A stretch of DNA of 62,785 nt, filler included, from Choristocarpus tenellus KU-1152 (Eukaryota > Protista > Phaeophyceae): the NCBI GenBank assembly GCA_964200185.2. It is 11 parts of 11 records of this genome, joined end to end, with 100 filler letters (N's around TTAATTAATTAA, not from the genome) between each part and the next. Parts side by side here need not be neighbours in the genome. Positions count along the whole stretch, not along the records: positions 3,501 to 6,091 come from CAXNAD020026474.1; positions 6,192 to 17,691 come from CAXNAD020002285.1; 9 more parts are not named here. One strand, 5' to 3'. Under the pieces are notes generated by a model. The model was given only the letters and a program-made list of their open reading frames with translations, did not search any database and was not told where the DNA came from. The position numbers and the translations under genes were made by a program. This document shows positions 1 through 62,785 of this stretch, in pieces (positions within the stretch are counted from its first letter, which is position 1; every line of letters begins with the position of its first letter).

Positions 1-72
1 ACCCAAAAATCGCGACATGAAAAAATTGACCCCAAATGGACAGCCGCCACCCCCTCCCAGATACTTTGAGCC
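1..72. mobile_element. MITE family A, terminal fragment
   Basis: Ends CCCCTCCCAGATACTTTGAGCC and is the reverse complement of the start of the complete copies at 55863-56039 and 62395-62570. Confidence 0.85.
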
Positions 73-386
73 TTTGTGACTTTGTTATATTTTTCCAAAC
101 TTTAGATATGGCTTTTTGTGAAACCCCTCGAGGAAGTAGTGAAAAAAAGTGAAGTTTGCTCGATATAAGAGAGAATTGGGAGGAAAATGCAAAAACCTCT
201 CTTATAGTCTGAAAAGTGGTGACAAGGCAATTTACCCTCTCTTATATCTTGTTTACTCTAATGTTCACCTCTCTTGTATAAGCACAGTGAGTGTACCTCC
301 ATCGCCATGATCCTACTCTGTATAAAAAAATAATATAAATACTAAAACTAGGTATATTTCTTCCAATCCAAATCAATAGAATATAG

Positions 387-472
387 TTAGGGCTTATACT
401 GACATGTGTATAGTTTTTCATTTGTTTCCCCCCTGACACATCTACAAAATGTCAGGGGGCATTATAATAAAA
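387..472 (+). mobile_element. Solo 3' end of RLE non-LTR retrotransposon (stem-loop plus TAA-rich tail)
   Basis: TAGGGCTTATACTGACATGTGTATAGTTTTTCATTTGTTTCCCCCCTGACACATCTACAAAATGTCAGGGGGCATTATAATAA matches the 3' UTR end of the ORF-bearing copy (51172-51260, minus strand). Perfect 10-bp stem at 429-438/450-459. Confidence 0.75.
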
Positions 473-939
473 ACTATTGTGGTTTGGAGGAAGTATTTTA
501 TAATTGAACTTTTTCCTTTTCAGTCCTTAGCAATTAATTTAACTAAATACTCATCTTCACACATATATTATTTTGCTCTTTGAAATTTCGAGATATGTAA
601 AAGTTTTAATGATATATTGTGCAAGAGTGCACTCTTTTGGTTGTTGTTGACTTGATTGAAAGAACTAACTCGCTAACGTTTTAGTGTGTAGAACTGTGAC
701 AGATTTGGAATAAAATTGGTTTGCAATATTCACTACTTTAGTTCAGTTCTTTCGGTTCAGAATCCTAAATAGAGTTAATCCTCACCATAAGAAAAATACT
801 TTTTCCAAAGGAAAATACTGTGGCTGACATAGGTTGTTAAGAATGAAAAAAGAAAGATGGAAAGTGTAAAATAATATGAAAAACATTTCATGTTCTGAAA
901 AATTTGGGATCAGAACCAGATTTCCAGAGTCATGTATAT

Positions 940-980
940 GTATTATATTATTATGCCTCTGACATTTTGCAGATGAGTCA
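940..980 (-). mobile_element. 3' end fragment of the same retrotransposon
   Basis: Reverse complement reads TGACTCATCTGCAAAATGTCAGAGGCATAATAATATAATA. Confidence 0.65.
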
Positions 981-1454
981 TTTATATTGTGGGATGAAAT
1001 TATGGGGCTGTCAAAAACGCTAGTTGCGTTGAAAACCCTTAGAACCTCAAGGTAACCGCTGATTCAATTCCTTCACACCCTCCAGCTCATTACAGTTTCT
1101 CATGAGATATTTGCGTGGCTCGGCGCAACCCATAACCAACAGTAGGGGACAATTGTTACCCACTGCACCTGTGATCTCAGTCAAATAAATGGATTTCGAC
1201 ATGATTGCGCGCACACTTTGTAATTGGTGACATTCACATCAATATCAATCACAGATATGTTCTGAGAATTCCCAGACCACTTGTTGTTGATCGTCCTAAT
1301 AGTATGACGTCAACTATCGGATCTGAGATTCAACTCAGGTTCATAACAACTTTTAATGGGTGTCTAGGGATGGATCATTGCCTTGTATGAGTTATTGACT
1401 TCCTCCCAAAGAGCGAAAGGTCACACATCCGATTTTCTAAGAGGTTGTCCACTA

Positions 1455-1800
1455 CTGAAAATACAACAACAGTTGTCATCAATGCAAAGATACCTCCCTA
1501 AAATATGTACCACTTGGAAACTAGCTATACAACAATTTCCCTTTAAATGTTATTCACTACTAAGTAATGCATGCACTAGCACTATGCTTCTAACCTACCC
1601 TAGACCTATGAAGGTGGATGATGAGAAGGTAGGGAAGCATCCCAAGAATCTGTGAGTCCCCTCCTTGCCCTACTGTCTGGTGTCTCAAGCTTGAAACGCA
1701 TGGTGTGCATCAAAAGAGACACTTGTCCAATAGCGGATACTAACTGCCTCAAACAAGACTTGGTAGTCCCTTTCCTGTAATACCCCCCAGCCCCTACTCA
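1455..1800 (-). mobile_element. Decayed RLE-type non-LTR retrotransposon, ORF C-terminus plus 3' UTR (copy 1)
   Basis: Minus strand translates RKGTTKSCLRQLVSAIGQVSLLMHTMRFKLETPDSRARRGLTDSWDASL, homologous to 51373-51642 and 39950-40300. The UTR aligns by eye with 39760-39950. Confidence 0.7.
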
Positions 1801-2350
1801 TGGTCAACTAAAGTGAAGCGTAATAGGTGAGGAGTCTTGGTGGCGTGTCATAAATGCTACTATTAGCTTAAACTCCTAAATTTCTACATGTTCTGCCTCT
1901 AGATGATTTTTTTTTCTTAGTCACTGTGAGATCATTCTTTGCTCATGTCATGTATGTGTGTCTCAGTTTTCTTATACATCTCAATTTAATGATAAAATTT
2001 ATAATCAAAGCGAGAAATCCAGCATATATGATGATATTTTTATTATAGCGACGTCTACAAGCCTCACCATCAGCGTACAGGCTTGTTGATTGGAGCTACA
2101 TATCCCATCAAGGTAAGATGCTGGGAGCTTTTGTAACACGGAGGTTCTATCTTGTCTCTTCATACCGAAGAGAACACTCAGCTCACCACACAACACTTTT
2201 GTTAACTCCTTGCGACGTCCTGGACTCATCTCATTCTCCATTTCTCTCAAATTGGGGGAAAGGGCCTGCATCGTGATGTCTGTGGCTCAGACGCTACATC
2301 TCCACCAAGGAATGGATCTTGCGGCCATATGCATTCACAGATGATTGCAT

Positions 2351-2575
2351 CAATGGCCTGGACTCGATATCATGACTTCAGTGTCTCTCTCTATGACCCT
2401 GAGGTTATGTGAGAGAGTGCAGGTTGCCTTACTTTGTGCACCAGGTCACATCGATGGCCTGCACTTGAGATAATGGCTTCAGGGTCTCTCTCTACAACCT
2501 TGAGGCTATGCAAGAGAGTGCAGATCAGCTCACTCTGTTTACAAAATCGAATCAATGGCCTTGCTCCAGACCATG
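2351..2575. repeat. Degenerate ~101-bp tandem repeat (~2.2 copies)
   Basis: C(A/G)ATGGCC recurs at 2351, 2452 and 2553. GTCTCTCTCTA...TGAGG.TATG..AGAGAGTGCAG is present in both full units. Confidence 0.6.
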
Positions 2576-3338
2576 ACTAGAAGGTCTTTCAATTGTGAAG
2601 GGAAGACCTCGAGGAAATGCAAGGGGGTGCTGGCAGCATTTTTGTTGTGTGTCCTGTGTATTTCAAGTTTCTATCAAGTAGGTTCTACCTTATTTGCTTA
2701 CTCACTCTCATCATCCACTGGTGCTCTCGCTGTTTATTTGAATTCACCTGCATTGTGAACACCGATTTCTGGTGAAGAATTAACCAGCAGTTCAACTAGT
2801 CACTACTCAGGCTCAGACTTGCACTGTCAATGTTTCCAAAAGGGCGGAAGGTTACTAAAGAACTGAAGACGTGCTTTGTCTGTCAGTCATAGGTACCCCT
2901 GTCAAGAACGTGTGCGACAAGGAAAAAGGAGAGGAGACTCGATACTTGAACTGAGTACCTCGAGAAGGAAACAAGAGAAGGGCAGGATCAGTTGAAATTT
3001 CCAGTCTTCAGGAGCAGTGACCAATAGTGCACTGGGGATGGGAAAGGGGGGCAGGAGATTGTTGCATACAGATGAATGGGCCACAATACCCTCCTAGATT
3101 TTGTCACAGTGAGGAGAGATTTTTTTTTATATAGCATCCCTTTTTTGTGATTGTGAGACATTTAATTTTTGTGCCAATTATTTGTTTGTGTTCATAGTTC
3201 TGAAGGGGGGAGAAGTCCTTCTATGACATCTCCCTATTTCTATATGTTTATGAGACATTTTTTTTCGGTGTTTATTCATGTTCACACTTCTAAAAGGGGG
3301 AGAGTCGTTCGATGTTAGTACCCTATATTTCGACGCGA

Positions 3339-3400
3339 GGGTCAAAGTATCTGGGGGGGGGGTGAAAAAAAAGAGTTGTTTGACTGAAACGGACGCGCCC
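3339..3400. mobile_element. MITE terminal fragment (GGGTCAAAGTATCTG-G-tract variant)
   Basis: TIR followed by a G-run, truncated at the contig end. Related ends at 6192-6261, ~6440-6485 and 46418-46483. Confidence 0.7.
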
Positions 3401-3500
3401 NNNNNNNNNNNNNNNNNNNNNNNNNNNNNNNNNNNNNNNNNNNNTTAATTAATTAANNNNNNNNNNNNNNNNNNNNNNNNNNNNNNNNNNNNNNNNNNNN
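3401..3500. other. Artificial contig spacer (44 N + TTAATTAATTAA + 44 N). Identical spacers at 6092-6191, 17692-17791, 23684-23783, 27722-27821, 30385-30484, 38073-38172, 46318-46417, 53075-53174 and 59469-59568
   Basis: The same 100-bp structure occurs ten times. TTAATTAATTAA puts stop codons in all six frames, typical of a linker used to concatenate contigs. Confidence 0.98.
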
Positions 3501-4057
3501 AAAAAAAAAAAAACAACAGGGGGGGGAGTGGTCAAAAAACTGGGGGCAAAAAAAAAAAAAAAAAAAAAGGGGGGGGGGGGGGGGGGGGGGGGGAAAGTAG
3601 TGGAGGGAGACTCGAAAGACTGCCGGGGCAGAGGAGGAGCAGTTTGTTCTGTAGCGGTGGGGTCATGTATGTAACCAATCAAATAGATCCCTACCCAAAG
3701 TTGTTCTCAAACAATTCACACTTTTACTGCAATCTCATACTCCACAGTACACTATTATTATTGCTATTGTTGATATTATTATCATTGCACAGTATAATAT
3801 ATTCACACCTTGCCCCAAACCTGCATATTTCCTTACCTAATATTATCAGTACTACTGCACAACTACTTCCACACCTTGCCCTGACCTTTCATCTCTTATC
3901 ACCAGAAGTATTATTATACAGTATACACATTTTCTTATCAATGCAGTCACTAGCACACCACATATTTCCGTACCTTGCCCTAATCCAAACTTAAAACAAT
4001 TCTAAGTCAGCACAGCAATCAAACGAGCAATTACAAAAATACATACAAACATACATA

Positions 4058-4094
<37 letters not shown>

Positions 4095-4479
4095 CCACGG
4101 GGAGTAAAAACCGACGCCTTGGAAGTTTGAGGCATGTAATAAAAAAATGAGAAATTGGTGAGATACACCCCTACAAAAATACCCCACTAATCTCCTTCAT
4201 CACATTTCAACACCACGAGGAGAACCCTTTCATAGACAAAACAGAAGGGAATACATCACATTTCATCCCTATTTCAGAGACTGGCTAATATGCGGCGTTT
4301 CCACCCTTGTTGAGGTGCTGAACCCCCCCCCCAACTGATCCGAGTTCAATTCCCTCTAAGCTTTCATACAGATGCAATCAATCCATGTAGTCACTCATCA
4401 CCATCGCACACTGACAGAACATACACAGCAAAATAATAAAAAAAATGTGACTCATTTTGAGTATGTACAGAGTACAGAC

Positions 4480-5980
4480 CGTTGACACTGGCGTAGTCTG
4501 CTTTGGCCCGGAGGCAGTAGGCCTCCACTTCCTTGTCCCCCTTGAGCAGCAGTTTAAAGAGGCGTTCGTTCTCCTTGGGTGGCGTATCCCGGCGGGTAGA
4601 GGGGGAAAATTCCATCCTCTCTTTCTGCATTTGTTCCTGCCGGCGCAAAACCACGGGAACGTGCGTGTAGCACACCACTATGACAGATATACTGGAAATA
4701 CTTAAAGTTAAAATACAGCTCCACATAACAAAAGAGGTTGCATAGACTGAAAAAAAACTTCTACTAGTACTGGTACTAGTACTACTACTACTGAAAACAT
4801 CGCAAAGGTGTCCCATGTCACAATCGCCAAGGTATCGGAGATATAGGAGACAGAGGTCTTCTTGCATGGAGCATGCAAGTCCTTACTACAGTGAGCATAA
4901 CTGTATCATGGGTGTATGTACATCCCAGTGACTTGTGATCCAGCTCCCCTGCCCCCCCAACAGAAACGATTATAGGGTTAGGGTTAAGGGGAACACTAGA
5001 TGAGTGCAAGGGTCTAGAAATGTGTATGGATGTACTCAGTGGGTTGAGGCAAGCAGAGGCTGGAGGGGGGTTAAACATTGGGATATCACTGTTCCACCTG
5101 AGTAAACAGTGCAACTGTCTGCCCTGGCGGAACAGTGACAAGGGGGTGGAAGGCAGAAGTTGGATGAATGTTCACTTACCTGAGGGGTATCGTCCATGTA
5201 CGCCTGACCAAGTTTGATCATTTGGAAGGCGTACTTCTCAAACTTATCAAAGTGGTCCGACGTGTGAGACTGAACATCAGGGTGCACCTGAGGAGCAACA
5301 ACACAACAGACCAGGATAGGAAGGAAGGAAGGGGTTGGGGGGGGGGGGAGGGGTACATCAATAACAACTCCCAAATGACAATAGCAGGGTTTGCGAATGC
5401 TTGGCAGTGGACTTGGGGAGGGGGTACTACTAGTCTGTGCAAAGGTTCTGTACAATTGCGATCCAAGTGAACAGTCCCGACTTGTCAGGTGTGATATCAG
5501 AGGCAGCATGGGGTAAAGAACAGTGAGGGGTTGGGGGGGGGGGACAAGGCCACTGCGTTAGGTGAATAGGATCTCAAAATATTACATAGGGTTGCAATAG
5601 TGGGATGGAAGGGCAACAGCAAGGGGTTATATACAGCAGGCAGGCCGTAAGGAAGAAGATGACAAAAAAGAGTGTATTTGCATTGAGTTACCTGTAACGT
5701 CTACACGGGCCACGATGCCCCCCCTCTACCAACCCCATGTCCCTCATTCTACACCCTCACATAACCTACCCAGCACAGTTGGGCAACTCACACCAAGAGT
5801 AGCAAGGTCCTTGATGATGGCATCAGCATACTCCTCCTTTTCCTTGGAGGGATTAGTGTCGTCGAACCGAACAATCAAACGCCCACCGTAGTGCTTGGCG
5901 TAGTACTGATTCAGCAGACATGCCTTTGCGTGACCAATGTGCAGGTAACCAGAAGGCTCAGGTGGGAAGCGGGTTACCAC
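4480..5980 (-). CDS. Cytosolic glutamyl-tRNA synthetase (class Ib, EPRS/Gus1-type catalytic domain), partial, 3 internal exons
   Basis: Exon 5980-5792: [20 protein letters not shown]...[14 protein letters not shown], with the HIGH motif. Exon 5287-5180: [14 protein letters not shown]...AYMDDTPQ. Exon 4636-4480: EQMQKER...[14 protein letters not shown]. All junctions are GT-AG and in phase. Confidence 0.93.
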
Positions 5981-6501
5981 CTGGAGAGATGAGGATGGCA
6001 CCAGGAAGGAGAGGGGGGGGGGGTGATGACCTTTGAAATGGTGAGAGAAAGAGATGGTGCGGACTAGGAGTTGGATTGTGGGATGTCAGAGNNNNNNNNN
6101 NNNNNNNNNNNNNNNNNNNNNNNNNNNNNNNNNNNTTAATTAATTAANNNNNNNNNNNNNNNNNNNNNNNNNNNNNNNNNNNNNNNNNNNNGGGTTGGTT
6201 TTCCGACGCGGGCGCCCCCTCCCTACCCCCCCCCCCCCCCCCCCCTCAGATACTTTGACCCGGTAGGAGAAAGTTTTGGTGTCTTTGGGTTAGGGTTAGG
6301 GTTGCTCTTTTGTAAAGATTATCTTTCTTGTTCGTATCCTCGTCCTCCTCTACTCCCTCTCCTAGCCCTAACCCTAACCCTGTGTGGAGGCTTTCATGCA
6401 ATTACATGGAACTTTTGAGGGTTAGGGTTAGGGGTGATTAACGGTTTTTGTTAACCACCCCCACCCCCCCAAGATACTTTGAACCCTCACGATGAATTGA
6501 T

Positions 6502-6798
6502 GACCCAAAGTATCCTTTTTTTTCTTTACAGGGTAGGAGACGCGTCCGTCTGGGGGGCCAAAATCCAACGTTGCGAAATTGATGTAATCTTGATGCAATT
6601 TTGGCTATCGTTTTTCTTAGGGAGTGTCAATATACACGTTCTGGACACATCTTGTCATAATGCATGTATCCATTTTACCTACTCCGAACACATTTTAGAG
6701 TGGGCAAAATGTCATAAAAGAACCCGTGGCAAGCCAAGGCCCCACGCGGACAAACAGGGCAAAAGGTCGTACCCTAACCCTAACATACTTTGTAACTC
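6502..6798. mobile_element. MITE family B, complete copy with 4-bp TSD (TGAT)
   Basis: GACCCAAAGTATC...ATACTTTGTAACTC, flanked by TGAT at 6498-6501 and 6799-6802. The interior is the reverse-complement homolog of 46647-46904. Confidence 0.8.
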
Positions 6799-7414
6799 TG
6801 ATGCTGCTTGACATTTATGCACACACACAAAAGTTAAGAAGATACAACCCTCCGAACAAATACCAAACATTGCAGCACCCTAACCCTAACCCGTTAAAAC
6901 ATACCCAGCCCTAACCCTAACCCGGTAAAACATACCCAGCACTAGCCCTAGCCCTAACCCTTTAACGCCGAGGAAGATTTTTTTTTTCTAATCCACAACA
7001 AAAAACGATAGGACTAGAAAAGGTTGAAATGATTCAGACCTTGCCATTAAAAAAGAAAAAAAAAATTGCACGAATCTTTCCTTTTCACACCACATGCATT
7101 CAAAACACTACCACTGTTTGCCTTCCATAGGGTTAGGGCTAAGGGTTAGCACCCCAGCATCTCACTACGCCCTGTGCACAAACAATAACAGTAACAGTAG
7201 CAGGAAGAAAACAAACAAAAGAATGAACTACTTTTCTTTTTTTTTCTTTTTTTCATGTCATTCATAGAAAAAAAAAAATGTATGTGGTTATGTCATTTAG
7301 AGTGTTTTGCCCTTCTTGTCATTTGTTGGGTACATCTTGTGCTCCTACTTCTTATCTAGACACACTATTTCTGCCCCTTTCTGATACCATGCTTTTTTGT
7401 TTTTTAAGATTCTA

Positions 7415-7615
7415 CCATGTTGTACATAGATTGATAGGTCTCCTCCTCCACAATAAGGTAACACCTTGAGATGCTGCTGCTGTTACTAATGTTGTACGCA
7501 GATAGGTCTCCTCCCCCACATTAAGGTAACACCTTGAGATGCTACTACTGTTACCAATGTTGTAAGCAGATAGGTCTCCTCCTCCACAGTAAGATAACAC
7601 CTTGAGATACTACTA
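7415..7615. repeat. 68-bp tandem repeat (~3 copies), intronic
   Basis: GATAGGTCTCCTCC.CCACA.TAAG.TAACACCTTGAGAT starts at 7433, 7501 and 7569. Confidence 0.85.
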
Positions 7616-8046
7616 CACTTTCCACTAACCCCAACCCTAACCCTAACCTCAACCTAATGCACACTGTGAATAAAAAAACAAAAAAATCAATCTATCAATA
7701 CACTTCACCCTCTGCCACTATGAAATCAAGACACACGGCGTAGACAGTTACCCTGTACTGTCCCGATAGAGTCCCGATGCAAGGGTAAAAAAAAAAACTA
7801 CTAGACCGAATTTGAAAATAACCCAATAATAAATAACAAAAAAAAAAAGGGAAACTTTTAAGAAAAACACATCAGAGAATAAATATACGCAATTAATAGG
7901 CAGTTCATATTTTTCTAAACAAAAAAAAAAAAAGTTTACAAAAAAGGAGAAAAAAAAAAGAAAAAAAAAAAATAAAAATTTTTAAAAAAAAAAAAAAAAA
8001 AAGTTTACAAAAAAGGAGAAAAAAAAAAGAAAAAAAAGAGACTGAC

Positions 8047-11000
8047 CTCTGTGGTCTCTGAGGACGACAGCGTTTCGCCCTGAGTCAGGATGTGAAGCAG
8101 CTTAGTAATCAGCTGCCCGCACCTCCGGGGGTGATTGGTGACCACGTTGCTATCACTAAATACCCTACACTCCTGCAGTACTGTAGCCTTCTCCAGATCA
8201 CTGTACGGCGAAACTGTCAGAAACAGCATTAAAAAAAAATTAAAAGCATTAGAATGCAATGAGAAGGGTAAGGTCTTAGACAGCAAAGAATAAAAATATA
8301 TATAACATGAGAGTATAAAAAAAATGTTGAACTTAATTATTTACCTACATGTACCTATAAACTTGACAAAAAAAAAAACTAACCCCTATCATCAAAATGT
8401 TTCCTGCAGTTCTTGTTTATTGAAAGCACGACATATGATGTCCTAATAATACCCTAACCCTAACCCTAACCCTAACCCCAAGCAAATACAGTGTACTTGT
8501 ACATAGCAGTCAAGTCCCTAACCCTAACCCTAACCACAGGATGATTTAGAACAGCTTGAACAAAGGATTAAAAAACTGAGGTGGGATGGTAAGTCACGTT
8601 CTTCAGGTTATATAGGGTTAGGGAGAGAGAGAGAGAGAGTTTTGTATTGATGTTCCAAAGGCTATGTATGTGTTGACAGGGAAAAACTTCCTCCTGTGCA
8701 TCATACCACAAAGAGCTACCCAATCGGAAGAGATACACAACGAAAGGAGCCCTTTCATTGGTCAATCCCCTTCGTTGTCACCACCAAAAGGAGCCCTTTC
8801 ATTGGTCAATCCCTTTCGTTGTCACCACCAAAACACTTCATCACAACTCACTACATTGGGCACTTACATTACCTATTCTTTGAGAAATATTATCTTCCAA
8901 TTTGGTAACATACCTATGCATCATCTACACTCCAACGGGAACCTTTCTGCCTTGAAGATCAGGGCCTTGGGATACTACACTAGTAGGAAGGTCATGTGCA
9001 CAAAGCAGGACTCTCAGTATGTGGATTTTCTAGACATTGGCTTTGCACCCAGGAAGAGATCCACAGTGTGTTCACTGCACAGGTGGCAACACCATTCCAA
9101 TATTTTTAGATGACAGAACGTCCCACTTCATACCAATGCAACTGCCATTTAAAATCATTCATCGAAATCATTAATGGTAATCACAGGAATGGTCTACTCT
9201 CCAATATTGAATTTCAAAGGTTTTTCCTGCCAGCAATACAGACTCTTGTTCTTGTTGCTTTTTATTTTATTTTATTTTATTATTATTTACTTGATCCTTT
9301 TACTTTTTATTTTATTTTATTATTCACCTGTGTGTTTTTTTAAACTCTGTGTGCAAAACATCAGAGGGTATAATAATAATAATAATAATTAACAGTACAA
9401 TATATATATAATATACATATATACTGGGCATCATGGACAGAATGATTCTTGTCTCCACATGTGTCCTGCATTGTGATCTCAAAGTTACAATGTCCTACTT
9501 GCCCCAGGAAATAAAATATGTATATATGTATGTATGTATACATATTTTTTTGCAGCAACACGAGGGAAGTGCTTTCAAGACTGACTGATCTATCAAGTAC
9601 TACCCTAACCCATAACATATCTATAACACCACTAAAAAAAAATGGAGAGTTGCAACTGACAAAATATGGCAGGTTAAGGTTAGGGTTAGGGTTAGGGTTA
9701 GTAAGGTATTGATGGAGTAAGGTAGGAGTTGAGAGGCATCATATTGTAGCCCCCTTTTCCACATTCTTACGGTAGCACCCAATAACCTTAACCCTAACCC
9801 TAACTGCCATAGAAAAGAAAAAAAAGACAGATTATGAACATCCATTGGGTTAGGGTTAGGGTTAGACTCATGGTGGAACAGAAGACAAATCGTCGTACTT
9901 CAACATTAATACCATGAAGATACAAGGAGAGGGATCCACCAATCAAGATTCAAAATAAATAAGATTTAACGAGTCTGAAAAGTGTATGGGCGCATAAGAA
10001 CATAAGAACATAAGAAAACATACTCATGATGTGTATGTATGTAGGCATCATACATGTTCTATAAAGGCAAGGGTTAGGGTTAGGGTTAGCGCGTAACAAA
10101 GTCATGGTTTCATCCAGGGTTAGGGTTAGGGTTTCATACTGTCAGGGACAATTTTGAAAAGGGATAGGATTACAAATATAGGCAGAGTTGGGGTTAAGGT
10201 TAGTTTACCAAAGTTCACCACACCAGGTACCGCTTATGTATACACACCATACATTACTTCCATTAAAAAAAAAATGGGGTGGTTGCTAAGAAAGATTCGA
10301 TAATAAAAACCAAATTTCTCCTAAAAAAGAACAGGCATGGATGACCCAGGATAGACAACAGTACAAACTTGATCTTCACCAGTATGTGTTCCACCCAAAA
10401 ATACTGTGAAGAGCTCTTTGCCCACAGCCCTTCCAACCCTAACCCTAATCCCAAACAAAAAAATGTCCACATTAATTATAAAAAATGCCACATACACACA
10501 CAAAAAAAAAATAATCCTACATCTTGAAAAGTCTGATAGAGGTCCCAATTGTAAAGATAAGAAAGATCCAAAACTGTGGTACAGGACGATAGACGTATGT
10601 TGGTGTATCGCCCACAGCAGTATGTGTGTAGAAAAAAATATTGTTTGCACTGCATTCACACCTTCAACTTATGGGGGTACAAAGGATATTTGATAATATA
10701 GGGACCTCACCCCCACCAAACAAACTACAGTCCGCTGTGGGTTATCAGTGGTAGCATGTGGTACTGTAGGTACAACCTGTTGTTCGGGGTGGTTCTCAGT
10801 GGTACCATTACAGTACTTTAGGAAAACCTACAGTTGGGTCCTAGTACTCAACAGTACCATATGGTACTGTACCAGTTAGCCATGAAGTTTTCACAGTCCT
10901 GTCGAGTGCAACTTAGGTCTTGTTATTACATCGTTATTAGGGTTAACCCTAACCCTCATTATTACATCGTTATTACATCCAAATTTAGTCAAAAACAAGT

Positions 11001-12286
11001 GTACACGCGCCAATTTTTTTTGCTTGGTAGGCTTGGCGCCATAGTGAACAACAAGTGTGCGTTACTTCTACATACAGTGTGACCCAAGCCTAAACATGAC
11101 CCTAATCACAGAATATGGTGGGAAAACAATGCTCTTGAAGGCCCTACATGATCAGAGGCTAGCTTGTGATCACATTAGAAATAGGACTGGGTAAATTACA
11201 AGGTATGAGTCAAAAACACGAAAATTGGAGTTGGGTAGGGTTAGGGTTACAAGACTTGAGTAGTTCTTGCAAGGAACAAATTCAAACCCTCTCAGCACTA
11301 TTGAACTGTAATGTGTGTAGTAGATGAAAACACCTGAGACCAACACCCAAAGCACACCCCCAAATCCAAGAGATGAAGCATATTGTTACATTCATTCACA
11401 TACTTAAAAAGGAAGTATGACGGTTTGATGACTTTCATTGAGGGTTGCGGTTATAGGTTACTCACTGCCAAGAGATAAGATTTGGGGTCAGAAGACATGG
11501 GTCTTAAATGAGTAATATAGAACTGAAAACCCAGAAAATAACTCTATGGGAAACATTTTCGGTGCAGGTTTCACTTTGAGACAAGATCAAGGAGTGAGAG
11601 GAATAGACAGACCCATTGCTGACCAGACCATCCTCACGTTAAATTGTTGGAACGCAAACACTAAACAGAGACTTCATCCAAGTCACACCTCCATGCAACT
11701 ACATGTCTAAATAAATATACTGAAAAATGAAATGAGAATATTAATATAGATATCATAGAAAATGGCATGTAAGACAAACGGCATGTGTACAACCCGACTT
11801 TCCAGCGAATTGATAATGGGATAGAGAGGAGTTCATAGCTTGCATTTAATGTTTTCTGCTTCTTGTAGAGGTTAGAAAAGGGCCAGGGATAAGGGTCGGC
11901 ATCTTCTGCCCGAATAGAGGTGACTTGGGGACAAAACAAACATGAGTGTCGACTTGCAATATTGATGCCCAGAAAGTGACTTTAAACGCAGCACAGGCAA
12001 TAGTGCAGTACACTATCGAGAAGAGAATATATTGTCGACACTTGTGACGTATTTCCATCATTCTAAAAAATATCCGGGTGGGTGACAGTGTGTGTGTTTT
12101 GTACTACTGATCATGTGATGGGCAAACCTGCATGCCAATGTTTCACTCACAATCGTCCTCGTCATCATTTTTGAACTTGTCCTTGAGAACCTGGATCTCC
12201 TTCAGCACATTGCTTACAGTCAGTGGCCTCTCCATCCCCGCCTCCCCCATCCCAGGTAATCCTCCATTGCCATTCATATCGTTCAT
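8047..12286 (-). CDS. COPG: Coatomer subunit gamma, 5' part (exons 1-2)
   Basis: Exon 1 at 12286-12151 (MNDMNGNGG...KDKFKNDDEDD+T). A 3.9-kb phase-1 intron follows. Exon 2 at 8213-8047 gives FSPYSDLEKATVLQECRVFSDSNVVTNHPRRCGQLITKLLHILTQGETLSSSETTE, the conserved gamma-COP N-terminus. Later exons were not found on this contig. Confidence 0.92.
8744..8833. repeat. ~44-bp direct tandem duplication in COPG intron 1
   Basis: AAGGAGCCCTTTCATTGGTCAATCCC.TTCGTTGTCACCACCAA x2. Confidence 0.85.
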
Positions 12287-13106
12287 CGTGCCTATCGACA
12301 AAGTGACACTGAGGAGTCTGCAGTGCACTTCCTGCCTGGTTGCCCGGAGCCAAGCTCACCACAAGGCACGTCCTAGGCTGAGAGTGCGTAGATGGATTGC
12401 GTCAAGCCTCTAACGCCAAATAGAACCCACACGTGTGCAAATCTCGAGCGTGTCTAGGGTGTCACTTCTAGCCAGGGAGTTGCTGCCTAACTGCAAGGGG
12501 GAAATCGCCAATCGTTGAAAGCTGAAGAGAAAAATAGTGGTTCCAAATGGATTTTCAAGCGCATTGGGTGCCTTTCCCGGAGGCACCATAGGCCTTCACA
12601 GAATATCAAAGCCCTCCAATGAAAAGTTCGTTCAGAATATGCAGGCTAGGAACCTTGCCTCTCTCTGCTCAACCTTGCCTTCGGTCAGGGATCAACTTTT
12701 CCTATTGCTATCAAGCTCAGTAACAGATAAGAACAAAACATTCTACACCCTGGTGGCCTGTCTTGGAAAGGCCATCACCCACCTTTTTGTCCGCTCTCAC
12801 TCTCTGTTTGGTAGTGTCACTTCTAAGTCTTATTAATACTAGTCCAGTCTTCATCCTGTTGGACAACAAATTCGTCGGTAGATAATGAAAATTGTCTGAA
12901 ATCGGGAAATTGTGTCGGTCGGTGTACCCGAGTCATCCTTGATCCTAACCCTAGACCTAATCCCTGAATTGCCACGCAATGTTGATATTCAAGTCAGTCC
13001 ATCTACACAACCTTCGAGTGCTTCAAAGGACTTTTGGTGTTCTTTGAGGGGACACTGCTGCATATATCAAGTCAATTGACACTAAATTTTCACTTGCCTA
13101 GCACTA
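12287..13106. promoter_or_regulatory. Probable bidirectional promoter / 5' UTR region between COPG and the divergent plastid-protein gene
   Basis: Head-to-head start codons about 0.8 kb apart. The region looks richer in CpG than the flanking introns (judged by eye, not counted). Confidence 0.5.
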
Positions 13107-16100
13107 ATGATGCGCCCTCCAGCAAAGGGAGAGGTTTGGAAAAGCCGAAAGAGGATGGGAATGACAGTTAAGATGGCATCCGTCGCGCTGGCTTGCAGCC
13201 TTAAGCTCACTTCGGACACGGCTACAGCTTTTCTGGCTGGCTATTGCAAATCTACATGGCCGGCAACTGTACCTCTGGGTGTTAGGATGCTGCCAGTAGC
13301 GATGACTGGGACACGGCGACAAGGGATGGGGAGAAGGGTAGCAAAGGGGTGCTCGATGATGGCTGATGATATGGGCGGGGAAGTTGACCGGAGGCTGGAG
13401 AATGCAAGAAAAAAGTTCGAAAGTAATCTAGGAGAAGGAAATACAAAGGTAAGGTAGTTTTTCTTGTTCATCTCGCCGTACTCTCGGCATTCAATTTACG
13501 ACAATTTCCTCTACGATCTGTTATTCGCAGCGTACGGGGTGGTTGAAGTTACCTTTCGTGGTCCTATTATCGCATTTTTATCGGAATTTAGTGTCCAGGC
13601 CCTTGTTATCGAAGGCATTGTAAAGAGATAGCACATTGTGATAGTTTTCCCAATCAATGGTGATGCTGCAACTCCTACGGTATCATCGTTTGTTCCTCAT
13701 TGAAAGAACAGAGCTAATCATGACTGTGTTGTTGGTATGGCGAAAAAGACATACACAGTCAACACTTCCACTTCATAAAGAAGGAGTGTGTTGCTATTTG
13801 ATGTCCAGCTTGCACCACTTTCTTTCCAGTTGCTTGTCTTTAATACTTTACACATCTGAATGTCTGTTCGTAAATTTGAATCCCTATGCAGTGTTATGTA
13901 CATTCGACTATTTTATCCCCGTGCAAGTCGATACGAGTGACATGGTCAAGCTATCAAAAGGCAGGGCGTATTTTTCGCTTGTAGAACTCCCTACATACCT
14001 AACAAGGCGCGAAAGAGGATGTCGGCGTCTGCTGTATATAAATGCGAGTGGAACCTGTACCAAATGCTGCCACATCATACGCGAAAAACTTGCTGCCTTT
14101 GCGGTCAATTGGAAGCCTCGGAAGAATCCATAGTGGAGCCAACCCAATTCTTGAGATGCGGGATAGTTACCAAGGAGTTCTCCATCGCCTATCTTGCCTA
14201 TTCTTGCACCACGAATCAACTTGACTTGACACCACAAGTTCAATGCAAGTTCTACTTGTTCGTTGCAAGAGACTACAATAAGACTTGGGCATTTCCGCTC
14301 CAACCCTAACCCTAAGTATGACAACATTCTTTTCTTCCATCCCATGATGACTTTTCATTTATGAGGAGTGATCGTATCAACCTTTTTAGATGAGATGAAC
14401 TCTTGATGTAAAAAGTAGCACATCGTGATAGGAACCCCTTTATTATATTTTTCCACCTTGCTCATAGCAATCTTCCCATGGAGAGAGTCATCCCCACCAC
14501 CATTCCCGTGAGTCAGCAGGAGGAGGAGGACATGTTTGCCCAATAACTTGACGAACCCTCAGCAAAGGAGAGCATCTTATTATTGGTCCTGAGTGTGTGG
14601 ACCTCTCTCTCCGTATCTCCTCTATACAATATCCTGTATCTACCATTTGGCTGTATTGTGTGTGTCTCACAGGAGTGTATCCGTGCCATCCGACAGTCTG
14701 GGGCAGATCTTGCTCTCGACATCAGATCGGGCTCAAAGGTAAGCACTCCCCATGCTCCAATCAGCCTTGTAACACCTTGCTTGAAAGGTGGTGATCCTTT
14801 TGAAAGGGTGTATTGTCTGGTCTCAGGGTTGATTTTACTGTTGAACTACAATTCATGACTATTGGGATTCTCAAGAATTGGGGGGGAGTTCCAGGACAAG
14901 ACTCCGGTATGTTGTAGGGTTGAAAGTCGAGTCGAGATACTTGCCATACCAGATCATCTGGTACAGCCTACAACCCTAACCCTAACCCAAATCTTAACCA
15001 ACAGTGTGGAAGAAATGTTGTTAGGGCTGGGACTTGGAGTTCAGGTTGGGGTAAGGGGTCAAGACGGGGTCAAGAGATGTAGAATAGCAGCCCCATGGTG
15101 TTGATTGAGTGGTTTCAATATATACTGCTGGCAGCTGAAAATTGGGGTCAAGTCTGTTTATTATGTTCAAGGTTAGGGTTAGGGTTAGGTTATGTTCAAG
15201 TTCAAGGCCAAAGGTTACATTGTCAGATGTCAAAGATAGCACTTATTGATGGGTGCCCTTGCAAGTAGGGACACCCTTCCGCAGGAGACTCTGAGAGGCG
15301 ATTATTTAATCTTCTGATTGTGGTTTGCAAATTTGCTAACTTTTGATCTACCTCCATCTTAATTTTCCTACTGTTGTGAAATGATGTTGTACTGCTTTGA
15401 TTGCTTATTCTGTGTAGCGATTGAGCTCTTGGACGTTGTCTTCAACATTGGTGAGACACAGAGGCACACAGAGGCGGTGATTTAGGGTTAGGGTTAGCTT
15501 ATATTATCTAGCCCTATCCCTTGCCAGACTAGTGAGTCTATGAACTACAGTATTGTATTGACTATTTCGCACTTGGACAAGACCAAGATAATACAAGTAC
15601 CAGAATTGTACTGTACTGTACTGTACCTCAGTGTACCAAGGTAGTACTGTTACTATTAATATAGTGTTGTACTGCACTATTGTAGTTGGAATGCTTTAGC
15701 CTACTGATAAGATTTCCAATGATTTTGGCACTTTTTCTCACCAACTGTTGCTGTAGTGTTGTAATAGGTAGTGGGTTAGGGTGAGGGCTACTCTTCTGTT
15801 GTAACATAGTTATTCCGTAACCATAACGCAAGTTATTGAATTACACACACGTATTTTTTTTTATAGACGTGCATTGTGACTGTAATATGTAGCCCTAACC
15901 CTTATTTAATGCTGTGAAACTACTATTGTTATCAATATATCGGTGCATAGAGATTGTGTTGTTGTTAACACTTAGTTTATGCTGTGCTCCTCCAGTGATT
16001 TCACAGAAACCCTGGCAGTATGGAATCTCCCCAGTATTCAACCTGAGCCCAACCCTGCACCCAGCCCTAGTAAAGCATTGGAATGTCGCATCCTCTGGAT

Positions 16101-16258
16101 GTCAACTAGCCCTAGCCCTAACCCTAACCCTAACCCTACCAATGATAACAAAATACACTGTTTTGTTTCAGCTGCTGGATGAAGTGGCCAAGGAAGTCCT
16201 TAACGATCCCTCTCAGGCAGAGGAGGATCTTCTCAACAGTGCGTACAATGCCCTCAAG
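13107..16258 (+). CDS. Uncharacterised, probably plastid-targeted protein, 5' partial (3 exons)
   Basis: Exon 13107-13448 contains MASVALACSLKLTSDTATAF, an ASAF-like cleavage motif, then a basic transit-like region; the true start may be a downstream Met. Exon 14673-14738: ECIRAIRQSGADLALDIRSGSK. Exon 16172-16258: LLDEVAKEVLNDPSQAEEDLLNSAYNALK. All introns are phase-0 GT-AG. Confidence 0.7.
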
Positions 16259-17300
16259 GTGCATGTTCTACTACCACATTTCGACTCTAGTTTTTCCTCT
16301 CTAGTTTTGCATCACCGCTAACCCTAACCCTAAGCATCACAACAGTGCGCCTACTAACCTACTAATAGTCCATCATCCCTAACCCTACCTCATAACATCA
16401 GTGGATTTGATTGTAGTAGTAGTAATAGCAGTGTGATGTCCCTAACCCTAGAAACGACTGCATTAATAATACATTGCAGCATTAATGCACCAGACCATTT
16501 TACCTGCTAGAACTATCCATCACCTCTCAACCCTAGCCTTACCTTAACCTTAGGCATAGCCATAGCCATAGCCATAGCCATAGCCCTACAAGGATACTTC
16601 AGAGAGGTCCCCAGTGTCAGAGCAATACAGATGTCTATCTAACCCTATCCCTAACCCTGAACCTTTATTACCAATATCGTGTGCTCTATCTGAAAGGGTT
16701 AGGGTTGAGGGTCTGTGGTAGGACAAAGACATACTCTTATTTTCTACTAACCCTAACCCTAACACTGACAGTGTACCTAGGAGTTCTAAACCCTGCCTTG
16801 AAGCGTGTTCCAAACCTCACATTACTAACCCTAACCCTTACACTTGAGTATTCTGTGGGACACAACTTGCCCTAACCCTCAAATTCACGTAAATGTACAA
16901 GGTTTGGAATGTAGTAGAACAATGCATATCCCCCATCCCTAGCTCTAACCCTAACCCTAACCCTAAGTTGGAGTACGACTAGCCTGAAGTGTAATCCATA
17001 CCGTTAATGATTCTGTTCATCTTCACAATCCCATGGTTCTAACTAAAAATGTCCCTAACCCTAACTCGAGGTGTGGATTGTGACTTGCCCCAACCCTAAC
17101 CCTAAATGAAGTTACCTTTTTTATTATTACTATTATTTTACCTTTTAGTAGACCACTCAAGTCTATTCTAAGTAGACCTTACGAAGCGTGTATCTCCTAT
17201 CTCCTTCCCTAACCCTAGCCATAGCCTGCCCCCCACCTGCCGTTTTTCTACCTCTCCAGTTAGATCGGCCAACCATCTGCCAAGATTACAATGTAATAGA

Positions 17301-17691
17301 ACCTGTATTAGTACTGTAGTACTGTAACAGTAGTACCCCCTCCCCTAACCCTAACCTGTACTAATACTGCAATACTGTAACAGTAGCACCCCATCCCTAA
17401 CCTGTACTAGTACTGCAGTACTGTAACAGTAGTACCCCTTCCCTAACCCTAACCTGTACTAACACTGCAATACTGTAACAGTAGCACCCCATCCCTAACC
17501 TGTATTAGTACTGCAGTACTGTAACAGTAGTACCCCTTCCCTAACCCTAACCTGTATTAGTACTGTAGTACTGTAACAGTAGTACCCCTCCCCTAACCCT
17601 AACCTGTATTAGTACTGTAGTACTGTAACAGTAGTGCCCCTCCCCTAACCCTAACCTGTACTAATACTGCAATACTGTAACAGTAGTACCC
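17301..17691. repeat. Minisatellite, ~46-53-bp unit containing 1-2 CCCTAA hexamers (~8 copies, runs into the gap)
   Basis: Repeating unit ACCTGTA(T/C)TAGTACTG(T/C)AGTACTGTAACAGTAG(T/C)ACCCC..CCCTAA(CCCTA). Confidence 0.9.
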
Positions 17692-18320
17692 NNNNNNNNN
17701 NNNNNNNNNNNNNNNNNNNNNNNNNNNNNNNNNNNTTAATTAATTAANNNNNNNNNNNNNNNNNNNNNNNNNNNNNNNNNNNNNNNNNNNNCCCCCAATA
17801 GCAGCCAATAAAATAAAAAATAAATAGTGAAAGTAAGCGAGAGGTACCCGGAGTTGCATTTAAGGATCTTGGAAAATATGTGCAAAATTAGGATTTAAAA
17901 AAATTTAGATATTTTTCTGAATAATATCAAAACCTTTCTCAAGCGAAAGACAAACAGACCCTCTCAAATCAAACTTAGCAATCAATTCATCCATAGAAAT
18001 AAGGGTGAATTGTAAGGACTCAAAAATCAGCTTGAAATGCAAAATACCCCAACAACTGACTACCGCTTGTTTACTTTGGCTGAACACAGAGCAGCAGCCC
18101 ACTGGACGCACATTAAAAATTTTCTGCGCCTCACATCTTGCAAACGATATATTTCAAAATACTATCACCACAAAAAAAAACTGAGCGCTGCTATCATAGT
18201 ACAAAAGCTTCTGTGAGATTTTCCCTTCACTCTGACAAAGCATCAGAAGATACTGCTGTAGTGAAACTTATGTGTACTACCTACAAAAAATTAAATAAAG
18301 TGAGGTATGAGTACTCTCAC

Positions 18321-21300
18321 CTTAAGTTGCTTCTGCTGCTCCCTGGCAGCCTCCTCAGCCTGCTTCACCTCCTTGTTGTACTCCACCTGATCAATACACA
18401 CCAACCAATCACACACAATGCCACAATACCTTGGGTTGGAGATTGCTATACCGTGGCATTGGTAAAAAAAATTCCCATAGAAAAAAGGCACTCAGCTGCC
18501 AATTTGATAAAGGACTGAAAAATAATGCAAGCATGGGGGAGGACCCACTCACACCTAACTCTGGCATAAACATAAAAAAAACAGGAAATAAAAAACAGAT
18601 TACTCAGGGTCCATAGAACCTTTTCTATAGCACATCACTAATATATACATGTCTTGTGTTTTACAGTCATAAAACCTCTCATTCATAGCTCAACATAATA
18701 GTATATCTCGAACAGCAAGACACCTACACAGATACTACAAAAAACACCCATAACTGCAAACAGCGGCAATGTTCAACTACTTTTGACACACAGCTACTCA
18801 ATCTACCTACACACCACATAAATAACCAGGACAAAAATACTGCGCTAACATGCCTTTAAAAATAATTTTAAGAAAAAATATTATTCGATGAAGAGATAAT
18901 TGAAACAAAACATCAATCTATTGCAATCAAGAATATTCCAATCTCAACAATGATCGTACTACTCCTCCACCAAATACAGAAAACATCCAATCAGGAAAAC
19001 AAAAAGCCAAAGCACAAAGTTCACTACCTACACCAAACAGACATAAAAAAACATACCATTCGAGCAGCCACAATGGTCTCCTGTAACTCTGTTGCAGCGG
19101 AGTGCATGTGTGCTACTCCCTTCTTGTCCTCCATGTCCCTCTCCCAGGCCTGCAGATGATATCAAAAGGTACAAATAAAAATACATACACAAAAGGACTT
19201 GCTCGTAAAACAGGAACCATATTTCAAAAACCACTTTATGATATATTCGGATCAGTTCATGCCAAAATAAAAACAAAACACGCTAAAAATTAGAACACAC
19301 TCAAAAACAAAAAAAAGAAACAATACAGAATACACACACAAAAAAGTCACCCGCACTACACATCTGTAGAGTAGTTTCAGTCTAGCCTATTCCTCTGAAA
19401 ACCATGTTTTTCTTTTTTGCAATACACACATACACGTCTTTGACACCATTATTTGCTATACTAAACCAACAAAGTATTTTCCACTTCCAAGTAAAAAACA
19501 AAACAGTGCGTGTGTACGTATATAATTTTTGTCCTTCTGCATCATAACCCCCCCCAACAAAATCACATACAAACACACACTCAAAGACAAAATAGCCACT
19601 TAAAAATGGTGAAATCTCTGTACTGCCGCAGTAACTGTTGCATCACCTTCTTGTGCTGCAGCAAGTGTTCATTCCAGCGACGCTCATGTTCTTTCCTGTC
19701 TTCTTCCACCTAAAAACACCAACAGGACATTCGACAAAAACATGATCAACGACACCAAGCAGTTAAAAGAAGCCACAAATGGGAAGGAAAATAAATAAAT
19801 AGTAACAACAATAATAAAATAGAGGTAACCCTATCCCTAGCGTCAAACTATACAAATGCCTTGAAAAAACCCAATGCAAATACATCAACAAAAAGAAAAA
19901 TACACAGATGTTCTTTTACTAGAAACCTCATCCTTAAGTTGTACACCACAAAAGACCACTTCAACACCTCACAGAACAAAAACAAGAGTATCACAACAAC
20001 CACACACCCTTACCTAAAGAACAACGGCAACTCAGAAAGAAGCATACACCTACCCACAGAGGAGGTAAATCCCCTCCTCCATCTCATTTCATTCCATTCA
20101 TGCAACCCATCATACCTGCTCTTCATACTTCCTGCGCAGTACTGGCATTTCCTCCATCCTAAGGGCTCTTGTGATGTAGTCCAGCCTCTTAGCCTGCTGC
20201 TTCATCCGCCCCTCTTCGTCTTCCTTCTCCTTCAACACACTGTCCCGAGTCTTACGGATCAACTCCTACAATATACAATACAGAGAGAGAGAGAGAGAGA
20301 GAGAGACATGACATACAGATGTATCTAGACACATCCACATAAAATAAAAATACATATTTAAGTTGTTTTTTTCCCTCCTCCCTCCAACTTACTACTATTC
20401 ACACCTTTTCACCAAACGGAAGAGGACAAGGAAAACAAAATAATAAACAAAATCTCCGAACAAAAAAAAGTTGTCTCTGCTAGACACGTCAAATTTCTCA
20501 CATACATTTTAGCTTGTACCTGTGTCACACAGCAAACAAAAACAGAACAATCGACAACCAGATGAAAAAATAAATATGCAAGAATTCCAAAGTAAAGTAA
20601 AGAAAAAATTGGCTAATATGGCTCTATTCCCACGCATTGAACTACTATACCTTCACGTTAGTATGAGAGGGTTGCCTCACACAACATGTCAAATGTCAAA
20701 TTGAAGTTTAGAGTAATATGCACAAAGTTTTCAGTTTGGATATGATATTTTAACATGCTTCATTAAAAAAAAAATCATACATGCTTTTACCATACTGATA
20801 AATTAAATAGTAACTCTTTTACAAATATTTTTCGTTGCCTAACAGCAGACTATATTACTTGTTCTAGGGTAAAGTCATAATTAAAAAATATAAGTTTCTC
20901 ATTGGGCTTTACAGATATTATAAAGTGGGTTATAATTCAGCTATTTTCATTTCAAACATACCTCCCTTCCAGACTTGTCCATCTTGTCCACATTTTCCAC
21001 CTTTTTCCCCAACCTGGCTAACATCTCCTTCGTCTGCTGCAGCTCTAGCTCACGCTCCACCTTTATATAAACAAGGACAGGAAGAGAGACTTTTTTTTTC
21101 AAAACTCTTAAAAATCAAAATAAGAGTATCACCAATTAAAAAAAACTTCCTGTTAAATGCTATTCTCTTCCGCCTGAAATTCAAATTCAAAAATTGACCA
21201 AGAAAACATTGTCAGCTGAACCATCTCAATATAATTTCAGTACCACTTTGTAACCATAAAAAAAAAAGTCCACAAAGTTTGATACACACTAAATACACTA

Positions 21301-23579
21301 CATACACAGGCACCAAGAAGTTCATTTTTTAATATTATTTTTCATGTAAAAAACTTTCTACCACTATACCATTCTCCAAGAAAAAATTAATATTTTTCAA
21401 AATTCACTCCCCATTTATAAAACCAAACACGTAAAGACTAAAATAAATTCAAATTGTTGTTCAATCAACACTAAATCCCCCCCCCTAAAAAACCATGCAA
21501 AAAGCAGAATATTTGGAGTAAGTGGTTAACACCCCCCCAAATAGTACAATCTTGAAGGAAATGAAGAAAACTATCACCTTCTGCAGCTTGTCCTTCTCCC
21601 TCAGCCGAGCCTCCCTCTCTAGCCTGCTAGCCTCCTCTGCCTTTCTCTTTGCCTCATCCTCAGCCTTAACCCTAGCCTCCTCCCGCTGACGCTCCTGCAG
21701 AAAAAAACAAAAAATAAGGATTGTGAACCGGCACCAACTACAATCAAACACATAAACAAAAAAAATCAACTTTTGAATAATAATAAATAAATCGTCAGTC
21801 GCCAACACAACCCCCCCCCCCCTCTTGCTTTACAACTTACTCAAATAAATAACATTTAAAAACAAAACAAAACAAAGATCTGATCTTCTCCATCCTTGGT
21901 GAGATAAGAGGCGAAAACAACATAATGATGGGGCAAAAAACACACTGCAAAACATCTAAACACTGTATGTAATAAACTACTGCTTCCATCACAATTAACT
22001 AAATGCACCCCATTCGATGCTGGGGAAAAGAGCATAAAATGTTGTGCACCTGCTCTCTTCTTTCTGCCTCCTCCTTGCGCTTCTCGATGATGTTCTTACG
22101 ATTGAGTGCATCCGTATGCTCCCGAGGCATTCCACTCACCTAATCCACATTATGAGAAATATATATATACATATATACAGGTACACCATGCAATAGTGGC
22201 ATTAGGGTTAGGGGTCAGGGAATTTGTACTGTATTGTATTGTCAAAGGAACAGAGGCATAGTACAGTGATAGTATTACTATCGAAATATCCATACAGCTG
22301 TATTAAAAAAAATCGATCTACTAGGAAAGGGTCAAAACACTTCTTTTTTTGACACCATAAATTAGTTTTTTGTTTTGTTTGACATGTTTAAAGATGAACA
22401 CAAGAACGTTTCCATGCAAAAAATGAAAGATGACAACGAGGACTCTTCAACGGACTCACGGTTGCTCTTCAAATGATCATTTTTTTTTTTGTCTACAGAT
22501 TTCCACTGGCAAGAAGTGACTGTGATCACCACTAGTGAGGTGAAGTGGTATCAATCAAAGCCCTCATCAAAACAAACTGCCCCTTAACTAAACCACACCA
22601 ACAACTAAAACTACTACATCATATTACATCTCCAAACTAAAAGACATCAATAAATAAATGATACTTCCACACCTCGGTCAACTCTACATACACATCCCAA
22701 ACTCCATCTTTTGATTCATATTACGAGAAACAACACAGCACTAGTTCTTAGATATTGCAAGGCGTGCATGCATATTTACTCCGCATATATATATACTAAC
22801 AAATGATAACACCATTCTAAACATGCGGACACATCAAGGTTCACAAAAAAACCCCAATCAGATCAACCAACAAGGTTCATGTATGCACACTCTTTTAGCA
22901 CCTATGGTTTCTTCCTATGATACCCCTATAGCTACACCACCAGCACAACAAAAAACATAAATCTGAACAAGGACTCAAATTAAACATCCTCTACAGCATC
23001 TCCCAAAGGAGGGCTTGATCACAACCCCACACCCCCTTTCAATATTCAACACACAAAACAACAGAATCCACTCCCCAAAAGGTCACAAAACTGTCCCAGA
23101 ACACAATCTCCCAAGAGATACTACTGATTCACCCCGAATGACTCAAAAACCAAACCCTAATCCTCAAGACTTACACATCTTAGAACAGCAACCCTCACCC
23201 AAATTCAAACCTCAACAAACCAGATCACTGTATCATAATCTATTCACACCCACCACTATGACAACAAGAACAATAATATATCGAATCACACTACACACTT
23301 CTGATCTAATCTTCCTGAGGATGACCTGCCCCCACCCTAAACATCCATTCGCACCCCAGGACAAGCAACCATGCCCTTGCATCCAACACATAACACTAAT
23401 CCCACAAACAAGAGCCTTACCACCATGTCAAAGAACGCCATCCTCTGCTGCTTGCTGTTCTTCTCCTCCTTGGGATGCACCAGTGCCACTGCCTTCTGAA
23501 GTTGTGTTGCCAGGGTACTTAACTGTGTGCGCATAGAGTCTGTCTCCAACACCTCCCCACCGAAACGTAGGCATCGAGC
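18321..23579 (-). CDS. EIF3A: Eukaryotic translation initiation factor 3 subunit A, partial (8 internal exons, post-PCI helical/coiled-coil region)
   Basis: Exons at 23579-23421, 22139-22050 (EHTDALNRKNIIEKRKEEAE), 21694-21578, 21060-20962, 20265-20116 (KRLDYITRALRMEEMPVL, cf. eIF3a K.DYFERAKR.EE.PLI), 19709-19647, 19149-19057 and 18386-18321. They splice into one open frame. Confidence 0.9.
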
Positions 23580-23585
23580 CTGAAC

Positions 23586-23628
<43 letters not shown>

Positions 23629-26600
23629 ACCCACCACACCCCACACCACCCCCACCAACCACACACCACACACCCACCCACACNNNNNNNNNNNNNNNNN
23701 NNNNNNNNNNNNNNNNNNNNNNNNNNNTTAATTAATTAANNNNNNNNNNNNNNNNNNNNNNNNNNNNNNNNNNNNNNNNNNNNGGCTTGACCCAAAATTG
23801 ACTGGGAGAAAGTATCGATATGTTTTTTTTTTTATTAGGGTCAAGCCTATCCTCAATGAAAAGCTCCATCCTCAATTTTTGAAATCTGCTGTGATTATCA
23901 CCCTACAACATTTGATAACATTTCTGTGTTAATCGCTTTTGTCCACACATACATACATGAGTCGGGGGATACTTAAATGGCGGAGTCAATTTAAGAGGTG
24001 TAACCAGGTGTTGACGGCGTTCGAGGAAAATGATTTTGAGGTAGAAGACAAGAAGGCTGAAAATTCGTAGTCATGGCCAGCCGAAAACATACGTGCAGAT
24101 TGACGAGGAGGCGTACCGCGCAGCGGAGGCATGGTAGTGTGAGGGGCAGGAGAGGGACGAGGAAGGTTGATTTCGGTGAAAAGAACATCAAGGAAGCCAC
24201 TGCAACCAACCGTTTCCAAATCTGCCATGATTATGAAAAGTTATGATGAAGATTGAACAGACTTACTGGCCGAAGGAGTACACATACAAAATACGTCCAT
24301 ACATTATTAGTACTTACGGACACAATCGAATCACACCACACTAATCTCTCCATTTTAGAATTTTTTATTTTTCTTTGTCATAGCCAGTCACAGTGCCTGC
24401 TGAGAACTTGAACCTCCGCGATCCTTTCAAGCTGTGTTCTCCGTTTCCAAATAATACCCACCACCTACCTACCACCACCTTGACTGGTGTGACTATCTTG
24501 TTTCACCGACAGATGGATCTCCTGCACTTCCTTATTCTCACAGTTAGTTGTTGCTAACACTCTCCATGACATTTGAAATCTTTGTTGGTTACGTGATTCT
24601 GCGAATTGCGCCTTATGTGCCTTTCACCCCCATCATTTTATGTAGTTATTTTTACCACCCTACTCACTGATGATGATGCTGTCAATTTTGGTATTTATTT
24701 TTCCCCTTCATGACTAGAGGATCACCTTGCTCAGTCAAGTTCCTCGACTTCCCTCTTGAAAGAGTCAAGAAGCTGGACTGCGCATCCTCTTCTTCCTCTG
24801 GTTGTTGCCTATGTCAATCTATCCTTTAAACCCTGTTGTAGGTTGTGGTTGGGGATCGTATACTCATCACTCAAGCTATCAATCCAGCATTGCAGGCAAT
24901 TTCCAGGAATTTCCCCAGCTAGAAACTTGCCTAAAGAGCATGTTGCTGGCAGGACAATAGGGTACGTTTAACAGTCACTGAATATTATCCAGATGTAGTG
25001 GGCTCTCCAGCAAACAGATATCAAGACTCATTCCCAACCGCATACTACTTTCCTGAGTCATCATGCCTTCCTTGCAACTAGTGAACCTGACAAAACATAT
25101 CGTTCATGAAATGGCTCACTGTTACTACTATTGCTGGTTCTACCAATCACAAAAAGAAATCCAAATTACGCTATTTCACAAGACACTCAGTCCTCGGATC
25201 ACTTCATGCGGTTTTTATGCTTCTTGTATCAGCACTAGACTAGTAACTATCAGCAGATCCTCCTCCTTCCTCTCCTCCCTCAACACAGGACCCACACATT
25301 ACAAACAACCTTCTCAAAAAAACCAAAACGAAATCTGACTAATAAAATCAAGCAGGACAATAAGTGATACAAACACGAAGAGTGGCAACAACATCAACAG
25401 TGAGAGAATAGAGATATTTTCTTACTGCTTGAGTCTACTCGAAATGTGCCACTACAAATAAAACATAGGTCACATCACAGCACAAAACAGCATTTGTAAT
25501 AGTAGTGTCTGCACCAAACGAAAATAAAACGACAATAAAGACCAATAATACTATAGTCGATCCGTAAAACATGACAACATTGTGCAGCATTTTAGTACAC
25601 CAGTTGGGTGGTGTGGCTACCGAGGCAATCCACAGAGCTCTACGTTGCAACAAACCCAACTTGCAGTGTGTAGGCAATGCCCAAAAGTGAACCTTTCCTT
25701 GCGAAAATACTATCAGCCGCACACACTGTGTATACGTCACCCTACACAAGGGTGACAATGTGCCGTCTTCATAAACAGTGAATCCTAAGTAGGACACCAC
25801 TGTTGTCAATCTCTGGAAGCCATACACACAAATTCTATGACAAGGACCTCAACCACTAACCCCCCCCTCTTTGCGATATGACCCAACAAATATGAACACC
25901 CCCAAATACAAAACAGCGTACAGCAAGTTAATGCATGCACACATCTCCAAATTCACACACTTATCTGATAACGAAAAGTAAGACAGCAATATATTGATAC
26001 CCCGCTTTGAATATGATGCAAAACATGAGATGGAAACAAAAGCACAACAGGGAACAAGATCCAAAGCAAAAAAATCAGTCCCAACCTCCTCAGGTGTATT
26101 CTCTACAAGTTGTAAATGCCTCACTTAAAGTACACAAACAAAAACCTGAACTCCTCCTGAGACAGAAACAAACAAATACAACTCAAAACTACTTGGAGGA
26201 TCATCCCCCCCACAGACAGCAGGGGTTCAAAAACCGCCGATGGACAAAGCGTATCCAACAAATTTATTTCTCTTCCAAGCAGGCAGTATATGCTGATGCA
26301 CGACTCAACTACTCTTTCTTGCACTAGGGGCACTCATTCACCCACAACAAAATGCACTTGAAAGCATTGCACAGCTGCACAAAAAGGCCAAGGACTTTTT
26401 TTGTGATGCAAACGATCCCCCCATCAATATAACCCTCACCTGATTCAGTTCCTACATCTACACTACCCCGAAAAACTATCACTTCAAACTCAGACGGCAT
26501 CCCTACCTCCCCCCTCCTCCTACCTCCTTCAACCACCCACCTACACTTGGTACCTCTAAAAATGAAACGTTAATTTTATTCCCGAAAGGTGGACATCCAG

Positions 26601-26760
26601 TTTTAGGTGTCACAGATTTTGATATGATGTCCTCCTCTTCTTTGGATCACGCTTCTCTGTTCATTCCTGCACTACAACTCCTGACAATCTATGTGCAAAG
26701 ACATCTTGTGTTAAGCCTATATGAGATACTTCATACTGTACTGTACACCTATGAAAAAAA

Positions 26761-26837
26761 GGGAGTAGGTCAGAATCGAACTCATACCAGACTCCTGTGA
26801 AAGAGGCGACCAAACCTTCCCATACATTAATCTCTCC
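26761..26837 (-). pseudogene. Degenerate tRNA-Glu(TTC)-like sequence (tRNA pseudogene or SINE head) followed by an oligo-T run
   Basis: Minus strand reads GGAGAG...CCT-CTTTCAC-AGG (anticodon-like arm), GAGTTCGATTC (B-box/T-loop), ...CTACTCCC, then TTTTTTT. The stems are imperfect. Confidence 0.4.
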
Positions 26838-27510
26838 TAAGAGTCCCCATGACTACTGTGAACAACAGATCCCCATGAATGCATACAGAGCTTCTCGGAT
26901 GCAGTCAGCAAGATACACAGTACCAACACAAAGCCAATGCACAAGCAGAAACCTGATTAGTTCCTCTTACTAAAGGCATATGAAAAAAATATATGTGTTC
27001 CATACCTACAACCGACACCGAGTGCCATACAACAAACTACCATCAACAGAATATGCCCCAACTTCTTCTACAATTAGGAACACGATCAGGCATCTCGATG
27101 TTGATGTCCTCATGAAGGGAAAGGGTTCCATCTACGCTGTTGTGTTGCTCTCTCCCCCTCCACAACAAGGTTCATGAATCTCTTGCTCAAGTCCTCCAGT
27201 GCCATCTTGTCCACCGCCTTCCAAGGATTAGGTACATTAAAACACAAAAAAGATTGTTTGTGAAATGATTAAAAAACAAATAGATGAGACAAGGACCTAT
27301 GCTGAGGAGACTAACAGACCATCTTAGTACAGCACTGGCATTTCCATATCCTCTATAGAGAGTTTCATTCCAGGCAGCAGGACTATTTATTTTTATGATA
27401 TAGACCCAACAGTCAATCGTAAAAGTATGTACCACGCTCTACCCTCAAAATTTGATTCAACCAAGTACTCCACAAACAAAAAAAAATCAACCCGGTTTTG
27501 CCTTGATAAT

Positions 27511-27721
27511 GGCTAATAGTATCTGCGGGGGGGGGGTGGTGGTCTACACCAGGGTTTCCGTTCAGACCCTGACCATGAAAAGTGCACTTACATTATCCAT
27601 CCGACACATGCAACCAGATCGCACAAAAATCGCGACATGTAAAAATGCCCCCAAATCCACAACTATCAACAAACCCACAACCAAAAAAAATAGATAAAAA
27701 AAAAATCAAACCACATTATCC
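27511..27721. mobile_element. MITE family A, degenerate/truncated copy
   Basis: GGCTAATAGTATCTGCGGGG...CACCAGGG...GAAAAGTGCACTTACATTATCCATCCGA is the reverse complement of the interior of 55863-56039. Confidence 0.8.
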
Positions 27722-28003
27722 NNNNNNNNNNNNNNNNNNNNNNNNNNNNNNNNNNNNNNNNNNNNTTAATTAATTAANNNNNNNNNNNNNNNNNNNNNNN
27801 NNNNNNNNNNNNNNNNNNNNNTTTTTGTTTTATTACTAACACACCCCAACACCACGTCCTTGCCATCCGCGGCGGGAGGGGGCGGGGGTGGTGGGGGGGG
27901 GGGGGGGGGGGGGGGGAAGTAGAAAGTACAGTAGAAAGTACAGTAGAAAGTACACCGACGATGAATACACACCCACTGCCACAGTGCTGTGCAGTAAACA
28001 AAC

Positions 28004-29349
28004 CTCAAAGAGTCCATGCGACCTGTGCAGGGCCTTGATGTATGCACACGCCAACCGTGCCACATGTCCCCGGTATACAACAGCAAACAAGTCCTTGACA
28101 AATTCTGCCAATGCTGCGTTGATCATCTCCGCATGACCCAGTGCCTTTGACTAGACCCAAGGAGGGAGGACAGATTCGCCAGTTGAAGAACAGGATAGTC
28201 ATCACAGTGAAATGCCAATGCCAATGCCAATGCCAATGTAATGTCATTAGGGTGATCAATAATGGGATGGGGGGATTGATACCATCAAGTATAGTGATAC
28301 TAAGGGTGAACAAGAAAGGTATCCTGCTCCATATGACCTCTTTTTTTTTGCTAGTTAATGAGTGTAACCAAATATGGAATAATAATCTACCATGGATTCA
28401 TACCAGTGGTTGGGAATCCCAACCTGACCCTGAACCCCTCCCTCACCCTAACCCTCCTGAGGCCTTGTTATCCCCACCTCGACCCTCAAACACTAAAAAC
28501 AATTACATAAACACAGGAGTGAATGAATATTTGATTCCATACTCACACCAAAATTCATGGGCATGGTCAAACATATGTTACATGGTGATAGCGCCATCCA
28601 TACCTCACTGATCTGCTGAGCAAGCAGGATAATGAGCCTCTCCAGCTCATCCAGGAAGGCGTCATCAAGACGGATAGGTGGACGCAACTACCAAAACAAG
28701 CAGAGGACAGAGTGGCACATTTTTCAAAGATAAAATTTCAATACTTCAATAAATAAAATTCAGAGGCAAAAGTAGGAAAAGTAAAAATAAAAATTTATCA
28801 CTCTACTGCATCTCCTAAGATGTACAAAAAAAAAAAACCCTCTCAACTCAGGGTTCATGAACATCTATCCCACCGGGCATACTGCATATCTTTCTTCTCA
28901 CATCTTTCTGCGAATACTTTTATGCAATCACTTGCGAATACTTTTATGCAATCACTTGCGAATACTTTTTCCCAACACATCCTACCCAAGACCACTCTGT
29001 GTCTATCTCTACTCCGACTGAAACAACCCAATCAACGGCAAGCTGTGCATTGCCAACCACACAAGGGATGTCAGTAGGGTTGGAAAATGCAGAGGGCAGT
29101 CAATTTTTCCGAGAAAATGTTTTTTTTCGTGTACAAAAAAATAAATACATGGTGAAAAAAAATATGTAGTGTGGGTTCTGACAGGTTGGTAAAACAGTGT
29201 GAGCAAAATTGGTACAGTATAAAACTAAACCAAGATATCAAGATAGCTCCAACAAGTTATTTCCCAAGTAGTCAAACCATAGCGTTGACTAGACAGCAAC
29301 CCTATTTACATCCATCAACCACAGTAAAAACAAAAACATCAAAAACAAC

Positions 29350-29383
<34 letters not shown>

Positions 29384-30170
29384 TAAAGAATAATACCACA
29401 CCCGAACTGAGTTGAATGTGGCTAGCAGGCCACAATAACATGGTCTACAACCATTGCAACACAAGCACACTTTGGTCAAGGCATAGCGGCAGGCAATGCA
29501 ACCCCCAGTATTAACAATCTGATGAAGTATTAACAATCTGATGCAAATGCAACAAGTGTGCTGATGGTGTGTTTTACTAAGTACTTTGAAATGACAACAG
29601 TATTAACAGTACCAACAGTACTAATGGTACTAATGGTACTAACACAATCAGTGTTTCACTTCAACAAACAAGGCCAAACTCAAGTTTAATTTACAATAAA
29701 TGTGTAAAAAATGCAATGCACATCTCACTGTCTGCAACAACACAGACAAAGCAGGTCCACCAACACTCCACCCACAAGAAATGGGCATTTTCAGAAGCAT
29801 TGTTTGAAGTCTTGTTAGATAAGTCTGGAACCATCAAAGCGATCAAATCTTGTTTCCACCCCCGCAGCAATGCAAACATGTCCAAATCCCTCACACATAC
29901 GTAACACACACACATAACATGCAAACATACATAACACCAGTAACAATACCAACAGAGGTCCAACAATTTTGACTGCTCTCCCTAGAAGTAGTACCTCTCT
30001 TAGCCCCTTATGAAATACAATGTATCATGTCAGTATTGACAGGTGCTATTTCTCTTTATGCAATATGATGATTATCCATAATTCTAGTCACCTTCTCGTG
30101 GTGTACCCTCAGACCAATACTCTTGAGCACAATAGCAAAGAGAACCGGTGCATATACCTTGGCTAACACG
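28004..30170 (-). CDS. DOCK-family (DOCK-C/D, zizimin-like) Rho GEF, partial (3 internal exons, ARM-like region)
   Basis: Exon 30170-30092: APVLFAIVLKSIGLR. Exon 28687-28604: RLDDAFLDELERLIILLAQQISE. Exon 28150-28004: AEMINAALAEFVKDLFAVVYRGHVARLACAY, cf. the DOCK6-11 motif N.SLA.FL.DL....DRG.V..L...Y. Phases are consistent. Confidence 0.7.
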
Positions 30171-30805
30171 CTGTTAACCAACCGACACATAGGTACATAC
30201 ATACATAGGTACATACACACACAGGCACATACACACATAGGCACATACACACACACAGGCACATACACACATAGGTACATACACAAACACAAACACACAC
30301 ACACAAGCAAACATTGAGCAAAGGGGGGGGGGGGGGGGGGGGAAAAGTAACTAAAAAAAATATAAAAAATAATTATTTAGCCCCNNNNNNNNNNNNNNNN
30401 NNNNNNNNNNNNNNNNNNNNNNNNNNNNTTAATTAATTAANNNNNNNNNNNNNNNNNNNNNNNNNNNNNNNNNNNNNNNNNNNNAACATGTTGTTCCCAC
30501 CATCACTTCAGTGCGATCTTACTACTGAACAGCAACATGCTTCCCTCCCCCCCAACCCTGTTGAACACTCTTCAGAGGTTTAATTTGTCCCTGATTGCAA
30601 GTCTTCTTCACCTTGCACAATTGTGGTGTCAAGGCTTTCAATGTCTCTCCCTTTCTATACCAAGAAGCTTGATCCCCCCTTACTGTCTTGATCCCCCCTT
30701 ACTGTCTTGTGTTTAGGTACTGTCTCCTTGCACACACGGCCAATCTGTCTAATTTCTTTACATAAACATTTTGGGTTTGTAATCTGTATGCACCTGGAAG
30801 AACAG

Positions 30806-32712
30806 ATCTGCAAGGTCCTGTCCTCAGTTTGCAGGAAGGAGGGACTCACATTGCCCCAAGAGCTGTCTGCAAGGCTGGCCAAGACTTCCAACCGAAACCT
30901 TCGGCGTGCTGTGCTCATGCTTGAGGCATGCCGTGTTCAGCAGTAAGCGCCCCAACCCCTCTTCCCCCCCTTAATTTTGTGTTGAAGCTCCAATACGACT
31001 GCTAAGATGAGCTTCCCAACCACCATGTTTGCCATCCTTCTCTGGTTGCTTGCTAGATTGTCGACACATAATCCACTTTGTGGTTTTGGAAATTGATATG
31101 TGTCTTTGGTTGTTTTTCGAAAATGATAAGCACTACTACTCTATGTTGCGGTTACTATGATGCCTTCTGTGAACATGATGTGACACAACTACATTCCTTT
31201 TTTTGCCCACAAACCACCAAATCTCGTTGCACTAATTTGTACACAGGTCTGCAAGACAGTAGTCCAGACTTATCTTGAATTCCTATGTGCAGCAAGAGGA
31301 AATCTCAAGGAAACATGATTGCTAGAGTGGATGTCAGCAACATACTCACTTTTTACTGCTGCAAAGAGCCGTTAGAATTGTTGATCGCTCAAGGAGCTCT
31401 TGTCTTTAACAGAGCCCCTTCTTTTTTCCACCCACTCCCTCCCATCCCACCCTGCTCATTCCCTGTCTGGCCTAGATATCCATTCACACCTGACCAGGTG
31501 GTGCAGCTAACAGACTGGGAGAACTACATTGCACAGCTGGCCAGGGAGGTTTGTATGGAGCAGAGTCCCAAAAGGTGAGCTCTTCCAGAAGCAGGATTAT
31601 GGCATAAAAATTACGTCAAAACTTCTTTGGGGCAGCAATGTTGTTTCAACCCCTTCTTTCCCCCCCCCCACCCTTGCCTGTGACAAGAGAGGTAATTGAA
31701 AGTTTTGGATGGCAGCGGAAATAGTGATCAGACAATTCCCCTGCTGTGTATCACGTTGCCAGGCTGTTGGAGGCAAGGGAAAAGCTTTACGAGCTGTTGA
31801 CCAACTGCATACCTGCGGATGTTATCATTAAGGTGCAGCATACTGCACACCATTGGAAGTCAAAGCATTTTTCCACCAGTTGACATTTCAACACACGTTT
31901 TCACTCACCCATTTGAAATGAATAAAACACCCCTGATCCTGATTTCGACCCCCCAACTGGTCTAGACTCTCCAACTACATACTCCCACATCTCGAGTGGT
32001 GCTCTTGCTGGCAGAGGCTGTGGAAGTCACAGTTTAGTACCTTTGTCTGGAATGATGTTCAGTCCTTCCACCGTACAGATAGGTTTTGAACAGGTGTAAA
32101 GATAGGTTTTGAAATGTGTACTCTTATGCACTGCACCAAGTGAGTGTTTGATGGTTATTTGCACTTGTCCAGTGTAGTTGTCCTCTCTCCTAGATGCATC
32201 ATGGGATTCTCGTCCCCCCTTTCCCCCCCCCCCCAACGGTGTTGGGATTTGGCAGTTAAATGTTGCTAACTTTGTACCATCTAGGTATTTAAAGGTTTCA
32301 GTTGAGATGTTAGAAAGTGAAAGGTTGACCAACGACTACTGTAGGGGAAGATTCATGAAGTCTTTGGAAGGGGACAGGAATTGGGAGTTTCATGAGTGTT
32401 GATCTCTAGTCTCGAGGTGTAGTATACATTCTGTGGACAACATATCAACTGACTACAAAGAAACTGACTACAAAGAAAAGAAGCCCGTGGCTACAGCATC
32501 CCTCATCACCCTTCTTGCCCCACACCCTACCGCCACAGACACTCACCCGTGAACTGCTCAGGGTTTTGGATGATGATCTCAAGCATGAGGTGTTGCACTG
32601 GGCCGCCTTCTACGAACACCGCCTTCACCTAGGAAGCAAGGAGATACTGCACCTTGAGGCTTTCCTGGCAAAGTTCATGTCAATCTACAAGAGCTATGTG
32701 ATCGCTTCGTGA
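30806..32712 (+). CDS. RFC3: Replication factor C small subunit (human RFC3 / yeast Rfc5 orthologue), 3' part (4 exons)
   Basis: Exon 30806-30942: SNRNLRRAVLMLEACRVQQ. Exon 31476-31574: YPF...DWENYI...EQSPKR. Exon 31763-31832: LLEAREKLYELLTNCIP. Exon 32539-32712: WAAFYEHRLHLGSKEILHLEAFLAKFM. Junctions are GT-AG and in phase. Confidence 0.95.
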
Positions 32713-35263
32713 GTACTTGTATATCTGAGAAGTAGACAAACAAGAACCACAGCTGTAACATAGTTGCTCCCTCGATATATATTTTTTCTCCCTCTCCATC
32801 CTCCCTCTACTTAGTTTATGCTTGCTGCCTTCCTTCTGTTCTTCACATACTATTTAGTGCATTCATGGACATTCAGAACACTCTCTACAATACTACACCT
32901 CAGGAGCAAACATTTATCCCCTATCCGCATAGTTTCTGCAATAGTTGACCCTGTGAGTGTTTGCATTTCTCCTTCCTTCTGTATCTGTTGTCTCCCTTGC
33001 ATTTGTCTGGACAGCCTATGTGTGTTGAATGCACCTGCAGTGTAGTTTGAACCACAAAGATTTGGTACAAGGAGGTTATGTTTCACCTCCATGAGGTGGA
33101 AGTATTTGTTCCATTTGATGCTTTACCTGAACTGGGCTCACACTCATGTTGGAGCATATTTTTATGAGTGCGTATTTGTATTCATGTGCTCTACTGTAAT
33201 TGTTGTTACCATCCTTTTTCGAGCTCACAGGTTCCCCTATCACCAGTAAGGAAAACCATATTCACCTTCAATTGACTCCCCTTTTGTCCTTGTTCCATCA
33301 TGGTCTCATCCAGCACCTCAGAGTTGGAGGGTATTGATGGGAGTATAATATGCAATACACATGGTATATTTAAATCATCACTGTAGATATGATAGCAAAT
33401 TTAATAGAAGTACCTTCGGAGTTTAGTTGGGAAGAGTACTGGAGTAAATGTTTTTGACCCTCCCCATGGAAAACTGGATTAGAACATTGCAACCTTCTTT
33501 CAAGTGTATTAGAAACTGTGTTACATATTCATAACGTCACACATCCCCTTCAAAAAGAGAATTGAGAGCATGTTATACACAGTACAGCAGTTACCACAAG
33601 TGCCCGTTTAGTGCAACCCACCTGTTTCCTACTTACCCACCAACCTCCAATGCATGTTGTGTGATGACCAGGTTCATGTGAGAGGCACTTGTGATGGACA
33701 TAAGTGATGACATGTACGACTGTAGAAATGTGTGTTAGATACACATGACCATCTGTTCTGCTTTCCCTGTCTCTTCTTTCCCCTGATATACTGGTGGAGA
33801 ATTGGGGTCAAGAGGTAGAGCTTGAAGCTCAAGGTGAAAACACCAACACAGTTGAATATTCTCTCTTCCAAGATCTACCTTACGAGTTGTGATGTGGAAG
33901 CAATGTGGGCCTGTAGGATGACAAATATCAACCATTAGACCCATTATCCTCTCCCTCTACCAGCAAATCACTCGAACTAGGCAAAGACTCCCTAGAACAA
34001 GAAAAGACCAAGATATATTGCCTGAGAGCTTTACTCTCATGTTCAGCATGTCGTTTCTTGTGCTACATATTTTAACTTTATAAGCACAATGTTCACTCCT
34101 CCAGTGCATGGCATATATAGGACCTGACAGAAGTAGTGCCGAGATTTGGGGATTGTGCAATGATTAGTGTATGTACAGCCCATAGAAGAGCAGCATATGG
34201 CTAGTATGCAGACAAAGCTGACCTTTGAAGACCTCATAAACTATTACACACAATACACTCCTAAGTGCACCAGGAAGATGCCGTATAACAGATCCCAAAT
34301 CTCTAATACTAGGAGTATTTTACCATTGTCACATCTTGAGCTGTGTATTGGGATTAGGTGTTGATTGAGTACACTAATTCTTAGAGTATGAATTCCCAAG
34401 TGTTCATGATCCTCTCAGCATTAATTTGGCTCTACCTTGAGGACACCCCAGTCTTTCGCGCATTGTAGGAGATGCAATAATATCCAAACTACAGATTACA
34501 CTGATGAGTCAGAATTTGACACCTGGAATGTTGCTCAGATCAAGAAATCACAAGGGATAGAGAAAGGGCACAAAGCACTGAAAGTAGGAGAAGAGGAGAA
34601 GGCGAATGATGACAATAGCAGCACACACATCTTAAATTCAAGGAATTCAATTCAGGTACAGGGACTCCAGATTGGCTCTTGTGTCTTGGTGGAACGAGCA
34701 GGAGTGGAGTTTCAAATATTTGAGGAGAGATAACCATATAATGAGGTTTACCAAGTGGTGGCACATGACCCTGCTATCATCATCTCACCATGTCTCACTG
34801 GTAGTCAAGGCAGGATAGTCCACAGTTTCAACTCCCCAGTGCCGTCTTTGTTCGGATTGTGAAATGACATCCATGAGGAGGTGGAAACTGCATCAACTTC
34901 AAAGAGGATGTTTACATGTCACACCTCTCCTTGGCGTGTGTGAAAGGGGAAATTTTTTTCATATCAGCAGAACGTTCTGTCTTGCTGTTGCTGCTGCTGG
35001 ATCAAATTCCTGCTACACGGGTGGTTCCTTCAGTCACAAATACTCACTGTACATTAAAATACCAGGCAAACATACATTCTAAACTAGTCTTAAACTAGTC
35101 TCAGTGAAACTCCACGAGGAAAAGAGCTCATATGAAAAGACACTAACAAGAGTATAATGTCCAATAAAAGCATTATTACCATATTAAGAAAGTACAGAAT
35201 CACAACCAACATAGCAGCTTACTGGTTGAGCTGTCCTAGTGGTTGAATTGTGCAGGGGAGAGG

Positions 35264-37099
35264 TTAATCAGCAAGTCCCCTGGTCCACATCTCATCGTTC
35301 AGCAAATCTGCACGTTCCGATTGGCCTGCCATTCTGCATGCTGCCATGACTGCTTTGTAGGTGACAACAGTCAGAGGAACATCCTTGGCCCGCATCTCAT
35401 CCATCAGCAAGAGAGCACGCTCCCACTGCCCACAAACTCCACATGCCTTGATAGCTGCAGTGTAGGTGACCGTATTTGGGGCAATACCCTTGACCTGCAT
35501 TTCATTTAGCAGGAACAAAGCACGTTCCAATTGTCCCCCATCCCCGCAGGCCTGGATAAGTGAAGTGTAGGTGATGTTATTGGGGGCTATTCCCCTCGCC
35601 TTCATTTTCTCCAGCAAAAATAAGGCATGCTCCCACTTTCCCCCATCCCCACAGGCCTTAATGGCAGAGGAGTAGGTGATCGTGTTTGGGTTAATCCCTT
35701 TAGCAGACATCCTTCCCAATAATGACAGAACAAGCGTCCACTGACCTCCATTCCCACAAGCCTGGATGACTGAGTTGTAAGTGATTGTATCTGGGGTAAC
35801 CCCTTTGTTTTGCATGCCCTCCAGCAGTGATACAGCCTGCCCCCACTGTCCTGCATCTCCACAAGCTGTAATGGCTGTGTTGAAGGTGTAGCTATTAGGG
35901 GTAACCCCCTTGGACTCCATATCATCAAGTAAAAACAAAGCCTGTTCCCACTGCCGTTCACCCCCACAGGCTTTGATCGCCACACTGTAGGTATGTGCAT
36001 TTGGGGTGACACATTTTGCTTGCATTGCGTCCAGTAGGGACAGGGCTTGTTCCCATTGCCCACTATCCCCACATGCCTGGATGGCTGAGGTGTAAGTGAT
36101 AGTATTGGGAGCAAGCCCTTTGAATTCCATGTCCTCCAATAGCCATATTGCTTTCTCCCATTGCCCTCCCTTACCACAAGCCTTGATAGCAGTGGTGTAG
36201 GTGTGAGGATTGGGAGTAATGCCCTTTGACAACATCTCGTTCAGCAGCAATAGAGCACGCTCCCATTGACCTCCATCCCCACACGCCTTCATCGCCACGC
36301 TGTAGATGTTTGCATTAGGAGTGACACCGTTGGTCTCCATCCCATCCAACAGCAACAGGCCATGTTCCCATTGGCCTGCTTTCCCACAGGCCTGGATGGC
36401 TGAGGTGTAGGTGACTTCATCGGGGGGTCTTCCTCTCGCCTGCATCTCATCCAGTAGTGACAAGGCTTTTTCCCACTGTCCCCTATCTCCGCAGGCTTTT
36501 ACAGCGATATTATAGCTGAACACATCGGGGGGAATTCGCTCTGCTGGCATTGAATTCAATAATTCAAGAACACGTTCCCACTGGCCCCCATCTCCGCAGG
36601 CTTTCAAAACCGCGTTGTAGGTGAAGATGTTGGGGTCAATACCCTCCTCCCGCATCTGACTCAGCAGCGAAAGAGCAAGCTTCCACTTTTTACAGCTAGC
36701 CATGACCCGAATGCAGCTGTTGTAAATGGAAGTAGTCATGAGCATACCTTTGGCCTTGGCTTTATCAAGAGACCGTATTGAACCCCTCCAGTCGCCAGTA
36801 TTTTTCCTGGCTTGCATTTGTCCCACGAACGTCGCCTGATCGGTTGATACCCTACGTTGAGAGTGTCGACCACGCAGGTCTTCTTTTCCCAATTTTGACC
36901 TTAATCCTTTATCGCGCTGATTTTCTACGGGCTTCTCCTCCATTTTACCGTTACCATCTAAGTTGTTCAACCTCGATTGACAGCACTGTTGCGTAGTTCG
37001 ACACCATTGTCTGCAATGACACGGAGTTAGAAGCCATGGCACCGGAGACAAACTATTCACTGTTACCACATTGCGGGTAGGTACCCCCTTGAAGATCAT
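35264..37099 (-). CDS. P-class pentatricopeptide repeat (PPR) protein, 611-aa uninterrupted ORF with 14 tandem 35-aa motifs
   Basis: Repeated TY(N/T/S).AI.ACG..GQWE.AL.LL..M...G..P(N/D). No C-terminal E/DYW/SMR domain. An in-frame acceptor (TTTTACAG) 27 nt upstream of the ATG may indicate another 5' exon. Confidence 0.95.
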   Translation of the reverse strand: MIFKGVPTRNVVTVNSLSPVPWLLTPCHCRQWCRTTQQCCQSRLNNLDGNGKMEEKPVENQRDKGLRSKLGKEDLRGRHSQRRVSTDQATFVGQMQARKNTGDWRGSIRSLDKAKAKGMLMTTSIYNSCIRVMASCKKWKLALSLLSQMREEGIDPNIFTYNAVLKACGDGGQWERVLELLNSMPAERIPPDVFSYNIAVKACGDRGQWEKALSLLDEMQARGRPPDEVTYTSAIQACGKAGQWEHGLLLLDGMETNGVTPNANIYSVAMKACGDGGQWERALLLLNEMLSKGITPNPHTYTTAIKACGKGGQWEKAIWLLEDMEFKGLAPNTITYTSAIQACGDSGQWEQALSLLDAMQAKCVTPNAHTYSVAIKACGGERQWEQALFLLDDMESKGVTPNSYTFNTAITACGDAGQWGQAVSLLEGMQNKGVTPDTITYNSVIQACGNGGQWTLVLSLLGRMSAKGINPNTITYSSAIKACGDGGKWEHALFLLEKMKARGIAPNNITYTSLIQACGDGGQLERALFLLNEMQVKGIAPNTVTYTAAIKACGVCGQWERALLLMDEMRAKDVPLTVVTYKAVMAACRMAGQSERADLLNDEMWTRGLAD

Positions 37100-37439
37100 T
37101 CGAACCCTTCGTAGAAATGGGTTGGCCTGTAAAATGATACCAACCTACGACTAAGTTGTAAGCTCACAACAAATTTTGTAAGTAAGAGTTGTGCAACATT
37201 AGGCTTATCTTCACTACTTGTTCAATTTGACAATAGAGAAAATGTAAAAACCTGCCTTCCCAAGGTGGATGAGTTTTGTAGGTAATGGGTAGGGTTAACA
37301 CACAATAGGATAGCGCACAGCATTATTAATTAATAGTGAACAAAATAAATAAATCGGTTCCAAACAATATCAGAGATCACAACAACAACAGAGACCTCTT
37401 CTTGTTTTTCAACAACCAAATTACCACCTATCATTTTAT

Positions 37440-37515
37440 ATACACATATGTATATAGTTTTTATTGGTTTCCCCCTGACACATCTGCAAAATGTCAGAGG
37501 ACATAATAATAAAAT
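37440..37515 (+). mobile_element. Solo 3' end of RLE retrotransposon
   Basis: TATAGTTTTTATTGGTTTCCCCCTGACACATCTGCAAAATGTCAGAGGACATAATAATAA. Confidence 0.7.
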
Positions 37516-37623
37516 ATATATGTACCACCTATTATTACGAGCACGTAGTATGCAAAAGCCAAGCACTAACTAACTGCTCTTGCTAGCTAGACATGCAATG
37601 TATATATATATATATATATATAA

Positions 37624-37994
37624 CTATGTTCGTGAGATCAGGAACGGATTATTTGATAAGGAATGAGAAATATTTCGAAACCATCCTGCAGGCCGCGGAT
37701 CAATTTCAGTGTGAAAGCTTTCAAATAATGACCAGATTATTGAAGTCGTCAGTTTTTTGGAGTGAAAGCTTGCGAACACAACAAGAAGAGGGAGAGCTCA
37801 TCATCGATATTTTTGTGAAAAAGCTTTCAAATCGCCAAAATTTGTAAGCTGTTACTTGTGGAGTGAGATATTCTTTTGTTAATCTGGCCATTTGAAAGCT
37901 TTCACGCTGAAATTGATCGGCGGCCTGCAGGATGGTTTCGAAATAATTCTCATTCCTTATCTCATAATCTTTTCCTGATCTCACGAACATACTG
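37624..37994. mobile_element. Foldback/MITE with ~115-bp terminal inverted repeats, inserted in a (TA)n tract
   Basis: 37625-37739 and 37879-37991 are near-perfect inverted repeats. The right terminus reads CAGTATGTTCG on the minus strand (Tc1/mariner-like CAGT). TA repeats flank both sides. Confidence 0.85.
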
Positions 37995-38172
37995 TTATAT
38001 ATATATATGCATAGATTCTTCTACATAGAACAGGGGATCCTCAAAATGGAGGATGGCCCGGGACTATGAGGANNNNNNNNNNNNNNNNNNNNNNNNNNNN
38101 NNNNNNNNNNNNNNNNTTAATTAATTAANNNNNNNNNNNNNNNNNNNNNNNNNNNNNNNNNNNNNNNNNNNN

Positions 38173-38194
38173 CCCCTCCCAGATACTTTGAGCC
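38173..38194. mobile_element. MITE family A TIR at contig start
   Basis: CCCCTCCCAGATACTTTGAGCC. Confidence 0.75.
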
Positions 38195-39729
38195 AATATT
38201 GGAATCGTGCTAAGATACATGTTGATTGGTAGGCAAGGCAGATAACCACTATTGACACTCTTGGCATTTGTTGAGGTAGAACATGCATGGAAGCTTGATA
38301 TTATGCCATGGACTGGGAAAGCAGATTAAGGATACGGTGTGCTGCGAACGTTTGAGTGTTAGGTGGCTGTCATGCAGCAAACTTCTTGTGCTTGCGGGTG
38401 TAGAACGTAGAAATGAAGTGAGTGGTACTACCTCCAACACATAAATCTGTGTAGAGGGTGGTTCCTGGTTTGCCAATAAAGATCTGGGAGTACATGTCGA
38501 AATACATGTCGAAATCCAAGGTGAGAAGGAAAGCCCTGGGAATAAGGAATAATCTGAGTTTTTCAGAGTCAAATTGCGAGGTATGGAATTCCAGAGGTGT
38601 AGTGTGGCTTCTGCAAAACTGGAGACTGATTTGCAAAAAATGGACGACAAACTGCCCCTTACGAGTGCTTCATAGCTACTACCACATCACGTCCATCAAG
38701 ACATCTTGGAAAAGTGAAGAAGTGGGGTGGGAACACCGATAATCGATCCTCCACTGTTGGCCAGCCTGCTGCCCACCTGGATGAAAATGTGGATCAGAAG
38801 TCCATATCAACACTATGATATTTTGGACTTAGAGATGACAAGACGTACTTGCAGTATCAACCTCATGCCCACTGTTGCGGCATTGGAAGCTCAGAGTAGA
38901 TTTTGTGTTTATATTGATGTCGATAATCGATCCCATGAGATTCCATGAAAAGATCAACTGATCCGTATGTATAAGGTCTGGTACTACCTCATGTGGGACG
39001 GGGAAAAGGTGCTAATTTTTCTTTACCAGGATTGTCAAGGGATCTCCTACAGACAAGAATAACGGTTGTATCCCTGAGGTGATGTCCATAGGGGAAACAC
39101 ACCTGCAGGCCTTTTCCTCGGATTCGTTAGCAAAAGCTAAGGATGTAGCTGTTTGTGTACTAGGAGTTGTACATTGGGTGTCTGTTGACCGAGATCCACC
39201 CATATACATCAGAGCAACGCCGTGGTTGAGCTACCAATGTGTGATGGTAAAGCAGGTAGGATGGCGCAGCCCCTCACATAGGCTGCAGTTGTGAAGTCCT
39301 CTGTTCAGTTGGGGAAAGTTATGGGTGACTTGTGGTTCTTGTGATGCAAGTGGTGTGGTCACCAACCTTAACATCAACGACTTGGGGTTCTATTTGTCAC
39401 CAAAGAATGCACGGTTTGGGGGCAAAATACGACATTGTCAGGGACCTTGGTATGGTGTGTTTGACCCCAACTTGTCGACCCGAACATGACGCCGTGACAC
39501 TTGAGAGAGTGTGGCAGAGTGTATTCAAGTTGCATAAAATTGTTTGAAGCTCCTGGAGGACAATGAATTCAGTGTCTTGCATATGGGCATTGCAGGTCAA
39601 GATCACTGGGATCCTTCCATAGAAGCGTGCATATAGACCAGGACACGTTCTGAACTATTTGGAAGTGACAGATGAAAAAAAAGTTGAATGACAATATACT
39701 TTGGGTAATAATTTTAGACTACACTATGT

Positions 39730-40305
39730 AGTACTATTATTCTTTGATGGGTGTGTCAAGGAAAACCCCAACCCAAAACTACATGACAAATACTCCCTTA
39801 AATACAATAACAGTAGAGTTGTTAACAATGCTGAGACATCTCTCTAAAAAGTAGACCCTATTAATATTTGGAAACAATAACAGAACAAAGAGCCCCCTTT
39901 AAAGGTTCACTACAAAGAAATGTGTACAATGCTATGCTTACAACCCAGCTTACCTTATGAAGGTAGGCGAGGACCTAGGGAAGCATCCCAAGAGTCTGCC
40001 AGGCCACTTCTCGCCCACCTTCCCGATGTCTCTAGCTTGAGATGCATGACGCGCCGTGAGAGAGCCATTTGTGTAGTAACTGACACTATCTGTCTCAAAC
40101 GGGACTTGACAGTCCCTTCCCTACAATGATGATAGACCTTCTCCCCCCTATTGCGTGGGTGGCCAACTCATCCAAAATACAAAACTTTACACGGTGAACT
40201 CGTTGGTACGAACAGCTGCACCATTCTGGTGGATGAATATTGTAAGTGACAGGCTGCTTCGACCTCTGCAAAAGCAGTACCCAGGAGGAGGCCTTTACTT
40301 TGATA
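39730..40305 (-). mobile_element. Decayed RLE-type non-LTR retrotransposon 3' region (copy 2)
   Basis: KGLLLGTAFAEVEAACHL...LDELATHAIGGR...DSWDASL with frameshifts. The 3' UTR ends in a degenerate CCTTGACAC...AATAATA. Confidence 0.7.
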
Positions 40306-42782
40306 GTGCTAACCAAGTACTTTCCCTTCCTTGTTTCTCTGCACCAGCTGGAACGTTGGCAGGTTCTGTTTGAAAGTAATTGAATCGTATCATGTTTATA
40401 AGGCGGGTCAGTTCATGCTGTGCCCTCCTTGTGATTGATTCTGATCGGTTACATCTGACTATGGTCTATCAACATTCTGATCGTCTTATAGTTGCAAGTA
40501 AGGGCATTATTTTTGTTGTAAGTTCATGTATAGTAATATTGCAGATTGTGATATTTGGTCAATGTAGGACCCAGTTGGTCAGCCATGTCAGGTCACAATC
40601 CGATTTGGTTATACATAGTGCATTGCCTAGACATGTCTCACAAGAGCGATTGAAATCTTCTGCTTTCACACCGCAATTGGATTGCTGGTGTCGTACAAAT
40701 TGCGGGGTAGTGAGTAAAAAAATACTGATGGTGTCAGACTGTCGATCATTGACCTTTCCTCTGACCATGTGATAGGGGCGATGTGTGCCTTTTGCTTGTA
40801 GAAAATAGCGTTTCTCTACCGAATGCTCTCTGTTGAGAGAATATTAGTAGGGCCTTCTTTTCGGGTGGGCCAACGACTAATCTCGAACCTTGCTGCTTTA
40901 CACCGTCGAAGGAGTCAGCAGTGATGAAGAGGTGTGACATTACGCGTTTACTGCTAATGGCTCAAGTAATATCACATATACCGCCAACAGTATTGTTCTT
41001 AGCCATACTCTAGGACTGACTGAACCCCTACTTAAAACCCTTGCCACATTTTGTCGTATATTCCAAAGGGTAGTCAAGTGGTATGAGTTGAAAGCAGCAC
41101 ACAGGTTCAATGAAAAATTCATGTCTGTATCTATTGACAATATTGGGCTTCGAATTTGTCTTCATCTTTAAAAGTCGTAAATTTGTCTGTCCTTGTTTGT
41201 GGCACATTTCATGGACACGGCAAAAGCCGCTGTATGTAGGAACGCCGTTTTCTCTGCCTTGACGCAGCTCAAAGATGGAAATTCACCTGGTGTCTCACCA
41301 CGTTTGTGAGATTCATTCTCTTAACTATCTCGGGGGCATTCTCCTCAGCAGGTTCGGTCTTGAGGTGATAGGAAAACATCATTGTCATGTGTTTAAAACT
41401 AGGCCCATATTTTATTTACTTCAACTGCCCAATCTTGCACTTTCTTCTCACAAGTTTTTTTAATTCATGTTTGTCTTCTGATAGGCATATGGCGAGACCA
41501 ATCTCCTGCAGCAGTCCAACATAAAAATGTCAATGTTGGAGTTGAGCTATTCTGCAAAATGTCCAAATCACAGCCATAGTACTGGTCAGAGGTGGTACAG
41601 TGGTAGTACATTTTTTTGAAGGCATCTCAATTTTTAGGGTTTTCTTATTCTTGTATTTTTTTCAAAATGAAAATAGTTCCTTGTGCATCTTTGACCAGAC
41701 AAATGCACTCTGCCTCTCAAAGCACACTGTTTCTCACACTAGTTTGCACTTTTGGCAAATAATTATGATACTGGTGGTGGAATATAGTGATTGTTTCCTA
41801 TGAGAATAAAAATTGAAACGAAGCTGAGGTGCACTATTCATGAGGGAAATGCCACTCTGTAGATGGTAAACTGCATTCCGTCTTGTGGAATAGGGTTGTT
41901 CAGAGTCGAAAATGACCAGTGAAACCAATAAATCGTAGTTCTACATAACTGAGCATTGTTTCTCAACATCTTCGTAGTGTGTTGTTGTGTGTTGATATTT
42001 AATCTGCCCAGAGTTGTGAGCTGAGTAGACTCTACAATTTGTTTGCAGATACTTCTTTTTGCATGCTTGGAGGTATATTCCTTTTTGTTCTTGTGCTGTG
42101 AATAGAAAACATACGAGGAATAGTTCCCGTCAGTTTGACAAATTCCGTGTGCTTAGCCATAATCCAAATATACATCCAGATCATGTAGTGATGGACGAAA
42201 ATGATTGAGCTCTTTGCGAGTACACAGGATGCATTCACGCAAAAAATGTCGAACTAATATTTTTCTCTCAGTTTTTGGTTTCAATCCATTGCGCTTTGTG
42301 CTTGTATTGTAGTGCTTCAGTTACTAGAATTTGCAACTCTGATTTTAGTTCCTGATTTTTGCCTTTGTTATTCTTGTCCCACTAAGATATTGAGATAAAA
42401 GTGCTCTTACTACTGCTGATGTACTCATTAAGATATTGAGGTAAAAGTGCTCTTGCTACTGCTTGGGCAAACAATCTCAATATCCTGACAAGCTCATAGG
42501 CATTTCATTGTTCCCCTGAAAGTAGTTCACTCCTAGCAAGCAGTTGTAGTACCAAGTCCGGTTGTCCTGTTGTGCACTAATATGACATTTTAATTTTCAC
42601 GGAAATTGAGCACCACATTCGGAATAAGGTCTCCCAATAATGCCCATCTTTTCTTAAAGAGACGAAACAGCATGACAGCATCACAATACCCTTCCTTCCC
42701 ATTCTCCCTCCCTCACCTCCTTAGCAACAATGTTCATCCACTCCCTCACCCCTCCCCTCCCCCTCTCTCTCCACCTGCAAAG

Positions 42783-45709
42783 GTGTGGTTGTCTATTCTG
42801 GTAGGCACGTTGTTAACTGCAGCCCTGCTCTGGTTGTTTGAACACAAGGCTAACACGGACATGTTTCCTACTCCATACAATCGTGAGCCTTTGCGAGGTA
42901 TCTTGCTCTCTCTGTATCATGGTGGAACCTTGTTCACGCAGTCTGGAAATTGGGTCCCTGTGACTGCTTTAGGTTGCTTGGTTTCATGGTCTTGGTCTGT
43001 GGTGGTTCTAGTGGTCATCGCTACGTACTCGGCTAAGCTGACTTCATCCATTATTCTAAGCAATGTTGGTTCCACTACGGTCACAACCGTTGAGGATGCG
43101 GCAAGATTGGGAGCACCGGTGCGTTTCTGTGTGTGGCAAGGGCAGGGGGAGGGGAAGGGAGGAGGGGAGGAGAGCGTAGCTGGAGTGGATTTATTTGTGA
43201 ATGATGAGGTCGTTTTGCTTGTATTCTGTTTTGTGCGTTTTTTCACCTTTAGTGGCAATGGCCACACACCTACAACTTTGCCTGTACCAAGGGTTGCATG
43301 CTCTACGGAGCATTTGTCATGAATATGAACTTACAATTACTGGCACAGTAGCTAGTTTCAGTGCAACTATTGTTGTGGATGAGGTAGAGACTTGGGAAGT
43401 GTGGGGGAGTGGGAGGGGGGGGAATCGAATTGATACAACATATCTGATATGCATACACATATATGATAGGGAAATCACCCAGGGAATAAATAATTTCTCC
43501 ACCTAAGAAGTTGCTGCTTTCCCTTGAAGGATTACTTCACATTGAATACCCAAACAGACCTCTACTTTTTTGGAAGTATACCATATACCCTGAAGCAGAA
43601 GTCAGGACGTTTTTTTTTTTGCCTTAAAGTAATAGTCTCTTCCAGCAATATGATCCCTTGAGGTACCCTGCCTTCACCCAATGCCCTTGAATTTTATGTG
43701 CTGCTACTGCAGGTTTGCATTCGTGAAGGGGTTGCAGCTGTCAACATGACAAAGCAGCTTTACCCGCAAGTGGTTGTAGTAGAGGTGGGTTTTTTGAAGA
43801 GAATATGTCACAAACGATATTGAGATAACAATGTAGCACCAAGGTGGCAGTCCAGCAATAATTTGAGAAAACCAACCATCCGGGAACGGCTCGGCTTGAC
43901 TCATGCATCATATCCCCATTATTTGCCTTTACATGTAGTGTCCAGTCTGCTGAAATCTTGAGACGGATCACACTCTAGATTTTTTCTCCTGATACAGTGT
44001 ACATTGGTGGATTGACCAGTTTTGAGCTTCTTGCCTAGTGAGAGCTTGTGGAGTATGATTGTTATGGAAAGAATATTATCTCCAGAAATTTTAACGAAAA
44101 AATAGACACGGACAAAATTCGATTACACCAGTGAGTCAAACTAATTGAGAGGTAGGCAGTCTTAAACCCATTTTCATTCGAAGTAATTTTTCCTACCCTG
44201 TGCAATACCCTCTATTTCATTACATGATATGCAGAATTGGTGCACATAAAATTAGTATTCCCCCTTTCCACACACGAAGTGACACCACAATTCAGCACGG
44301 ATCTTTTTGCAATTGTACAGAATGGTGCTCTTTTTCCATTTTTGGGATGCTTAAAATGTAACCTTGCTCAACTCTCAATTACTTTGGCTCAGTGCCTATA
44401 CCATTTACTTTGCAATTTTGGGATTATGTAAGAGCTCTTGAGTGTTGATAGAGTGTTAATTTGTGGAGGTATTACTTGATCAGCATCCTGCTGAAAGAAG
44501 GGCAACGAAGCGATTTTCCAGTTGCATTTTTCCTGTTTCAGTCCTGGTGGGTGGTGTTTTCTAGTGTTTCTTTTGGGCGGAGATTTATTAGTGCAAGCTC
44601 AGCTCATATTGTTCCCGCTGAAGTTCTAAAATCGACTGACATTTTCGTACAGAAGAAGGTTTGTTGGTGCTCTTCACATTTAATGTGAGAATAGATTTGG
44701 AGGGCAACATGCACAGGTGCAGATATCCAGGAAGAGGATGTGGAAGGTATGTGGAATTCTCTACTATTAATATATATTCCCATAAAGAGCTGCAAGAGTT
44801 ATGGGAAGACCATATTCCCTAACCACAATGATGAACAAACTTTGCACAATATGCTGCTACTATCTTCACGACTAGGTGCGTGGTACAGTTTGTGCTGTGC
44901 TTAAACCAGCAACATATGTTCAGCTTGATACTTAAATGAAAATATACACCCACAGTGATTTAGGACGAAGCATTTTTTCCCCTTAGTTTCAAGAGAAAAC
45001 AGTCGTTGATTGACCTTGCAAAAAACTGCACCCAGGACTGGCCTCCAGCAATTAGGAAAGTGTATCGACGGTCTGGTAGATGTTCACAGGTTTTTGAATG
45101 TCAAAGTGTTGACTTTCCAACATTCTGCAGTGCAATGCCATTGTTTGCTCAGAGTCACTATAGAGTGCTGAGGTTCCGTCCTGGAAAATTCAGATGATTT
45201 ACTCTTGAGACACTATGATAGCGCTCATGATGTTGAGGATATCAAATCTCGTCCCAACTTTCATGACAGTGCAGAGAGTGGAGAACGCAGTTCAGCCAAG
45301 CTTTGAAACCATACTCTTCAACACCCCGCTCAATATAATACTTAACACCCTATTTTCCCCATCCAATCCAGTCTCAAGATATATATAGTATATTCTATGT
45401 TCCTTCGAAGATCGTGTCCATACCAACTCATGCATGTATCAACTCAGTATTTAGAACGTTACATGTGTTGTGTCCCATAACCACTCTAGTGCAAAAAGCA
45501 TATAAAACATCTTCAGCTGTAACATTTATCAAAATATGAGTCCAGAGTGTTAGCACTTTGGTATGAAATTGGTTTCTTTAACAGACACACTGTACAGCAG
45601 AATAAATCACCACCTTATTTTTGACCGGCCTTATTGTGGTGACGACAGGTTCCTCGGGAAGAAGTTACTTCTTCACTGAGTGAAGGTGTGTGCGATATCC
45701 TTGTGGCTG
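42783..45709 (+). CDS. Ionotropic glutamate receptor-like (GLR) ligand-gated channel, partial (3 exons: M1-pore-M3 and start of S2)
   Basis: Exon 42783-43118: VWLSIL...LLWLFEHKAN..F...GGTLFTQSG...PVTALGCLVSWSW...LVVIATYSAKLTS (SYTANL-like). Exon 43713-43784: VCIREGVAAVNMTKQLYPQVVVVE. Exon 45649-45709: VPREEVTSSLSEGVCDILVA. Junctions are GT-AG and in phase. Confidence 0.8.
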
Positions 45710-46274
45710 GTAAGATTGAGTTGGATCAGTGGGCCCAAGATGAGGTGAGAGAAAGAAAACTAGTGCAGCAGAGTATTTTTCTCTTAAGAAACAAGCATTA
45801 TGAGGATAATTAGGGATGTGCTATTTTTTTTCTTGCTTTTGTTTTGTGTCGTCACCAACATGAATGGGGAAATATGTAGTATGTAGGTTGCTGTAAGCTC
45901 ATATACACAAGCTGTGTCAAAAGCGAACTATATGGATGAGCTAGCAGTTGGGCTATTGAATGGTTAGGTTTTGACTGAGGACCTTGTCTACTACTGATGC
46001 TTTCATATATATGTGGAAGCCTCTAGTTCTTCCAATGCATAGTCCCTAAAGTAATTTTTTCAGAATAAATTTTTCTGACACCAGTGCCATGATATCCCCT
46101 GGATACTAGGGATCCAAAATAGCAGATAACGCGGGGCTGTTGATCAGAGCTTGGGAGGGGGTGGTTAGGTTCTCATGAGCAGACTTTAAATATTTTTTAT
46201 GATTGAGACACATACATAGACAAGTTGGTCCAACTTAAAATGAGGGAGATTATTTGATAATGTAACTATGCTTT

Positions 46275-46317
46275 GGCTCAAAGTATCTGGGAGGGGGTGG
46301 CGACTGTCCATTTGGGG
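46275..46317. mobile_element. MITE family A terminal fragment
   Basis: GGCTCAAAGTATCTGGGAGGGGGTGGCGACTGTCCATTTGGGG at the contig end. Confidence 0.85.
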
Positions 46318-46646
46318 NNNNNNNNNNNNNNNNNNNNNNNNNNNNNNNNNNNNNNNNNNNNTTAATTAATTAANNNNNNNNNNNNNNNNNNNNNNNNNNN
46401 NNNNNNNNNNNNNNNNNCAAAAAAGTGAAAATCGAAAAAAGGGTGAAAAACGGACGCCGACCCCCCCCCAGATACTTTGACCCTGGAGGGTTAAGGGTTG
46501 TGTGTGGTATCCATCATGTAATATCCTTGCATGTATTGGCATGTTGACATGTTGCACTTATACTGCCGCCCTTGCTGATATCATTAGGGCAGCAAATAAC
46601 GAAATACTATTGGCAATTGATAACCATCGAATCAATTATGAAAGGA

Positions 46647-46904
46647 GAGTGAAAGTATCTTAGAGGGTATGAGTTTTTCCCTGTTTGTCCATTTGGAGCT
46701 TGGCTTCCCATGGGTTTCTTATTACATTTTCCTACTCCAATATGTTTTGGATTAGGTAAAATGTATACGTTATGAAACGTTGTGTCCAGAAGAAGGATAT
46801 TGACACTTCCTAACAAATACGAATTCCAAAATTATATCAAAATCACAAAGTTGAATATTGGCTCCCAAATGGACGCGACTCTACCCTCTAAGATACTTTG
46901 ACTC
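46647..46904. mobile_element. MITE family B, complete 258-bp copy with 4-bp TSD (AGGA)
   Basis: TIRs GAGTGAAAGTATCTTAGAGGGTA and TACCCTCTAAGATACTTTGACTC. AGGA at 46643-46646 and 46905-46908. Confidence 0.88.
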
Positions 46905-48440
46905 AGGAGGATATCTCCTAAGAACACAGAGCAGCTAGGACTATGCGGCACAGTGCATAGATCATTTGTACAACCAGCTCTTCAGTGGATCTCCCTGCTG
47001 GTCCAATGTCCGGTAAGTTCAGGATGATGCTTCTTCCAACTTGTGGCATTTTCTGCATCTCTTCTCTTCGATAATCTTCAGTAATACAATACCCATTCCG
47101 TAGAGGCAAGGGGCACGTATCCATAAAATATAGTAAATTTGCAGATTTCTTTTTATTGCATCGCCTTTCGCTCTTAATCAGTCCAATTCAAAAACAAAAA
47201 GATCTAACAGGCAAATTGTGCCCAATACAGCACAAGTAGACCTATCAACGTGTGCCATGCGCATGTAAGCTGCAGACACCCGGCTGGTAAGCCAGGCAGG
47301 CCCTGATTGTTTCAATACGGTCTTCATATAGTGCCAGTCTAGCAGAAGATGAACCTGCATTCCTTCCTTTCAAGCGAATGTATAAAAGAGCTGCTGCATA
47401 GGAATGTGTCTGTTTCTAAATTTCAAATGTAAGGCATACAACAACTGTTGCACAGAAAGGACTCTGTTGTAAGCAAGTCGGGATCTATATCTTTTACATT
47501 ATGTGCTATTTTCTGTTGCATGCTTCTCCTTTCTCCCTCTTGGCTACATTTATAAAATGCCAGTGGTTCAATATAATCAATTAGCATTCTGAAGTCTCAA
47601 TTTAATATCTGAGGGAGTAGGTAGCAGGAACGGTACACTACCTCATGTACGGGCACACTGCAAAGTAGGTGTTTTTTCCATCGAAAAGATACGAGATGTT
47701 GATTTTATGGGAACAGACCAGCAATAGATGCCACACGCTAGCCCTGCCAACCAGAATATGGGCATTATATCTTTGGTCAGCTAACCAGAAGAAAATGGTC
47801 CATATTTGAGCATAATCCAAGCAGAGGATGCTGTCAACTTTCATCTCTATTGATACCACAAGTCAGACCTACTGTAGGCAACAAAAATCTACCAAAAAAT
47901 CGCATCAATCATCAATTTAACTTCCATGTCCCATCTTTTGGTAAACAAAGTTCCCTTAAATATCCGTTCAGGATGCAGGAGACGAGGTCCAAAGTTGTCA
48001 GCAAGTTAAGCTCAATACATGATTTATCATCACACAAGATCCACATAAAAGACAAGGATGTTATCAACTCACCTACGTACATTTCTTCCCTTCAAAAGGG
48101 TGAAATGAAATTTGCATTATTATATTTCTGGGAAGGGTTGAACAAAGCCCTTGTTGCATCACTGATTCCAGACCACATATTGCATAAAGTAATGACAAAT
48201 TGAAGGGGTAGGTGATGTTGCAGGGAGAACATTATTTTTGTTAGATATGTAATATGCATATCATCATATGTGTAATTTGTACTCCATAAATGTAAATGTT
48301 GCTTTGGGATGGGTTATTGTGACAATACCGGAATCACTCCATCACTAACCTTTCCTACTGAAGAGCATCCGTATTGCCGTAATTCAAAACCTAGAAACCC
48401 TTCACTAAAACAAAAACAACCCTCTCCACAATAGGTTTAC

Positions 48441-49803
48441 CTCGTTAATGCTGAGCCATTGGTCATTCAATGTCATATCAAGGCCGGTGATCCTGACAAA
48501 CCTAGCGACAGTACCCCTAGGGAGTGTGAAGTTCTCCCCCGCCCCCAGCTCGGTACCAGCCAAATTGGAATCCTCCAAGACTGCCGTGTAAGTTGCATTT
48601 GTTTCCGATGTGGAGATACTGAATAGGTTTTGCGTCCGGTCAAGCTCATTGCTCTTGTAGAAGTCTGAGAAAGGAAATGTGTTGGAGGGAATGGGGTTGA
48701 AATGAAAAATTTACCAATATTTTAGCCTGGCACCATCAGGAGCATGGGTTGTAGTAGGGTGAGGTTGTAGTGGATGTCTGACTGACTGACAAGGGGAAGT
48801 TGCAAAGTCAAAGTTGAGTTTTACATCCACGAGGGGTCAGCAACGGGACACGGGTTTCCTCAGTTTATGGTGCCACTACCACACACTGATGATGATACGA
48901 CCTTTTCTGCTGTGCGTGTCAGCCCATGAAATCGAGAGGTCCATGAGCTCACTCCAGATATCACAAAACTCCCAAGCTTCAGCGCGCAAGAGAAGCATGG
49001 TCAATCTTGCTACACATGTGTAGGGTGATGCAAAGGGGTGCCACAATCTTGCCACGATATGAACCCCGAACAGAATGGCATGCTTTCACTTGTAAATCCC
49101 ATCCGATCCTCCCCCCCTTCCTCACTTACATATGGTGAGGTACTCCACCACGAACAAATCTCCTATATCATAGGTGATGTAGCATGGAGTACCCTCCGGA
49201 ATTACATCTACTTCATGACAAGACCATCGAGAGATAGGGGTAGTGTTGTCGAGCCGATCCTGTTTGGCATCGAAGCAAGGGAGATTTTATTATGGTTTTC
49301 GTGTCAGCATAAACTCTATCGTTGTTGTTGGTAGAAGTGTGGGTTTGAATCAGTTTTAAGCATCAACCATTGTGCGCGATCAGGGCATTTTTGTTGCTGT
49401 CTAGAGCGACCAGTTGCACTTCATTGCCTGCAACCACGAATACTGTCTGGTCCGAAATATAATACTCACTCGGGTCAAACCCGGGTAGCAACCGATTTCT
49501 GAGCATCCATTAAGTTCGAATTCCCGTACATCCCACTTCGTGGCAGTGACTTCAACGGTTGACACCTCTCCCGCCTCCTGCACAACGGCTGTGGAACAGG
49601 AGAACAAGGCGGTTGAATCGTTGGTGGATGGTAGTGAGTGGGTGTCAGAAGCAGCAATCCAAGTCCAATTCATGGGTGAACTCAACTACCCAATGGTATG
49701 TCTCCTCATCAATCAACCCATAGCCCAATGGAGACTCACCGTAAGAAGGCAACAACAAAGTCAGGGGCAACAGAAACCGAAATATCGTGCTGCTGAGGGA
49801 CAT
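48441..49803 (-). CDS. Secreted protein with a discoidin / F5/8 type C-like (galactose-binding-like) domain; 3' end unresolved
   Basis: Exon 49803-49740: signal peptide MSLSSTIFRFLLPLTLLLPSY. Exon 49588-49470: VTATKWDVREFELNGCSEIGCYPGLTR. Exon 49259-49130: D...SRWSC...CYITYDIG. Exon 48664-48441: FYKSNE..R...FSISTS...ARFVRITG...WLSINE. Intron phases 1, 0, 1 are consistent. Confidence 0.8.
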
Positions 49804-51171
49804 GGGGTAATCCTACCAGCAGCAGGAGGTATTCGATATGCCCTGACTTGGGTCTTGTACCTTTTCTGTCCTTCTCTGAATAACCCAACCCACTTTGGAC
49901 CTGTCCTACTGAATTTGTTGTTGGTACTGGAACTGGCTAGAGAGTGGTCAAGTATCATTCCTTGCACAAACATATCTGTCCAATATTGTCATATCGTGGA
50001 AACGTTAGTGTGTGCTTTCACTAGATTCTTCGACGAAGAATACACTCCACAACAAAAAAAGTCCAGAAAATACTCGGGACAATATGAAGAGGCTAAACAA
50101 AACCGGAGATCCTTTATCTAGAAATTGTTGTACAAATTGTTTTCAGTAAAAATATTTATCTTTGACGTGGAAGATATACCAATCCATGTTATTCATATTA
50201 CATCTCACATTTTGTCAAGGGAAGGAATAAATGTAAATATACCAACAATGTCGGGAGAATATATGAACAATGAAAAGTTTCCTCCCATACCAATGGGATT
50301 AGAGAGACTTGGGAAACACACTTCACAGATAGAATAGGACTCTACTGTGGTTGCGACTCTTGTCAAATTCCAAAAACAAATAATATATATTATAAAGATC
50401 ATCATCTTCTCATCTACACCTGTACAATACACTCTCTACTCTAATCTGTATGATACATCATAAAGAAAAGATTATATGAATATGAGATAAAATAAATGAA
50501 ATATACTATTCGTAGAGATTTCTTACCTTTTCTCCATACTTTTAAAAACTATTTTGACTATTATGGTGGAATTACTCTAGAAACAAACAAGAAAAATGAT
50601 TATATCGTTACACAGTTGATTGTGTGACAGTTAGTTGGGGTAGACTCCAGTTTTTTCCCTTGATGAATAAAGTCGACATTCTCTAATTCACAAGAAAAAC
50701 AAGTGGTGGGTTGGTAGGATGGAGGTAGTAGTAGTAGTGGAGAAGTTTCTATACTAAAAGTGAGTGAATAACAACAGGAAGAATATCAATATGATATGTG
50801 GAGACCAGGTCTAAGGGACACCTTTGACGTCGCATCTCAGATCGAGGGTCTCACTGACAGTCATTCATGCCTTCTGAATCTGAGAGACATCTCAAGTGAC
50901 AGATCTCAGATAAAGAGTTTCATCGAGGGTATTTCCTTGTTTCCGAGTCATGGGCATTCTCATATCGAAATATTGCCGATAGTCCTCCTCTGATTCACTG
51001 ATGAATCACCATGAACCCTCAGTTCCAGTTCTGAAAATAATATCTATGGAGTCGTTGTCTCTGTATCATGTTCTGTTGCGTGATGATGGACTTGTTGAAT
51101 AGCTTCGCGCAGAAAGAAAGGCTCGTCGTCAGAAGTTCCTGGTCGGCTACATGGTGAACACACTGTTTATT

Positions 51172-51945
51172 AATTATGATTATTATTATGCCCTGTGACT
51201 TACAAATGTGTCAGGGGGAAAACAAATGAAAACTATACATATGTCAGTATAGGCCCTAAATAAAAAATATATCATAAATGGGAAAAACACTATAAATAAT
51301 GTGAAAAACACTAATCAGTTACCCCACCAATTATCAATATTGTACTACTGCCTTCCTCTGCTTCCAATCTAGCTACACCTGCGCCCCGGCGGGAGGAGCT
51401 AGGGAAGCATCCCAAGAATCCAACAAACCCCTCCGTACCCATCTCCCTGGTGACTCTCGCTTAAAACATGACACGTCTAGACAGTGCCCCACTTGTGTAG
51501 TCACCAAGACAATTTGGCGCAGCCGGGATTTGACTAGTCCTTTTCTCCTAAATCCTCCAGCTCCTCTCCCCCCTACCATGTGAGTAGCCAGCTCATCCAG
51601 GAAGCATTCCGCTTGCTTGCCGGGGCACCCAAAACTTTCCACTGCGAAGATGTTGAGGTTATAACTACGAGGATCAAAGGAGCCCTTGTTGTAGTGGGTG
51701 CACTCTTGCGCCTCGGCTGCAGCAGCAGCTACACCATTGCTGGTGGATGAGTGGGTTAGGTGGGAGGTTGCCTGTACCTCTGCGAAGGTGACGTCTAGCA
51801 GAAGACCTTTGTCTCTGTAGGGAGCTGTTCCGGCATCTGCTAGAGTACCCCTACGTGAAACAATTATTCGAGACCTTTTTTCTTACCATCCATTATCTCT
51901 GACGTATGCCCAAAGACTGACTCATCATACCATTATGTACGTTAC
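51172..51945 (-). mobile_element. RLE-type (CRE/R2-group) non-LTR retrotransposon, 5'-truncated copy with endonuclease remnant, 3' UTR, terminal hairpin and (TAA)n tail (copy 3)
   Basis: KGLLLDVTFAEVQA..HL...NGVAAAAAEAQECTHYNKGSFDPRSYNLNIFAVESFGCPGKQAECFLDELA matches the restriction-like endonuclease pattern DVT...AA..E..K..HY...AVESFG. Stop at 51373, a ~200-nt UTR, then CCCCCTGAC...GTCACAGGGC-ATAATAATAA. Confidence 0.8.
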
Positions 51946-53014
51946 TACTCTGTATTGTACCGAACTAAAGATAAACGTACATGAACTGTGTTATATGCTT
52001 GTATCAGCATACACATTTCGAAACATAACGCTAGTTAATGTGAGAGGTCACGTTGAGACCCTTGTGAGTGATTCTTGTTTGAGGTCATATCATGAATGAC
52101 TCTCGTTGGTTAGGTTGTGCTGTAAACGGCTCCAATTCAATCGTAAGACTTCGCCTGGACTTGTTGAATTTCTTTTTTGTTGAGGTTTTTCGGTGCGGAC
52201 CTTGCTCATGCAGGTGCCCACACTGTCTTGAGATGCCTTGACCATCCACCTTGTCCTATCTACTTTTTACCTCTCACCCTTCATCCTCTTCCTGTCCACT
52301 TCAGCACTGTTTCATCAACACAGCCCAGTGACTGTTGTCGCCACCCACAATCAGATATCCGAGTCATCAATATTGGCTACGATGGCAGGATACTGATTGT
52401 TGAGTGTACTGGGTTTCGGGAGGTGAGCCAAAGTAAACGCGAGGTACCCAGGTTTTGGGCGTTTTACATTATAAGCCAGTTTTCATTTTTTTGAAATTAA
52501 CCCATATTTCTGTGGATGAAGTTGCTAAGTTTGATTTGAGGGGACTGATTTCTCTATGTTTGTATTTTTCAACACAATTCGGAAAATAACCAACACGCAT
52601 TTGTAAAAAAATCGCACACAGTTGCTGGCATCCTTAAAAGGTCACCCTGGGTTCCTCTTGTTCATTCTGACTGGGGTGACCATAAGGATGTCTAAACAAA
52701 GAAGTCGACGTCTCTCCTTGTATCACTAACGCCAAATTGATACTTCATCGAATCAACCCGGGCTCCTGAGAACCATCCTAGAAGGTGGAGTGGAGAAATG
52801 CAAACCATTTGACCCTCCAAGTTACACTAGGCAAAGCTCCTAGTTCATCTCCATTACAACAAGGTTTTGCGTTGGAATTCTGTCCGTGGAAATGTTGCTG
52901 AGCCCCTGGATGGAAAGTTCGTCCTTTTGGCAACCTTCCCCCAAACAATGTCAAGTATTCCATAGTCCTACTCAACGGCCCTCACAGTGTGGCTGATAGT
53001 GGAGCAATGGCGTA

Positions 53015-53074
53015 GGCTCAAAGTATCTGGGGGGGGGTGGCGACTGTCCATTTGGGGTCTTTTTTTTCATGTCG
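53015..53074. mobile_element. MITE family A terminal fragment
   Basis: GGCTCAAAGTATCTGGGGGGGGGTGGCGACTGTCCATTTGGGG at the contig end. Confidence 0.85.
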
Positions 53075-53174
53075 NNNNNNNNNNNNNNNNNNNNNNNNNN
53101 NNNNNNNNNNNNNNNNNNTTAATTAATTAANNNNNNNNNNNNNNNNNNNNNNNNNNNNNNNNNNNNNNNNNNNN

Positions 53175-53241
53175 CTGTGGGAAGCCAAGCCCCAAATGGA
53201 CAAACGGGGCAAAAATCGTACCCTCTAAGATACTTTCACTC
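53175..53241. mobile_element. MITE family B terminal fragment
   Basis: GAAGCCAAGCCCCAAATGGACAAAC...CGTACCCTCTAAGATACTTTCACTC. Confidence 0.82.
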
Positions 53242-55862
53242 TTATTCATGGGACCAGTTGCTCAGGTTGTGGTATTTAGGAGGTCAATGTCAAGTGCGAA
53301 CGTGGGTTGTAACGACCTGACAGTGGTTATGTGAACGTGTGCCTGTGTGGGGGCCCATGAATCTCTCTCTGCTTACGTGTTCATCATCTGTACATGTGAA
53401 TATCTGAATCCTTGGCGTACCTTGAACGTACCACGCAGATTGCGATCATTTTCTGTGTTGCTGATGCATGATACACACCTTTTCATGTCGCAGCCTGAAA
53501 TGTGCGAAAAGTTAGATCGTGGTCTTACAGACATTGACAGCTTTGTTTACTTTCAGATGCTTCAATCATATCTTTAACATAGAAATAGACAAGGCGCTGG
53601 ACCAGTTGGTGCCCTTGGCATCTTGTATTCCACTGTAACAGGAGAAAGTTGTGGATCCTAAATCGTTTTCTATAGTTTGTGATTATCTGACTTTTAACAT
53701 TTTCGTTATTGGTTACTAAATATATTATTTCGATACAACACCAAGATTCTATCGAAATCGTTGATTATGTCACCATTAAACTGACACAGGAGGAAAACAT
53801 GTTTATTTTTAGTGATCACATCGTTCAGTACATTGCCCCCAATAATATAAATATACTGAAAATGCGTGATCAGGAAACGCGGGGAGCAACAGTATGAAAC
53901 TAGTTGAGAGAGATGCATCAGGGATTGAGCGACTAGCTAGATGCACGCTGTCTCCCTCTGGAACCATATTTACCACTCATACAGCCCTACAAAAAATATT
54001 TTCTGGATCTCCAAAAATTTTTCACAGGCACAATCTGACACGAATCACCATGTAGTGAATACTGCTTTCTTAGGAAAGATTCACAAGCAACGTATCCTTG
54101 GTCGGCTTGTTGCTTTTTGAAACTATCTACCTGATACTTTGAAGTATGGTATATTTGAAGCCGAGTCAGATATAAATCGTCCAATAAATGACTTATTGAC
54201 TTCACTACTTCCTGCCTGACTGTAGTCACACGATAAGATATATTCTGTGAGACTAGCTGCGCCTTGTAATATCTTTAGAGTTATGTGATGCTGAGTCCAG
54301 ATAGAGAGTGAATTTCTGACACCTTTCTAGAAAGATTTTACGCTTTCCCCCCCATTGTTCAATAGTTCCTGTACAGGTATTGCAGAATAAACATGTTGTA
54401 AGCATTGATCCCCATTGCGGCGGCTAGACAATATGAGCATATTGCATATAAATTCCAGCTTGGGAATGCAGGTTGAACGAGGTGCGCTGTCAAGAGCTCA
54501 CACGTCATTTGCTACTGCAAGAGGCATTCATTTCTGAGTGTTTCCTAACTCCGCGCAGCCCTTTCTGCATTGCGTGTTGGCTCCTCCTGTTGTGATTTAT
54601 GCTCCTCTCTGGATGGCACACGAGTATAATATGAAGGAAGGCAAAGATATTTGATAGAGTAAGTAATAGTTAGGTCTCTGTTCAAAATTACCTCAGAGAT
54701 GCATGTTGGAATGTGTTCCCTACCATAAGTTAGATTATACAGAGTGCCCCCAGTGGGACATATGATACTACTATACAGAAATAGGCCTGCTAAGACAAGG
54801 TAGACACAAGAGAGCAGGACAAACGGCAATTTATGAATTACCAGCACCGTGTGCACCTCAATGGGGCTGTGGTTGCACTGCTCGCTTCTGTAGCATTGAG
54901 TCAAAGTAATTAAGAGGAAGGCAGGGCTGCACCATAATGATCCCGAAAAAGGGCAAAAAGTCGCCATTTGATTCAATTGCAGGAAGAGACATAGCCAAAT
55001 TGTGGTGTCACATTGTGTGTGTGTGGAAAGGGGGAATATCATTTTTTCATGCACTACAATTTTGCACATACAATGCAATGAAATAGAGTGTAGTTGCACA
55101 AGAGAACAATGATAACTGAGAATGCAAAAGGTCCCAAGCCTGCCTACCTCTCAATTTCTTTGTTGCACTTCAAGTTGTTGCAGAACTAGGTAGGTGAGAT
55201 ATTGTCATGAACGGGTAAGGCTGGGCTCAGCATTCTCAGGGGGAGCGTGTGTTAAGCTTTTTTTGTGTAGGTGGGTTTCAAGTGTCCCGCTTTTAGGTAT
55301 ACCCTTGCCTTTATTCTCTAGTAAATGTTAGGGCTAGGGTTAGGGTTAGAGTAATTGCAGTTTTTAATTAAGGTTAGATCCTGTTTTTTTTTTTCTCGAG
55401 CTTCTGAGGGCATTCCATGAATAGCCAAAATTATAATTTATGTTGGACTCACGTGCCAGCAAGTGACCCACCCACAACTGTGGAAAAATGATACTTTCAA
55501 ACTTCTTACTGCAGCACTGGCTATATACCCATGTCTGCCGCCTGCCCAATACTCCATGTCCCCATGACCAAACGATGGATGTACACCAAAGTATGTAATC
55601 ATCCAAATCTGGGTCAAGGGCACACTTCCAACTTCAGAGTACTTAGAGCGCTTAAAACATCATACTTGTGTGCACTTCAAGGACAGTAGGAGTTACGATA
55701 CGAAATCGTACTACAATGGAAGAAGATAATCAAGATCTTAAAAAAATAAAAATAAAAATCATTTGGATATTTTTCGAGTTAGACAGCATAAAAAAGTGTG
55801 GTTGGAAATATGGGGGGGTAAGATCTCACAAAGATGGTCTTGAGGTCCTACCTCTACATGAA

Positions 55863-56039
55863 GCCTCAAAGCATCTGAGGGCGGGTGGTGGTTGTCCATT
55901 CGGGGCCCAATTTTCCATGTTGCGAATTTTTGGGTGATTTGGTTGCATGCGTTGGATAGATAATGTATGTACACTTTTCCTGGTCAGGGCCTGAATGGAC
56001 ACCCTGGTGTATACCCCCCCCCCCCAGATACTTTGAGCC
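55863..56039. mobile_element. MITE family A, complete 177-bp copy
   Basis: GCCTCAAAGCATCTGAGGG...CCCCCCAGATACTTTGAGCC. Flanks TGAA/TGGA give a 4-bp TSD with one mismatch. Confidence 0.88.
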
Positions 56040-56650
56040 TGGAATCAAAGATATGTGCCATTTGAGGGCTAATTTGGAGAATGTTTTTTTCGGTCCCCCA
56101 AAAGTAGACTGGAGGCTTTTAGTAACAATATAAAATGTTATGCATGTCATTCATCCCATGAAATTTGTATAGAATGAAAGCTGATGTGTTTACGCATTGA
56201 TCAAGCTACAGCAGTACCACCTTCGGCTTGCAAAGAAGGCTCCAGAAATATCTTTTGGACGCCAAAGGTTGAGCACTTTGATGTAGGTGTTAAGTGTTAC
56301 ACCGACCAGAAGCTCAAGTCTCAAGCTTTCACCCAATCTTGTCGTCACAAATAAACGCCATATATAGAACGAGGTATTTGCAATCTGAGCCGACCAATCG
56401 AATGAGAGTTCGCGAAAAACGAAATAAATAAAATGCTGAGTATGAGATATAATCATCTTGATTATTACTTCCCTCAGCAACAACAACATGGGTAAGAGGG
56501 TTGGAGAACACTTTGTGCGTCCAGGGGAAGGGTGGTATTTTGGCCTTACGCTAATCAGTCGGATATGCTGACCTCATCATTTTCACCACGGCAACCACCC
56601 TTCCCACGGATTACGCATTGGGCTCTTGCACCGATCTCATTATGTGTACA

Positions 56651-58400
56651 TCAACATATTTTCAAACCTTTTTCATGCTCACCCTTATTTGATGACGATG
56701 GTGAGTTAAACGACGGGGTGATCCTTTGCTCCCCTATTCGTGTACACCACTTTGGCATCTTGAACCGTTCTGCCCACCTATACGTAGAATGTAGAAGGAC
56801 AATCGAAAGGACTGGGGTGAAAAGAGGTTCATGGCACAGCGTGAGCATAAAAAAACAGCGACAGCTATACCGCAAAAAAAAATGATGGAGTTAGGTCACA
56901 TTGGCAAATCAGTAGTAGCATTGCACCTTTCGACTTCTTTGCAAAATTAACTATGATAATAAATACCTTCATAACGATCAAGGGATTGTGGCTGAAAGCG
57001 TTTATGAGGGTGAGGGTTTTTTCCCTGTTTGTCTGTTCATGTTTGGGTTTTTTTCTCTTTTTTACGACTATGAAAGGTGTGTCCCGGAACAAGGATATCG
57101 ATGCTTGCTAACAAACACGATAACTAAAATTTCGTTAAAATCGCAACATTGGGTTTATGATGCCGAACGGAGGTAACCCTACCCTCTTGAATGTTTTGAC
57201 TCTCTCCGTGGGGTCCTTCGCTACCATTGGAAAAGGAAAACGGTCAGAGCACTCTTACGTGCCCACCACTACCAGCCTCTCTCAAGACACTGATTGCGTA
57301 CACACCAGTGAGGGCCTTCCCTTGCCGACAGCTCTTGGCCGATGATGTTTCGTTTCGGACAGAAGATTGCTGCCCAGACAATGACATAGTACGAGAGAAG
57401 CAGGGGAGTGGACACGCTGACTACTACTGTCGCCCAGAACCATAAGCTCCCCCCCATGGCCTGCATGGTTCCCACTATTTGTGGCATATGTGCCGATACA
57501 AGGGGCCTGCAATAGGTGGGACAGCTAGCAAGAGTAAATGCATAGATATTTTCTTTTTTATATTTTTTGTAACTGGGTATGCATGTATCAAGAGGACATT
57601 GATCAAATATCGTGCGCAGCTATGTATCAAGAGGGAAATATCAAAAGCCTAGAGATCAACATGAGACGAGGTCTTGGCCTGTCTAAAAGGAACAAGTCAA
57701 CCCTTATCCGTCACTGGTGGAGACCGGTGAGAGAGAACAGGGTTCAATTCAATACCTCAAATACCGTCTCTACTAGCACAAACCCAAAGCAATAAAATGG
57801 ATAACAACTGTGTGAAAGAAACGGTATTGTACTCAATTACCAACAAACAGACTCGGTCAGTGCTGAGGCTCTTGTCACACACACAAAAGGCACACCATGT
57901 ACCAGAAAACACACACACACACACACACACACTCATGAGGTGGAAGAATACAGGGATGGGGGGGGGAATTGCAATAGCTTGCACAAAAAAGGGGGCGCTC
58001 ATGCAATGACTGAGCTCTATATTGAGCAAGGAGAAGCTGCACTGCCCAACCTACTTGTGAAGTGATAAATAGAGAAGGAAGAACAGGACGGGTTTTTGCA
58101 GAGCTCTAATTAGTTGTCGGCATTGGACCCTGCACCCTCTCTCACACTTCAGCGAAGAGGGCCCAGAAGAGAAAAAACACCACCAGTGAGATGCAGTATA
58201 TGCCCACCACCGGCCAAGTCCACAGCTTTTCTTCCATTGCCAAACGTCCCAGTGCCACAAATACCACACAGAAGTTGACAATAAGGCCGTAGCCCCACAG
58301 TCCCACACTCTTCCCCCCGGAGAGTACAGCTCCTTTGCCAAGTGCCGCCATAGGAAGGAGGGTCACCACTATAGCGTGCACGGCTCCCTCACCCATCCAT
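56651..58400 (-). CDS. P4-type ATPase (phospholipid flippase), C-terminal membrane region, 3' partial gene
   Basis: Exon 58400-58146: WMGEGAVHAIV...GKSVGLWGYG...CVVFVALGRLAMEEKLWTW. Exon 57506-57306: GTMQAMGGSLWFWATVV...P...IFCPKRNIIGQE. A putative last exon lies at 56777-56651 (less certain). The pattern matches the PhoLip_ATPase_C region. Confidence 0.78.
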
Positions 58401-59568
58401 CTTAGGTGAGGGGAGAGAGGTTTGGGGTGATTGAATGGGAGAGAGAGAGAGTATGCGGTAATCTCAAGAACCTAATTGGAAACTGAGTATGCAAATGACT
58501 ATGATATGTTACAAATAATACACTCCTATAATAGAGTATGAGCCTGAAATGCAGAGCGTGTGCATGGACTATACACAGGGGTATTAGTTTGGGATACCGT
58601 GACATCCCGATTCCTCTAAAAAAAAGGAACTTTAGAGGCTGTGCAGGTCAGGCACTGAGACCCAAAAAATTCAAAGAGGTACATACAGATTTGAAAAGAT
58701 AAAACATCTCGTATACTCAAGGGGAACTTGGACAGGAGGGAATTGGGAATTCCAAGCAAACATAGTAACAGATTCCGGTCCATAGACCATATGTATGGTA
58801 TGTCGATTTCTAGGGGATTAGATAGTTAGAATAAGCCCACAATACCATACGTTTCCGGGGTATACTTGGAGGAGAGAACTAGGGAAGTATAAGGAAAGTT
58901 CTATAGTAGTACGGAAGACCCTTAATGTGTCAACTGATACATGCTGCTAGTCATCTAGTTTATGTGGGAAGATCCCCCCCCAAAAAAAACGACGAGAAAA
59001 AGTTGAGCGTTTGGGTGTACAACATCTCGCCAAGGGTCTAGCCACACTACGGGGCGTTGTTAGTCCACCTTACACAATGTTGCTGGCATATAGGCTCCTG
59101 CACTCTACAAGAAGTACTATGAATATATGGAGGCGTGGATCACAGCACATGCGAGAAATATCCACATCTAGCCCACCTAAAGGGAAGTCGATTAGGGAAG
59201 ACTACACTATGAGCTTCGGTTAGACCGGCCAAAATACGTATGAAGTCTCCATGCCTCCGCCCTCCCTAAAACATACCTCCAAAATATGTTCCGGTTGAGA
59301 AAATTTCCCTCTATCCCATCCCTGTACAGCACTGGAAACTTCAGTGCAACCTTAGTGGTGAGATCCTGGCATCGGAAGGATGGATAGCATTTGATGACAT
59401 CACAAGGTCACATTGCCTATAAATATCAATAGATATCTGACATGTGACCCAAAGTATCTGGGAGGGGGNNNNNNNNNNNNNNNNNNNNNNNNNNNNNNNN
59501 NNNNNNNNNNNNTTAATTAATTAANNNNNNNNNNNNNNNNNNNNNNNNNNNNNNNNNNNNNNNNNNNN

Positions 59569-59719
59569 CTGTCCAGTTGGGGTCAATTTTTTCATGTCGT
59601 GATTTTTGGGTGATTTGGTTGCATACGTCGGATGGTTACTGCAAATGCACTTTTCCTGAGTTCGACCCAAATGGACACCCTTGTGTAGACCCCCCCCCTC
59701 CTCCCAGATATTTTGGCTC
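59569..59719. mobile_element. MITE family A, truncated by contig start (another TIR at 59446-59468)
   Basis: The interior matches 62395-62570 and ends CCCAGATATTTTGGCTC. Confidence 0.85.
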
Positions 59720-59725
59720 TGAGTC

Positions 59726-61316
59726 ATGGCTTATGAGGATGCCATTACGGGCATAGGCTTCGAGTTGAATGCTGTGGTGTCATGGGTACTCAGGAGACTG
59801 AAGAATACGTGTGGTTCAAAGATGACGGCCGCTCATTTGAAGTTGTACCAAGCCGTTCCCATCGCCTATGCGGCGAGTTACGCGAAGGAATGCGGAAGCA
59901 CCTTTTCACGGAATGCGAGGCATGCCATGGCAACGCAAGCATACATGGATGTGATGGTCCCTGGATTCTTGAAGTGGTTAGGAGAGGAAGCCCCAGACTT
60001 GACCCCCCCGACTCTTACGAAGGAAGGATTGTGGCAGAAAACCTTTGGAATTGGGAAGAAGACTATTCCGAAGACATTCCTAAGTGCAAACACTTCGATA
60101 TGGTCCAGGTGGACTAAGGCGCAAAATATTGTCACCAACGTATACATCCCCCTCTGGCTGACATGAGTATGACGGTAGATGTTGCTTGAGCTCCTACTGT
60201 ATTGCATTTCACTTTCATAGGTTACACAACTAAATCCATACTCACAACACTGAATGGGGGATATCTTAACATAAATACCCACAATATTTTTCTTGCTTCC
60301 CAGTCTTGTTCCCGGAGGAAGTTGCGGTCTAGGGAACAGGAGACACGGACTGCCTGCAGAAGCTATGCGATCGGCTGTGGGAGGAACAGGAGAAATGGAG
60401 GATTACTGGGAGTACCATCGACCTTGTTGGGGGGGGGGAGGACGAAGGCGAATCTCCAGCGGCAGCTGAGGTTAAAGTGGTGGGGTCTGAGTCAGGAAGC
60501 CCCACCTCCAGTCCAGCCAGCGCCACCCCAGAAAGGTCCAGCCAGGAACTACCCTCTCCTGGATCAGAGGGGAGACCTTTGCCCCAGATTTCCCCTGTTC
60601 CCCCCCCACCAAAAAAAATGCCAGATCGTTGGGCCCTTCCATATCTTCTCCTGTTTGCAGTATATGGGCCTCCGTCCAATGATGTGCTCCAAGACTTTGA
60701 CATGAGTGTGAGTGAGGGACCCCCACAAAACGGGTTCACCTCCTCATGTGACTTAAGCAAGGATGGGGGGTCGGTGGGATCCTCTTCAATGGAGGGTGTG
60801 GAGGCAATGAGGAGGTCTGGGCTAGCAACAAACCCAGGTGTCGAGGAGCCGACAGCAGTTACGGAGGGCTGCTGAGGAGGACTTGAGGTTGGAAGCGGAG
60901 TCAAGGAAAAAAGTAGGATGGATGACCACATTATTGGTACCCTGATATCTACATTGGATGACGCGACCGGAGACATGAGGAGGCAGGTAGACATAATGGC
61001 AGAAAGGGCTGCTGCTAGGGCAGATAGGTACAATATTTACGGAATGATCAAGACTGCTAAGCAAGCTTGGAGGACTTTTCAGAAGAGGGGTGATACTGTT
61101 CAGGCAGAGTTCTGTCGGAAACGATATCAGCAACTGGTGGCAGTGTGGCTGGGCCAGAATATCGGTGGTGCTGGGATTATGTTGGGAAGTGGTGGGACAG
61201 TGATGACGGGGGGCTTGGGGGATTTGAAGCCAGACAGTGGCGAAGGGGGGGTTGGCTTGGGGGCTTTGGGAACAGGCAGCAGTGATGGGGGGATAGACTT
61301 AGGGAATCAGTTATGA
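59726..61316 (+). pseudogene. Decayed accessory ORF of a Harbinger/PIF-like transposon (putative DNA-binding partner gene)
   Basis: Coding-like blocks at 59726-60163 and 60304-61316, separated by an intron-like segment ending TTCCCAG at 60303 whose donor looks degenerate. A frameshift near 60330 and an in-frame TGA at 60873. It converges on the transposase, the two-gene Harbinger layout. No Myb/SANT motif was confirmed. Confidence 0.5.
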
Positions 61317-61872
61317 CAACACAGCTATCATTTTGTGCTCAGTAGTCTTTGACAGCGGTGCCGTGCACGTAGGTGTACCATCACACTGGACGGCATTGGC
61401 AAATCTTTGTTTAGATTTAAAGTAGTTCTTTACTTAATGGAAATTATTTTGTGTCAGATCCTCTTATCTTGAGCTTCTGATGTACTAATTAAACAAAGCT
61501 GTCAACCATGACCTTGTATCAGGACCTTGAGCAATGCTTAAGCATCGATGATGATCCCAGCACTTTCAGAAGGTTGGTTACGGTATAATATTATCCACTG
61601 CTCAGAATGAAGTGATCTGCTCTTGTCCATGAGGACAATCTTTACCTAACTACATTTTCAGCAACCAGTGGCAATTACTTCTTCCTTTTGACGTTGACTC
61701 TCAACCACTCTCTATATAGTACTGACAAATGACTCTTTATCCTGCATCACTTCTTCCTACCTCTTCTTTTATGTACTTCACAAAAGTGCAATACCAATTG
61801 TACCGTTCACTACAACAAATAGTGTCAATAGCGCAAAACGCAAACCACTGTTTGACAAGCAAGATTCCATTA

Positions 61873-62765
61873 TCAGGACCTCACCCAAACAACCTCTCCG
61901 TTTTCTTCCTTGTACTTGTAGTGTGTTATGAGCTTCTTCGTAAGTTAATCAAATCTCACCTCCCTCTCCACATACTCTTCAAATCCCCCTCCCCCCTGGT
62001 CCCTTGGCATGCCCATCCGCGTGAAATCAATGTAAGGGTCACTGTAGAAGGCATCATGCAGACCAGCATCTCCTGTCCACTCAGTGTTGCCCTCCAACTC
62101 TCCAAGATCATCATATGAATGAAGCATGTTTTGCTATATGCAACAAGTGAAGAGTATGTTATCTATCTTCTTTCTGTGCGAATATAGTAGTGGCAGCTTG
62201 AGGATTCTGAAGCAGCCCTTGACTCTGCCAAAAGAGCACTTGACATCCTTGCATACACTCTCCACTCGTCTGCTCCACCTTGCTTGTGCCTGTGTGACAG
62301 ATGCCCTCAGGGGGCATATTGTGCACCTCCTCTTCAAATGCAAAGATATGGTTGGGTAAAGGAATGTTGACTTGCTAGTTTGATGACCACATATGGCTCA
62401 AAGTATTTGGTGGGGGGTGGCAGCTGCCCGTTTGGGGTCAATTCTTTCATGTGTCGATTTTTGGGTGATTCGGTTGCGTACATCGGATGGATAATGTAAA
62501 TGCATTTTTCCTGATTTTACCCAAATCGACACCCTGGTGTATACCCCCTCCCCCCCAGATACTTTTGGCCTCATTTTCACAGGAGCTAACCCTAACATAG
62601 GCATGGCCGTACAGTCACGTTTTCCCTGTCACGTTGTGGTAGCCCCCATCGACAAGGACAGAGGCCCCTTTCTCGGTGTAACAGTTCCTGACGGAGTCCT
62701 TGAAATCGTACTCCAGCTGTCAGTATGTGGGGTCATTCCTAAGTTTCTGGATAGCACCGTCATAC
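61873..62765 (-). pseudogene. Harbinger/PIF (DDE_Tnp_4 / Plant_tran-like) transposase pseudogene, C-terminal half, intron-containing
   Basis: Exon 62765-62633 ends ...VLVDGGYHN, with a stop at 62720-62722. Intron 62632-62332. Exon 62331-61873 reads RWSRRVESVCKDVKCSFGRVKGCFRILK...NILFTCCI*QNML...LITHY...EVVW, with stops at 62134 and 61945. Confidence 0.85.
62395..62570. mobile_element. MITE family A, complete 176-bp copy nested in the transposase intron (another TIR interrupts the exon at 62766-62785)
   Basis: GGCTCAAAGTATTTGGTGGGGGG...CCCCCCAGATACTTTTGGCC. The TSD is not cleanly preserved (ATAT/TCAT). Confidence 0.88.
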
Positions 62766-62785
62766 GACCCAAAGTATCTGGGGGG

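What the first reader, a model, noticed from the sequence alone, without database searches (positions are those of the whole stretch)
6287..17691. Introns pervasively written over with short telomeric hexamer tracts in both orientations: candidate telomerase-driven internal insertion process
Seen: dozens of 2-5 unit CCCTAA and TTAGGG tracts, plus CCCTAG variants, every few hundred bp through the introns of two ordinary genes, in mixed orientation and never in the mapped exons. Sparser tracts occur on other contigs (~4975, 22203, 28446, 55328, 62587). Known: real telomeres and fusion relics are long arrays, and short interstitial telomeric sequences in vertebrates have been attributed to telomerase acting during double-strand-break repair. 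Inference: this lineage may routinely add telomeric repeats at internal breaks or nicks with TTA/CCCT seeds, at very high density and with strong variation between contigs. This could also load telomere-binding proteins or G-quadruplexes onto gene bodies.
Basis: partly seen in the sequence, partly recalled or inferred. Interest (0 to 1): 0.78.

Follow-up and report, generated by a model that had tools for sequence, protein, structure and literature searches.

The report
Telomere-repeat scars peppering seaweed introns
One stretch of a brown seaweed genome carries about 40 tiny pieces of the chromosome-end repeat scattered through the introns of two spliced genes, likely scars of DNA breaks patched by telomerase; it is a local hot zone, possibly near a chromosome end, not the rule for the other DNA seen here.

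Summary
The finding is one 11.5-kb contig (6192-17691) of a brown alga, holding the 5' parts of COPG and a second spliced gene. It has 41 perfect telomere-phase tracts of 10 nt or more outside a terminal satellite (dinucleotide shuffles: 0.22), no other hexamer class comes close (34 vs 2), and read-derived contigs contain the tracts tested. They lie in both orientations in random order, share no flanks, avoid exons and the promoter, and 4 of 40 sit between 7-17-nt direct repeats (1.3-3.2% in controls); one is a head-to-head miniature fusion. G-strand 3' ends are phase-biased, 5' starts are not. This fits piecemeal insertion at repaired breaks, as for mammalian short interstitial telomeric sequences, at thousands of times their density. 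Telomerase is inferred, not shown: no empty allele or telomerase-RNA sequence was found. 'Routine in this lineage' is not supported: the other ten contigs are 27-fold poorer and G-quadruplex motifs are barely enriched. A 98-bp satellite with three telomere hexamers ends the contig, like the Ectocarpus subtelomeric satellite in size, so a chromosome-end domain is plausible but unmapped. New variant of a known kind.

The parts
6192..17691 (.). Tract-rich contig of a brown alga: 50 telomere-like tracts (43 outside the satellite: 28 CCCTAA-type, 15 TTAGGG-type on +), 4.35 per kb
12152..12286 (-). COPG (coatomer gamma) first coding exon; spliced-type coverage runs 12151-12768, so the 5' UTR likely reaches about 12768
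   Evidence: tblastn; run X3 record 17
8044..8211 (-). COPG second coding exon, 89-95% identical to brown algal COPG; the rest of the gene lies beyond the left contig end
8212..12151 (-). COPG intron 1, 14 tracts (8 G-type, 6 C-type), none between 11250 and the exon
6192..8043 (-). COPG intron 2 (cut by the contig end), 9 tracts, one of them duplicated inside a 31-bp tandem unit (6878-6954)
12769..13074 (.). Divergent promoter gap (inferred from the two covered 5' ends) with one degenerate tract at 12944-12960
13075..13448 (+). Gene 2 exon 1 (unidentified protein), spliced to exon 2 across a GT..AG intron
   Evidence: joint 13446-14671 in run X3; no family or relative found
14673..14738 (+). 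Gene 2 exon 2
   Evidence: joint, and loose end that continues with the letters at 16172
16172..16258 (+). Gene 2 exon 3 (start shown by the X3 loose end; end inferred from an AAG/GT donor context)
16259..17299 (+). Densest zone (intron 3 or 3' region of gene 2): 12 tracts in 1.04 kb, 11 of them CCCTAA-type
10923..10975 (.). Head-to-head miniature fusion: a 19-nt insert (10940-10958) with a G-type tract meeting a C-type tract at a palindromic centre, between two copies of a 17-nt repeat (10923-10939, 10959-10975); left copy ends in TTA, in register
   Evidence: bridged without differences by contigs of X1 and X2
15161..15200 (+). Three-unit tract between two copies of an 11-nt repeat (15161-15171, 15190-15200)
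10106..10137 (+). Tract between two copies of an 8-nt repeat (10106-10113, 10130-10137), two extra bases at the left junction
16309..16340 (-). Tract between two copies of a 7-nt repeat (16309-16315, 16334-16340), two extra bases at one junction
17300..17691 (.). Satellite of 52/53- and 46-bp subunits, alternating for five units as a 98-bp period with three CCCTAA hexamers, then 52-bp units; runs off the contig end
4973..4986 (+). Isolated tract on another contig (GluRS gene fragments nearby)
22202..22213 (+). Isolated two-unit tract on another contig
28445..28455 (-). Isolated tract on another contig
55327..55349 (+). Isolated tract with one variant unit on another contig
62586..62596 (-). 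Isolated tract on another contig

Best explanation
The tracts are short interstitial telomeric sequences in old introns, likely added one at a time when telomerase extended the 3' end of a DNA break by one to four repeats before end joining closed it, in a local domain that is probably close to a chromosome end. Shown: the tracts are real, dense, mixed in orientation, unique in their flanks, absent from exons, and sometimes framed by short duplications. Inferred: breaks as the trigger (from the duplications and the head-to-head junction, where two extended ends would have annealed at a 2-nt palindromic overlap), telomerase as the enzyme (from unit identity, short length and 3'-end phase bias), and the chromosome-end position (from the terminal 98-bp satellite and the rarity of such tracts elsewhere). 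Selection would remove inserts from exons and near the promoter; slippage and local tandem duplication then lengthen, vary or copy some tracts (31-bp tandem, satellite).
For: Only the telomere class is enriched (34 vs 2); the same hexamer is the Ectocarpus telomere (PMC11541908, passages). Orientation 28:15 in random order (20 runs vs 20.5 expected). Flanks of 41 loci no more alike than shuffled flanks. Direct repeats of 7 nt or more frame 4 of 40 loci against 1.3% of cross-paired flanks (P=0.002) and 3.2% of random positions; horse short ITSs show duplications at 3 of 66 loci and head-to-head cases (PMC7215372, passages). G-strand 3' ends are non-uniform (14 of 40 perfect cores end after the G triplet, P=0.003 against a null with chance extension) while 5' starts are not (P=0.30) (same pattern with degenerate scoring, P=0.005 vs 0.76). 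COPG exon boundaries match predicted relatives that read into the same introns, so the introns predate the tracts (inference). One X1 contig spans 10520-15840 (8 tract loci) with 0 differences; listed X2 pieces bridge 5 of the 8 with 0 differences. Local, not general: 4.35 vs 0.16 per kb; 9 perfect tracts of 18 nt or more in this contig, 0 in the other 50.4 kb, and only 788 of 1,405,250 X1 records were laid on a stretch with such tracts, 665 of them in part only. Ectocarpus subtelomeres carry a ~98-bp satellite with three TTAGGG motifs; brown algal telomeres cluster in Hi-C (10.64898/2025.12.07.692804, passages).
Against: No empty allele: no letters left out or put in among the 3 runs, which are one study, and X1 may be the source. 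No telomerase-RNA-derived sequence could be tested; PMC8287931 passages name no brown algal telomerase RNA. Only 1 of the 4 duplication-flanked loci has a 3-nt in-register seed, and 2 have none. 36 of 40 loci have no flanking repeat; against the random-position control the excess is about 4 vs 1.3. Both the duplication thresholds and the phase test were chosen after looking, with n=40; the 3' excess could partly be mutation of the first T. Neither contig end is shown to touch a telomere; COPG runs off the left end, and tracts beside the satellite point the way expected for a telomere on the left, not the right. The count of other loci is a lower bound (the tool drops human-like records), so the process may be wider than it looks. 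Small-scale clustering is not significant (P=0.051 and 0.155).
Confidence: 0.55

Rival explanations
1. Same breaks, different donor: pieces of telomeric DNA or telomeric RNA are captured or copied into breaks without telomerase acting at the site (recombination with nearby clustered telomeres, filler DNA, or a LINE reverse transcriptase copying telomeric RNA).
For: Explains mixed orientation, unique flanks and duplications equally; 7-17-nt duplications are also typical of LINE-type insertion (recalled); RTE, RTE-X, CRE and Penelope-like elements are abundant in Ectocarpus (PMC12477816, passages); subtelomeric ITSs were ascribed to recombination with telomeres (PMC2246262, passages).
Against: Captured fragments should have random ends on both sides and a long tail of lengths; here cores stop at 28 nt and only the G-strand 3' end is phase-biased. 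Only 4 of 40 loci have duplications, low for retrotransposition.
Confidence: 0.22
2. Ordinary microsatellites grown by slippage from chance hexamers and kept by selection in this region as binding sites for a telomere-type Myb protein, like plant telo boxes.
For: Brown algae have telomere-binding-type single-Myb proteins (SJ09381, Ec-24_000780; PMC8854648, passages); perfect units are enriched 13-fold while most one-change variants are near background; one tract sits in the divergent promoter gap.
Against: Plant telo boxes peak in 5' UTRs and first introns (PMC3022908, passages); here the promoter region is a trough (1 vs 8.6 expected, P=0.0007). Slippage does not give one tract between two copies of a flank, nor a head-to-head junction. 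Introns of other housekeeping genes in the window have few or none.
Confidence: 0.12
3. Remnants of one decayed telomere array or chromosome fusion.
For: The last kilobase and the satellite are nearly all one orientation (11 of 12).
Against: Over the contig orientation is mixed in random order; tracts are mostly perfect and separated by unrelated sequence; one-change variants are near background; they sit inside conserved introns of a spliced single-copy-type gene.
Confidence: 0.05
4. Tails or termini of a small mobile element.
For: Some loci have target-site-like duplications; other contigs of run X1 show close pairs of tracts, often C-type then G-type like inverted termini (tables 5 and 5c).
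Against: No shared sequence on either side among 41 loci; loose ends of hundreds of other records agree only about 0.4; the spacers listed between paired tracts differ from each other.
Confidence: 0.05
5. Assembly or sequencing artefact.
For: The assembly is fragmented and contains long homopolymers; only 8 of the 41 loci were laid on reads-derived contigs.
Against: Contigs of two runs carry the tested tracts letter for letter.
Confidence: 0.01

Closest known systems
Short interstitial telomeric sequences of primates, rodents and horse (PMC2246262, PMC7215372; passages read)
   Same: Same hexamer, short tracts, none in exons, found in introns, some framed by direct duplications or extra bases, occasional head-to-head arrangement.
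Ectocarpus subtelomeric ~98-bp satellite (PMC11541908; passages read) and Chlamydomonas Sultan repeats (PMC8287924; passages read)
   Same: Tandem unit with a 98-bp period and three telomere hexamers at the end of the contig.
   Different: Here two of the three hexamers are adjacent, the array is not shown next to a telomere and may be intronic; the Ectocarpus monomer sequence could not be compared (figure only). The passages read do not describe dispersed intronic tracts.
Plant telo boxes (PMC3022908; passages read)
   Same: Short telomere motifs in genes; a non-processive telomerase origin has been proposed for them.
   Different: Telo boxes are single units peaking at 5' ends; here 1.5-5 units with a trough at the promoter and peaks deep in introns.
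Pervasive interstitial telomeric tracts in the haptophyte Calcidiscus leptoporus (PMC13518057; passages read)
   Same: An intron-rich alga with frequent internal TTAGGG tracts.
   Different: Reported throughout the genome, with no junction analysis or mechanism in the passages read; different lineage.

Membership tests
Short ITSs inserted at double-strand breaks | Short tracts of the organism's telomere unit at internal sites with unique flanks | tested here: met
   unit matches the Ectocarpus telomere; this species' own telomere was not seen
Short ITSs inserted at double-strand breaks | End-joining scars at junctions (duplication, extra bases, inversion) | tested here: met
   4 of 40 loci with 7-17-nt direct repeats vs 1.3% and 3.2% controls; one head-to-head junction. 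Deletions cannot be seen without an empty allele
Short ITSs inserted at double-strand breaks | Orthologous empty sites exist | tested here: inconclusive
   No indels among 3 runs of one study over 8 loci; no brown algal locus among 43 fetched
Short ITSs inserted at double-strand breaks | [quoted passage not shown] | tested here: inconclusive
   Only the 4 duplication-flanked loci are readable: 3 nt, 1 nt, 0, 0
Short ITSs inserted at double-strand breaks | Co-inserted telomerase RNA sequence at some loci | not testable with these tools
   No brown algal telomerase RNA in the passages read; no Rfam match in the window
Ectocarpus-type subtelomeric satellite | About 98-bp monomer with three telomere motifs | tested here: met
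   motifs lie at two places here, three in Ectocarpus
Ectocarpus-type subtelomeric satellite | Adjacent to the telomeric array and confined to chromosome ends | not testable with these tools
   Contig ends inside the array; no genome held
Ectocarpus-type subtelomeric satellite | Sequence homology to the Ectocarpus monomer | not testable with these tools
   Monomer not in the supplements held as text
Plant-type telo box | Enrichment in promoters, 5' UTRs and near the 5' end | tested here: not met
   Trough around the promoter, 1 vs 8.6 expected
Fusion or decayed telomere array | Long array of one polarity, or two long facing arrays | tested here: not met
   Longest perfect tract 28 nt; random orientation order
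Mobile element with telomeric tail or termini | Shared body sequence next to the repeats | tested here: not met
   Flank similarity equals shuffled control

The most novel reading that the evidence does not exclude
In brown algae, breaks in active genes that sit inside the nuclear telomere clusters are routinely patched by telomerase, so intronic tract density is a fossil map of how close a gene has been to telomeres; the accumulated tracts then bind the telomere Myb protein and tie these gene bodies into the cluster, a self-reinforcing chromatin domain spelled in intron DNA.
Probability: 0.2. Interest if true: 0.78.

Novelty: new variant of a known kind. Interest (0 to 1): 0.52.

Why it matters
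In mammals telomerase-type insertions at breaks are rare, a few hundred per genome, which limits tests of the mechanism. A domain with one scar every 250 bp gives thousands of events per species once chromosome-level brown algal genomes are scanned, so seeds, junctions, end phase and dependence on distance from the telomere become countable, and Ectocarpus gene editing makes the role of TERT directly testable. It would also add telomerase as a source of intron growth in a lineage known for long introns.

Tried and rejected
No whole genome is held, so no genome-wide count by feature class. Run search: no RNA holder listed; X3 is not on record as RNA, and I use it only for the splice joint it shows. 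Metagenome scan for COPG gave 43 loci, best identity 84% over the longer matches, none that I could call brown algal; they hold 2 tracts in 260,792 bases, which says nothing about relatives. Gene 2 could not be named. Cluster look-up gave no chromosome position for COPG in Ectocarpus. A scan of viral contigs for facing tract pairs gave 5 loci with single hairpin-like clusters, not a dispersed pattern; dropped. Rfam: nothing. My recollection that Coccomyxa has thousands of short ITSs rising toward chromosome ends was not found in PMC3446292 or its two supplements and is not used. PMC12636532, PMC3622300 and PMC6410037 passages added nothing specific. Ten searches listed no paper on dispersed intronic telomeric tracts in brown algae; the library lacks most subscription papers, I read only passages, and bioRxiv supplements and figure-only supplements may bear on this. 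Local clustering test not significant. G-quadruplex enrichment weak. One search was a wrong-frame translation, not used. Earlier-findings look-ups by place and by sequence were empty. Rows dropped before counts: the 7 satellite tracts, the second copy in the 31-bp tandem, and the palindrome merged into one locus (41 loci); the first tandem copy also dropped from the duplication test (40); the phase test dropped the tandem copy and counted the longer arm of the palindrome.
Full report
Setting. The window is 11 contigs joined by N-spacers; the finding is exactly one of them, 6192-17691. No genome is held. An exon at 8044-8211 (minus strand) is coatomer gamma; its best named relatives are brown algae at 89-94% (Nemacystus, Undaria, Scytosiphon, Ectocarpus) against about 80% or less for most other stramenopiles, so the host is a brown alga or a very close relative. 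COPG exon 1 is at 12152-12286. A second gene runs the other way: run X3 has a contig that covers 13075-13446, joins to 14671 across a GT..AG intron and continues after 14738 with the letters found at 16172. That gene could not be named. All contigs are CpG-poor (observed/expected 0.34-0.54), which would fit a lineage that kept DNA methylation; DNMT1 is reported only in Discosporangium and two outgroup species (10.1101/2024.02.19.579948, passages). That placement is an inference and was not tested.

The observation. 30 of 31 loci with two or more perfect in-phase units are in this contig. Outside the terminal satellite there are 41 perfect tracts of 10 nt or more; 100 shuffles each give 0.22 (dinucleotide), 2.3 (4-mer) and 19.4 (5-mer, maximum 29). 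The telomere class has 34 tracts of 12 nt or more, the next hexamer class 2. One contig of run X1 spans 10520-15840, with 8 tract loci, without a difference, and listed pieces of X2 bridge 5 of these 8 without a difference. The three runs are one study and X1 may be the source, so this shows real DNA, not independent occurrence. Only this part of the contig was laid.

It is local. With degenerate scoring the contig has 50 tracts (4.35 per kb) and the other ten contigs 8 in 50.4 kb (0.16 per kb); five of the ten have none. Those contigs also hold intron-split genes (GluRS, an RFC subunit, a P-type ATPase exon, a ligand-gated channel), so the contrast is not intron against spacer. Perfect tracts of 18 nt or more: 9 here, 0 elsewhere in the window. 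In run X1, 788 of 1,405,250 records (349 million letters) were laid on the stretch, 665 only in part, with loose ends piling at the tracts and agreeing only about 0.4: hundreds of other loci with unique flanks exist, but at this contig's density they would fill under about 1 Mb. This is my arithmetic on a lower bound, as the tool drops human-like records. The background is still above chance (5 tracts of 10 nt or more, 3 of 12 or more in 50.4 kb), so a weak genome-wide rate is possible.

Anatomy. Orientation is 28 C-type to 15 G-type in random order, which excludes one decayed array. Flanks are unshared, which excludes element tails. Four of 40 loci lie between direct repeats of 8, 17, 11 and 7 nt (10106-10137, 10923-10975, 15161-15200, 16309-16340), against 1.3% of cross-paired flanks and 3.2% of random positions; the tract occurs once between the two copies, unlike a tandem duplication such as 6878-6954. 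At 10940-10958 a G-type tract meets a C-type tract at a palindromic centre, as two repeat-extended ends would if rejoined; the left repeat copy ends in TTA, in register. The other three show 1, 0 and 0 bases in register (read). On the G strand, 14 of 40 perfect cores end after the G triplet against 5.8 expected (P=0.003), while starts are flat (P=0.30); with variant units allowed, 25 of 40 end at TTAG or GGG. These tests were chosen after looking and n is small. No tract lies in 1313 exonic bases (chance 0.006), and 11250-14301 around the divergent promoter has 1 against 8.6 expected, where CpG is also higher. G-quadruplex motifs: 7 in 11.5 kb against 19 in 50.4 kb.

Position. Density peaks in the last kilobase (11.5 per kb), which runs into a satellite of 52- and 46-bp subunits with a 98-bp period and three CCCTAA hexamers. 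Ectocarpus subtelomeres carry a ~98-bp satellite with three TTAGGG motifs next to the telomere (PMC11541908, passages). The match in size may be chance: I could not compare sequences, the array may be intronic, and the tracts beside it point the way expected for a telomere on the left. So a chromosome-end position is plausible, not shown.

Mechanism. Best reading (0.55): breaks in this domain are extended by one to four telomere units, likely by telomerase, then closed by end joining; staggered breaks leave duplications, doubly extended breaks leave facing tracts; selection clears exons and the promoter; slippage and tandem duplication rework survivors. This works like mammalian short ITS formation (PMC2246262; PMC7215372; passages), where 229 human loci of four or more units were listed; here there are 6 such in 11.1 kb. 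Membership is met on unit, unique flanks and junction scars, and untested or inconclusive on empty sites, seeds and telomerase RNA. The main rival (0.22) keeps the breaks but takes the letters from telomeric DNA or RNA. A telo-box reading (0.12) fails on the promoter trough (PMC3022908, passages), though brown algae do have a telomere-type Myb protein (PMC8854648, passages).

Novelty. Ten literature searches listed no description of this in brown algae; passages of the Ectocarpus chromosome, transposon and lineage-wide papers did not mention interstitial tracts. Pervasive ITSs are reported in a haptophyte (PMC13518057, passages), and earlier unchecked notes of this scan describe single telomere inserts with duplications in other algae and scattered ones in an arthropod, so the process itself is not new. 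What is unusual is the density and its confinement to a domain of spliced genes. Verdict: observation confirmed, interpretation partly supported, new variant of a known kind, interest 0.52.

Noticed in passing
window 7433-7648: A 68-bp tandem repeat whose third copy breaks off at about 7616 and is followed within 10 bases by a four-unit telomere tract, as if the copy had been broken and patched.
   Followed up: no
window 16551-16585: A 5.8-copy hexamer array (TAGCCA class) two changes away from the telomere unit, ending in a telomere-like piece; possibly a mutated tract expanded by slippage.
   Followed up: no
window 12769-13074: COPG and gene 2 appear to share a divergent promoter gap of about 300 bp with one degenerate telomere motif at 12944-12960.
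   Followed up: partly
other contigs of run X1 (tables 5 and 5c): Many records hold two tracts close together; rows with a C-type tract followed by a G-type tract sum to 57 contig counts against 10 for listed G-G pairs. May be a bias of the tool; not seen as an excess in the window.
   Followed up: no
whole window: CpG observed/expected of 0.34-0.54 in all 11 contigs, higher near the promoter; unusual for brown algae said to lack methylation.
   Followed up: partly
window 35264-37144 (-): Intronless 626-residue frame with about 13 PPR repeats.
   Followed up: no
window 42594-43322 (+): Ligand-gated ion channel (PF00060) exon, glutamate-receptor-like.
   Followed up: no
window 59569-62785: GC-richer contig with several long frames (59723-61316) that match no Pfam family; possibly a mobile element or an orphan gene.
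   Followed up: no
L044-L048: Five viral-collection contigs with a single hairpin-like cluster of facing telomere-type repeats around a GC-rich centre.
   Followed up: no
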